NCBI GenBank assembly: GCA_002269645.1
Contig: NIVC01003604.1
Span: 1 to 64,000 of the forward strand
Reading direction: 5' to 3'
DNA length: 64,000 nucleotides
Source of the DNA: Macrostomum lignano
Lineage: Eukaryota
The translations under genes were made by a program, and so were the position numbers. The notes under the pieces are model-generated. The model had not been told where the DNA came from. It ran no database searches and saw only the letters and a program-made list of their open reading frames with translations. Below, piece after piece: positions 1 to 64,000 of this stretch (its first letter is position 1; each line of letters begins with the position of its first letter).

Positions 1-2291
1 TGATGTACATTGACAAAAGACATTCCACCCGAATTCCTTTTTCAAACATTTTATACATCTCGAGGTCAGTTAGCAGTTCGATCTTGACTTGAGAAGACTT
101 TAGTGCAGAAGCGAATGATAGGCCTGGAGTTGACACAAAATGCACCGGATCTAGCTTGTCTTCCTGCAAACTCAGCCTTCGAAACCCTTCAAAGATATCT
201 GCTAGTTGCCTGATGTCCAGCTCCAAGTAGCAGAGCATGTAATCGCGCAATGTTGTAGATTCGAATTCAGTCCAGGCCTTCTGCGCATGCCGATACTCCG
301 CCTCGGTACAGTGGCTGTTGGTGAGTCGGTTAAAAAAGCTTTCTACTTTTGGCAGTTGGCGATCATCAAGCACATTTAAATTCGAGAGATAATCATAAGG
401 GAAAACTCCCTTACTAAACAGTACATCGCTTGAAAGATTTGGATACTTTGATCGCATCGCATTAGTGATGGGACAGTTGTCCTCCGGCAAGTTCTTAATA
501 AGTTGAGATAGACTGCTGTGTAGGAATTGCAGTGAGTCTATGAATTGTAGCGTGAAAAACAGGGGCTTTTTTACGCCATCTTTCTCATACTCATCAATCT
601 GGAACTCGACCCTCATGGAGAGGTACGACTCGGCAGTTTGGGGGATGACGCTCACCCTCCAACCAGTCATGTCACCAGCGCAGTTGAGAAAATCAAATGC
701 AGGTCATATCGCGAAGATTGTGGAAAACTATTGCAAAAATCGCCGTTTTAGCCGAGCAAGCTTGTTACACGAAGCGCAGGCAGCACCCTTGTATTCACCG
801 CTGAGGTGGTCGTGATCCCAGTGCTTGTCAGAAGATGAAATAAACACTGCATTGCATAAATAGCACTGTGGGGCATCTTGAAAGCTGCGCCTGTTGTCAT
901 CTCTGCTTCTGTCAGCAATCTGATGACTAAACTCGGTATTCCAACCATAAACTTCACGAGCAAGACGTTCGAGTGAGGCCAAAAACTGTTTCACGACAGA
1001 ATTCGGATTGGGTCCGCTGCAGAGGAAAACATCCTCACTCGGCCTCAGAATTTTGCTGCTCATACCCTCTCTTGGAATAACAATGTAGCCAGCAGCTACA
1101 GGTACATGCTCAGTTAACTTGGTGACAGTAACTTCTCTTTCAGACTCCACTGGTTCACGTGGGTGTTCAGAGCTTCAAAATCTGCGTAGACAACAAATGG
1201 GGGACTGATTGTCTTTTCCCAAGCCATGAACTGCATTGTGTTGCTACTTGCATCAGGCATGCGCTCCATAATGGCTGGTTTCAGTTGAGGATTGCAGCTG
1301 TCTCGATGCTGCTCCAACTCTTCCTGGATCGAAACGGAGAAATGCACTTCTCACACCATTTGCGATTCCTCAGACCTTTTTTGCTGTTCAGGAGCCGGTC
1401 CAGGTTCGAAACTGCACACCAGTGTCCAGTCCCACAATTCTCATCACCACCACCATCATCATCAGCGTCATCGGTGCTGGAGTTGCGAAGCAAGAGTAGA
1501 GGAATAACCTTGCGAGAGGCACAAATCCCAGGAAGAGGCTGGCGAATGACATAGGCCTCATCATCTTCCCAGCTAAAAACTGTGAAACAGATTTCGGAAT
1601 TCTTTTCCTCTATAACGTCTAAATCGGAAATTGCGACTGGTAGTGCGATGCCGCTCAGATCGATTTCATCCAACCATCTGCTGTAAGTTGTTAGTCGATG
1701 GCAAGACTTCATCACACCTGGATCTCTGTTGTGCAGGTAAGCGAGACAGGCAAACAGAAAGCAATTGTTTCCATCGCTCGGTGGGTTGATTATGGCCTTC
1801 TTAACGGCCAGCTGATTGGGCAAAGAAAAATTCGCGCATCGTCCACGATAGTAGCGAATGCGATCAGTGAGGGCAGAGCACAGATCAAAATAGTTGATCT
1901 GCTCAACTATCCAACCGCTCCCATTTGAATTGTAGGCATCAATCTTGCGTTCCAGCTCAGAAAACTGCTGCAACCACCACAATTCAAAATCTCTTAGATC
2001 AGAGAGAAGCTCAAGACCGCATGCGATCCACTTATCTTCTGCATTGATTACCGCAGCTTCCTTGATTCTCACCATTCTAATGTTGAACTTGAGCTGCGCT
2101 CGAATAGAATTATTCTCGGATGAATCGAATCTCATCTCAACAGCCTGTAGCACTGCAAACTTCGTTGATGATAAAAAATGAAATGGCTCGAGACCTCTTG
2201 ATGCTGGAGTGAAGCGTCTGACCTGCAGCGTGTCATCATGCGCACTAGCGTGAATAGCCGAGCTGAATTGAATGCCTGCATGAATTAGCAT
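1..2291 (-). CDS. polB: Polinton/Maverick protein-primed family B DNA polymerase; N-terminal ~760 codons, runs off the left edge; six apparent -1 frameshifts
   Basis: Joined reading gives GSGW...KKAIIN...NNCFLFAC...GHW (OTU-like), CEKC, PPFVVYADFEAL (Exo I), CYLC...DHDHLSGEYKGAACASCN (HNH/endonuclease VII-like), VFHNL(RG)YDLHL, FIDSLQFLHSSLSQLIKNL, KGVFPYDY, LDPVHFVSTPGLSF, GI(RG)GMSFV. These are characteristic Polinton pPolB motifs. The reading continues across ORFs 1281-2291, 1114-1347, 728-1150 and an unlisted frame from ~680 to 1. Confidence 0.93.
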
Positions 2292-2366
2292 GTTGTTGGG
2301 TGTACGCGTTTCACTCGGCAGTTAAAATTTATAAATCATAATCCTAATTCCACCTCATTATGGTGC

Positions 2367-2950
2367 GGGAATCGGTTAATCAGGAATCAGTGAATCGGGA
2401 ATCGGCGAATCGGGAATCGGTGAATCGGGAATCGGCGAATCGGGAATCGGTGAATCGCTAATCAGTGAATCGGAATCGCGAATCGGGAATCGGTGAATCG
2501 GGAATCGGCGAATCGGGAATCGGTGAATCGCTAATCAGTGAATCAGGAATCGGGAATCAGTGAATCGGTGAATCGGTGAATCGGGAATCAGTGAATCGGT
2601 GAATCGGGAATCAGTGAATCGGTGAATCAGGAATCAGTGAATCGGTGAATCGGTGAATCGGTGAATCGGGAATCGTGAATCCGTGAATCGGGAATCGGTG
2701 AATCGCTAATCAGTGAATCGGTGAATCGGGAATCAGTGAATCGGTGAATCGGTGAATCGGGAATCGGTGAATCGGTGAATCGGGAATCAGTGAATCGGTG
2801 AATCGGGAATCAGTGAATCGGTGAATCGGTGAATCGGGAATCAGTGAATCGGTGAATCGGGAATCAGTGAATCGGTGAATCGTGAATCGGTGAATCGGAA
2901 TCGGTGAATCCGTGAATCGGGAATCGGTGAATCGGCGAATCAGGAATCGG
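2367..2950. repeat. GAATCGGT/GGGAATC(A/G)GT short-period satellite inside the Polinton
   Basis: Mixed 7-10 bp units sharing the core GAATC, directly visible. Confidence 0.95.
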
Positions 2951-3736
2951 GTTTTATGACTACTTTTTCTTGTACTTATAGAGGGAAGAGTCTACTTTAC
3001 TGGCTTTACTAATCACATTGGATTGACTCACTGGTTGGTTCGATTTCGATAGCAAAATTGGTAGACTCAAGCGGCCGATCACTTGCTGATGATGATGATG
3101 AAGTGTCTCTCGAAGAAGCCATCTCGGTTCGGTTGATGACACGGCTTAGAGCATTTTCGATGAGAATTAGATGAGGAAATTTGCTGAAATACATATTTGT
3201 GAAATTATTTTTTCTTGCAAAAGTAAATTTAAATCCCTAATTTGTGGATATACGCTCGTATTAAGTGTACATATTTTCGAAAGTTGTGCTTCGGGTCTTG
3301 TCGTTACGTGTCAAATTTCGGGGTCTAATAAAGGGTCTAATAAAAGGGTTTAATAAAAGGGTCTTATAAAACGAATTCTAAAAATATTTCAAAATAACTC
3401 AAAGCAGCAAACTTTTCCAAAATTCTGCGCTTCATTGCGCTTTAAAATTTATATTTTAAAAATGCAACGATACGCTACATTATTAGAAGCACAAGTTAAA
3501 GAAGGAGATTGCAAACCCAAACAGAATCAAACCCAATCTGCATTCACACCCAAGCACAGCTTGATCAACGCGCACTGCCTGCATAAATATGAACTTTAAA
3601 AATAGCAATGAGATGTTGAAAAGAAAAATAAATATTATTCACTTTTGCAATATACGGATAATCATCTCGCAATTTAATTCAACACAAAATGTTTGCTAAT
3701 TTAATATTTAACGACTGGTACATTAGAATTATTTGT

Positions 3737-4742
3737 TTAGAATTGAGAATTGCTCAGGCGAATACGGAAAGCCCCTCCCAAGTCAATCCAATATTCACCC
3801 GTAACACTGTTGGGCAGAACCAGCTGGATGCAGAGAGGTGCTGGCTGCTGCAGTACTTCATTAGCGGCCGCAGGCTGAACCTCAGTCGGTGGTGGCGGTG
3901 GTGCAGGCGCAGGGCCTGAGTCCATACGCGCGAATCAGGTCAGACAGGCTGACTTCGGCCGCAGGCTGAACCTCAGTCGGTGGTGGCGGTGGTGGAGGCG
4001 CAGGGCCTGAGTCCATATCGCGAATCAGGTCGGACAGGCTGACTTCGGCCGCAGGCTGAACCTCAGTCGGTGGTGGCGGTGGTGGAGGCGCAGGGCCCGA
4101 GTCCATATCGCGAATCACGTCGGACAGGCTGACTTCTGCCAGCATCCTGGCACGCTCCATATTTTTTTCGGGAACAGGGATTGCACGCCGCTGCTGCTGC
4201 TGTTGCATTTCTTGCTGCTCCTGTGCTTCAGGCTCACCATCGAGGTTCTCGAAGAAAGCGGTGTCCAGCTCATTCAGCTCGAAGTCAGGGGTGCCACCTC
4301 CATCAGCAGCATCAAGCAGGGGAGCTCCGACATCATCATCAAGTAGAGCAGCAGAAGCAGCAGCAGGCTGGGCGTTGGGCTGGTCACCAGTGTTCGTTAC
4401 TCGGCCGCATAAGCTCGTGATAACTTGACTCAAAGTGCTCACCGGGTCTCGAATGCGTTCTGCCGCCCTGTTGCGTTCCTCTTGACGTGCAACTTCCAGA
4501 GCAGTAATGCGTGCCTGCTCGCGGTCTTCAGCAGAGCTCCAATTAACAGTCGAATGATTTTTATGCCTTTTGATTTGGCCTCTAACGGTGAAGAGCTCAA
4601 CGGACTGGCATTCATGGCATAGTAGCCATCGGGTGACACTGCAGCCTTCATTCGCTACATGGTGCTTTAGTCCACCGAGCATACTAATATTGCAGGTGAC
4701 ACACACCTCATGAACGTAGGATGGGCACCGAGAATGGCTCAT
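3737..4742 (-). CDS. Polinton accessory protein: Cys/His-rich N-terminus, acidic/Gln-rich middle, three 30-aa polyproline repeats; one +1 frameshift near 3927
   Basis: ORF 3882-4742 continues in ORF 3737-3925. The repeat EVSLSDLIRDMDSGPAPPPPPPPTEVQPAA has a 90-bp period (4051 to 3961), and the last copy is 91 bp (3961 to 3870). Confidence 0.7.
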
Positions 4743-6536
4743 GGTTTAAAATTTAATCAAGGGTTTTTTGTGAAAATTTGAAATTTCGAAGTCCGTTTAA
4801 ATCTCAACAAAATATATTTTAATGGCTCAGTAGAATTTTTCAGTCCTTATATCCAAATCACCAGGCAATATCGCCTATATGTACACATACAGATATGTTT
4901 AAACGTTACATATGTGTATGCACTAATTATTTTCTTACCGTTATTGAGCAATAATAATAATAAAACTGATAACATTCCCCCCGTCGCGTGCATCAGTTAG
5001 TTTTAAAGACCTCCACCCCAGACCTGCACCCCACTTCCCCGCGCCCAAATCAGCAGTATCAAGAAAAACAATAACAAGGCAATAAACGGCGCTTTGCAAG
5101 CTCACTTTCACAACAAATTCAGTCCAGTTTGCGAGACTCGTACTAAAGTGCGGAGGAACTCATGAACATAGGCCTATGTATTCCCACTGCCAACAAAGTT
5201 TAAATATTGTGGAGATCGGAAGCCAGGTTCGCCCAATTTTCAATTAACTATGGCTAATGTACACTAGAGAAGTTTTTTACTATTTTTAGAGAGTCAGTTT
5301 TGGGCTTCCCAGGAACTTGTGCTGCTTTCCCCTGCGGCGGAGTCCACCAATCCATTTACATAGAGCTCTATTCGGCTTTTTTCATTGAAGATCGAGTAGT
5401 AGGAAAATGAAAAGCGTCAAATTTTTCTTTTTTTGTCTAATTAGCTTAATTACTTCTCAAAGGATAAAAACATTTTCATTTAAAATCTAGAAACTAGTAT
5501 TCTTTTCAAATGTTTGAAATGTTATTTCAAATTCGTCCTTTCGTTTCTATAGAAATACGATAAAAGATCGAGAAAATTTCTCGAACCGAATTCCAGAATC
5601 GGATCGCGGTTTTGGAACCGACTATGAAAACGGAACAGACAATATGAAAAGCTTCGAACCGATTCTGGTCCTGGAATCGGTCATATGAAAAGCCCGTATA
5701 TTTCGCTCTCCGACCCCCCCCCATGGAAATTCCGTGGCTTTCCCTGCGGCAGAGTCCACCAATGCATTTACATAGGCGCTATGTTTACACACATAGGCCC
5801 GTGGTTTTCCCACGGAAATTCCTGCGGCAGAGTCCACATTTCCCCTACTACTTAACTGAACTACGTATTTATTTCTGTTGAGCTAGGAGCATGGAGCGGA
5901 AAGAGAGACAGAGAAAGCAGGTAAATAGAGACAAGTGCAGATGAACTGAAGAAATTGACGATAAGAAAGTCGTGACACATGCAGCCACAGCTTTTAGAGC
6001 AGAGCAATAATATTAGGCACAGTGTACTGCTGCAACAGTTTGCCATATATCAGAGCAGTTTGATTCGATTTCGCAGAAAAAGTGCAAGAGTATACCAAAT
6101 CCTCGCGTACATTCAATACAAGGAACAATATTTAAATGTGCGCTGTTTGAATTCCGCTTTTAGAGGCACCGCCAGCTATTTTATTAAGATAGGCAGGGGT
6201 ATTTTCTACACACCCCAATCGCTTTACTGTACGTAGTCGCGCACGTGCAACTGTACATTAAAACTTTCTTGTGCAGCAACTTGCATGTACTACACAGTAC
6301 AGTAGAGAGATTAGTCTGAATGTACGCCACAATTAGTGCAGTGCAGTAGGAAAACGAAAACGAAAATTTATTTCAACCCTCGTCTATTGTTCAGTACGTT
6401 GTTTAGATAGTTCAGTTATTTAACTTTTACTCGTATTTGTGAGGGAAGCTGAAACCAAAAAAAGATTCGACTGCAATCATAAGAGCGCCAGCTACACAGA
6501 GCAATATTATAAAGAAGATTCTAGAAGCAACAACAA

Positions 6537-9500
6537 ATGGATCTATTTCGAGGCTGGCTATTCGGGTCGCCCCGAGATCGCGCGGCCGCCGAACTGATGG
6601 CGACATTCGTATCAGCTCTTGAAGAGAACAACACAAGCGCTGTCAGAATGATTCTACAGGCTGGCATGGTGGATCCCAACATCAAGTTTAGGGCTAGAAA
6701 TGGTAAGACACCGCTTCACATTACCTGTGGCTATAATCACCTGGCTTGCACCAAGCTTCTGCTCGAACACGGGGCCAATCCGGCTATGCGAGACAATCGC
6801 GGCAAGTCCGCGCTGATGCGAGCGGTGTCTCACGGATCTCCCGAGATTGTACGCGAACTGCTGCTAGCGGATCCCACTCTGCTGACTGACGAGAACGAAT
6901 TCACTGATTTCGAAGGTGTATCGTTGATTCATTACGCGTTGTACGGAGCTGTAGCGAGTCGAGCTGTTCGTGATGCTAACGAGATCATGAAGATTGTGCT
7001 AGCCTACGGTGCTGCAAAGGTAGATAGTACCGGTAGTTGGGTGCACGTTTTACATATATTCGTTCTCTGGTTCTGTTTTGACTGCTTTTCATTCCTTTTT
7101 ATTTGTCCATTCTTTTGTTTGTGTGTTCGTTCGTTCGTTCATTCATTCGTTCATTCATTCATTCGTTCGTTCGTTCGTTCGTTCGTTCGTTCGTTCGTTC
7201 GTTCGTTCGTTCGTTCGTTCGTTCGTTCGTTCGTTTGTTCGTTCGTTCGTTTGTTTGTTCGTTCGTTCGTTCGTTCGTTCGTTCGTTCGTTCGTTCGTTC
7301 GTTCGTTCGTTCGTTCGTTCGTTCGTTCGTTCGTTCGTTCGTTCGTTCGTTCGTTCGTTCGTTCGTTCGTTCGTTCGTTCGTTCGTTCGTTCGTTCGTTC
7401 GTTCGTTTGTTCGTTCGTTCGTTTGTTTGTTCGTTCGTTCGTTCGTTCGTTCGTTCGTTCGTTCGTTCGTTCGTTCGTTCGTTCGTTCGTTCGATATTCC
7501 CTTTGTTTAAACGACAAGAAGAGTCCTCTAAAACTTAACAGGAAGTCTGCAAAGCTGTTCAATCAGTTTGGATACTTGCTTCCATCGACTTACAAGAGGT
7601 GGTAGCCGGGTCACTGGGCGCAATGAACAAGAAGCCACCGCCTATTATTTACAAGACCGCCAGCGACTATGTTATACAGCACTGCCTGATCAATAAGACA
7701 GCTCTGGGTCGCATTGACCTGCTCGATGCAGCGGTTAAAAATTGCGGAATTAATTTGAACTTCGTATTCGACTGTCACCCCGGAGGGATCAACGTAAGGA
7801 ATATTTTTGTACTTTTGAGCATGGCTACACTTGCTTGCCCAAGAGTTACGCATGAACCCTCTCGAGACAAATGAATTTTCATTGTCCTCTTTGTTTCTAT
7901 AATATTAAAGACAGTCACTAATCTCGTTAACCCTTGTTGAGCAGCTCCCAACAGCCTCAATTCCAAGCGGACTCTGCGGCGCCAAAGACGGCTTGCTGTC
8001 GCTAACTCTGCCCGTCGCTGCCATCCTCTGCGAAAATCCCGACGCCACAGAGGCGATTCTGCGCTATCTGAAGGCTGCTGGCGCCACCCTGGATCATCGC
8101 GACCGTCATGGCTTCACTCCAACTTTCTGGGCCGCCGCGCTAGGGAAACTGTCGGCTCTACGTTACCTACTGATCGAAGGAAAGTGCTCAGCCTCGGTTA
8201 AAAGCCACTCAGACTTGACCTTGGCTCACCTGTGCTGCGCCCACTGCCCGGACGAGGCCACAGCCTGCGCAGTTTTGCAGCTCATCGCCAGACGCGGCGG
8301 CCCGTTGGACAGGACGGACAAGACTGGCCGAACGCCGTCGCAGTTGCTCGCCGAAAGAAGCTGCCTAAACGTGCTGCGCTGCTTGGCGGGTCATCGCGGA
8401 TGCAAAGCTCAACAAATTCTGCCGCTGCCGAGCCTGGGAGACTCCGGCGTCAGTCTGCTGGGACTCGCTGTGCAACGCGGATGGGAGGCTGAAGTTCTGG
8501 CTAGGTGAGTGAAGCAGTAGCCGTGTGTGTCCTGCGCACCATCGAGTTGCTACTTCGATGTATGAAACGGATGTATTGAAATTTCAAAGTAAGTTTTTTT
8601 CCAAAATCCTGAGAAGTAACCAGCAGAATATCATATTTATACATTACCGATTACCGACCATGCAGTATCATTACCGATGTTCTTCTCTGAAACTCAAAGT
8701 CAAAGAGACAGAATTTCAACAGTATTCGATAACAACAGAGACTAGTCGATTGGAGTTAGTACGCAGCTGAATTTGACCCTTTCGAGGCGGCCCAACCCCG
8801 TTGAAAACGTTACCGTGCTAAGAACCGCTAAATAGTCATTGCAAACAACTCACCAGTAACTCTATTGACTCTGGGGTGACTCCTGTGACTTTTTAACAGC
8901 TAAAACGACTGAAATGCGACGGAGAGGTGACTGTTGAGTCACGAGCGCATCACGTGAGTTGTAAAGAATTGCCAGTCGCAAAAAATTCGCTGTCGCTGTG
9001 CTAACGCATAACTTTCTACTAAGTCAAGTTGACTAAATAATAGAGTTGATATAAATGTGAAATGCGATTCTAATTCATTAAGTGACGAAGATGTGCAGAT
9101 GCGCAGAAGATGTGCAGATGCGCAGAAGCACTGAGTGTGCCTCAAGGCTTCTAAAGCGACTCTTGCACGCCTCAGATACGACTTTAAGGCTCCATAGTGA
9201 TAATTGCGTCGCAAAAAGTCTAGATGAGCTAGTAAAGATTGTCATGTAAAAAACATCACCTTTTTTATTACCGACCCGGCTGACTTGACAGACTATGCTA
9301 CCAGCGTCGAGAGGACTGGCATCGTCAGCGACATCATCGCGAACAGCAGCACCAGCAGCTTCTTGAATTTGCTGTCGAGGCTGGTCACAGAAGAATCCTG
9401 GAAGCTCTGATAGTGTTCAGCTTCGATTTCTGTTCCGATGAATTTATTGAAGGTCTTCCCAGACGCCTGCTGTCAATGGCAGTTCCCCAGTTCAACGTGA

Positions 9501-10470
9501 AACTATTGAACCTGCTCACTGATCGGCTTGGTGTCGATATTGACGCCATCGACCCGGCAGATGGCGAGACTTGGCTGACCAGAGCCACCACTGGAGGCCA
9601 CCTTGGACTGGTTCAATTCTTGCTGAGCGCTGGCGCCAGTCCCGACAAGCGAAATGCTGCTGGTGACAGCGCCGAGACCCTGGCTGCTCGAGATATCAAG
9701 GATGAGTTGCAGTTTGTGCAGTTCATGGAGCTGTTCTACTCTGCCACGCCGGAGCTTTGGCCGGGTGAGACGTCCAGATGGGTTTGGTTTAACAGGTGCA
9801 CTCGGTAGATGGGGAGGGGCGGCGGAGATTCTTAACTTAACTTAACATTCTTAACCGGATCTCCCCCCACAGCATCCGCGTCAAGCTCGCCATCGGCCGG
9901 TGTAATCAATGCATCTGTTGAGTTGAGAACTCGTGAACGCCAAGTCACCTTGCAGCTGGCAATGTTCACTCAAAGCTATTTGGTTGTGGAGTACAGTGTC
10001 TACTTTAGTCAGGCAGTCAACATTTTTCGCATGGTAAGAACTGTGTACAATTATCTCTCGGTGAGAAAGTCAGGGCCGTTTTACATCCTGTGTGAGCTTG
10101 TGTGACTGCGTACGTAACTACTTAGTGTGCAGAAACTGCTGGCTTTTCCCAGATCACGAGTTATGAATGATTAAAAGTAATCCGACAACTCGAAATTATC
10201 CAGTCTCGCCGTGACCAGCTGCCAGTGCTGTCAGACATTCTGTCGGACATTCGTCAAAGAGTTCTAGCACAGAGACGACTCAGCATGAGAGCTCTGGTAG
10301 CAATTGACGTTAAGCAGCAGGTATCAGCCGATTGGCCAGTCATTGAGTACGCTGCTGGGTTGACAACTGCGAAGCTGCGCGAACTGCTGTGCCAGCTGCA
10401 TCACTTGGTCTCACCTAACGGAGACCAAACAATCAATGGCTTTGAATTGTTGGTAACCGCCTACATTTGA
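6537..10470 (+). CDS. Multi-ankyrin-repeat protein, ~731 aa, possible SOCS-box-like C-terminus; 6 exons
   Basis: Exons 6537-7019, 7542-7793, 7945-8504, 9292-9764, 9873-10033, 10204-10470. All are GT-AG with matching phases and total 2196 nt (732 codons). Ankyrin motifs: GKTPLHITC, GKSALMRAV, GFTPTFWAA, GRTPSQLLA, GETWLTRAT. Confidence 0.85.
7125..7492. repeat. (TTCG)n microsatellite in intron 1 of the ankyrin gene
   Basis: Directly visible tetranucleotide run. Confidence 0.98.
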
Positions 10471-11573
10471 AAATTAGTAGCAGGTGCTAATCTTTTATTT
10501 TCTAATGTAATCTAATGTCTTTTTAAAAATCTAATGTATTTTTATTTTATAGTCTTCCTCTGTACATAAACCGCAGGGTGTTGTGGACTTTTGCTGATAA
10601 TAAAAGCCACTGCCACAGATCTACACTCGGCCAAAGACAATAAAGCCAATCAAAGCCAGTTACAGAAACTCCACTTCGCCATAGACAATTTTGGGCACAA
10701 AACTTTTGACAATTAGTGCTGTTTTTAATATAGCTTTCTGAAACCCCTTGCTACCATAGACAAAAGCCCCATTGCATTGGCAAATGAATCTTGGATTAAA
10801 TTAAATGCGCGAAGGCCCAAATGGGCTGCTCCCTCCTCCTTATTATCCCCATTTGATTGGCGTAATTATCAACTTGACTGACGAAAGCAATCTTTACATG
10901 TTTATAAAATTATAAAATCATAATATTTATTAGCCTTGATGACGCCTAACTGACTGACAGATATTCCTTTTTTCAATTATTCACTGTGACAATTAACCAA
11001 ATACAAAAAGATGGAAAGGCAAAGATTAGTTGTTTCCAACTTTGGCAATTCAAAAATAGCAAGAAAAAATGAATATTTTCCTAAGGCGCATTGTATTTTG
11101 GAAAACGCAAAAATTGTTTTTGTTTTCATATTAATTGTGGAGTTTGACGACCCAGTGGGCGGCAAGGCAAGACGTATGTTCAGGTTTCAACAAAATTCGA
11201 TTAACATCAAACAAATTTAAAAAGTAAAAAAGAAGCAAATTTGTACTGTACAATAAGCTAGTTTGAATTCGAACTACAATTCCAATGAAAAGAGAAGCAA
11301 AATATCCAAATTCTCTACTCGACTCGCTACTTTATGTAGGGCCTAGAGATATAAAAAATTATCTGGTTTTTGTGGTTTTATGACGCGAGAGCAGATTAAA
11401 CTGGCAATAAAGTTTTAAAGACGAAAGACTTCTCCAAAACCTGACTCTGCACCAGAAAATCGGATTTAAAATAGCGATTGAACTACTACTTAGTAGCCAC
11501 TGTAGTAGTATTCGAAGTTACAATCAGTAAATTGAGAAAAAAAGTTCTAGCAGACAGGCAAATAGCAATGGCC

Positions 11574-11815
11574 TCACCCGTTGGAATCACCCATTGGAAG
11601 AGTGCCTCACCCGTTGGAAGAGTGCCTCACCCATTGGAAGAGTGCCTCACCCATTGGAAGAGTGCCTCACCCATTGGAAGAGTGCCTCACCCATTGGAAG
11701 AGTGCCTCACCCATTGGAAGAGTGCCTCACCCGTTGGAAGAGTGCCTCACCCGTTGGAAGAGTGCCTCACCCATTGGAAGAGTGCCTCACCCATTGGAAG
11801 AGTGCCTCACCCGTT
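11574..11815. repeat. 20-bp minisatellite CC(A/G)TTGGAAGAGTGCCTCAC, ~12 copies, immediately 3' of the prominin-like stop codon
   Basis: Directly visible 20-bp period. Confidence 0.97.
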
Positions 11816-14800
11816 AAGAGTACACCTCAGTTTTCGTTCTCATGCGATACATGAGGCACAGCATGAGATGCACCATAATGTAAAATGCAATACAAGACGC
11901 CATCAAGTAGATCCCAGTTTCTGGCAGTGGCTCAATTTGCACCTGGCACCATTTGACAGAAATCTGAAAGATGTCGCGCAGCGGACCGCACCGTCCAACC
12001 CGATTGAGCAGCCGACTGATGAGGCTGTTCCCAAGCTCAGCAATCATCGACATGTGCTCAAACAGAGTCTCATTGTAGCGTCTAGCAATCGACCTTAGCA
12101 AGAAATATTTGTCCGCTAAAGTTTTTTTAAGATTCAACGCATCAACCGTCAGACTAAACGTCAAATTTGTTAATCTTCGATTCGTTTGCAGAGTTGTAAA
12201 ATTTCCTAATAGAAATTTTAGTCCCGCTATGAGTGTCCGGTTCCATCTGTCGATATTTCTCTCAGTTTTGTGCGCCATGTAGTTGATCAGGTCGGGTCTT
12301 CGATCGGTAGAATTTGCTCGCCTCAGATTGTCCTCAAGCCGGCTCAGGTGCCGCCGAAGGCTGCGAAAGTCCGCTGCGGACAGTAACAGCAACGGTTTGT
12401 TCAATTCCAGAATGCTCGAAGCGAAATTCTCCGAGTCAATTGCCGAAGCGAAATTTGGCAGGGTATTCTTCAGGAGATCGTCCACCTCGGCGGGAATGAG
12501 ATTGTTTGTGTCCAGATCGCGGACGAGGTCCTGCGAAATTTTCGAGTGTTTTGCAAGCGTGTCACATGAGTGTCAGTTGCTCACGTCCTCCTTGTAGTCT
12601 TACGCACTTTCTTACACTTTTCTCCTTTAGTGTCTCCTTTCGTCTCTTCCCTCCCCTCTCGTCTCTTTTCTCCTCCTCTCGTCTCTTTTCTCCCTTCTCG
12701 TCTCTTCTCTCCGCTCTCGTCTCTTTCCTCCGCTCTCGTCTCTTCTCTCCGCTCTCGTCTCTTCTCTCCCCTCTCGTCTCTTCTCTCCCCTCTCGTCTCT
12801 TCTCTCCGCTCTCGTCTCTTCTCTCCCCTCTCGTCTCTTCTCTCCGCTCTCGTCTCTTCTCTCCGCTCTCGTCTCTTCTCTCCCCTCTCGTCTCTTCTCT
12901 CCGCTCTCGTCTCTTTCCTCCCCTCTCGTCTCTTCTCTCCGCTCTCGTCTCTTCTCTCCCCTCTCGTCTCTTCTCTCCCCTCTCGTCTCTTCTCTCCGCT
13001 CTCGTCTCTTCTCTCCCCTCTCGTCTCTTCTCTCCGCTCTCGTCTCTTCTCTCCGCTCTCGTCTCTTCTCTCCCCTCTCGTCTCTTTTCTCCCCTCTCGT
13101 CTCTTCTTTCCCCTGGTCTCTTCTCTCCGCTCTCGTCTCTTCTCTCCGCTCTCGTCTCTTCTCTCCGCTCTCGTCTCTTCTCTCCCCTCTCGTCTCTTCT
13201 CTCCGCTCTCGTCTCTTCTCTCCCCTCTCGTCTCTTCTCTCCCCTCTCGTCTCTTTTCTCCCCTCTCGTCTCTTCTTTCCCCTGGTCTCTTCTCTCCCCT
13301 CTCGTCTCTTCTCTCCGCTCTCGTCTCTTCTCTTCCCTCTCTTCTCTCCCCTCTTGTCTCTTCTCTCCGCTCTCGTCTCTTTTCTCCTCCTCTCGTCTCT
13401 TTTCTCCCTTCTCGTCTCTTCTTTCCCCTGGTCTCTTCTCTCCGCTCTCGTCTCTTCTCTCCGCTCTCGTCTCTTCTCTCCCCTCTCGTCTCTTCTCTCC
13501 CCTCTCGTCTCTTCTCTCCGCTCTCGTCTCTTCTCTCCGCTCTCGTCTCTTCTCTCCGCTCTCGTCTCTTCTCTCCGCTCTCGTCTCTTCTCTCCGCTCT
13601 CGTCTCTTCTCTCCCCTCTCGTCTCTTCTCTCCCCTCTCGTCTCTTCTCTCCCCTCTCGTCTCTTCTCTCCCCTCTCGTCTCTTCTCTCCGCTCTCGTCT
13701 CTTCTCTCCCCTCGTCTTTCCCCCCCTCACGTCTCTTCTCTCTTATAGTCTCTTTTCTCCCCTATCGTCTCTTCTCTCCCCTCTTCCCTCCTCTCTCCCC
13801 TCTCGTCTCTTCTCTCCTCACTCATCTCCCCTCTCGTCTCTTCTCTCCGTTCTCGTCTCTTCACTCGCCTCTCATCACCCCTTCTTCTGCATGAAATGAT
13901 TTATCTATCTGACATTTGGGAATTTGTTTATGGCGGAACTGCGTTCACCTCTAGGAGAAAAAAGCTAATCCCTGCGAACTCCGTCTACAAGTAGAAAACG
14001 AAAACTCTTCAAGACCTCTTCACCTGTATCATTTCACCGCCTTTGCTAAGTTCCCTGGTCACGAATGGCGCACGCAGCAACTGGCTGGCGTTGACTACTG
14101 CCCCGGCACTGCTCAGGCCGAGAGCTTGGAAGATTGTCACCGAGTCGTTTCCGCATCGGCTCACGATGGTGCTGAGCAATTCTCTCGGCATCAAATCGCT
14201 GCTGAAGCCCAAATAATCAATCAAATGATTTGGCATCAATGCTTCAACTAGCGGCCATAACCTGTTAATCATTGCACTGTAGACGCGCTGATCCAGGTAG
14301 CTGATGCCTGTCTCCGTGGTCAGGTAGCGGCACGCGTCCATCTGGGTCTCGGCGCCAGCGTAGAACACCGCGGACGCGTAGATCAGCGCCGCCAGAACCA
14401 GCAAACCGCTGGCAAACAGGCAGACCAGGTGCCAGTCGCGAGGCTCCTTGGCCTTCTGTCTTTGGTCAACCCGGACGATATCGCTGTTTTGAAGGAACGG
14501 CAACTCGATGCAACGTCCGTTGCCATTGGCTACTGGCGCAGAATTTCCATTCCCAATGTACTGCAGAGGGATTTGCTCTCCATCTGTTCCTCCGTCTGTA
14601 CTGTCGCTGCTGATACCGCGAAAGCTAAGCAGGTAGCGAATCGAGATGAACATTGCAATGACATTAATGATTACAAATGCAACACTGCCAAAGGCCAGCG
14701 CTACTGTGAAGCTGTGTACAAGGCTGTCCACAGTTTTCATGGCGTCCAAGAATCCTCGGTCCTTCTTGGCACCGCGTACTCCGTCGCGAAATAACTCAGC

Positions 14801-16018
14801 ATCTGTCAGGGCCGCGTTGAAGTTTTGCGACACTTCAAGAGTTAATTTATCAAAGAGTTTTCTCACTTCGGCTCGAACTAGCTCCAGACTGCCGTACAGC
14901 TGACCCTTGGCGTTCTTAACCTGGTCTTCAACTTGGCTAAAGTTGAGCTTAAACATCTTCTCCAACAATGTGACAACTGTCACGCTGCTGTCCGACTTTA
15001 AGCGTCGCTGATCAATGCCAACGTCCAGCAGGTTGAGTTGAGCAGAAATTCTTCGGCACAGATCCGCGGTCGCGGCTGAGGTTGGCGCGGAAGAGGCGTT
15101 CGAGGCGCAAGCATCGGTTGTGAGCTCCTGCAGATCTCGCCTGGCCGAGTCAACCAGCGTAGAGAACTGGACGAGTGGCTCAACCACGGTGTCGCGGGAC
15201 TCCATAATTGCCCGCATGCTGGCAACCAGCAGCTTCACCAGATTGATGAACTCATCGAAGGACGTCAACAGAGGCGTCAGTTTGAAGTCTCTGGCCAGCC
15301 TGTCCAGCAGGTCGGTTGCAACAGTTTGCAGTACGGCAAGAACTTCTGGTAGGGCCTCTTTGCACACCGCTAGCACCGTGGCGTTGGTCTCTACGATGGA
15401 CTGCTCAACGAAAGCGTCAAATTCGTCAATTGTCCGCCGGAACGCGGCAACCATGTGCGTGCGACTAGTGCCAGATGAGAGATTCCACAGCTGCCTCTGC
15501 TGCTGGTCGTCGCCACAGTCCTTCGTCCCGTTTCTGCAGCCTCCCAGATCGGACATTCCGGAGAATCGAGCTCGTCCAGCCCAGTGCAGCACGGCCAGCA
15601 CAACGCCAATGACGATGAGCAGAACTATGGAGGTCAGGAAGACAAACAATGGTCGCAGGTGTTTCCGCTCGACAGGGCTGTTAGATCTGTGAGCTTCATG
15701 CACTTTAGTCGTCCTGGCTAGTCGAGAGTAGACTGCGATCAGTGCTGCCAGGAGAATCAGCCAGGTCAGTCCAGCCGATACGAACAGCGGCACCTGAGAC
15801 TTTAACCTTTGAAGGTACCAGGCTAATAAGGGTTTGCCAAGGTCCACGTAGGTTACATTCTGTTCGCAGAAGCTGCGGTTCTGACTAACAGTGCTTGCTT
15901 TGGCACTGCATTCAACGTCGTCAGTTGCATTGACACCTTGTTGGAGCATAGTGTCGAATAGCGGTCTCAAGACGCCGCCATCAAGCTCGGGAACCACCAG
16001 CTGCATGAGCGGCTCCAT
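11814..16018 (-). CDS. Prominin-like (CD133 family) 5-TM glycoprotein, ~903 aa; 2 coding exons
   Basis: Exons 16018-14024 (donor CAG|gtgaag) and 12530-11814 (acceptor tttcgcag|GAC), both phase 0. Topology is N-terminal ectodomain, TM1, short loop, TM2, large helical loop, TM3, TM4 followed by AGAETQMDACRY, second large loop, CGPLRDIF...WC...IEPL, TM5. This matches prominin architecture. No signal peptide is seen, so an upstream exon is possible. Confidence 0.8.
12620..13880. repeat. 19-bp pyrimidine-rich minisatellite TTCTCTCC(C/G)CTCTCGTCTC filling the prominin-like intron
   Basis: Directly visible. Confidence 0.97.
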
Positions 16019-16769
16019 CTACTTTTTTTCCTGTGCTCTAATTGTCGCAATAAATCAGCGCATTGGAAAAATTCATTCTTTAAAAGGCGTTGTTGCTAGA
16101 CTAAAAAAAATCTGTAGCTCTGTTATGCGCGGTAGGCCGTTCGAATCGTGTCTTTCGCTACCCGCAGGTCTCTATCTCTCTCGTTTTTAAAAAGCAGCAC
16201 TGGGTCAATGCTGATATGCAGGGTGAGGTTGAAGCTTCTTAGTATAATAAGGTTTTTTAGCCAGTTGCACACAAAACGTAGTACCACACATACGCACACA
16301 CGCGCGTTTGATAAGCAATGAAGGCATTAAGTAAGCTAAGAAGTTCAAGACAGTGAAGATGAGCACACAGAAATTATTACTGGGCGGACTGGGTGGACAC
16401 AAACACACGGGGAGGGGAGGGTAGAGACATACGTGAGAAGGGGGGGCGCCCAAAGAACCCTACGCCGGCCTCTGGAACCATGCCACGGCTCATTTTAGAC
16501 TCGGAAAAAAAGCTTGAGCCTAGAGGTCTAATAGATTCCTAATTTAGAGCAGGGGTAGGCAAGTCATTCGTGATAGTGCCATAATTGAGATTTCGAAAAG
16601 CTGACAAATAAATACAGCAAAATTCTGTGATAAACTGTAATTCTCATTAGATTAATCATATTTAAACCAATAGGATCATGAACCGCGTGAATTGAGTTTT
16701 ATTATCTTTCATGAACTTCAGAATGAACAAAAACAATTTGAAAGCCTCAACGGCGCCAAAGAGGTGATG

Positions 16770-16972
16770 ATGGCGCTAAACTGAATGACAGTAGCGCCAA
16801 ACTCAGAGACAATGGCGCCAAACTCAGAGATAATAACGCCAAACTCAGAGACAATGGCGCCAAACTCAGAGATAATAACGCCAAACTCAGAGACAATGGC
16901 GCCAAACTCAGAAACAATGGCGCCAAACTCAGAGAGAATGGCGCAAAACTCAGAGACAATGTCACCAAACTG
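16770..16972. repeat. 21-bp minisatellite GGCGCCAAACTCAGAGACAAT, ~10 copies
   Basis: Directly visible. Confidence 0.95.
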
Positions 16973-17256
16973 AATGTCTTGCATAGCCGGGGGCGTCGCC
17001 ATGGATTTTATGGTGGGGGGTCAAAGCCAAGAATTCAACATGGACATGACTAAATTCCTACATGTCCATATTTTGAGAATCGGTGTTGTCACCGCAGGCA
17101 CTTATTTTGGCGCCGAAAGCGCTATATTCTGGCGCCCGGAAGAATAATTATTAATTGTCACAACGGGTCCCAAGGTAAGGTGAGGGGCAAAGTATTGGCA
17201 TGTCCCCCCATGTCCCCCCATGGCCCCATAGCTTTTACTGGGGGGGGGGGACATGT

Positions 17257-18485
17257 CCCGGTGTTAGGCTTTCTGTTCTCCGGGGTCTTAATTTATCCGG
17301 GGGACATCGCAAAGCAAAATTATTGTCGCTTTGCGATAACCTACCCTGGATAATCCAAGGCACAACGAAATCGGGCTTTGAAATATCCGGGGTCTTAAAT
17401 TGTCCGGGGTGAATAAATTAAGATTTGGGTGGCAAGGTGGTCAAGTTATTTACCTGAGAAAGCGCATGTGAATGGGACAGGACATCATTTCGAGAGAACG
17501 GGGCTGACTCAGAGGCCAGGAAGGGCCCTGACTGCACCTTAGACAGTGGAGGGGAAAATGAGGTGCAGTCTAAGAATAAATCGATAATGGACTGGCGTCA
17601 CATTGCCAGCACTACAAGCGTACGTGCAATGAAGATCAGTGTACGAGCTAATAGCCGACAAAGGAAAGTGTTGCGCAAATTACGAGTATATTAACGTAAC
17701 TTTTAAGATATATAGAGTTTATTTCTTGTCGAAGTTCCAAGAAAGGAAATCGTTTAGAAATCGTTAAATCGTTTAGGAAAATTGATCATCTCTCGATGGC
17801 TAAAGTATCGCTGAACCAAGTGTTTTTAACAAATGTTTGTTTTGAACGACGAGTTGTATGTTGAGCTGCCGGAAAATTCCAGTACGAGAGAGAGATGATC
17901 TAAAAAGAAAAATCAGACAAAAGAGCAAAAACTTCACGATTCATTCAGCGGATCGCCTGTTTTGATTGATCGAATTACATGTAGATTGGTGAATCAAGTA
18001 ACAGTTTTTTTCGGTTGACAATGTATAAGTAGCAATAGCTTTAATTTTACTTCTGTTTGGAGTGTGTGAAATGCAAAAAGATGTTTGCCAATTGAAAAAA
18101 GTAGCAGAAAGTTTTTTCTACTTTGCGGAAATTGATTTCGAAATTTTGCTATTTCTCTAGCCCCGGATATCAGTAGCCGGATGTCCTAAAGCAAACCTCT
18201 GTCTCCGCAGGCTGACCCCTCTCTTTCAACCTACAGTCGGATGTCCTGGGACAACTTCTCTTCTTGTGATCTCCGGGCCGGATAGCAGAGTCAGTGCCGT
18301 AGCCCGTAGGATGTCCGGGAGAGACATCTCAAAGTGCCCGGACAATGCAAAGCAGCTCGAGATATCCGGGAAGGAGAAAACAAAGCAGGTTTTTTGCTTG
18401 GCAGTATCCGGGCGGACATCGTAAGTGCGTTCGGATATCCGGGCCAGACAAAAAAAACCCGGATAGTCTTAAGTGTAACACCGGG
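17257..18485. mobile_element. Possible nested non-autonomous DNA element
   Basis: Perfect 10-bp inverted ends CCCGGTGTTA / TAACACCGGG, with many TCCGGG/CCGGA subterminal motifs at both ends. No TSD resolved. Confidence 0.4.
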
Positions 18486-18717
18486 TCCATGAGGTTTGCC
18501 CGCCGAGGTTTGCCCGCAATGCTTTTTTCTTATAGCGCATTTGGCAGCTAGATTCTGTCTGCAATGCCCCCCCCCCCTCCCAAAAAATATGCATTTGATA
18601 TGCAATTACTATCAAAACGTTTGTTCGGGTAAATCTCTTTATAAAGTCTTACTAAGCATTAGGGAGGCAATGCAGACAAAATCTGCCACGTGGCCAAATG
18701 CGCTGTTCAAAATTCGC

Positions 18718-18935
18718 TCGCGGGCAATTCTCGGCGGGCAAATCTCGGCGGGCAATTCTCGGCGGGCAATTCTCGGCGGGCAATTCTCGGCGAGCAAATC
18801 TCGGCGGGCAAATCTCGGCGGGCAATTCTCGGCGGGCAATTCTCGGCGGGCAAATCTCGGCGGGCAATTCTAGGCGGGCAAATCTCGGCGGGCAATTCTC
18901 GGCGGGCAAATCTCGGCGGGCAAATCTCGGCGGGA
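18718..18935. repeat. 14-bp minisatellite CTCGGCGGGCAA(T/A)T inside the hAT-like element
   Basis: Directly visible. Confidence 0.95.
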
Positions 18936-19220
18936 AGTTCTCGTGCTCCCACATGTCCCCCCCCTGTCCCCGGTGGCGACGCGCCTGTGCATAGCAGACA
19001 TGTTTTACTTTTATTTGTATTGACGAAAGAATATTACTACTTATCTAATTCTTTAGTAGTATCAGTAGCAAATGATTTTCTTCATAATTAACAAATAATT
19101 GAGACACTTAAAAGTCTATTTTATTGGAGTATCGTGCTCGTGTATACAAGAAATTTTGCAAGCCTACACAGGGCTTCCAATTTAATGCTTTTTGGGTTAA
19201 TCAAACTGTTGAAAGCTCGC

Positions 19221-19363
19221 TGGGGGAATTGCTGAGATGTCAAGGCTCACGGGGGAATTGCTGAGATGTCAAGGCTTACTGGGGGAATTGCTGAGATGTC
19301 AAGGCTTACGGGGGGAATTGCTGAGATGTCAAGGCTTACGGGGGGAATTGCTGAGATGTCAAA
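19221..19363. repeat. 29-30 bp repeat GGGGGAATTGCTGAGATGTCAAGGCTTAC, 5 copies
   Basis: Directly visible. Confidence 0.93.
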
Positions 19364-19648
19364 GTAAATAGTATTCACATCAATATTCACGTGAGTGCTA
19401 TAGTCAGTACAGGGAAGGAGGGCCCGTGTGTAGGGGGGTTGATCTTTTGTCTGGATCGAGGCAGTGAAATGCTAGCTAAAGGGCGGCATACGGCATAGTG
19501 AGTGACAGTAATGAATAGCTTGCCCTACATGTAGTAGTATGACATTTTCCAAGCCAATCGAGACACTGCGCAGGCTATTGAATCCTTTAGTGGGGAGAAT
19601 TGCTTTTCATTGTAACTATAACGCACGTCTAATGGGGACCATGGCCGG

Positions 19649-19802
19649 CCCAGGCTTGATGCTAATTTTTTGGCTAAATTGGAACCTCGGCTTGGCTCTG
19701 CTCGTGAAATTAACGCCCCGAGGGCCAACCCCCAAAGCACAGTGAAGTGTACATGCCTAATGATAGATAAGGTTTAGGACCGCTGTACACTCCTGTTTGT
19801 GT
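19649..19802 (+). mobile_element. 5'-truncated copy of tRNA-derived SINE family A
   Basis: Shares GGCTTGGCTCTGCTCGTG.AATTAACG...CACAGTGAAGTGTACATGCCTAA...CCGCTGTACACTCCTGT with the copies at ~36 kb and ~50.2 kb. Confidence 0.8.
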
Positions 19803-21333
19803 TTATTTAACAAAACAAAATGGAGTAGAAATAAACAGTTGAACCAGGGCATTAGTATGTCATATATAGTTAGCAAGGACTACTATAGACTGTATAGACT
19901 TTTAGACTATAGACTATAACATTCCAGTGGTCCTTGATAGTTAGTTGTATAGCTCAACCCAAGAACTTCAAATAAAAAAACTGGTTGGTCCACGGACTTC
20001 CTTTTGGGCCATAGACATCGGAAAGGGTCTTCAATAGCTCGATTCTGCTAATAAGGAGGAAAGGGGTAGGCCGTGAAGGAGGAGTGAGGTGGGCGTAAGG
20101 AGTGACTCATCGAGGAGAGTCATTCGCTAAGGGCCTGGATTCCCAGGGTTGGCAGAGCAAGGGAGAGTCAGACCAGAAGAAGTACAAACCATGTCAGCTG
20201 CTGCATCACACAGAGTATGCTGAAATGAAAAAAAACAAAATACAAAAATCTGCCCATAAATTCTGCTGAAGAGTTTGATCGGGTGGTAATCAGTCACCCG
20301 AAAACTCCCACTTCCAGACACTTAAGCCTGGGAACAAAGTCAGTGATCACTTACTATTGTGGGCTCCTCTTCTTTGTAGCGCGCGTCTGTAGAGCTCGTC
20401 TCCTTGAAGCTTCTTTCTTCTGAGTAGTCTTGATTTCTAAAATCGGCCGAAAGCGAGAGCGTAACAAATCGACGTCGCAGTGTTCCTCGAGTGCAGAAAT
20501 CAATATCAACGATGCGCCCTAATAACAAAGTCAACTTTCTATAACAATAACGAGGTCCTCCACAAAGGGCGTCTTCTTCTAGAAATAACGGAATCGGAGT
20601 TGTGTGCTCCTATCGGTAGCCTCGATTAGCTTCTGCAGTAAACTCAAGGTGTTTTGAGGCTGCTCCAAGTCTGAGATTTTTAGCTCGGATTTTGGCTTGT
20701 ATTTATAGTAAAATTTTGCGAGAATCAGGCTATTTTTAGTAGGTGAACGTGACGACGAACGTGACGAAAACGTGACGATTTCGCGTTTTGGAAATTTGAC
20801 CTCTCAAAAATTGAATAGAATAAAAAAGATTTGAGCATCGAGTACCATATTTGGGATTCTGAATTTAGATGTTGCAAAAGATGATCACTCGCTGTTTTCG
20901 TGGTCTTTTAAAGATAGTGTGTGACAACTCGGAATTTTTAAATTCGCATTTTCGCATTTTTACGTTACTACTTATAGTAGTTTACTTTGTACCGTATTTG
21001 GAGATCTCTACACTGTGTCTCCAAAAAAGCTCAAACGATTTTCTCTACATTCTCGTCGAGAGCCGTTTGAAATTGCCAGCGGCAGACATTAAAAGCGCTT
21101 ATTTTAGAAGACAGCAGCTAAGTAGAATGAGCGGAGATCATTCTGATGCAGCAGAGCGGATTAGACAGGGAAAATTTTCCCAATTGCAGGAAAAATAGCA
21201 TAGCTAGATTTGTTTTTTTAGTATATGGGGTTTTTAAATGGAGAAGACAATGCTGATTGTGTATAAAAAGTCTGTGCTAGATTGTGTAGCTTAAATCATG
21301 TACGCCTGCCTTTTGCCAAGCCTCCCAATTCCT

Positions 21334-21590
21334 GAAGTGCAACAGATAATCATGGCACATTCCTTAAGTGCAACAGGTAATCATGGCACATTCCTCAAGT
21401 GCAACAGATAATCATGGCACATTCCTCAAGTGCAACAGGTAATCATGGCACATTCCTCAAGTGCAACCAGGTAATCATGGCACATTCCTCAAGTGCAACA
21501 GGTAATCATGGCACATTCCTCAAGTGCAACAGATAATCATGACACATTCCTCTATTGGCTCTATTGCAACCAGGTAATCATAGCCCATTT
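21334..21590. repeat. 31-bp minisatellite GTGCAACAG(G/A)TAATCATGGCACATTCCTCAA, ~8 copies
   Basis: Directly visible. Confidence 0.95.
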
Positions 21591-21999
21591 CATGTGAATG
21601 CAAACAAAAAATTGGTCAAGACCTAAACTTGATTTAAATTTTGGGTGTAACGTTAGGATAAGGTTAGCATGATCCAATAAGGAGTTTCCTAGCCTCGCAA
21701 AAATAGTGAAGGTTGGCCTTACAAATGCCTATACTTTTTAATTGCACGGAGCGGACAAGCTGATCTTCAAAGCAGACGGCATGCATGCCGACTTGGCTGG
21801 TCAAACTCAAAATTACAAGTTGCCGAAAGAAAAAGGATCTCATTAGTGCCTAGAAAGGTCTCCTTCCTCTTAGACAAGACGAAGTCGGAGCGCCCACCCT
21901 ATACGGGCATCATTAAATGGATATGCGGCATTTAGTTATCAAATGATTTTCAAAAGCTACTGAAATTATGAAGACAGTACTAGCAAAACTACTATGAAT

Positions 22000-22245
22000 T
22001 TGGGAGGCTGGCCCAGAAACTGAGGATCTGGAAGGCTGCCCCAGCAACTGAGGATCTGAGAGGCTGGCCTAGCAACTGAGGATCTGGGAGGCTGGCCCAG
22101 CAACTGAGGATCTGGAAGGCTGGCCCAGCAACTGAGGATCTGGGAGGCTGGCCCAGCAACTGAGGATCTGGGAGGCTGGCCCAGCAACTGACACTCTGGG
22201 AGGCTGGCCCAGCAACTGACACTCTGGGAGGCTGGCCCAGCATCC
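22000..22245. repeat. 28-bp minisatellite GGGAGGCTGGCCCAGCAACTGAGGATCT, ~9 copies
   Basis: Directly visible. Confidence 0.95.
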
Positions 22246-22604
22246 GAGAAACCTGAGTATTGAAAAAATGTTTGCAAATTGTTCTTTTAATTGCATTTCA
22301 AAAATTGACTACTCAAACCTTCTTGCTTGAAAACGGATGAAGAAATCTCTGTAATTAAAACCTAGCTTTGAAAATCAACTAAAAATGGTAGAGAGTCGGG
22401 TCCTAATCCGCTGAAAAGTTACTTTGGAATCCCAGGCCACTGTACTAGCAACTGGAAAACACGACTAATTAGATATTAAGCCAAGGTTTATCGACCGAAC
22501 AAAGTTTCCGGATTCCCAACGCTGCTGATTTGCGTGCCTGCGCGTTTTAAGGGATTTTTATAAGCAGGCTGTTTTGGTGACTGACTGCTATTTTAAGACT
22601 TCGA

Positions 22605-22644
<40 letters not shown>

Positions 22645-22656
22645 CGACAGACAGAA

Positions 22657-22703
<47 letters not shown>

Positions 22704-22704
22704 A

Positions 22705-22735
<31 letters not shown>

Positions 22736-22736
22736 A

Positions 22737-22787
<51 letters not shown>

Positions 22788-22820
22788 AAGACAGACAAAC
22801 AGAAAGACTAACAGACAGAA

Positions 22821-22855
<35 letters not shown>

Positions 22856-22872
22856 AAGACTAACAGACAGAA

Positions 22873-22905
<33 letters not shown>

Positions 22906-22962
22906 CACAGACAGACAGACAGACAGACAGACACAGACAGACAGACAGACAGACAGACAGAA

Positions 22963-23005
<43 letters not shown>

Positions 23006-23020
23006 TTAACAGACAGAGTC
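22605..23020. repeat. (GACA)n microsatellite
   Basis: Directly visible. Confidence 0.98.
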
Positions 23021-23413
23021 AGTCAGCCAGTCCTTATTTATAAAAAATACAACTTGAGTTGAACGAACCTCACTAACTAATCGATACTTGTGCTTGCTTT
23101 CCAATTTCAGACATTTATTAATTAGTCTCAAGCTAAGTTCTAAGTAGCGCAGATAATCAGTTGGCTCAGGCGATCAAGTGAGGAATTGTTGGCTCAGAGA
23201 CAGTTTGCCAGTCGTATATTGGATAAAGCAATAGTGCACAGCATAGCTTGGAGGAGCAGTAGCCAGTGAGCACTACAAATAGCATCGTCTCCCATTGGCT
23301 CGGGACCCGAAGATTTAATCCAGCGTCTAGTCAACAAGCCGTCCGCAAGCCAGCTGTCGGGACGCATTCCGAAGCGCAGCCTAGAGCGAAGGTCAAGTAA
23401 TTTACATAAAAGC

Positions 23414-24598
23414 ATGGAGTCCATCACGCATGAGATCCACCTGTCGGTTAATAATATCGACTTAAGCAGCAACGATAGCGGCCAACAAATCCGTGGGATA
23501 AACTACTGCAGCCAGAACTGCTCAAGGATGCACGAGCTGGAGCCGTATTTCTACATTCCTCTGTCCACCGTGAACGCGCTGCTGTCAGCCTGGTCGTTGG
23601 GCTTCTTCGCCAGGAACGTCGGCTCGGTGCACCCGGTGCTACGCCGACTCCTAGTGGCCCTGTCGGCCTTTGAAGTGGTGTTCCACGGCTCTGTGCTGGC
23701 ATTCTACGCCAGGATGCTGCACCAGAGAGCCAGCGGGGTGGAAGGAATTCGTCTAGATCCGGTTCCCAGTCTGGGCTCGGCTGTGCAGCTCTGCGTACTG
23801 AGATTCTCCCTGACCATGCGCAACTGGACTATGAACTTCATCTCCTGGTCCCGTCTGGAAGCTGTGTTCCGACCGCTAGCGGCTAGGTCCCACTCTCTGT
23901 TTCGACTGTCCAACGTGGTCGCTATGGAAATCGGAGCAGGCGCGGTCGGCCTGGCGCTCAGCGTTGCCATGGTGATAGCTCACGACGCTAACAGACTCGA
24001 CGGATGGCGATTGCACGCGATCGAGGTGACGTTCTACACCTATCAGGGCATGCTGCCGATAGTGTCTATCTTTGCAGCCACCTGCGTCACTGTTTGCGTC
24101 CTTCGTCGAGCCGGATTCCAGCGCCGGGCCACAGCAGCCTCCGGCGCCACCGAGCGTCAGTGCAGACGAGAGCGACAGGCCATTCGCATCATAGTCACTC
24201 TGTCGGTCAGCTGCCTCATTCTCGAAGGCCCAACGGACCTGTGTGGATTTGTGCGCAGCAAGACACCCCTATCCGAGCTGATAGTCAACACCCTGGTAGA
24301 GCTCGACTCGCTGTTCAACTTCTTTGTTCTCACTTGCACAACTGGAATGTGCCGCCGGGGCGGAGACAGGAGCGCCTATTCCTACTCTGACAGGCGTCGC
24401 GGCCGGCGGAAGCGTCAATGGTCGCCGCAGGAGTCAACTAAACTGGCAAAACCAACAACTGAAACAGCGGCAGAGTCTGAACCTAAGCGAGCTTCAGTAC
24501 AAGCCATCAGAAAGGAATTCGACACCATCACTCTGTTGGAATGTTCGCCAAGCCGCTTCGGTGCAGCTCTAGACGCGGCCAGAGAGACGGCAGTGTGA
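23414..24598 (+). CDS. Intronless divergent rhodopsin-class orphan GPCR, 394 aa
   Basis: N-terminal N-glycosylation sequons (NDS, NCS) and seven hydrophobic segments. TM3 end reads ISWSRLEAVFRP (DRY position is SRL), basic ICL3 RRERQAIRII, TM6 LILEGP, TM7 DSLFNFFV. Confidence 0.85.
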   Translation: MESITHEIHLSVNNIDLSSNDSGQQIRGINYCSQNCSRMHELEPYFYIPLSTVNALLSAWSLGFFARNVGSVHPVLRRLLVALSAFEVVFHGSVLAFYARMLHQRASGVEGIRLDPVPSLGSAVQLCVLRFSLTMRNWTMNFISWSRLEAVFRPLAARSHSLFRLSNVVAMEIGAGAVGLALSVAMVIAHDANRLDGWRLHAIEVTFYTYQGMLPIVSIFAATCVTVCVLRRAGFQRRATAASGATERQCRRERQAIRIIVTLSVSCLILEGPTDLCGFVRSKTPLSELIVNTLVELDSLFNFFVLTCTTGMCRRGGDRSAYSYSDRRRGRRKRQWSPQESTKLAKPTTETAAESEPKRASVQAIRKEFDTITLLECSPSRFGAALDAARETAV

Positions 24599-24721
24599 AA
24601 GACGCCCTCATTTTTTAATTGCTATTTCTTATAGACGTGTAATTCAAGCACATTGAGCTTAGCGGCAGAGAAACAAGGGACGCGTGTTTAACAAACAAAG
24701 TAGGGGAGAGGGGCAGGGAAA

Positions 24722-25122
24722 AGAGTAGACAGAGATGCAGATAAAGATTAGACAGTGATGCAGACAGATTAGACAGAGATACAGACAGAGTAGAAAGAGA
24801 TGCAGACAGAGTAGACAGAGATGCAGATAGAGAGAAGACAGAGATGCAGACAGAGTAGACAGAGATGCAGATAGAGTAGACAGAGATGCAGATAGAGTAG
24901 ACAGAGATGCAGACAGAGTAGACAGAGATGCAGATAGAGAGAAGACAGAGATGCAGACAGAGTAGACAGAGATGCAGATAGAGAGAAGACAGAGATGCAG
25001 ACAGAGTAGACAGAGATGCAGACAGAGTAGACAGAGATGCAGACAGAGTAGACAGAGATGCAGATAGAGTAGACAGAGATGCAGACAGAGTAGACAGAGA
25101 TGCAGATAGAGTAGACAAAGAT
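24722..25122. repeat. 21-bp minisatellite GACAGAGTAGACAGAGATGCA
   Basis: Directly visible; same family as 27920-29490. Confidence 0.96.
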
Positions 25123-25849
25123 GCTTTTACATTATTGTAGGAACAAAACAGATTGGAATGTTGAAACAAACCAGAGTCCCTGGTTTCTACGCGGCTCACT
25201 ATGTGTATCCCAAGAAAGAATTACCTAATAGATAGGTAAACTATAGATAAGGATCATTCGTATATCTATTAGAAATCAAAACGCAAATTTACTTTTGAAT
25301 AATAAAACTTGTGAAAAAACACCATAAAAGAGAAGGAGCTTTTCCTGCCATCGCGACAAATTTCTCTCTAAATCCGTGTTTAACTGTCGGGAAAAGCAGA
25401 TATTGAAACAAGCGGCAGACCTTAATCCCAAATCCTACAGGCATTTCCGGAGCATCCAGTTTGAGGATTAGAGTTGAGAAATTATTTGGAAGTCAGAATG
25501 TAAATAATGCATAAAATTCCGCGGGTCCTCATGATTCACAGAATTAAAGATTATAAATAACTGCTTCATCATATATATATTTGACATGTGGCAATAACAA
25601 AACTGAGTTATTTTCATTCAATGCATGATGATATGCACCTTTGAAAACTAACATTATAAAAACCGGATGACTGAACAATTTGCAACTGTCTGGGCTCCAG
25701 TAACCGCTGAATGAGCAAGCTGCAAAGGTGACAGTGACAAGCGAAACCTCTCAATCCAGAGAGAGCTAGGAGTTCTCAAATTAAATGGAGTCGAAAACTA
25801 GTGGGAGAGAGAGGATCAGGGGAGGGCATCATGAAAGGAGAGGGAGAGG

Positions 25850-26320
25850 GATAAGAGAAAGGGGATTAGAGAGGGGATCTGAGAAAGTGGATTAGAGACG
25901 GGATCTGAGAAAGGGGATTAGAGAGGGGATCTGAGAAAGGGGACTAGAGAGGGGATCTGAGAAAGGGGATTAGAGAGGTGATCTGAGAAAGGGGATTAGA
26001 GACGGGATCTGAGAAAGGGGATTAGAGAGGTGATCTGAGAAAGGGGATTAGAGACGGGATCTGAGAAAGGGGATTAGAGAGGGGATCTGAGAAAGGGGAT
26101 TAGAGACAGGGATCTGAGAAAGGGGATTAGAGAGGGGATCTGAGAAAGTGGATTAGAGACGGGATCTGAGAAAGGGGATTAGAGAGGGGATATGAGAAAG
26201 GGGATTAGAGACAGGATCTGAGAAGGGAATTAGAGAGGGGAGCTGGGAAATGAGATTAGAGACCGGGGATCTGAGAAGGGGATTAGAGAGGGGATCTAAA
26301 AAGGGGATTAGTGAGGGAGA
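25850..26320. repeat. 26-bp minisatellite GAGAAAGGGGATTAGAGAGGGGATCT
   Basis: Directly visible. Confidence 0.96.
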
Positions 26321-26366
26321 TAAGCGCCACGAATATCCTCAAACAACATCTTAACGGCACCCCTCA

Positions 26367-29300
26367 TCAGATGCTGGCAGAGTAGGTCTCAGCGTCACCA
26401 GCCAGCCGCTGAACAGTCTCAGGGTCCAGCGCAGCCGATCCAGTCAGCAGTTCCAGCTCGCCAGTGTCTCCAATAGCGAAATCGTCTTCAAGTCGAACAC
26501 CGCCAAGTCCGCGGAACTCCTGATGCACCAGCTGACAGTCAGGGGACAGGTAGAGCCCCGGCTCCAGGGGAAACACCACGCCACACTGCAGAGGCTCCGA
26601 CCTGGACACGCTGGGCGTATCGTGGACGTCCATGCCGAGATAGTGAGACACGTGATGAGGACAGAGGGCGTGGCACAGCGCGTGAGAGCTCAGGCTGGCC
26701 CCCGCCTCGGTGAGCATCGAGGCTTCAATGAGGCGAGCCCGCAGCTTCTGGCCCATGTACAGGTGGACATCGTCAAGCGACACTCCGATCCGACAATGAT
26801 CCCGACAGTCAATCAGTAGCTGACGGACAATCTCGTAGGCAACTAGCTGATGAGGCGTGAAACCGTCCGGGGAGGCTGGCCAGGTTCGAGTGATGTCGCT
26901 AACGTAGCCTTGGACATCAGCGCCGGAGTCGGCAAGGATGAGGTCGGGCGGCTGCACCGGCCGGTTGTTCTTCATGTAGTGAATCACCGTGGAGCGCTGG
27001 CCGCCGCCTGGCGAGAATGAGGGAATAGTGGAAAAATGAGCATTATAGGAGATGGATATAGTCTCTCGTTCAGAAGGGAGAAATAAGTAGATAGTGGAGA
27101 AGTAGACAGATAGAAGCCAAGTAGGCAGGAGAAAAGGTAGGAGAGAATTAGACAGAGGAGAGAAGTAGACAGAGAGGAAAGAAATTAGAAATAAAGAAGA
27201 GAAAGTAGACATAAAGGAGAGAAGTAGACAGAGAGGAGAAGAGTAGACAGAGGAGAGAAGTAGATATAAAGGAGAGAAGTAGACATAGAGGAGAGAAGTA
27301 GACATTAAGGAGAGAAAATAGACATTAAGGAGAGAAAGTACACATGAAGGAGAGGAGTAGACATAAAGGAGAGAATAGACATAGAGAGAAAAGTAGACAG
27401 GGGAGAAGTAGACATAAAGGAGAGAAGTAGACATAGAGGAGAAAAGTAGGCAGGAGAGAAGTAGACAGAGAGAAGTACATATAGCCATGAGAGACAGACG
27501 GAGAGATGAAAGAAAATTTGATATCTCAGGTCAGAAAATGTCGTTTTATTATTTCAAATCCAAGCTACGCATTTAAGGTGCACACGCAGCAACTGCAGAC
27601 AGACAGACAGATAAGAAGCCATTTTAGCTGCTAAACTCAAGCCAAGACTAATTTCCTATCATGCCGTGTTGCAAAGGATTTAGAGAAATTGATTTTGACT
27701 GGCAGAGAAAAAATGATATTCACAAGACTTTTGAGAAGTTGCTGAGAACTACAATGCACACGAGTAGAGTTACGATTGCAAGATTTGAAAACCTTATAAA
27801 AAGAAATATGAGCTGCCAGACTTCATCATTATTTGAGAGAAAAAACTCTTTAGAAGTAGGCAGGGTGGAGCGAGGGCGATTTTGAGGGAGTAGAGAGAGG
27901 CAGGGAAATGGGATGGACATATGCAGATAGAGAGTAGACAGGGATGCAGACAGAGTAAACAGAGATACAGACAGAGTAGACAGAGATGCAGACAGAGTAG
28001 ACAGAGATGCAGACAGAGTAGACAGAGATGCAGACAGAGAATAGACAGAGATGCAGACAGAGATGCAGACAGAGAGTAGACAAAGATGCAGACAGAGTAG
28101 ACAGAGATGCAGACAGAGTAGACAGAGATGCAGACAGAGAGTAGACAGGGATGCAGACAGAGAGTAGACAGAGATGCAGACAGAGAGTAGACAGAGATGC
28201 AGACAGAGAGTAGACAGAGATGCAGACAGAGAGTAGACAGAGATGCAGACAGAGAGTAGACAGAGATGCAGACAGAGAGTAGACAGAGATGCAAACAGAG
28301 AGTAGACAAAGATGCAGACAGAGTAAACAGAGATACAGACAGAGTAGACAGAGATGCAGACAGAGTAGACAGAGATGCAGACAGAGAGTAGACAGGGATG
28401 CAGACAGAGAGTAGACAGGGATGCAGACAGAGAGTAGACAGAGATGCAGACAGAGAGTAGACAGAGATGCAGACAGAGAGTAGACAGAGATGCAAACAGA
28501 GAGTAGACAAAGATGCAGACAGAGTAAACAGAGATACAGACAGAGTAGACAGAGATGCAGACAGAGTAGACAGAGATGCAAACAGAGAGTAGACAAAGAT
28601 GCAGACAGAGTAAACAGAGATACAGACAGAGTAGACAGAGATGCAGACAGAGTAGACAGAGATGCAGACAGAGAGTAGACAGGGATGCAGACAGAGAGTA
28701 GACAGGGATGCAGACAGAGAGTAGACAGAGATGCAGACAGAGAGTAGACAGAGATGCAGACAGAGAGTAGACAGAGATGCAAACAGAGAGTAGACAAAGA
28801 TGCAGACAGAGTAAACAGAGATGCAGACAGAGAGTAGACAGAGATGCAGACAGAGAGTAGACAGAGATGCAAACAGAGAGTAGACAAAGATGCAGACAGA
28901 GTAAACAGAGATACAGACAGAGTAGACAGAGATGCAGACAGAGTAGACAGAGATGCAGACAGAGAGTAGACAGGGATGCAGACAGAGAGTAGACAGAGAT
29001 GCAGACAGAGAGTAGACAGAGATGCAGACAGAGAGTAGACAGAGATGCAGACAGAGAGTAGACAGAGATGCAGACAGAGAGTAGACAGAGATGCAAACAG
29101 AGAGTAGACAAAGATGCAGACAGAGTAAACAGAGATACAAACAGAGTAGACAGAGATGCAGACAGAGTAGACAGAGATGCAGACAGAGAGTAGACAGGGA
29201 TGCAGACAGAGAGTAGACAGAGATGCAGACAGAGAGTAGACAGAGATGCAGACAGAGAGTAGACAGAGATGCAGACAGAGAGTAGACAGAGATGCAGACA

Positions 29301-32300
29301 GAGAGTAGACAGAGATGCAGACAGAGAGTAGACAGAGATGCAGACAGAGAGTAGACAGAGATGCAGACAGAGAGTAGACAGAGATGCAGACAGAGAGTAG
29401 ACAGAGATGCAAACAGAGAGTAGACAGAGATGCAGACAGAGTAAACAGAGATACAGACAGAGTAGACAGAGATGCAGACAGAGTAGACCCAGCAGTGCTA
29501 TAGTACCAAGAAGGGTAAAGCGAGAGTAATGAGCAATAATCAAGGTACAACTGGGCGTGAGAATTAGAAAAAAGTTTAACACGACCGCTCTCTGTGAAGC
29601 TGGGCTTCAATGAATAGATTAGGTTTTTTCCCAGCTGATGCAGAATTTATTTGATTTAAAATCGGATTCGGCTTTGCTTTGATCTCTGACCGACTCCCGA
29701 CTTTCTGAGAGCAGATGCATCGAAAAGTTGATTGGGGATGAGAGAGACGGAGACAGAGAGAACTTTTGAATTTTTTGCATAGCCATACGGAATAAAATCA
29801 CTTCTATGTGATGCATTAGTAAATGTCAAGTATGACTCATTGCATCTGTAAATCCTGTCTCCATATCTATCACTTGAGTATCCCTACATCTATCACTTGA
29901 GTATCCCTACATCTATCACTTGAGTATCCCTACATCTATCACTTGAGTATCCCTACATCTATCACTTGAGTATCCGTATATCTATCACTTGAGTATCCCT
30001 ACATCTATCACTTGAGTATCCCTACATCTATCACTTGAGTATCCCTACATCTATCACTTGAGTATCCCTACATCTATCACTTGAGTATCCGTATATCTAT
30101 CACTTGAGTATCCCTATATCTATCACTTGAGTATCCCTACATCTATCACTTGAGTATCCCTATATCTATCACTTGAGTATCCCTACATCTATCACTTGAG
30201 TATCCCTACATCTATCACTTGAGTATCCCTATATCTATCACTTGAGTATCCCTACATCTATCACTTGAGTATCCCTACATCTATCACTTGAGTATCCCTA
30301 TATCTATCACTTGAGTATCCCTATATCTATCACTTGAGTATCCCTACATCTATCACTTGAGTATCCCTACATCTATCACTTGAGTATCCCTATATCTATC
30401 ACTTGAGTATCCCTACATCTATCACTTGAGTATCCCTACATCTATCACTTGAGTATCCCTATATCTATCACTTGAGTATCCCTACATCTATCACTTGAGT
30501 ATCCCTATATCTATCACTTGAGTATCCCTACATCTATCACTTGAGTATCCCTACATCTATCACTTGAGTATCCCTACATCTATCACTTGAGTATCCCTAT
30601 ATCTATCACTTGAGTATCCCTACATCTATCACTTGAGTATCCCTATATCTATCACTTGAGTATCCCTACATCTATCACTTGAGTATCCCTACATCTATCA
30701 CTTGAGTATCCCTATATCTATCACTTGAGTATCCCTACATCTATCACTTGAGTATCCCTATATCTATCACTTGAGTATCCCTACATCTATCACTTGAGTA
30801 TCCCTATATCTATCACTTGAGTATCCCTACATCTATCACTTGAGTATCCCTATATCTATCACTTGAGTATCCCTACATCTATCACTTGAGTATCCCTACA
30901 TCTATCCATAGAGTATCCCTACATCTATCACTAAAGTATCCCTAGATCTACCCTACAGTAATCCCTAGATCTACCCTACAGTAATCTCCACATCCATCCC
31001 TACAGTAATCAATACATCTAAACTACGATATCCCTACATCTAACCTACAATATCCCTACATCTAACCTACAATATCCCTACATCTAACCTACAATATCCC
31101 TACATCTAACCTACAATATCCCTACATCTAACCTACAATAATCCCTGCATCTAACCTATAGTAATCCCTACATCTATCACTACTATTTGGCAGCCATAAA
31201 TGTCCCAAAACTAACTCACCAATCACAGGCGGATAGGCCAACCGATCCGCTCCCAGCCTTCGACATTCAAAGTCCAACACGGCCCACACGGCAGCCTCAT
31301 TAATATCCGGCTTAGTCGCTCTCATAGCCGAGTTCATCGCCTCAGAACCGATTAGAGCCGCTCGACGCATGACAGCTAACTCTTTGGCTGACTTACGCCA
31401 TCGAACTCGGTCCAACACGGGCTCAATGTTGGCCACTGCCTGCGGGCCGCGCTGTTTCACAGCTGCTAAAACCAGACTGCGATCCAGATTGCCATTGGCT
31501 GGCTCTTTGTAGTTGTACCATAGAGCTAACCTGGGGTGAGGGCGGCGATGTATGTCTGAGTTTAAGTCTCGTATTTCTAATTTGTATGAGATGTTATCAT
31601 TGAGTCGTTTCATACGACTCTGTATCTCCGCTGCCCATCTTCTTACCTCTCCGCTTCCCAACTCCTAAATCTCTACTCCCGTCTCCCTGCATCTCTACTC
31701 CCTGTCTCAATGCACCTCTACTCCCCGTCTCCCTGCACCTCTGCTACCCTTCGCCGTCTCAATGCACCTCTACTCCCCGTCTCCCTGAACCTCTACTCCC
31801 CGTCTCAATGCACCTCTACTCCCCGTCTCCCTGCACCTCTACTCCCCGTCTCAATGCACCTCTACTCCCCGTCTCCCTGCACCTCTACTCCCCGTCTCAA
31901 TGCACCTCTACTCCCCGTCTCAATGCACCTCTACTCCCCGTCTCAATGCACCTCTACTCCCCGTCTCAATGCACCTCTACTCCCCGTTTCAATGCACCCC
32001 TACTCCCCGTCTCAATGCACCTCTACTCCCCGTCTCAATGCACCTCTACTCCCCGTTTCAATGCACCCCTACTCCCCGTCTCCCTATATCTCTACTCCCC
32101 GTATCCCTATATCTCTACTCCCCGTATCCCTATATCTCTACTCCCCGTATCCCTATATCTCTACTCCCCGTATCCCTATATCTCTACTCCCCGTATCCCT
32201 TTATCTCTACTCCCCGTCTCCCTATATCTCTACTCCCCGTCTCCCTTTATCTCTACTCCCCGTCTCCCTATATCTCTACTCCCCGTCTCCCTATATCTCT

Positions 32301-35300
32301 ACTCCCCGTCTCCCTATATCTCTACTCACCGTCTCCCTATATCTCTACTCCCCGTCTCCCTATATCTCTACTCACCGTCTCCCTATATCTCTACTCCCCG
32401 TCTCCCTATATCTCTACTCCCCGTATCCCTATATCTCTACTCCCCGTCTCCCTATATCTCTACTCCCGTCTCCCTATATCTCTACACCCGTCTCCCTATA
32501 TCTCTACTCCCGTCTCCCTATATCTCTACTCCACATCTCCCTACATCTCTACTCCCTCTATGCTTAATCTTTTCTCAAAAAAATCTCCCTACATCTCTAC
32601 TCCCTCTATCCCTGAATCTGTTCTCCATCTATCCCCACATCTCTTCTCCCCACTTCCCTACATCTCTACTTCCTATCTGCCTACATCTCTTCTCCCTGTA
32701 TCCCTGAATCTCTCTTTTTTCAGATCTTCCTATCCCAATGTCGTATTATATCTCTACCATATCCTATCCGCCTACTCAGTTATTTATATTCAAATCAAGC
32801 AACGCTTTGAATAAAATAGCTGATATTAACAAAAAATATTTTCAAGCAAAATCGCATTAAAAACAAACAGATATTCAAATCACGCATAGGGGATTTATAA
32901 ATCCGTTGCCATGGCAGCACTTAACTACACCGCTATAAATCAATTGTCTCCTCCTACATGCATAGAAATAGGAAATGTGAAATTCCCTCGCTAAAACAAG
33001 CAGCAGTTCGCTAGAAAACCAACAGACTAGTTGAAGATTTTTGGTTTCGAGGTGAGTCTCTAGTAAAATAGCAAAAAAATTGGTCAGATTTTTTGGCCAA
33101 TAAATGAAATGAGATGCCGGGTAACTAATGCATTTCAAAATGATAAGGAAAAAGATACAATAGTCTACAGTATGCGGGTGAAGATATGATCTTAAACTAT
33201 GTGAAAGCGGTTATAAATGGACACTTCACATTCAATAGCATCAGATGATCTTTATTTGAACTCCATATGATCTCTACATGGCAATACAGATTTAATTTTT
33301 GCTAAAATCGATCACATACCTACCTAGATAGATACCTACCGGCAGACCATTTTTAGTATATAGATCTAACCCCTGACTCCCTGCATCTTAATACCTGCCT
33401 TCTTGCATCTCACTCTGTGTCCCTAAATCTCACTCCTTGTCTCCTTGCATCTCACTCCTTGTCTCCTTGCATCTCACTCTCTGTCTCCCTACATCCTAAT
33501 TTCCGTCTCCTTGCATCCAACTACCTGTATCCCTGCATCTCACTCCCTGTCTCCTACATCCTAATTTCCGTCTCCCTGCATCTCACTACCTGTCTCCCTG
33601 ACTCTCCCTCCCTGTCTCCATGCATCTCCCTCCTTGTCTCCCTGCATCTCACTCCCTGTCTCCCTGCATCTCACTACCTGTCTCCCTGACTCTCACTCCC
33701 TGTCTCCCTGCATCTCACTACCTGTCTCCCTGAATCTCACTCCCTGTCTCCATGCATCACACTCCTTGTCTCCCTGCATCTCACTCCTTGTCTCCCTGCA
33801 TCTCACTACCTGTCTCCCTGAATCTCACTCCCTGCATTTTACAGTCTATAAACTTTTAGACAATATTATACTGATTACTCAACTTTCACAATTTTGATTT
33901 TCCCTATCGCCGAAATTAAATGATGATTTTTAACTTTCAATTTTCAAATTTCAAGCTTGCGGTATTGACTTTTATTTTACTACAAACAACGCACCACCTT
34001 TAGTATTAAGATTATGAGCTATTATAGAGCAGAATGGTAGCATTTGAATCCAATTTCATCCAGACACTGATAGTAAGATAAGGTTGCTACGAGCTATTTA
34101 TAGTTTTCCCGACCTTATCCGATACCAGTAATAACATTAAAATACTACTCACCAGCCACATTACTAAGAACTGGGTCATTTTTAAGCGTCAGAACCGGAT
34201 GCGTCTCCCGAGGGATTTAAATTTAGGATAGCCAGCTGGCATCAGTCAAAAATTCATAATCAAATAAAACGCTCAACATCTTTATACCCTACCCTTAACA
34301 CTGCTGAGCCTCTCTGACCAACAGAAGTTTCAGAAGTCTGCAGACTCCATGTTTATAGATTAACTCAATCAAATTTGACAATTAATAGAAGTATTGAAAT
34401 ATCCAATCAGCTTAATGATTACATATAAATAATTCCAGACATAAAGACTGAACTGGAGCACAAAAATCAATACTGATTAGCTTTTTAAAGTAGGCCTTAA
34501 CTGAAACAAAGACTCAAATCTTAATTAAAACAGACTTAAGTTTTAACAAAAACAAAGACTCGAGCCTCAACTGAAACAAAGACTCAAATCTTAATTAAAA
34601 CAGACTTAAGTTTTAACAAAAACAAAGACTCGAGCCTCAACTGAAACAAAGACTCAAATCTTAATTAAAACAGACTTAAGTTTTAACAAAAACAAAGACT
34701 CGAGCCTCAACTGAAACAAAGACTCAAATCTTAATTAAAACAGACTTAAGTTTTAACAAAAACAAAGACTCGAGCCTCAACTGAAACAAAGACTCAAGTG
34801 TTAACTAAAAGAAAGAATCACGTCTAAACTTAAACAAGGACTTAATAATCAACTGAAACAAAGACTTAAGTCTCACCGAAACAAAGACTTAAGTCTCACC
34901 GAAACAAAGACTAAGTCTAAACTAAAACAAAGACTCAAGCATAGACTAAAACAAAGACTCAAGTCCCACACAAAGACTTAGGTCTAAACTAAACCAAAGA
35001 CTCAAATCTTAATTAAAACAGACTTAAGTCTAAACTAAACCAAAGACTCAAATCTTAATTAAAACAGACTTAAGTCTAAACTAAACCAAAGACTCAAATC
35101 TTAATTAAAACAGACTTAAGTCTAAACTAAACCAAAGACTCAAATCTTAATTAAAACAGACTTAAGTCTAAACTAAACCAAAGACTCAAATCTTAATTAA
35201 AACAGACTTAAGTCTTAACAAAAACAAAAACTCGAGCCTCAACTAAAACAAAGACTCAAGTCTCAACTGAAACAAAGACTCAAATCCCAACTGAAACAAA

Positions 35301-37981
35301 GACTCAAGTTTGAACTAAAACAAAGACTCAAGTTTTAATTAAACCAAAGACCAAAGACCAAGTATAGACTAAAACAAAGACTTCAGACGTTGCCCAATAG
35401 AAAATATCGTCTTTAGCAAAAAGAGAATACACTGAACTCACTTTCCCTTAGCGCTAGTCATCTGGTCAGCCAAAAACTTGGCCGCCTCCTCATCCTCGGT
35501 GTACAATCCAGAATTAGCCGGATCTAGCAGGCCCGCCCGTTGGGCAGCTTCAACGGGCGTCGGCTCACCACCGTCCCACAGTCGCTCAGTCTCCGACTGT
35601 CGATGCACCAGCAGGCGCGCCGTGTCAAAGTCGCTAACACCCGAACCACCGTTGCAAGCCAGCACCAGCATGGCATCGGCGCCCAGGTGCCCGGTCAGGT
35701 AGCGGAAATACGAATTCTGCCGCATAGTGTAGGGCACGTGATGCGCCATGAACTGCTGCTGAGCCGACGGTACCAGTAGTATGTGACGGTCAAAATCCGC
35801 GAACTGCTTGTCGCTTGACAGTCGGCGGGTGAACTCTTCGAATAGGAGGCGTCTGGGGAGGGGTTGAAAGATACAGAGTGTGAGTGAGTGCCTGCGTACA
35901 GTATTGCAACTGACTAGATCGCAGATACTACGCTAGTATAAAGATATGTTTTTGATTAGAACAGTATCCCTGGCGCACTTTAAGAAGCGGCATTGTCACA
36001 CAACCGGCGAGAGACATTACTACCCGTTCCGCCGACTCCCCTGAGCAGGCACACAAGCGCGCGGAGGGAGAGGGTGGGAGACACAGGCACATACTCACAC
36101 AGGCCCTTTATTTATCGTTAGGCATGTACACTTCACTGTGCCTTGGGAGCTGGCCCTCAAAGCCGTTAATTGCACGAGCAGAGCCAAGCCGAGATTCCAA
36201 TTTAGCCCCAATGTTAATGTGACTGCATTTGGAATCGAGCCTGGGCCGCTGGCACATCAGAGCCTGCGCTAGACCGCTAGGCTACGGCCTTCCTAACTAG
36301 ATATGCCAGTCATAATTAACTGGCCAATCTCCCAAAACACCATCAGTGTGTTCAATGCTGTAGCTGAAGATAAAACGAGTCCGGGCCAACTGCATGCCTC
36401 CTTACCGACAGGCATTAACCATCTAATCAGTTGCAGCAATTTGTTAGTGAAGTGTAACAGTCAGTTTCCCCATAACTTCAACAGATAAAAGTGCAGATCG
36501 CCGGTATGTATCGAAAATAACATTTCAGTTTTGACGCTTTATCTCTAACGGGGGCGTGAAAAAAAGCGGATGAAAAAGATATGGGACAGGGTGAGGGAGA
36601 GGGTGAGAGAGATAGAAGCAGGGTGAGGGAGAGGGTGAGAGAGATAGGGACAGGGAGAGGGAGAGGGTGAGAAAGATAGGGACAGGGAGAGGGAGAGGGT
36701 GAGAGAGATAGGGACAGGGAGAGGGTGAGGGTGAGAGAGATAGGGACAGGGAGAGGGTGAGGGTGAGAGAGATAGAAGCAGGGTGAGGGAGAGGGTGAGA
36801 GAGATAGGGACATGAAGAGAGTGAGAGAGAGATAGGGACAGGGAGAGGGTGAGAGAGAGATAGGGACAGGGAGAGGGTGAGAGAGAGATAGGGACAGGGA
36901 GAGGGTGAGAGAGAGATAGGGACAGGGAGAGGGTGAGAGAGAGAGATGGGGACAGGGAGAGGGAGAGGGTGAGAGAGAGATAGGGACAGGGAGAGGGTGA
37001 GAGAGATAGGGACAGGGAGAGGGTGAGAGAGAGATAGGGACAGGGAGAGGGTGAGGGTGAGAGAGATAGAAGCAAGGTGAGGGAGAGGGTGAGAGAGATA
37101 GGGACATGAAGAGAGTGAGAGAGAGATAGGGACAGGGAGAGGGTGAGAGAGAGATAGGGACAGGGAGAGGGAGGGTGAGAGAGATAGAAGCAGGGTGAGG
37201 GAGAGGGTGAGAGAGATAGGGACATGAAGAGAGTGAGAGAGAGATAGGGACAGGGAGAGGGTGAGAGAGAGATAGGGACAGGGAGAGGGTGAGAGAGAGA
37301 TAGGGACAGGGAGAGGGTGAGAGAGAGAGATGGGGACAGGGAGAGGCAGAGGGTGAGAGAGAGATAGGGACAGGGAGAGAGTGAGAGAGAGAGATAGGGA
37401 CAGGGAGAGGGAGAGGGTGAGAGAGAGATGGGGACAGGGAGAGGGTGAGAGAGAGATAGGGACAGGGAGAGGGTGAGAGAGAGAGATGGGGACAGGGAGA
37501 GGGTGAGAGAGAGATAGGGACAGGGAGAGGGTGAGAGAGAGAGATGGGGACAGGGAGAGGGAGAGGGTGAGAGAGAGATAGGGACAGGGAGAGGGAGAGG
37601 GTGAGAGAGAGATGGGGACAGGGAGAGGGTGAGAGAGAGATGGGGACAGGGAGAGGGAGAGAGCGCGCGGCAACCCAGCAGGCAGCTGTAGAGAGCAGAA
37701 TCCAAAGTCCAAAAAGCAGCAGTCAACAAGGCCACAGGCCAGCCATATCTAAAGCATTTCGCGCACCTTCGCTCAGCATAGTCAGCTGGCGTGAACGGAT
37801 CCAAATAGAAGTGACCACTCCGCGGCAACAGCAGCTCCGGACCGTCCAGATGGGACGGCGTTGAAGAACCCGATGACGTGGTTGATGAAGATTGAGCAGG
37901 CGAGGCTGATGCAGTGTAAGAGGAGCTGCTGCTGCTGCTGCTGCTTAGGAAGCGACGGCAGGCGCTAAATTTACGAAGCAT
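26367..37981 (-). CDS. XPNPEP3: Xaa-Pro aminopeptidase 3 / mitochondrial intermediate cleaving peptidase (Icp55), 525 aa; 4 exons
   Basis: Exons 37981-37767, 35852-35442, 31530-31220, 27007-26367. Phases 2/2/1 match and the total is 1578 nt (526 codons). Arg/Ser-rich targeting-like N-terminus MLRKFSACRRFLSS. M24B motifs: PYTMRQNSYFRYLTG, RWRKSAKEL, LAYPPVIGGG..ST.IHY, D-S-G...YVSDITRTWP, PHHVSHYLGMDVHD, LEPGLY, GVRLEDD. Confidence 0.95.
27085..27510. repeat. Degenerate ~19-bp purine-rich repeat (AAGGAGAGAAGTAGACAT-like) in XPNPEP3 intron 3
   Basis: Directly visible. Confidence 0.85.
27920..29490. repeat. 21/23-bp minisatellite GACAGAGATGCAGACAGA(GA)GTA in XPNPEP3 intron 3
   Basis: Directly visible. 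Confidence 0.97.
29866..31170. repeat. 23-bp minisatellite TATCACTTGAGTATCCCTA(C/T)ATC (~46 copies) grading into a 22-bp variant CTAACCTACAATATCCCTACAT
   Basis: Directly visible. Confidence 0.97.
31665..32720. repeat. 23-bp pyrimidine-rich minisatellite CTCTACTCCCCGTCTC(AATGCAC to CCTATAT) in XPNPEP3 intron 2
   Basis: Directly visible; the unit changes part-way along the array. Confidence 0.96.
33380..33835. repeat. ~22-bp minisatellite CTCCCTGCATCTCACTCCCTGT
   Basis: Directly visible. Confidence 0.9.
34480..35385. repeat. AAACAAAGACT-based repeat with 70-bp and 46-bp higher-order periods
   Basis: CGAGCCTCAACTG recurs at 34561, 34631, 34701 and 34771; the later block has a 46-bp period. 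Confidence 0.9.
35955..36293 (-). mobile_element. Full-length tRNA-derived SINE family A in XPNPEP3 intron 1
   Basis: Minus-strand head GGAAGGCCGTAGCCTAGCGG (A-box-like) ... GGCTCGATTCC (B-box-like). Body and 3' part are shared with 50184-50525. Confidence 0.85.
36580..37660. repeat. G-rich ~26-28 bp minisatellite GAGAGAGATAGGGACAGGGAGAGGGT in XPNPEP3 intron 1
   Basis: Directly visible. Confidence 0.96.
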
Positions 37982-38029
37982 TCTTAGGCATGCAAAATGT
38001 TCAAAGGAATCGCTAAATGTCAGTCGTTG

Positions 38030-38345
38030 AATGTCGTTGAATGACAGTCAAATGTCACTGGCTAGTCAAATGTCACTGACAGTCAAAAGTCACTGGCTAG
38101 TCAAATGTCTCTGCCTAGTCTAATGTCTCTGGCTAGTCAAATGTCACTGACAGTCAAAAGTCACTGACAGTCAAATGTCACTGACTAGTCAAATGTCACT
38201 GACTAGTCAAATGTCACTGACAGTCAAATGTTACTGACAATCAAATGTCACTGACAGTCAAGTGTCACTGGCTAGTCAAATGTCACGGAGAATCAAATGT
38301 CACTGAAAGTAAAATGTCACTGACAGTCACATGTCACTGATAGTC
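38030..38345. repeat. 17-18 bp repeat TCAAATGTCACTGAC(T)AG
   Basis: Directly visible. Confidence 0.92.
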
Positions 38346-38639
38346 AGTTTTTGCTGATCAACTGACAGTTTGTAGGTAACTAGACGATATAAAAAATGAT
38401 TTACTTTTCAAAATTTCCTTTCAAATTTGTTTGTCTAAAAATCTAACAGCTAATTGTAATAAGCTTAACGAAAAATGAATACGACAAGATTATAAAAAAT
38501 TGTTTTCCACAAATTTATTTGAAAATTTAATCAAATGACAGCAAATGGTCATGCACACCTTTATTAAACTGGAGGCCAAGGCCTGTACATTAGTCCGATG
38601 AACTTAATTGATAAAAATGCAAATAACTAATTAATATTC

Positions 38640-39058
38640 TTAGCTAATTAGCATATTCGTAAATCCCTAGCTACTTAGCATATTCCCGAATCCCTAGCTA
38701 ATTAGCATATTCCTAAATCTCTAGTTAATTAGCGTATTCCAATATCCTTAGCTAATTAACATATTCTTATATCCCTTAGCATTAGCATATTCCAATATCC
38801 TTAGCTAATTAGCATATTCGTAAATCCCCAGCTAATTGGCATATTCCTAAATCCCTAGCTAATTAGCATATTCCTAAATCTCTAGCTAATTGGCATATTC
38901 CTAAATCCCTAGCTAATTAGCATATTCCTAAATCCCTAGCTAATTAGCATATTCCTAAATCCCTAGCTAATTAGCATATTCCTAAATCCCTAGCTAATTA
39001 GCATATTTCTAAATCCCAAACTAATTAGCATATTCCCAAATCCCTAACTAATTAGCAT
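38640..39058. repeat. 27-bp minisatellite CTAATTAGCATATTCCTAAATCCCTAG
   Basis: Directly visible. Confidence 0.93.
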
Positions 39059-39109
39059 TGGACAGTTAGCAGCCAGTCTGACAAACAAAAGTACAAGCCA
39101 AACTCAGTC

Positions 39110-42100
39110 TTAAACGGAAGCAGCGTTGCCAACAGAGGCTAGAGCGGCACTCAAACTCCTTCTCAACAGCCGATCGGGACAGTAGCGCACCAGCCTGTCG
39201 CAAGCAGCAATCGCAGCCTCTTCAGCTCCAGGAAATTGACTAGCCAGCAAAAGCAGAAGACAGCGAACAGCGGAACAGGCCGACTGTTGCTCAGGACTGG
39301 CGCTGTTAAGCAACTTTGATGATGAAGAAGAAGAAGCTGACACAGGCGGCAACAAGTGAAGCTGGGCAGCATCGAATCGATCAATCAGATATCGCGGTAG
39401 AAAATCCAAACTCTGCCGACAGACGCTACTAATACTACTGTTATAAGTAGCTAAATTCACTAGAAAATCGGCAACAACATCCGGCTGCTCGAATCGATTT
39501 TTACGCATCGAATCGGCAAAGAAGGCTAGAAACAGTCTAGCCAGAGGACTGCTATCCAGGTGTTGGCAAACCAATCGACTACTGGCATTTAGCCAATAAG
39601 TAGTATCTGTAGCCAGTATTTTAGCTGTAGAAGATCTTGTATTGGAGTATCTAGCAGCTAAGTAGTTATAGACGGCCAAAGCGAATGCGTCTGTGTTAGC
39701 CTGACCGAGACAGGCCTGCAGCTGGGGACCCGCCAGCAGGGCGCACTCCACTATCGCATTGTTCAGCTCCGTAGATTTCCTTGCCAAGTCTTTCAGTGCG
39801 TCTCTGCCGCCGTGGCTCTTGCGACGCTTCTTGTTAGCCTGACCGGAGCCGGCTGACGACGAGTCCGCAGTGGCAGACACGGTCAGGGGGAACAGGGGAC
39901 ACAGGACTGACGACAGTAGGTCTGACACAGCCAGCTGACAGGGTGTGAACCGTCTGTTGTTGGAGCGCTTTCTACCGGAGTCTGGAGCAGAGATGAGGTG
40001 GGGGTTTGGGTTGGGTTAATGAGACCTGATGGTTGATTGTAAAGGAAGTACTGCGATCAATTAACCTGCGGATATTGTCGTTCAACTAATGGATCATCAC
40101 AACGAACTATTAATCTATTAAATAATCAATTCTCTGACTGGGATTTTCCTGACTGAGATTCCCCTGACTGGGATTTCACTGAATAGGATTTCCTTGAATG
40201 GGATTTCCCTTGACTGAGATTTCCCTGAATGGGATTTCCCTGACTGGTATTTCGCTGACTAGGATTTTCCTGACTGGTATTTCCATAACTGGGATTTCCC
40301 TAATTGGGATTTCCCAAACAGGGATTTCTCTGACTAGGATTTCCTTGAATGGGATTTTCCTGACTAGGATTTTCCTAAATGGGATTTCCCTGACTAGGAT
40401 TTCCCGGACTAGGATTTCCCAAACGGGGATTTCCCAAACTGGGATTTCTCTGACTGGGATTTCCCAAACGGGGATTTCCCTGACTAGGATTTCCCTAAAT
40501 GGGATTTCGCTGACTGGGATTTCCCTAACTAGAATTTCCTTAACTGGCATTTCACTGACTAGCTAGGATTTCACACAGCAGAATTTCGAACTCATAATAC
40601 AATGTCAATCTAATTAGGCATTCAAAGTGTCAAAAAATGTTACCATTATTAGGTTTTCCAGCGGTGAAACAGTCACACTGCCACCAACGCTCCTCAGAGC
40701 CTACTAGATTGTCACCGCCCCTGTCTCGCCTCCCGGCAGCGGTGCGAGCAAAATGCAAGGCCAACAAGCTTCTCAGACACTTCAACAAAGCCAGCAACTC
40801 TTCATAAGCGTTCACGCCGCCAACTCGACCAGAGAACTCAGCGGGAAACAGCTCTTTAATTAGGCTAGCAAAATTCACTTCAAAACTACTGCTATCGCTG
40901 CTAATTGAAGATTCTGCGCCGCCAGTCTCTGCATCGTCGACAAGTAGGTCTTTGTCTTTGTTACTGCTGCTGTTATAAAGATCGGAGATGGCCAAGCCAA
41001 CCAGAGCTGTAGGATCCGAGTCCGTAGCCGCCAGGTCGCAGTTCCAGCTGAGCTGATAGCGGGACCAAGCGGCGCTGTATAAATCGAAATCGTCCGGTAG
41101 GTAGTCGAGAATCCTACTCTGCTGGTGCTGAGCAGATGATGAAGCATCTGAGCTGCTCAACTGGGAAGCTGGAAGTGGTGGGTTAAAGAATAAAAAAAAC
41201 GGAAAAGTTATCTTCCACGATGTCACGATGTCACGTGAATGACAGGGCCGCTGTACACAGTACACAGTACGGAGTCAGCGCTAATGGGCAGATGTGCAAC
41301 CGACAGCTCAGCTGCAGCTATTGCGGACCCTCAATTATCCCAGCTAATCCTGGCATCCATTTTACAGCTGGGTGAACTGAAGCAATGCAGAGTTAAGTGT
41401 CTTGCTCATAAGGACACAAATTGTTCCGAGTGGGATTGGGAATCGAACCCCCGACCTTTCAGTCGTGAGTCCGACGCTCTGACGGCTAGGCTACAACCGA
41501 CCACACTCCCTCCAACGATCGTCAGCGCTGCATGGCATCAAAGCCATTCTTTAATGGCTTCTGAGGGCGATTTTAATGGCTTTTGAGGGCGATTTTTTCT
41601 GGCTTTTGATGGCAATTTTTAATGGCCATGATCTTTGAGGGCGATTCTGTATTGGCTTTTGAGGGCGATTTTTTCGGGCTTTTGAGGGCGATTGTTTCTG
41701 GCTTTTGAGGGCGATTTTTTCTGGCTTTTGAGGGCGATTTTTTCTGGCTTTTGAGGGCGATTTTTTCTGGCTTTTGAGGGCGATTTTTTCTGGCTTTTGA
41801 GGGCGATTTTTTATGGCTTTTGAGGGCGATTTTTCTATGGTTTTTGAAGGCGAATTTTTATGGCTTTTGAGGGCGATTTTTCTATGGTTTTTGAAGGCGA
41901 ATTTTTATGGCTTTTGATGACGATTTTTTTATGGCTTTGAGGGCGATTTTTATGGCTTTGAGGGCAATTTTTTATGGCTTTTGAGGGCACTTACCGGAAG
42001 AGTAGTTCTCAGCCAGCAGGTCGGCAAAGCTGGCCACACAGGCAGCCAGCGACATCAGCTGGCCTCGACTTCGCTGAGCCACCGAAGCTGAAGCAACACC

Positions 42101-43552
42101 CGCACCAGCAGCAGCCGCTGATGCCCCTGTTGGCACTGTCGCAGTTAAACGCCTCTTCAAACTTCGATTGAGCAACGCTCGAAAATCGTCAGCACGTTCC
42201 AACAGTACAATGGGAGCGTGAGTTAGCAAGGACTCGAGTAGTTGTACCGATTCGTTTTGAATTGATTCGTCCACGTGACACCAACAGGTGCGCAGAGACT
42301 GGAACAGAGCAGGCCGGCACACTGGCTGACTGGCAACGCCGCAGGTGAGCAGGGCGGTGAAGACACGTCGGCAGGCTGATCGCAGTTCTGCGCTGGCTGG
42401 ATCGCGAAGGCATGGGGACAGGTACTCGGTCAGATCCTGCACTGTGAATGGCACTGGCCGGTTGCGTTGCTGCTGCTCTTGCTGAGCGGCAGCCAGGTCT
42501 GCCAGCCACCTGAGCATTGCAGTGGGGTGGGCTTTCAGGTACTTGAGGGCGATTCAGGTACTTGAGGGCGATTCTTTGATGAGTTTTGAGGGCGATTCTT
42601 TGATGAGTTTTGAGGGCGATTCTTTGATGAGTTTTGAGGGCGATTCTTTGATGAGTTTTGAGGGCGATTCTTTGATGAGTTTTGAGGGCGATTCTTTGAT
42701 GAGTTTTGAGGGCGATTCTTTGATGAGTTTTGAGGGCGATTCTTTGATGAGTTTTGAGGGCGATTCTTTGATGAGTTTTGAGGGCGATTCTTTGATGAGT
42801 TTTGAGGGCGATTCTTTGATGAGTTTTGAGGGCGATTCTTTGATGAGTTTTGAGGGCGATTCTTTGATGAGTTTTGAGGGCGATTCTTTAATGAGTTTTG
42901 AGGGCGATTCTTTGATGAGTTTCGAGGGCGATTTTTTGACGGGTTTTGAGGGGCGATTCTTTGATGAGTTTTGAGGGCGATTCTTTGATGAGTTTCGAGG
43001 GCGATTCTTTGATGGCTTTTGAGGGCGATTTTTTGATGGCTTTTGAGGGCGATTCTTTGATGAGTTTTGAGGGCGATTCTTTGATGAGTTTTGAGGGCGG
43101 TTCTTTGATGTCTTTTGAGGGCGATTCTTTGATGGCTTTTGAGGGCGATTCTTTGATGAGTTTCGAGGGTGATTCTTGGATGCGCTTTAAGGGGGATTTT
43201 TTAGACTTACAGTAAATATCTAAACATCCCTAATCAACTCATTACAATCAAGTCCAAAACTTATCCCAAACACGAACCTGGCCAACTTGTTAGCCGCGGC
43301 CACTCGCTCGTCCATCTGGCTGGCTCTCAGTTTTCGCAACAGAGCCTGGCCCGTGGACCACTGCAGCGGCTGGCTGGCCGGAGATGCCAAATCAGCCGAG
43401 CTAGCGGCGGACTCCTGACCGCGAACAACAATTTTACCTGTAGCCAAACTGATTTTTGTTTCGTTCAGGCATTTCGGCAACTTTCGACCAACTTTCAGGC
43501 GCACTTTAGTGAAGTCGGCATTTTTCTCTTTCTTTTTGTGATGCTTCACCAT
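39110..43552 (-). CDS. TEX10: TEX10/Ipi1 (rixosome, pre-60S processing) homolog, ~743 aa; 4 exons; a 19-bp duplication at the exon 2 start breaks the frame as assembled
   Basis: N-terminus MVKHHKKKEKNADFTKVRLKVGRKLPK..NETKISL resembles the TEX10/Ipi1 start (DFQKVKLKVGKKKPK), followed by HEAT-like helical sequence. Exons 43552-43278, 42554/42573-41995, 41168-40644, 39981-39110. The total is 2232 nt (744 codons) only if one copy of the 19-mer is removed. Confidence 0.85.
40130..40570. repeat. 15-bp minisatellite CTGACTGGGATTTCC in TEX10 intron 3
   Basis: Directly visible. Confidence 0.95.
41240..41502 (-). mobile_element. tRNA-derived SINE family B with a conserved central domain, in TEX10 intron 2
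   Basis: Minus strand: TAGCCTAGCCG (A-box-like), GGTTCGATTCC (B-box), then GTGTCCTTATGAGCAAGACACTTAACTCTGCATTGCTTCAGTTCACCCAGCTGTAAAATGG. From memory this resembles the central (Meta-type) domain shared by many animal SINEs. Confidence 0.8.
41560..41988. repeat. 23-24 bp GAGGGCGATT-family minisatellite abutting the TEX10 exon 2 donor
   Basis: Directly visible; the array ends 6 nt from the exon (ttgagggc-acttac). Confidence 0.95.
42574..43200. repeat. 24-bp GAGGGCGATTCTTTGATGAGTTTT minisatellite filling TEX10 intron 1
   Basis: Directly visible. Confidence 0.97.
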
Positions 43553-43689
43553 GGCTTGGCAGCTGAAATATTTGTTTAAGATATCGTTATGCATAATGTC
43601 TGAAATAAGCTGCTGAGATGCCAATGCTTAAAAGCGTATGTAGCAATATGTTACGACTGGGGCACTCCACACCTGCTTGTCGACACTAA

Positions 43690-45570
43690 CACAACAACAA
43701 CCCCAACCAAAGCCAACCCGAACCACAACCAACCCGAACCACAACCAACCCGAACCACAACCAAAGCCAACCCGAACCACAACCAACCTGAACCACAACC
43801 AACCCGAACCACAACCAACCGAACCACAACCAAAGCCAACCCGAACCACAACCAACCCGAACCACAACCAAAGCCAACCCGAACCACAACCAACCTGAAC
43901 CACAACCAACCTGAACCACAACCGACCCGAACTACAACCAACCCGAACTACAACCAACCCGAACCACAACCAACCTGAACCACAACCAACCTGAACCACA
44001 ACCAACCTGAACCACAACCGACCCGAACTACAACTAACCCGAACTACAACCAACCTGAACCACAACCAACCTGAACCACAACCAACCTGAACCACAACCA
44101 CCCCGAACTACAACCAACCCGAACTACAACCAACCCGAACCACAACCAACCTGAACCACAACCAACCTGAACCACAACCAACCTGAACCACAACCAACCT
44201 GAACCACAACCACCCCGAACTACAACCAACCCGAACCACAACCAACCTGAACCACAACCAACCTGAACCACAACCACCCCGAACCACAACCAACCTGAAC
44301 CACAACCAACCTGAACCACAACCAACCTGAACCACAACCACCCCGAACTACAACCAACCCGAACCACAACCAACCTGAACCACAACCAACCTGAACCACA
44401 ACCACCCCGAACTACAACCAACCCGAACCACAACCAACCCGAACCACAACCAACCCGAACCACAACCACCCCGAACTACAACCAACCCGAACCAGAAAAA
44501 ACCTGAACCACAACCAACCTGAACCACAACCAACCTGAACCACAACCAACCTGAACCACAACCAACCTGAACCACAACCAACCTGAACCACAACCAACCT
44601 GAACCACAACCAACCCGAACTACAACCAACCCGAACCACAACCAACCTGAACCACAACCAACCTGAACCACAACCAACCCGAACTACAACCAACCCGAAC
44701 CACAACCAACCTGAACCACAACCAACCTGAACCACAACCAACCTGAACCACAACCAACCCGAACTACAACCAACCCGAACCACAACCAACCTGAACCACA
44801 ACCAACCTGAACCACAACCAACCTGAACCACAACCAACCTGAACCACAACCAACCCGAACTACAACCAACCCGAACCACAACCAACCTGAACCACAACCA
44901 ACCTGAACCACAACCAACCCGAACTACAACCAACCCGAACCACAACCAACCTGAACCACAACCAACCTGAACCACAACCAACCTGAACCACAACCAACCC
45001 GAACTACAACCAACCCGAACCACAACCAACCTGAACCACAACCAACCTGAACCACAACCAACCCGAACCACAACCAACCCGAACCACAACCACCCCGAAC
45101 TACAACCAACCCGAACCAGAAAAAACCTGAACCACAACCAACCTGAACCACAACCAACCTGAACCACAACCAACCTGAACCACAACCAACCTGAACCACA
45201 ACCAACCTGAACCACAACCAACCTGAACCACAACCAACCCGAACTACAACCAACCCGAACCACAACCAACCTGAACCACAACCAACCTGAACCACAACCA
45301 ACCCGAACTACAACCAACCCGAACCACAACCAACCTGAACCACAACCAACCTGAACCACAACCAACCTGAACCACAACCAACCTGAACCACAACCAACCT
45401 GAACCACAACCAACCTGAACCACAACCAACCCGAACTACAACCAACCCGAACCACAACCAACCTGAACCACAACCAACCCGAACTACAACCAACCTGAAC
45501 CACAACCACCCCGAACTACAACCAACCCAAACCACAACCAAAGGCAACCCCAACCAAAGCCAACCAACCA
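43690..45570. repeat. 16-bp minisatellite AACCACAACCAACC(T/C)G, >110 copies
   Basis: Directly visible. Confidence 0.98.
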
Positions 45571-46201
45571 CTAATAAACTAACCTAAACCCTTAACCGCA
45601 ACCCTAATTGCTGACAGTGAAATAGTGGGAAGTCGAATTTTAGGCTAGAAAAAATGCAATTTCAGATTTTTGCTATTATTGAGCTTTCTCAACTTCTTTG
45701 GACATTCTGAAACATCTAAAACTCTAGTAGAAAAAAAACTTTTTGTCTACCCAACAGGGAGTTAAAATTATTAGACAATGACTAAAACATATACTTTTAG
45801 TAAGAAAATAAAAAGCTTGAAAAGTTTTGCATAGTATATTTTTCAATTATTAAAACAATTTTAGAATAAAAATATATAAAATACGAATTTACATCACAGC
45901 TTCGGCTTTTTGTCAAGGTATGACAAAATCAAGGTCTTGAAGTCATTGGCTCTGCTCGTGTAATTAAGTCTTAGAACGGCGTTCATTCAGATTCTTCATT
46001 AATTTTTTAGTATAGATGGAAATATGATTTATAACTGCCAAGTTCGCAGTGCAATAACAACAAGGATACTGAATGATTAGCCATGCAGTGAAAACTGTTT
46101 TGCTGTTTCCATAGTATTACATAATAGCAGGGAATGTGACATGATTAAGGCAATAATTAGGTTGGAGCAAAAAGTTAGATTAGATAATCAGATATCAAGT
46201 T

Positions 46202-48077
46202 TTACGGGCGGTCCAGATTAGGTCGAACATGCACTGGGCTTGGGTTCAAGTTCAAACTGTTTAACAATTCCATCAATTCAACTGGAGCTGTAGGCGAGAA
46301 TATCAGCACCTGAAATGATGGAGGTTCGGAGCTTTAGTCAGCGGCATGGCGTTTCTTTAAAGTGCTAGATGAACTTTTCAGGAAGTTAAAAGACGATTCT
46401 TTGATGGCTTTTGATGAGTTTTGAGGGAGATTCTTTCTTGGCTTTTGACGGCGATTCTTTCTTGGCTTTTGAGGGCGATTCTTTCTTGGCTTTTGACGGC
46501 GATTCTTTCTTGGCTTTTGAGGGCGATTCTTTCTTGGCTTTTGACGGCGATTCTTTCTTGGCTTTTGAGGGCGATTCTTTCTTGGCTTTTGAGGGCGATT
46601 CTTTCTTGGCTTTTGAGGGCGATTCTTTCTTGGCTTTTGAGGGCGATTCTTTCTTGGCTTTTGACGGCGATTCTTTCTTGGCTTTTGAGGGCGATTCTTT
46701 TTTGGCTTTTGACGGCGATTCTTTCTTGGCTTTTGAGGGCGATTCTTTCTTGGCTTTTGAGGGCGATTCTTTCTTGGCTTTTGAGGGCGATTCTTTCTTG
46801 GCTTTTGAGGGCGATTCTTTCTTGGCTTTTGACGGCGATTCTTTCTTGGCTTTTGACGGCGATTCTTTCTTGGTTTTTGAGGGCGATTCTTTCTTGGCTT
46901 TTGAGGGCGATTCTTTCTTGGCTTTTGAGGGCGATTCTTTCTTGGCTTTTGAGGGCGATTCTTTCTTGGCTTTTGAGGGCGATTCTTTCTTGGCTTTTGA
47001 GGGCGATTCTTTCTTGGCTTTTGAGGGCGATTCTTTCTTGGCTTTTGAGGGCGATTCTTTCTTGGTTTTTGTGGGCGATTCTTTCTTGGCTTTTGAGGGC
47101 GATTCTTTCTTGGCTTTTGAGGGCGATTCTTTCTTGGCTTTTGAGGGCGATTCTTTCTTGGCTTTTGAGGGCGATTCTTTCTTGGCTTTTGAGGGCGATT
47201 CTTTCTTGGCTTTTGAGGGCGATTCTTTCTTGGCTTTTGACGGCGATTCTTTCTTGGCTTTTGAGGGCGATTCTTTCTTGGCTTTTGAGGGCGATTCTTT
47301 AATGAGTTTGGTGGGCGACTCTACTAAAAATGGAATATATTGTTTTAAGGTTTAAACAAAGCACAGCCTACCTGCAAACCTTCAGGCATCTGACTAATTA
47401 TGTTAATCAGATTGTTTTTGAAACCTCGTCTAATCAAATCGTCGGTCTCAGTGAGGATTATCAATCGTATCTGAGCAGTGCTCAACCATCCTCGATTTAT
47501 TAAGTCTTCAACTCGGCCTGGGGTGCCAATCGCAATATCCACGCCTGCATCTAGCTCAGTCTTCTGATCCCGCGGCTGGGGAAATGGGATCGAACGATTC
47601 ATAAATAATTATGGGATAATTGATAGACAACGCCAATAGAACTATTCGATACGCCAAATCACAAACCTTAATACCTCCAACGCAAGCGCAACACAATACG
47701 CCCATTGATTTTCCCAGGTCATTAAACATGAATCTCGCAGATAGAGCCAACTCTCTTGACGGAGTCAGCACCAAAGCTTGAGCTGTACGACTCTGAACAG
47801 GATTGTCAGGATTTGTAGAGCTCAAACTTGGGAGTTTCACTGATTGCAGAACTGAAATTGCGGCCATAGACATCTTGCCAGTGCCAGACGGTGACTGAAC
47901 AAACACATTTTCCCCATTCAAGTACAAAGGGAAAGCTTGATTTTGAATTGTAGACAGTTCGATAAAACCATGGTTACGGATGGAGCGTTTCAGTGTATCG
48001 TTTAGTGGCAGGTCATCGAATGTGTCTGCGTTGGGACTCTGGCCAGACTTGCTAGCGGAGACCATATTTTGTTTCAT
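46202..48077 (-). CDS. Truncated eIF4A-like DEAD-box protein: RecA1 domain only, catalytic motifs altered, ~240 aa; 3 exons
   Basis: Exons 48077-47667, 47575-47372, 46309-46202. All are phase 0 with GT-AG sites and total 723 nt (241 codons). Q motif FDDL..GF..LSTIQ, motif I SPSGTGKM, Ia PSRELA, GG, Ib GTPGRV, II LTETD, III FSPT. The stop follows the segment equivalent to the eIF4A interdomain linker. Confidence 0.85.
46390..47310. repeat. 24-bp GAGGGCGATTCTTTCTTGGCTTTT minisatellite filling intron 2 of the eIF4A-like gene
   Basis: Directly visible; same family as the TEX10 intron arrays. Confidence 0.97.
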
Positions 48078-48139
48078 AATAACTGCAATATTTACACAGA
48101 ACTGAGAGTCACTAAGACACAATTTAAAAACGGCTTAGA

Positions 48140-48485
48140 GTTTAGGAGATTTTTGAAGTTTGGGGGATTTTAAAAGCTTGGGTATTTCTGAAACTTAGGG
48201 GTTTGAGAAGCTTGGGGGATTTGGGAAGCGGGGGGATTTGAGAAGCTTGGGGATTTGGGAAGCGGGGGGATTTGAGAAGCTTGGGGGATTTGGGAAGCTT
48301 AGGGGATTTGGGAAACTTGGGAGACTTGAGAAGCTTGGGGGATTTGGGAAGCTTGGGGGATTTGAGAAGCTTGGGGGATTTGGGAAGTGGGGGATTTGAG
48401 AAGCTTGGGGGATTTGGGAAGTGGGGGATTTGAGAAGCTTGGGGGATTTGGGAAGATTGGGGGATTTGGGAAACTTGGGAGATTT
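48140..48485. repeat. 18-bp G-rich minisatellite GGGGGATTTG(G/A)GAAGCTT
   Basis: Directly visible; recurs at 49060-49402 and 61760-61905. Confidence 0.95.
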
Positions 48486-48837
48486 TAATGTGAAATGTTT
48501 CACGCTAATCCATTCTTATATTTAGAGCTACCAAATGCATTCCAAACGCACAAAGTTAAAAAAGCGCTTTGAGACATTGTATTACTTATCAGCAATGAGT
48601 CAATTTTTCGTTTAATTTTTTAGCCAAAAATAGTAGGTCCAATTTATAGTAAAAACAGCACAAAAACAGTGCAGGTCTAGCGATGCTGCAGTTGGGGGAT
48701 CAGAAAAAAGTGAGAAATTTTAGCAATTTGCATGAGACCATATCAATTGTAATTTATAGTGTTATTTCAGTTATTTAAGTGTCGCAAGCTTTACTACCAA
48801 ATATATATCCGAATGAGCTTAAAAAATCACACAGTAA

Positions 48838-49052
48838 GCTTATAAAGGCCAATAGATTTTGAATTGTGACACACCGCCACGTCCGCCAGCAGCTTTAATG
48901 ATCGCCAAGCCTAACGGCTCATCGAGTTTTCTTACGTCACTGCCAGTCTGACCCTCGACTGCGACAGTCTGCAACACAGTGCCGTCACTCCGCATCAAAC
49001 AAACCACTTGCCCTGAACACTCGCTGACAAACAGCAGACCCGACCGATTTGA
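48838..49052 (-). pseudogene. 3' fragment of the Zn-finger/coiled-coil/beta-propeller gene family (copy E)
   Basis: [50 protein letters not shown] aligns to the last blade of the intact copies. It has a frameshifted end and abuts an 18-bp array. Confidence 0.85.
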
Positions 49053-49059
49053 GAAACCG

Positions 49060-49402
49060 GAGGAATTTGGGATTCGGGAAGCTTGGGTATTCAAGAAGCT
49101 TGTGGGTTTTGGGAAGCTTGGGGATTTGGAAAGCTTGGGGATTTGGAAAGCTTGGGGGATTTGGAAAGCTTGGGGGATTTGAGAAGGTTGGGGATTTGGG
49201 AAGCTTGGGGGATTTGGGAAGCTTGGGGGATTTGGAAAGCTTGGGGGATTTGAGAAGGTTGGGGATTTGGGAAGCTTGGGGCATTTGGGAAGGTTTGGGA
49301 TTTGGGAAGCTTGGGGGGATTTGGGAAGGTTTGGGCGATTTGGGAAGCTTGGGGGGATTTGGGAAGGTTGGGGATTTGGGAACCTTGGGGGATTTGGGAA
49401 GC
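49060..49402. repeat. 18-bp G-rich minisatellite GGGGGATTTGGGAAGCTT
   Basis: Directly visible. Confidence 0.95.
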
Positions 49403-50034
49403 TAGATACCCACTTTAGCAGACGCTCACTGTTCGCATGTGCCATGCGGCACACACAGCAAACATTTTGACCAAAATTTGTCAACTGTCAGTTGACATCT
49501 GAGACTATAAAATCTCATTATTGGTACTTTCCTTCAGTTTAAAAGGACAGTTAAGACAAAGTCTCGAAGTCTCAATTCACAAGCAGTGGTTCAGTTGGTA
49601 AGTGGACATAGGACTGCTCTATCAAGCTTAAGTTTGGTCGCCAGGAGGGAGGCAACTGCTTCATTTACAATTGGAAAAATTCCCGCTAATCTTAGTGACC
49701 TTTGCGCCTACCTTATTGGATTTTGAACACATAATCTGAAAATCCTTGAGATATTACTAAATAACTTTATTAACAAAGTAGTCAATTGTTCAAATATTTC
49801 TTGTAAAAAAATTGAAATAAAAAAATAATGGTTTCAGTTTAGAGAAATCAGATTTTAGCGCAGAAACGAACAAAAAGTACAAAAATAGCAAAAGAATGAA
49901 ACACTACATAAAAATAAAAAACATAAAACTTGGCAGTTGATAAAAATTGTTAATTACATTGCTGGTATTCATGTATTAGTTAAATTTCCAAATTTTGAGT
50001 AAATTCTCTTGATGAGTATCAGACATGCTAAATA

Positions 50035-50964
50035 CACTCAGCAAGTCAAAAGTTGCACCCGCTAAGCGAGATAAAAATTTTCTTTCTTATTGCGACAACT
50101 TCTCACTCACAATTCAACCCTGAAATTACGCAACTAAGCCGCCGCGAGGAAGGGAATTAAATAAAAAATAAACGTCATTCGCAGGGGGGCCGTAGCCCAG
50201 CGGTAGCGCAGCTGCTCTGGTGTGCCGCGACCCAGGCTCGATTCCAAGTGCAGTCACATTAATTTGGGGCTGAATTGGAATCCCGGCTTGGCTTGGCTCT
50301 GCTCGTGCAATTAACGGCCTTGAGAGCCAACCCCCCAAGGCGCAGTGAAGTGTACATGCCTAACGATAATATAAAGTTAGGGCCGCTGTACACTCCTGTG
50401 TGAGTGTGTGCCTGCGTAACGTATCCGCGCGCTTGTATGCCTGCTCAGTGGAGTCGGCGGAATGGGCAGCAATGCCTCTCGCCGGTTGTGTGCCTATGTC
50501 GCTTAAAGTGCGCCAGGGTGCACACAACCCCCATGCCACTAATAAAAAAAACTTCATTCGCACAAAATCATAACAATTTCTTTTTTCACGCAATATGCAG
50601 TTGGGATCGCAAAGCTAAATAACGCGTGAGATCTCCTCGCACGCAGAAGTGCGGCGACTCTGCGGGGCATCCGAAGGATGAGGCGGTGCAGAAGGTCTTG
50701 GTGAAGCTGCTGCCAAGCCTTTTCAATGGCATGACGCAGCTCCGCAAAATTCTGTGGTGGATTTTCTTTTCAAATGCTGCGTTTTAGGAAATCCCAGACA
50801 TGCTCGATCTGGGGGACCGGGAGGGCCAGCGCAGGCAGTGCGTTGTGATCCTGAACAGTCCCCCAAGTAGCAATAAGCTTCGCGCGTGCCGTAACCTGTG
50901 TCACTCGCAAAGTGAGAAAAATTCATCTCGCTTGGATGATGGAACTTTTGACTGTTGCTGAGTG
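50035..50964. mobile_element. Tc1/mariner-type MITE, 930 bp, carrying a nested SINE
   Basis: About 50-bp imperfect TIRs starting CACTCAGCAA..GTCAAAAGTT, with TA on both sides (50033-34, 50965-66). The related sequence at ~57470-57500 lacks the insert. Confidence 0.8.
50184..50525 (+). mobile_element. Full-length tRNA-derived SINE family A
   Basis: Head GGCCGTAGCCCAGCGG...GGCTCGATTCC. The body matches the 36 kb copy. A partial 3' copy also occurs at ~51225-51380. Confidence 0.85.
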
Positions 50965-51602
50965 TATATTATTATGATAGATTTTGTTACACTAACTCAA
51001 AGTAACTCACAATTTTAAGAAAGGCAAACTCATTGACTTCAAATTTAAATTCGAAAATTAGTTTGCTAAAAATTGATCAACAGCCCTGCCGATATGAGTG
51101 AAAGTTTCTAGAAGACTTGAACGGAAAAAAATATCGCATAACTGCATACCCTCTAAGCAATCTAAACACAGACCTACGTAGGCAATCAAAAACTTTTATG
51201 AAGTTACGAGCTAAGTTACGAGCTAACCCCCAAGGCACAGTGAAGTGTGCATGCTTAGCGATAAATAAAATTAGGGTCGCTGTGTGTGAGTCTGCTCAGA
51301 AGAGTCGGCTGAATGCTCAACAATGTCTCTCGCCGGTTGTGTGACAGTACCGATTAAGGTGCGCCAGGGTGCACACAGTCACTGCTTTTAAAACTCTCCG
51401 AATGAAAAATTTAGCCCTAGAAATAACCTAAAACAACTGTACTGACTAACTCATATTACTAACATCTAACAGCCTATAACTAAGACAGAGCTAATTAATG
51501 AAAATTTTCAAGGAACGAAATTAAATGTAGATAAAAAACAACTGAATAACGCATCAAAGAAGCTTAAAATAGTAAACAGATCAGAATGAATGAACTAAAA
51601 AG

Positions 51603-53123
51603 TTACACAGTCAACTTATACAATCCAATTAATTTTGAATCTTGACACACCGCCAGCAGCTTTGGGCTTTCTTCAATGATCGCCAAGCCAAATGGGCTAT
51701 CAACTTTACTCATACCACTGCCAGCCTCACCCTCGACTCCGACAGTCTGCAGCACAGTGCCGTCACTCTGTATCACACGAACTACATGCCCTGAATTCTC
51801 ACTGACACACAGCAGACCTGACCAATGAGTCGCGACACCAACAGGTCCACGAAGCTTGTCAAGACGACTTTGCTTAGTCGGGTAGGTCGAGATCAGCTGA
51901 TCGCTGGCGAGACACACTTTGTAGAGCTTGCCACCTTCATAGTCAGCCAGTAGCAGCGCGTTGTCAATTACAGACATGCCCTCCATGAATTTACCAGGGT
52001 TACCGACACCGACCAATGTGATTTTGGTCTGAAGCTGACCGCTGTCTTTATCGATGCACAGCACTGACCATTCCGGGCTGCCTTTGCTCAAAGCAAATAT
52101 CTTGTCAGAGCTGCAGGCCAAGGCAAATAATTTGACTGGATGACCCAGGCTGCTCGAGTTGAAAGCCTGCGTCACGCGGCCGCTGAGGTCCGTCACCTTC
52201 AAAGTACCATAGTCAGCGACATAAAGAGTCTGTCGCTTGCTGTCACAGCAGAGTCCAGCGACAGGTTTTGAGACATCAATGTCGAGCTGTAGTTGCGCTT
52301 TCACTAAGCCATCAACTGAGCAGGCAAGAAGGTAGTTTATCTTATTTTTAGGATGAAAACTAACGAAGAGACACGGCTGTGGCAGCTCTCTGTCAGAGAC
52401 CTCCTTGACCACCTTGCTCTGAGAATCCACGTAGAAGTCTTGCGTGTTGCTGCATGATGACACATAATATGGAGAACCCGGTAGATCTTTGATTTCAGAC
52501 TGAAATTCAAAAATTGGTTTTTCTGCACTAAGAGACTCTGCTGACCCGCACAGCTGCATCACATCAATCAGGTGTCTGTCAATCAGCAGCTGCAAGTCCC
52601 TCACACAGCCGCTCACATCGCCCACAGTCCTTCCAATGCCTCTCTTAGAGTTTTCGGTAATGATCGGGCCAAACATCGTCTGCAACTCTTCACTCCTAAT
52701 ATCGAATGCGCTAGAAATTTCAAACATCTTATTGAAGTCATTGTGCTTTTCTGCTTCCGTCACTTCTCGCTCATACTCCTGCAGAGCGGACAACTGCTGC
52801 AGATTCTGCAACACGCTGTCGTGTCTCTCAGTCAGTCGCTTTGTCACAGCTGCCTTCCACTTAATCAGCGAGTCCACAGCCGACTCAAACAGCTCCTCAG
52901 TCTCTTGCAGCTCAACTGACAGAGCTTGCTGCTGCATCCGAAATTCTTTCTGCAATTTTAGAAATGGCTTCAGCTTTCCCTGCATATTTTTGTACAGAAC
53001 TCGCACAATTTCTCTGTCCTGCTCAATGTGTTTCTCACACAATGGCTGTGGGATTCGAAAACCAGTGCCACATACGGGATCGGTGCAGCCTTTAATAAAG
53101 CAAGAAGTGCTCCGCTCCGACAT
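51603..53123 (-). CDS. Zn-finger/coiled-coil/six-bladed beta-propeller (NHL/SGL-like) protein, RING-less TRIM-like (copy A), 506 aa, single coding exon
   Basis: Intact ORF. C-x4-C-x15-C-x2-H N-terminus, heptad-rich helix at aa ~55-135, and blade motifs [57 protein letters not shown]. Confidence 0.85.
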
Positions 53124-53539
53124 TGAGTTGCAACTGAAATATGATATTATAGTAAGTTTTATACAGAAATTGTAAAGCCATTTTTTGACAGAAAGCTATA
53201 ACTGGTGTGAATCACAGATACTATAAACACTAGATAGGCCACTCCAGCTAATTTTCACAACACGACAGTTTACTTTACTTTCTGCTTAGTAGTAGTAAAA
53301 ACATTTTAGCGTTATTTATATTTTTTAAAAATAAAAAAACAGATGAATGCAATGCAGCAATTATATTGATTTTATTTGCAAAAAGAAACTTATAATTATA
53401 CTTTCCACAATTCAAAGCAACATTGTGAATGCTTTAGATTGCATTGAAGGCTATATTATTGCAGTCAACTATTGTATATTTAGCAAATACGAGCTATATC
53501 ATATACTCCATAATCCATATTCGTGTAGCAAAATAGAAA

Positions 53540-54575
53540 GATTTCTCATCTTAATCAGCTCATCTGTTTGTGAAACTCGCAGCGTGCTGTCGAAGAACAG
53601 GGGGTCGCCAGTCACTCTTGTTCAGAGGCAGCATTCAGCACGGCCCAACAGATAAAAAAAACTGGCGAATGCGCCTCTTCTAAGTCCAGGGATGTATCCG
53701 ATGGAGAGCCAATCCTCAGTGGTTTCGTAACAGGCAGCTGATAAGCAGCAGGACTTTTGTGGTGCAGCTGCAATGAGCTGCTGATGAGATGACATCCTTT
53801 GACCAGAGCACCCCTGACTGCGAGCGCCCTGCCGCCCAGTCGACCGCTGGAAGCTGCGCTATAGCCACGCCTCAAAAGTCCATGGATGCACGACTGCGCT
53901 GTACTTGCCTTGACCATCGAGAGTTGCTGCTGCAGCCGCTTGATTTGCCTGTCGCTTTCGGGATTGCTGCTGCAGCCGCTTGATTCGCCTGTCACTTTCG
54001 GGATCGTTGCTGCAGCCGCTTGATCGTTGCCTCTAGCGCTTGGAACCCGCAAATCGGCTGCAGAGGTGAGAGCTTTCAGCCGCAACAGCTGTTCTCGGCG
54101 CAGAATCTGGTAGCCGAAGGTTGCTCTGCCACAGCACTGGCAGCAGGCAAGTCGCAGGCTCGGCTGCAGATAGATTGCTAATAGGCCCCAGCACTGGAGG
54201 GTACATGTCGTCTGCCTCTTCATCGTTTATCAGTCCTTTGCACAGAGCTGGTAGCTGGTCTATTTGAACGAGCCGAGGCAGCATCAACTCTTGGTGTGGG
54301 ATTGCGTCCCAGCGAAAACAGATGTCTTGCACATCCGTGGCACTTTGTAAGGCAGCAGTAGGCCTCGTCCATAAAGTGCAAGCTGAACACACGTAGGCCC
54401 CGTGATTTAATTGTTTATAAAGGTCAATATCCACGCTCCTGCAGTAGCTGCTGCCAGCGCTTCGCCAGTGTCATCTTTTGGTAATTTATGCATTCGCAAC
54501 GGATTGTTCTTTCTCGGATGTTAATAGCACTAGTACAGAGCTCGTGCAAGTGGGAGCACAGCAGTGGTTCGAATC
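53540..54575 (-). pseudogene. Decayed THAP-domain / P-element-superfamily transposase relic
   Basis: Fragments in shifting frames rebuild a THAP domain: NHCCAPTCTS ... MHKLPKDD ... KRWQQLL ... AYVCSA ... WDAIP. A coiled segment follows, then LQLHHKSPAAYQL, resembling the P-transposase LHFYSPKAY region. Several frameshifts and stops. Confidence 0.7.
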
Positions 54576-54682
54576 AAAACATTTCTCGAGTACGAGATTA
54601 GATAGAAAAGCTAGTATGCACTCGAACTTTCTTTAACTCTGAATCTTGTCCTGTTCATCTATATATAAGCTTGTATTTAAGC

Positions 54683-56228
54683 TAGGGGGCGACCCAGTCC
54701 CGGGCCCGGGCCCGAAAAGTCGGGAATCCCGACCAAAATCGTGGCCCGACCCGGGCCCGGGCCCGACCCTAAAAAAGTCGGGAAATCGGGACAAGTCTTT
54801 TTTCCCTAAAGGCACTAACCGCGTGCGAATAAGAATAAAATTATTTTTATTCACAGCACAGCACAACACTCAGTTAAGCATCGCATCAGCACTCAAGACT
54901 CAAGCACTGCACGACTGCAGTAATAGTAATAGATGATATGATGTGAAGTAGCAATATCATTGATTTGTAGTATGCTCTTAGCGTGAGCGTCTGTGACTGT
55001 GACCGTGAGCGTCAGCCACAGCCAGTTTCCACTTTCCAGGAAGATCGGATTTTTTCCAGGAAGATAAAATTAAAACATAGTTTTGCAATACTTTTTTGCA
55101 ATATTGATTCCACTTTACACGCTGCAGGCTGCAGCCTAAAAGCAAAAATATGATTCTTAAAAAAGTTGATTTGTCAATTTTAAGCTTTTGTAAATAACAT
55201 TTCCTATTTACATTCCAAGAAGTACCTATTAAGGGCCAAGGCTACCATTTTTCCAAGAAGTTTGCTATCTGTCAGAGTTTGTAATCGTGTTCATATTTGT
55301 ATTGTATTCGTAGGTAGTTGTAGTCGTAGACTCATAGTATCATATTCGTAATCATATTCGTTTAGGTAGGTAGGTGAGCAGGTAGGCAGGTATCAGCTAA
55401 TTACTTGTATTTCCATTGTCTGTTTGCCTGTTCTGTTGAGACAGTTGAGTGTTGTGTTGTGTTGTCACTTCACTTGTGTTCTGTTCTGTTGTCTTGTCTT
55501 GTTGTCTTATTGAATACTGACTGTGTACATGGCTCTTTACATTGAAGCTATGTAAAGGAACTAAAAATTCAAATAAAAGAATCAATCAATTGATTTGGTT
55601 CTTACTTCCTTATTGCTTCCAATGCCAAGTGCCTTACACTTAATGCTTCAGCTTTTCTTCTTTTTGATTACTGCCACTGCCAGTGCCAGCCGCACTACCG
55701 CAGTGCCTGCTTGCCTACCTCACTGCCTATTAGTGTCACTGTCACTGGCACACACACAGTACTTGTGCCACACAGTGACATTGAATTTGAACTATTGGGT
55801 ATATTGATATTTGAGTATTAAGTCTTTTAATGTAACTCTTATCTATTCTGAAGTCTTAACTAATGTATTAAATAAAAATAATATTTATTATATTATATAT
55901 TTAATATATATTTAATTTAATATATTATATTTATTATATTTATATTATTATATATTCAATATATTTATATATTATAATATATTTAATGTTTATCATATAT
56001 TTATTATACATTTAATATATTATATTAGATTTAATATATCTATATATTTATTATATATTTAATAGTAATCTGCATATGCTAAAAGTATTAAGATTTATTA
56101 TGATTTTTTTTCCAATTATTGAGCTGTCCTAAAGATCTTGTCCCGAATTCCCGAGGCCCGACCCGGGCCCGAGTCCTCATTCCCGGGCCCGACCCGGGCC
56201 CGACTTTGGCTGTCCCGGTCGCCCCCTA
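54683..56228. mobile_element. Non-autonomous hAT DNA transposon, 1546 bp
   Basis: Perfect 12-bp TIR TAGGGGGCGACC and exact 8-bp TSD ATTTAAGC (54675-82, 56229-36). Subterminal CCCGGGCCCG/CCCGAC repeats at both ends, an AT-rich interior at 55860-56062, and no transposase. Confidence 0.92.
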
Positions 56229-58253
56229 ATTTAAGCACGATTCGCCACCCCCAAATTTTCTAAACCACAACCTCTCAACCCCCACCCCTAACGCAGGCTG
56301 GCTATGTCCAGTCCTTTATTTTCTATCCCACCACCAGTGGGCCTAAATTATCGATCCACTCACCCTGCCTTATACGAAACTGATATTAACCCTATTCCAG
56401 ACTACCCCCCTTCCTCCACTTTGAAAGATAGCGGCATTGTACACTGTCTGTCGCGTCTTAATGTACACCATTACTGCACAAAACAAGTTAGTTGTTTATG
56501 GCGTTAGCAAAACGATGTCTCAAAAACAGTCACTTGATTTGTCTAATTTAGCAAATAATACTGTTGCTTCCTTTCATTGCTACTAAGCAGAAAGTAGAAT
56601 AAAAAACTTGCCCAGAAAATTAGCCTGAGTGGCCTATCTAGTGTTTATAGTATCTGTGGTGTGAATAGTACCTTTGAAATCTGCAAACTCTGATTTCATC
56701 TTTTCAACAGAGCCACAGAGAGTGACTTAAAGAGAGGGCAATTCACAACTTAAAGTTAGCATCCCATTTTATTGCGCATTGCAGATACAGCTGAGACCAG
56801 AAAATCTCACGAGTCACACCCTCCTTCATGTTGGAAGGGCAGTTAAGACGAAGTCTATTATTCTCAATTCGCAATTAAGATGTCCAGTTGTTCAACAGAA
56901 ATGACAAATGCACATAGCCGTAGCAACGGGCAGGACTGTTCTATCAAACTTAAGTTGGTCCCCAGGAAGAAATTTCGGTTAAGGGAACGAGGACTTTCTA
57001 GCAACAGGCACTTAAACAGCCGACTGGGACAATTCAAGCTTGTTGTAAAAGTTCCGGACATTCTTAAAAAGGCCTAACCTTCATCTATATTGTGAACTAT
57101 TTGACGCTCATCTAGTTACCTTTGAACCACCTAATGGATTCCAAACACAGAAACTGAAAATAACAACAGCTTGAGACATTGCAGAACTTTATTGACAAAT
57201 CAGTCAATTGTTTGTATATTTCTTGTCAAGACTTTGTAGCTAAAGAAGTGGACAAATTTAGAGAGAACAGATTTAGCAAAGATACATAAACGGCCATCTA
57301 TAGCGCAGTTATGGAAACATGTAAGGATCAGAAAAAAAAGAAAAGTCGGAAAGTTGGCAATTACTAAAAATGTTTGTATCCATTACTCATATCTCTACAT
57401 ATAAAAAGCAAATCTTTGTATAAAGTTAAATTTCTAAAATTTCATAAATTTCTCTGCATAAAAACCAGACGTGCTGTATCGATTATTCTGATAGATTTTG
57501 TTATAAGTTTATAACAACTCAAAATATTTCAAAACTTCGAGACGGCCAAACTCATAGCTTGCGAATTTCAATCCAAAAATTAATTCGCTCAAAATGGATT
57601 CAGAGTCTCGCTGTTGTTACAAGTAAAAAATCTTATATAATTGAACGGAAGAATACTCGTATATTGAGGCGGAAGGCCTTTTAGTTTCAATAGATGGAAT
57701 GGCAGCGAAGATTTTGCACTGCATTGCGCGTATATTTATACAAGTGAAAACAGCGCGAGATTATTGAGTGGCCAAGGGAGGTGCGCATATGTGGCGTGGC
57801 GTGATTGGCTACGCCAACCTCCCTTGGCTTAGCGAGCCGGCTAGCGCGGTGCGCCACCACCCCACCTCAGCTAGACAGAGGTTGGCGGGGGGGTTTCCAG
57901 TGCGGCTGCACTGGTGCTGCCGGTCGCGTAGTCTGGCCGCCACAATATTCAGAAAATAATATTCTTAAAATTGCCCGTGTAAGCATTCCATAGCACCAGA
58001 TTCCTAGTAGATTCATAGATTTACTCTAGGAGAAAAAATATCTTAAAAACAGCTCTACTAATAATGCACATATTTGCACCCACGATAATTTTAAAAACAA
58101 CTGTACCGACTACTCATAACCCTATACTACTGTTACTAGTAACTAACAGTACACAACAACTTTAACAGAACACTAATACTAATGACATGTAAAAAACCAC
58201 ATTGAGGGTGGATGAAACAACAATTAACACCCACACCAAATAAGATTCGCAAA

Positions 58254-58700
58254 CTACGAACAGATGCGAATAAACTTTAAAATTACAGTCAACTTATAAA
58301 GGCCAATCGATTGTGAATCTTGACACACCGCCAGCAGCTTAGGGCTACCTTCAATGATCGCCAAACCGAATAAGTCAGCAATTTCATCACCGTCACTGCC
58401 AGTCTGACACTCGACTTCGACAGACTGCAGCACAGTGCCGTCACTCCGCATCAAACGAAGCACCTGCCCATCACACTCGCTGACAAACAGCAGACCCGAG
58501 CGATGAGCCGCGACACCAACAAGTCCACGAAGCTTGTCAAGACGAATTCGCTTGGTCAGGTAGGTCGAAATCAGCTAACTGCTGGCCAGACAAACTTTGT
58601 AGAGGTTGCCACCGGCATAGTCGGTGAACAGCAATGCGTTTTCAATTACAGACATGCCATCTGTAAATTTACCAGAGATACGGACACCAACCAAGGTATT
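58254..58700 (-). pseudogene. 3' fragment of the beta-propeller gene family (copy D)
   Basis: [42 protein letters not shown]... aligns to the last blades. It has an in-frame stop, a lost native stop and no 5' part. Confidence 0.85.
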
Positions 58701-58968
58701 TTAAAGATTAGGATATTTAAGAGAGATGTATTATAAAAATGTCACAATTAATGAAACACTTTGAAAACATGGTGACCCTCTAATACAACTGTATACTGTA
58801 CTCACAACTCATAATATGAGGAATAAACAGCACAAAATAACTCTAACAGAATGCGAATACAATGAAGCGTCAATTAACGACATTAACGGTACATACGCTC
58901 ATAAAACAACAATTAACAGAAACGTCGAAAATAGTTTACGGCCCACGTAGGGATAAAAAAACAAAAAA

Positions 58969-60495
58969 TTACATAGTAAGCTTATAAAGGCCAATTGAAC
59001 TTAAATTTTGACACACCGCCAGAAGCTTGGGGCTTTCTTCAACGATTGCCAAGCCCAATGGGTCATCAATGTCATCACCGTCACTACTGTCAGCCTCACC
59101 CAATACTTTTACCGTCTGCAGCACAGTGCCGTCACTCTGCATCAAACGAACCACATGCCCTGAACGCTCGCCGACAAACAGCAGACCCGACCGATGAGCC
59201 GCGACACCAACAGGTCCACGAAACTTTCCCAGAGAACTTCGCTTGGAAGGGTAGGTTGAGATCAGCTGACCACTGGTAAGACACACTTTGTAAAGCTTGT
59301 TAGCCGCAAAGTCAGTAAGCAGCAGGGCATTGTCAACTACAGACATCATGCCCTGAGTAAATTTATCAGAGATACTGGCTGTAACCAAAGTAATGTTGGT
59401 CTGCAGCTGACCGCTGTCTTTATCGATGCACAGCACTGACCATTCTGGTTTGCCTTTGCTCAAAGCAAATATCTTGTCAGAGCTGCTGGTCACGGCAATA
59501 AAGTTAACTGGCCGTCCCAGGTTGCTCGAGTTGAAGACCTGCGTCACGCAGCCGCTGAGGTCCGTCACTTTCACTGTATCAAACTGAGCAACATAAAGAG
59601 TCTGTCGCTTGCTGTCACAGCAGAGTCCAGCGATATTATTTGCGATATCAATGTTTAGCTGAACTTTTGCCTTTACTTTGCCGTCGACTGAGCAGGCAAA
59701 AAGGTAGTTCATCTTATTATTAGGACGAAAACTAACGAAGAGACACGGCTGTGGCAGCTCTCTGTCAGTGGGCTCCTTGACCACCTTGCTCTGAGAATCC
59801 ACGTAAAAGCCTTGCGTGTTGCTGCATGATGACACATAATATGGAGTTCCTGGCAGATTTTGTATTTTAGACTGAAACTCACAGATTGGCTTTTCTGCAG
59901 TAAGAGGCTTTTCTGACTCGCACAGCTGCATCACATCACTCAGGTGTCTGTCAATCAGCAGCTGCAAGTCCCTCACACAGCCGCTCACATCGCCCACAGT
60001 TCTTCCAGTGCCTCGCTCAGAGTTTTCTTTACCAGTATGGCCGAATTTGACCAGAAACTCTTCACTCTCAATATCAAATGCGACAGAAATCTCAAACATC
60101 TTATTGAATTCATTGTGCTTTTCTGCTTCCGTCACTTCTCGCTCATACTCCTGCAGGGCAGACAACTCCTGCAGATTCTGCAACACGCTGTCGTGTCTCT
60201 CAGTCAGTCGCTTTGTCACAGCTGCCTTCCACTTCATCAGCGAGTCCACAGCCGACTCAAACAGCTCCTCAGTCTCTTGCAGCTCAGCTGACAGAGCTTG
60301 CTGCTGCATCCGAAATTCTTTCTGCAATTGCGAAAAAGTTTTCAGTCTTAGCTGCATACAACTGTGCAACTGATAAGCCTTTTGTCTGTCTTGCTTGAGA
60401 TGATTCACACACAGAGGCTTTGGGATTCGAGCACCGGTGCCAGACACAGGAGCGGTGCAGCTTTTGATAAAGCAAGAAGTACTCGGCTCCGACAT
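58969..60495 (-). CDS. Zn-finger/coiled-coil/beta-propeller protein (copy B), 508 aa, single coding exon
   Basis: Intact ORF, colinear with copy A along its whole length. Confidence 0.87.
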
Positions 60496-60973
60496 TGAGC
60501 TGTAACTGAAAATATGATATTATAGTAAATTTAATATAGGAATTAAAAAGCCATCTTTTTTAAAGCAAAGCTGACTTGTATGAAAAATACATCAGAATAC
60601 ATCAATCTGAACTCTGTTAAAGCTGACTTCAGCACTCTCATATGGCGGAGTCGTCAGGAAAGTTCATAAACGGAGTAACTGGGTTTTGATAAAAATATCT
60701 CTATTTATGGCACAGTGTGTTGAAGACAAAGCCTAGCTTAGCTCTTCACTTTGCTATACTCTGTCTGCACCAAGGATGACTAAATAATACATTTCTGCTA
60801 TCAGCCCATTTCTGATGACAAGACGTTTTAATGAGACACGTTTGAGGACTTTTAGACTTTGAATTGAAAGTATGGGAATTTTACAATCGGGAAAGTTGGA
60901 GACCAAGCTTTGTCTTTAGACTAAAACAAATAAATTCAGATAAAAAGACTTTCGTTTTGTAGATTTCAATATA

Positions 60974-61676
60974 CGAAGGGGTGTCCAGAAAGTTCTGACA
61001 CTTTTAATTCCAGAGCAAAAATAGTAGCAGACTGCAAGCACAACTTTGGGTAACTTCTCGTCTTCTCTTCTCCAATGAATTAAAATGCGTGTAGTTTTGT
61101 CATTTCTTTAAAAAGTTGTGTGACAAATAATTGAAATACCACTGATACGCTAGTAGTCTTACAGAAAAGGTTAAAAATATAAAATTTATGTTTTATACTC
61201 AAAGAAACGAACTGTAGTCATTCATTTCCATCAATAACCTTCAAAGCAGCCTTCTCAACATAGTCTCCACCTGTAGCAACACACTTTTCCATCGCTTGAG
61301 CATTCCGTCAATCGCATCAGAATAGCATATTGTCTTGAAAGACCATAGGAGAGAATGTGCCGAACCTTTTCTTCCAAATGATCCATTGCTGGAGTAAACT
61401 TCTCTCCCCCTCTCCTCTCTCTCCTTTCCTCTCCTATCCTCTCCTCTCCCCTCCCATCCTCTCCTCTCTCTCCTCTCCTTACTCCTCCCGCAATCCTACT
61501 GGCATTGCGATGGTTTTTCACACATAACTTTTAAATAAAATTATCAAAACAAGCGCGACTGAATTCATTGGAGAGAAGAGATGTGCCGCTTTATATTGAC
61601 ACCCAAGTCGTGCTTGCAGTCTGTTACTGTTTATGCTCTGGGATTAAAAGTCTCACAACTTTCCGGATACCCCTCG
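60974..61676 (-). mobile_element. Internally deleted mariner element, 703 bp
   Basis: About 80-bp imperfect TIRs starting CGA(A)GGGGT.TCC.GAAAGTT, with TA on the left and TG on the right. The interior reads MDHLEEKVRHILSY (mariner N-terminus-like) joined to KRW/KCVATGGDYVE (mariner C-terminal signature). Confidence 0.85.
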
Positions 61677-61759
61677 TGAAATATTTCAGGCGTCCAACTT
61701 TGCGAGTAAAAAATAGATATTCGTCAGGGAAAGTTTAACAAAAGATTTGATCAGAATTC

Positions 61760-61905
61760 GAGAAGCTTGGAGGATTTGGGAAGCTTGGGGGATTTGGGAA
61801 GCTTAGAGGGTTTGGAAGCTTGGAGGATTTGGGAAGCTTGGGGGATTTGGGAAGCTAGAGGGTTTGGAAGCTTGGAGGATTTAGGAAGCTTAGGGGGTTT
61901 GGGAA
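61760..61905. repeat. 18-bp G-rich minisatellite GG(A/G)GGATTTGGGAAGCTT
   Basis: Directly visible. Confidence 0.92.
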
Positions 61906-62796
61906 GCTAGATAACCACCTAAGCATCCACTATTGGCATCGACATATGGAGCAAACGGCAGGCCTTTCGGCAAAGCATTGGCTCTCAAGTGTCGCACTCT
62001 CCTTCAGTTTGGAAGGACAGTTTAGACGAAGTCTCAAATCCTCAATTCGCAAGTCGTCCAGTTGCTCAGTTGTAAATGCATCGCATGGGTATAGGAATAG
62101 GACTGCTCTATAAAACTTAAAGTTGGTACCCAAGAGGAAGCCTACTTCTTTATTTTTAAGTGAAATATTTCACGATAACTCTAGTCACATTTGAACCTAC
62201 CTAACGCATTCCAAACACAGGAACTGAAAGAAACACCGCGAAAAATTGCATAATGTATCAGAAAATTAGCAAATTATACAGTTCGTTTATTTTTTAGCTA
62301 AAATAGTAGATCAAATATGGAAAAACATATTTTAGCGCAGAAAACAACAAATAGCATAAAATTTGGCACGTCTAAGGTTTCAGGAAGAAAAGAATCACAG
62401 TATGCAATTTTTTAAAAAATTGTTGATTGCACTTCTCGTATTCATTTCTGAACTGAATTTCCAAATTTCGAGAAATTCCTCAAGCTCAAAAAATCAGTCT
62501 TCTAATTTAAATAAAAAATTATTTGTTAAAAAGTAATCACAGCTCTACCGATACGAGTGAAAATTTTCTGGAAGATTTAAACGGAAAAATACTCATAAAA
62601 TGCATCAGGCAAGCAGTCTTATGGCATTATACATGTAAATTAGTCACAGCACATAAAGCAAGTTTATCTTGGTACTCGAAGTAAACAAAATTATACTCTT
62701 CAAGCAAAAACTGCGTGCCGGATAAACCGTACTGACTACTGATAATAGATGTACAAAGACAGCATTAGAATTATAAAATGAAGTCAAATGAACAAC

Positions 62797-64000
62797 TTAC
62801 ACAGCGTCAAAAAAGCTTACAATGTAATTATCACGAATGTATAATGAACTTAAATAATTATACACACTAAGCTTATAAATGCCAATCGATTTTAAATTTT
62901 GACACACCACCAGCAGTTTAGGGCTTCCATCAACGATTGCCAAGCCCAATGGGTTGTCAAGTTTTCTTCCACCACTGCCAGTCTGACCTTCGACTGCGAC
63001 AGTCCGCAGCACAGTGCAGTCACTCTGCACCAAACGAACCACATGCCCTGAACTCTCGCTGACAAACAGCAGACCTGACCGATGAGCCGCGACACCAACA
63101 GGTCCACGAAACTTTTCAAGAGGGCTTCGCTTAGTAGGGTAGGCTGAGATCAGCTGACCGCTGGTGACACATTGTAGAGCTTGCCACCTTCATAGTCAGT
63201 GAGCAGCAGTGCGTTGTCAATTACAGACATGCCCTCGACATATTTACCAGAGGAACTAATACCAACCAAGTTAATTCTGGCCAGCAGCTGACCGCTGTCT
63301 TTATCGATGCACAGCACTGACCATTCTGGTTTGCCGTTGCTCAAAGCAAATATCTTGTCAGAGCTGCAGGCCAAGGAAAAAGTTGACTGGCCCTCCTAGG
63401 TTGCTCGAGTTGAAGACCTGCGTTACGCAGCCGCTCAGGGCCGTCACCTTTACTTCATCAAACTGAGCGACATAAAGAGTGTGTCGCTTGCTGTCACAGC
63501 AGAGTCCTACAACAGTTTTTGAGGTATCAATGTAGAGCTGCAGCCCGGCTTTCACTAAGCCCTCGATTGAGCAGGCAAGGTGGTTTATCTTATCATTAAG
63601 ATGAAAACTAATGAAGAGACACGGCTATGGCAGCTCTCTGTCAGGGCCCTGTTTGACCACATTGCTCTGAGAATCCACGTAAAAGCCTTGCGTGTTTCTG
63701 CATGATGACACATAATATATGGAGAACCCGGCAGATCTTTTATCATAGATTGAAACTCACAGATTGGCTGATCTGCACTAAGAGACTCTGCTGACTCGCA
63801 CAGCTGCATCACATCACTCAGGTGTTTGTCAATCAGCAGCTGCAAGTCTCTCACACAGCCGCTCACATCGCCTACAGTCCTTCCAGTGCCTCGCTCAGAG
63901 TCTTCGGTAATAGACGTGCCAAATACCATCTGTAACTCGTTACTCTCAATATCGAATGCGCCAGAAATCTCAAACAGTTGAGATTTCAGCGAGTCCACAG
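62797..64000 (-). pseudogene. Disrupted beta-propeller family copy C; the 5' end lies beyond the right edge
   Basis: Colinear with copies A and B but with several small indels (e.g. extra AT near 63715), a net 43-codon deletion in the coiled coil, and TAA changed to TAT at the native stop. Some indels could be read errors. Confidence 0.75.

What the first reader, a model, noticed from the sequence alone, without database searches (positions are those of the whole stretch)
48838..64000. Birth-and-death cluster of RING-less TRIM-NHL-like genes with variable propeller loops: candidate innate recognition family
Seen: five loci (fragment E, intact A, fragment D, intact B, disrupted C). Between A and B the ~85-aa coiled-coil core differs at only about four residues, and blade strands are conserved. 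Short loop segments differ in every copy (A/B/C): VSKPVAG/IANNIAG/TSKTVVG; ADYGT/AQFDT/AQFDE; [28 protein letters not shown]; ADYEGG/TDFAAN/TDYEGG; SENSG/GERSG/SESSG; DSPFG/DDPLG/DNPLG; QDSKL/QNLSS/QNLKS. Known: in NHL propellers these loops form the ligand-binding top face, which binds RNA in Brat and LIN-41, and TRIM restriction-factor clusters diversify their C-terminal recognition domains. Inference: a lineage-specific sensor family under diversifying selection, with a non-canonical C-x4-C-x15-C-x2-H finger in place of RING/B-box.
Basis: partly seen in the sequence, partly recalled or inferred. Interest (0 to 1): 0.72.

Follow-up and report, generated by a model that had tools for sequence, protein, structure and literature searches.

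The report
Flatworm tandem array of NHL-propeller genes
This is part of a tandem cluster of genes, so far seen almost only in the flatworm Macrostomum lignano, that encode zinc-knuckle, coiled-coil and six-bladed propeller proteins; the copies duplicate, decay and swap segments, and their variable loops lie on the usual ligand-binding face but change at a neutral rate, not a positively selected one.

Summary
Window 48.8-64 kb holds two intact intronless genes (A 506 aa, B 508 aa, 75% identical), one frameshifted copy (C) and two 3' fragments (D, E), all on the minus strand. The window is Macrostomum lignano contig NIVC01003604.1. The array runs on to about 81 kb (ten loci in all) and has a colinear counterpart on another contig.

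Each protein has a conserved C-x4-C-x15-C-x2-H knuckle, about 165 aa of long helices and a six-bladed NHL propeller. Pfam detects no RING or B-box.

Birth-and-death evolution is supported. Variability is concentrated on the top-face loops (omega 0.84-0.99, against 0.27-0.41 for bottom loops and strands, p about 1e-8 to 1e-11). Diversifying selection is not shown: top-loop omega does not differ from 1, and M2a against M1a is not significant (p=0.23 for the whole gene, LRT 0 for the propeller).

The "conserved coiled coil" is conserved at the DNA level (pS 0.02-0.10 against 0.18-0.34 elsewhere). It is not specially conserved between subfamilies, and gene-conversion tracts are pervasive, so recent homogenisation explains it.

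An immune role is untested. The family is undescribed: a TRIM-NHL-like variant of moderate interest.

The parts
48830..49088 (-). Fragment E: a 3' remnant of a family gene (equivalent to aa ~416-506), split over two frames. Its 5' side is replaced by an 18-bp satellite.
   Evidence: tblastn; sequence. It is positionally equivalent to the fragment at L001 13940-14164 on the colinear contig, within a 96.5% identical block.
49069..49403 (.). 18-bp satellite (GGGATTTGGGAAGCTTGG, about 19 copies) abutting fragment E. Related arrays lie at 48148-48485 and 61762-61908.
   Evidence: TRF; self-blastn.
51603..53123 (-). Gene A: intact intronless ORF of 506 aa. It encodes a zinc knuckle (aa 8-32), long helices (aa 30-193) and a six-bladed NHL propeller (aa 205-506).
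   Evidence: ORF; identical to a transcript-based GenBank protein P0001; AF2 models; pN/pS 0.49 against its nearest relative, p=3e-6.
53028..53102 (-). Codons 8-32 of A: the C-x4-C-x15-C-x2-H knuckle.
   Evidence: C8, C13, C29 and H32 are invariant in 14 divergent relatives. Modelled as a beta-hairpin leading into helix 1, pLDDT about 92. No Pfam domain.
52719..52943 (-). Codons 61-135 of A: the homogenised coiled-coil core, nearly identical in DNA across the copies where it is present (partly deleted in pseudogene C).
   Evidence: pS 0.02-0.10 against 0.18-0.34 in the rest of the gene. Tree length 0.31 against 1.5-3.6 substitutions per codon. One sequence type among the 11 copies that retain it. 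Not specially conserved between subfamilies. No Rfam hit, and RNA fold z=-0.95.
51606..52511 (-). Codons 205-506 of A: six-bladed NHL beta-propeller with variable top-face (D-A and B-C) loops.
   Evidence: 25 strands, pLDDT about 76-93. Foldseek TM 0.74-0.76 to the TRIM71, TRIM3, TRIM2 and Thin NHL domains. phmmer E about 1e-8. Class omegas.
53124..53212 (-). Upstream block of about 90 bp shared by A, B and P0003. It holds a TATAAT-like motif and a TTTTCAG acceptor-like site 12 nt before the ATG.
   Evidence: Alignment; limits of DNA similarity. Reading it as a promoter or trans-splice acceptor is inference.
58284..58697 (-). Fragment D: a 3' third of a family gene (aa 369-506) with an in-frame stop, lying directly downstream of B.
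   Evidence: tblastn; translation; tandem partial duplication 58145-58698 against 58826-59392.
58969..60495 (-). Gene B: intact intronless ORF of 508 aa, the most divergent copy of the subfamily.
   Evidence: ORF. 75% aa and 84% nt identity to A. pN/pS 0.55-0.58 against its nearest relatives, p about 1e-5. Top-loop pairwise omega 1.06-1.34 in three of the four B pairs computed, 0.69 in B-G2.
62863..64000 (-). Pseudogene C. It runs off the window and ends at about contig 64244. It has at least three frameshifts and an apparent gap of about 135 nt in the core.
   Evidence: tblastn pieces in alternating frames; gap at A-nt ~271-405. Its 5' half is 94-98% identical to the intact P0003 on the colinear contig.

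Best explanation
Window 48.8-64 kb is the proximal part of a tandem array of about 32 kb (contig NIVC01003604.1, about 48.8-81 kb) of intronless Macrostomum lignano genes. They belong to a large superfamily that in the databases searched is almost confined to M. lignano. Each gene encodes a protein of about 506 aa with no obvious signal peptide (by eye). The parts are a four-ligand C-x(2,4)-C-x(15-17)-C-x2-H zinc knuckle, about 165 aa of long helices (H1 30-126, H2 130-160, H3 169-191) and a six-bladed NHL beta-propeller. This is a TRIM-NHL-like layout without a detectable RING or B-box. Shown: the array evolves by tandem duplication and unequal crossing-over, by pseudogenisation, and by frequent gene conversion between paralogues. 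The result is mosaic genes. Three blocks (aa 61-135, 166-195, 346-360) are kept nearly identical in DNA, while the segments between them exist in 6-11 sequence types among 12 copies. The intact copies are under purifying selection overall (omega about 0.35-0.6). Within the propeller, the scaffold (strands and bottom loops) is constrained (omega 0.27-0.41), and the top-face loops change at the neutral rate (omega 0.84-0.99). Inferred: the proteins dimerise through the long helices, as TRIM proteins do, and present two propellers whose top faces bind a ligand (protein or RNA). Lacking a RING, they act as adaptors, sequestering factors or repressors rather than as E3 ligases. The homogenised helix core would keep paralogues able to pair with one another. 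The copies differ mainly in the binding face and in two helical segments, so the array encodes a set of related binders with different surfaces. Whether that variety is used (immunity, reproduction, RNA control) or merely tolerated is not decided by the data.
For: Five loci in the window and five more further along the contig. The closest homologues and the 18 relatives whose source was checked by name are all M. lignano proteins; two further groups come from metagenome contigs. About 30 clusters at 50% identity, judged by eye from the hit list. Other subfamilies also sit in tandem arrays with fragments. Fold: AF2 propeller pLDDT about 76-93 with 25 strands; TM 0.74-0.76 to the TRIM71, TRIM3, TRIM2 and Thin NHL domains; phmmer E=1e-8. 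Knuckle invariant in the 14 aligned relatives and modelled with confidence. Coding constraint: pN/pS 0.49-0.58, p about 1e-5 to 1e-6; M1a puts 56% of sites at omega 0.135. Top face against the rest: omega 0.99 against 0.29 and 0.41, LRT 37.7 and 45.6. After refining blade 1: 0.84/0.95 against 0.27/0.33/0.41, and the short B-C loops differ from the short bottom loops at p=2.5e-7. The same pattern holds across the superfamily (entropy 2.6 against 1.8 bits). Gene conversion: 18 of 55 pairs have significantly long identical runs, and the nearest neighbour changes along the gene. The downstream flank of A is 95.8% identical to that of P0003, yet the two coding sequences are only 88.9% identical. 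Unequal crossing-over: relative to this contig, the colinear contig carries a single hybrid gene (P0003) where C, B, D and A lie here. The GenBank gene models are transcript-based (PMC5730564).
Against: Nothing bears directly on function: there are no expression, localisation or ligand data, and the literature and supplement searches found nothing on the family. The N-terminal region has no significant sequence or fold match to TRIM coiled coils or B-boxes; the best Foldseek hit, the KAP1 RBCC domain, has E=0.8. Dimerisation is therefore an analogy. The top loops are roughly charge-neutral (net -2 to +2), unlike RNA-binding NHL domains (PMC4015489). Half the loci are dead, and 44-48% of sites fit omega=1, so part of the family may be decaying. 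The codon-model code is my own (NJ trees per segment, relative branch lengths fixed) and was not checked against PAML or HyPhy.
Confidence: 0.65

Rival explanations
1. One reading: a lineage-specific intracellular recognition (innate-immune or restriction-factor-like) family whose propeller top face is under diversifying selection, as in the TRIM5 or fish finTRIM clusters.
For: Tandem array with rapid turnover. Variability sits on the canonical ligand-binding face and persists across subfamilies. Top-loop omega reaches 1.06-1.34 in three of the four pairs computed with B. The M2a point estimate puts 8.7% of sites at omega 1.7. Gene conversion that spreads variants is also typical of immune multigene families.
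Against: No significant omega>1 class (p=0.23; LRT 0 for the propeller using intact copies only). Pooled top-loop omega is 0.84-0.99 and cannot be told from 1. No RING effector domain. No induction or expression data were found. With only 8-10 recombining sequences, power is low, so this view is not excluded.
Confidence: 0.2
2. Redundant paralogues under relaxed constraint. The loop variability is neutral drift on unconstrained surface loops of a propeller whose function lies elsewhere (for example the bottom face, or a scaffold role), and the array is slowly decaying.
For: Top-loop omega is about 1, not above it. M1a fits as well as M2a, with 44-48% neutral sites. Six of the ten loci on this contig are pseudogenes or fragments. 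The D-A loops are also the low-confidence parts of the model.
Against: The short B-C loops (3-7 residues) are as variable as the long D-A loops and differ sharply from the equally short bottom loops (p=2.5e-7). The variability is therefore specific to one face and not simply a property of loops. The architecture and open reading frames persist down to 44% identity and below, in many subfamilies. Two helical segments are also hypervariable, in discrete shared types.
Confidence: 0.3
3. The identity of the coiled-coil core reflects a functional nucleotide-level element (an RNA structure, a small-RNA target, an antisense gene or an internal regulatory site) and not gene conversion.
For: The boundaries of the identical block (aa 61-135) are the same in every pair compared, which is unusual for random conversion tracts. 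Antisense ORFs of 115 aa overlap the region in both A and B.
Against: No Rfam match in 48-64 kb. The predicted RNA structure is ordinary (z=-0.95). Between subfamilies the block is no better conserved than the rest (nt identity 0.58-0.66, pS 0.53-0.68). Antisense ORFs are expected from coiled-coil codon usage (my own knowledge). Conversion tracts are demonstrably frequent elsewhere in the same genes.
Confidence: 0.1
4. Assembly artefact: the copies are collapsed or duplicated haplotypes of one or two genes in a redundant polyploid assembly.
For: The Mlig_3_7 assembly is known to be redundant (PMC5730564). G1 on this contig is 99.8% identical to a copy on contig NIVC01000989.1, and the two contigs are colinear.
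Against: Copies within this single contig are only 82-90% identical in DNA, with different flanks, spacing and states of decay. Redundancy explains the second contig, but not the array itself.
Confidence: 0.03

Closest known systems
TRIM-NHL proteins (LIN-41/TRIM71, TRIM2, TRIM3, TRIM32/Thin, Mei-P26, NHL-2)
   Same: A C-terminal six-bladed NHL propeller: the best structural matches have TM 0.74-0.76, and the only significant sequence matches in the PDB are these proteins. The propeller is preceded by a long helical coiled-coil region. An N-terminal zinc-binding motif leads straight into the helix.
   Different: No RING and no B-box detectable by Pfam, only a four-ligand CCCH knuckle. The Pfam NHL score is below the curated cut-off (18 against 20 bits). 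The genes are intronless and sit in tandem arrays of many paralogues with pseudogenes; known TRIM-NHL genes number 3-5 per genome (PMC4015489). The top loops are not electropositive.
Drosophila Brat (a TRIM-NHL protein without a RING)
   Same: It lacks a RING yet is functional, acting through the top face of its NHL domain as a repressor and not as an E3 ligase (PMC4015489). It is a precedent for a RING-less coiled-coil-NHL protein.
   Different: Brat keeps two B-boxes, is a single conserved gene, and has a strongly positive top surface that binds RNA. None of these holds here.
Clustered, fast-evolving TRIM recognition families (primate TRIM5/TRIM22, fish finTRIM) - my own knowledge, not tested here
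   Same: Tandem clusters with gain and loss of copies. Variability is concentrated in the loops of the C-terminal recognition domain. A coiled-coil dimer scaffold.
   Different: Those families have a RING and a B-box, a B30.2/SPRY recognition domain instead of NHL, and demonstrated omega>1 at loop sites. Here omega is about 1 and no effector domain is present.
Multigene families shaped by birth-and-death together with gene conversion between paralogues (for example MHC genes) - my own knowledge
   Same: Mosaic genes, conserved blocks next to polymorphic segments, differences in copy number between haplotypes, and pseudogene members that share segments with intact genes.
   Different: No evidence here of balancing or diversifying selection, or of any role in recognition.

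Membership tests
TRIM (RBCC) family | N-terminal RING finger with eight zinc ligands (C3HC4) | tested here: not met
   Only four conserved ligands (C8, C13, C29, H32). No RING family in Pfam, even at E<=10. No upstream extension with a RING in any relative read. UniProt's automatic name 'RING-type domain-containing' for some relatives appears to rest on this half-motif.
TRIM (RBCC) family | One or two B-box zinc fingers | tested here: not met
   No zf-B_box hit in Pfam for A, B or five divergent relatives. The profile search of the N-terminus against PDB sequences finds only coiled-coil noise. One relative carries UniProt's automatic name 'B box-type', so descent from a B-box remains possible but is not shown.
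TRIM (RBCC) family | Long antiparallel coiled coil after the zinc fingers | tested here: inconclusive
   AF2 predicts helices 30-126, 130-160 and 169-191 with pLDDT above 90, a TRIM-like layout. Foldseek gives no significant match (best hit KAP1 RBCC, E=0.8). The dimer state was not modelled.
NHL-repeat six-bladed beta-propeller | Six blades of four strands, with NHL sequence motifs | tested here: met
   25 strands between aa 205 and 504. TM 0.74-0.76 and rmsd 4-5 A to the TRIM71, TRIM3, TRIM2 and Thin NHL domains. phmmer E=1.3e-8 to 2.8e-8. The Pfam NHL repeat matches at 18 bits, just under the 20-bit cut-off.
RNA-binding TRIM-NHL subgroup (Brat, LIN-41) | Electropositive top surface that binds RNA | tested here: inconclusive
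   Net charge of the top-loop residues is -2 to +2 in eight copies. This is a residue count and not a surface potential. RNA binding cannot be tested with these tools.
Gene family under diversifying selection | A class of codons with omega significantly above 1 | tested here: not met
   M2a against M1a with segment-specific trees: LRT 2.98, p=0.23. Propeller only, intact copies: LRT 0. Top-loop omega 0.84-0.99, and omega=1 is not rejected. Power is limited (8-10 sequences, custom code).
Gene family under diversifying selection | Variable sites concentrated on the ligand-binding surface | tested here: met
   Top D-A and B-C loops against strands, p=1.4e-11; against bottom loops, p=8e-10. Short B-C loops against short bottom loops, p=2.5e-7. 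The definition of the top face is taken from PMC4015489.
Birth-and-death multigene family | Tandem paralogues of differing age, together with pseudogenes and copy-number change | tested here: met
   Four intact copies, three near-full-length pseudogenes and three fragments on this contig. The colinear contig has a different number of copies.

The most novel reading that the evidence does not exclude
The array works as a germline 'cassette' system. The DNA-identical blocks (aa 61-135, 166-195, 346-360) serve as homology anchors. Through them, unequal crossing-over and gene conversion reshuffle a limited set of divergent helix segments (aa 16-60, 136-165) and propeller loop sets among paralogues, pseudogenes included. 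This would generate and maintain a combinatorial repertoire of intracellular binders that can hetero-dimerise through the shared core. It would be a flatworm-specific recognition system built on an NHL scaffold.
Probability: 0.12. Interest if true: 0.75.

Novelty: new variant of a known kind. Interest (0 to 1): 0.45.

Why it matters
If these proteins are used as a repertoire of binders, the family would be a recognition family built on the NHL propeller instead of the SPRY, LRR or Ig scaffolds. It occurs in a regenerating flatworm in which RNAi and transgenesis are available. It would also be a natural experiment on how far the top face of an NHL domain can vary. Even on the plain reading it has two uses. 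It is a clear case in which apparent protein conservation (the coiled-coil core) is really DNA homogenisation. It also shows that variability on a binding face can be mistaken for positive selection when omega is simply about 1. Finally, several GenBank gene models in the array are chimeras of neighbouring paralogues, which matters for anyone using the annotation.

Tried and rejected
1. An RNA element in the homogenised core: no Rfam match in 48-64 kb, and the fold is unremarkable (z=-0.95). Rejected as unsupported.
2. A transposon or virus origin of the copies: the ORFs between A and B have no Pfam domain. The flanks are ordinary and are shared with the colinear contig. Poly(A) tails and target-site duplications were not looked for. 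Rejected.
3. Classifying the N-terminal knuckle: Pfam at E<=10 gives only noise. The profile search against PDB sequences gives only coiled-coil noise. Foldseek of a confident N-terminal model finds nothing below E=0.8. Left unclassified.
4. Literature and expression data: searches by gene identifier, by 'NHL' and by 'TRIM' with Macrostomum found nothing on the family. The supplements of PMC5816591 and PMC5730564 list only the neighbouring PDCD2 gene.
5. A single-tree site-model test was deliberately not used, because recombination is pervasive. Segment-specific trees were used instead.
6. G2 was first treated as intact, then dropped from the selection tests once its frameshift near aa 465 was seen.
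7. Mapping variable sites onto 3-D coordinates was not possible, because model files are not exposed. Strand topology was used instead.

Full report
**Where the window comes from**

The translated ORFs of the region match only hypothetical proteins of the free-living flatworm Macrostomum lignano. A locus fetched for one of them overlaps the window base for base. This shows that window coordinates equal positions 1-64000 of contig NIVC01003604.1 (88,471 bp, assembly GCA_002269645.1). That assembly is known to be repeat-rich and redundant, because the sequenced line carries duplicated chromosomes. Its GenBank gene models come from a genome-guided transcriptome (PMC5730564).

**Checking the observation**

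tblastn with A and B finds five loci between 48.8 and 64 kb, all on the minus strand, and none elsewhere in the window:
- E lies at 48830-49088. It covers aa ~416-506 in two frames, and its 5' side is replaced by an 18-bp satellite.
- A lies at 51603-53123 and is an intact 506-aa ORF.
- D lies at 58284-58697. It covers aa 369-506 and has one in-frame stop.
- B lies at 58969-60495 and is an intact 508-aa ORF.
- C lies at 62863 to beyond 64000. Its pieces fall in alternating frames, so it has at least three frameshifts.

A and B are 75% identical in protein and 84% in DNA. The DNA similarity stops about 80-90 bp upstream of the ATG and a few bases after the stop codon. The four differences in the coiled-coil stretch, the CCCH motif and the quoted loop strings all check out, apart from one string of C that I did not read.

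**The cluster is larger than the window**

Loci fetched around the relatives show that the array continues to about contig position 81,000. The additional loci are:
- two more intact genes, G1 and G4 (G4 is P0005);
- a copy with a frameshift near aa 465 (G2);
- a copy with a single premature stop;
- one more 3' fragment.

A second contig, NIVC01000989.1, is colinear with this one at 92-99.7% identity and carries the same array with a different number of copies.

The downstream flank of A (window 49069-51001) and fragment E are 96% identical to the flank that follows the gene for P0003 on the other contig. The upstream flank of P0003 corresponds to the upstream flank of pseudogene C, and the 5' half of P0003 is 94-98% identical to C. 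So where this contig has C, B, D and A, the other has one hybrid gene. This is the footprint of a recent unequal crossover. Birth-and-death evolution is therefore well supported.

**What the genes encode**

Pfam gives only a sub-threshold NHL repeat (18 bits against a cut-off of 20). phmmer against PDB sequences matches the NHL domains of Thin, TRIM71 and TRIM2 (E about 1e-8 for Thin and TRIM71, about 1e-5 for TRIM2). An AlphaFold2 model predicts 25 strands from aa 205 to 504 with pLDDT about 76-93. That is six four-stranded blades closed by the N-terminal strand. Its best structural matches by TM-score are the NHL domains of TRIM71, TRIM3, TRIM2 and Thin (TM 0.74-0.76).

A second model, of aa 1-210 alone and built on 14 divergent relatives, is confident (mean pLDDT 87). 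It shows a small beta-hairpin that carries the cysteines, running straight into a 97-residue helix, followed by two shorter helices.

The four ligands C8, C13, C29 and H32 are invariant in that alignment. The spacing across the superfamily is C-x(2,4)-C-x(15-17)-C-x2-H, and one member has Tyr in place of His.

No RING or B-box is detected by Pfam, by a profile search of PDB sequences or by fold search. The top Foldseek hit, not significant at E=0.8, is the KAP1 RBCC domain. UniProt's automatic names for some relatives ('RING-type' and 'B box-type') seem to rest on this half-motif. They are a lead towards a degenerate TRIM N-terminus, not a test.

No relative that I read has an upstream RING extension. 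The transcript-based models start within a few codons of the ATG. A conserved TTTTCAG lies 12 nt upstream of it.

**Size and distribution of the family**

A profile search of 1.8 billion representative proteins found about 30 clusters (at 50% identity) with the full architecture or large parts of it. The remaining hits were generic multi-repeat NHL proteins. The 18 relatives whose source names I checked are all from M. lignano. Two further groups come from short JGI metagenome contigs; one of these was traced to sample 3300040775. Those contigs probably derive from related animals.

Two other subfamilies that I fetched also lie in tandem arrays with fragments. Other Macrostomum genomes are not in the databases, so "lineage-specific" means "not seen outside Macrostomum-like sources".

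**Is the coiled coil conserved by selection on the protein?**

No.
- In every pair compared, synonymous divergence in codons 61-135 is 0.02-0.10, against 0.18-0.34 in the rest of the gene. Fisher p is below 0.05 in 20 of 21 pairs, with a median of 9e-4.
- Under M0 with segment-specific trees, the tree length of this segment is 0.31 substitutions per codon, against 1.5-3.6 elsewhere. Its omega (0.29) is not exceptional.
- Between subfamilies the block is no better conserved than the rest (aa identity about 0.5, pS 0.53-0.68).
- It carries no Rfam match and no unusual RNA structure.
- A Sawyer-type runs test finds significantly long identical tracts in 18 of 55 pairs.
- The nearest neighbour of A and of B changes repeatedly along the gene.
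- At a threshold of 94% nucleotide identity, the variable segments fall into 6-11 types among 12 copies, shared in a reticulate way. Codons 61-135, 166-195 and 346-360 form one or two types.
- A and P0003, which are positional counterparts, differ by 11% in the coding sequence but only 4% in the flank. Only sequence imported from other paralogues explains this.

The helical region is also not uniformly conserved. Codons 16-60 and 136-165 are among the most divergent parts of the gene, with only 52-72% nucleotide identity between most copies.

**Are the loops under diversifying selection?**

By definition, the B-C and D-A loops of an NHL propeller form its top surface, which is the RNA-binding face of Brat (PMC4015489). 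I assigned strands from the model and fitted one omega per structural class, using segment-specific trees.
- First fit: top loops 0.99, bottom loops 0.29, strands 0.41. Top equal to strands is rejected at p=1.4e-11, and top equal to bottom at p=8e-10. Top equal to 1 is not rejected (p=0.93).
- After refining blade 1: D-A 0.84, B-C 0.95, A-B 0.27, C-D 0.33, strands 0.41. The short B-C loops differ from the equally short bottom loops at p=2.5e-7.
- The same face is the most variable across the superfamily (entropy 2.6 against 1.8 bits).

So the variable sites are not scattered. They lie on the expected face. There is, however, no class of sites with omega above 1.
- M2a against M1a gives LRT 2.98 (p=0.23) for the whole gene.
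- It gives LRT 0 for the propeller when only intact copies are used.
- The data fit 52-56% of sites at omega 0.14 and the remainder at omega 1.
- Pairwise top-loop omega exceeds 1 only in three of the four comparisons involving B (1.06-1.34).

The intact genes are under purifying selection overall (pN/pS 0.49-0.58, p about 1e-5 to 1e-6).

Caveats: the set is small (8-10 recombining sequences). The codon-model code is my own, with NJ topologies and fixed relative branch lengths. The face assignment comes from strand order and not from coordinates.

**Function**

Nothing tested here speaks to an immune role. I found no paper or supplementary table that mentions these genes. The proteins have no obvious signal peptide (by eye) and no E3 domain. 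The top-loop residues are about charge-neutral, whereas RNA-binding NHL domains are electropositive on that face (PMC4015489).

My best reading is a family of dimeric, RING-less coiled-coil-NHL adaptors whose copies differ mainly on the binding face. The homogenised helix core possibly keeps the paralogues compatible with one another. Whether the variety is exploited or merely tolerated remains open.

**Comparison with known families, and verdict**

The closest known kind is the TRIM-NHL family, and Brat is the precedent for a RING-less member. Membership of TRIM fails on the RING and on the B-box. It is inconclusive for the coiled coil and is met for the NHL propeller. The tandem-array, mosaic mode of evolution resembles clustered TRIM recognition families and MHC-like birth-and-death families, but without the signature of positive selection. 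I rate this a new variant of a known kind. It is real and undescribed, and of moderate interest (0.45).

Noticed in passing
window 58284-58697 after B; 48830-49088 after A; L003 20028-20591 after G4; L001 6820-7493 and 13940-14164 after full copies: A recurring pattern: a full-length gene followed 0.3-2.5 kb downstream by a 3' fragment of another copy. This suggests that the ancestral duplicated unit was 'gene plus 3' fragment', or that unequal crossovers recur within the propeller-coding part.
   Followed up: partly
L003 10001-14644 (P0006) and L004 10001-15302 (P0002): Two GenBank gene models look like chimeras that splice neighbouring paralogues together. P0006 joins the 5' part of the frameshifted G2 to the copy with a premature stop. 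P0002 repeats a segment of about 50 aa. The annotation in this array should not be taken at face value.
   Followed up: partly
window 52572-52919 (+) and 59944-60291 (+): Antisense ORFs of 115 aa overlap the coiled-coil coding region in both A and B. They are probably a by-product of coiled-coil codon usage (few antisense stops) and not genes.
   Followed up: no
window 53124-53212 and 60496-60576 (minus strand): The only conserved non-coding sequence around the genes is about 90 bp upstream. It has a TATAAT-like motif about 24-30 nt before the ATG and a TTTTCAG acceptor-like site 12 nt before it. Gene identifiers such as Mlig001567.g1 (PDCD2) and g3 (a family member) share one transcriptional-unit prefix, which hints at polycistronic transcription with trans-splicing.
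   Followed up: partly
window 48148-48485, 49069-49403, 61762-61908: Three arrays of the same 18-bp satellite (GAAGCTTGGGGGATTTGG) are interspersed in the gene array, and one truncates fragment E. They read through as long PNPPSF-like ORFs that are not genes.
   Followed up: partly
window 44000-45541 (16-bp unit), 46419-47300 (24-bp unit); also 12.5-13.9, 24.6-25.2, 27.7-29.6, 31.7-32.8 and 36.5-37.7 kb: The window is rich in satellite arrays that produce long spurious repeat ORFs on both strands and strong local GC and AT skews.
   Followed up: no
window 47345-48122 (-): Two ORF pieces match the DEAD/DEAH-box helicase domain (E=3e-12 and 8e-9). This is probably a helicase gene split by an intron, or a decayed one, directly beside the array.
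   Followed up: partly
window 26367-27488 (-) and 31128-31661 (-): The ORF at 26367-27488 matches Peptidase_M24 (Pfam, E=7e-32). The ORF at 31128-31661 looks by eye like another piece of the same gene. If so, the pieces are separated by about 3.6 kb that includes a 1.9-kb satellite (27.7-29.6 kb), i.e. a satellite-filled intron.
   Followed up: no
window 50188-50518 against 35968-36289 (inverted); 50268-50405 against 19672-19802: Dispersed repeat copies (about 81-83% identity) lie between E and A and recur elsewhere in the window. Probably a short interspersed element; not classified.
   Followed up: no
L005 (JGI metagenome 3300040775, contig Ga0450778_159907): Clear members of the superfamily (P0012; P0021 from a separate JGI/IMG cluster whose sample was not traced) occur on short environmental contigs. 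This suggests the family exists in other, unsequenced Macrostomum-like animals.
   Followed up: partly
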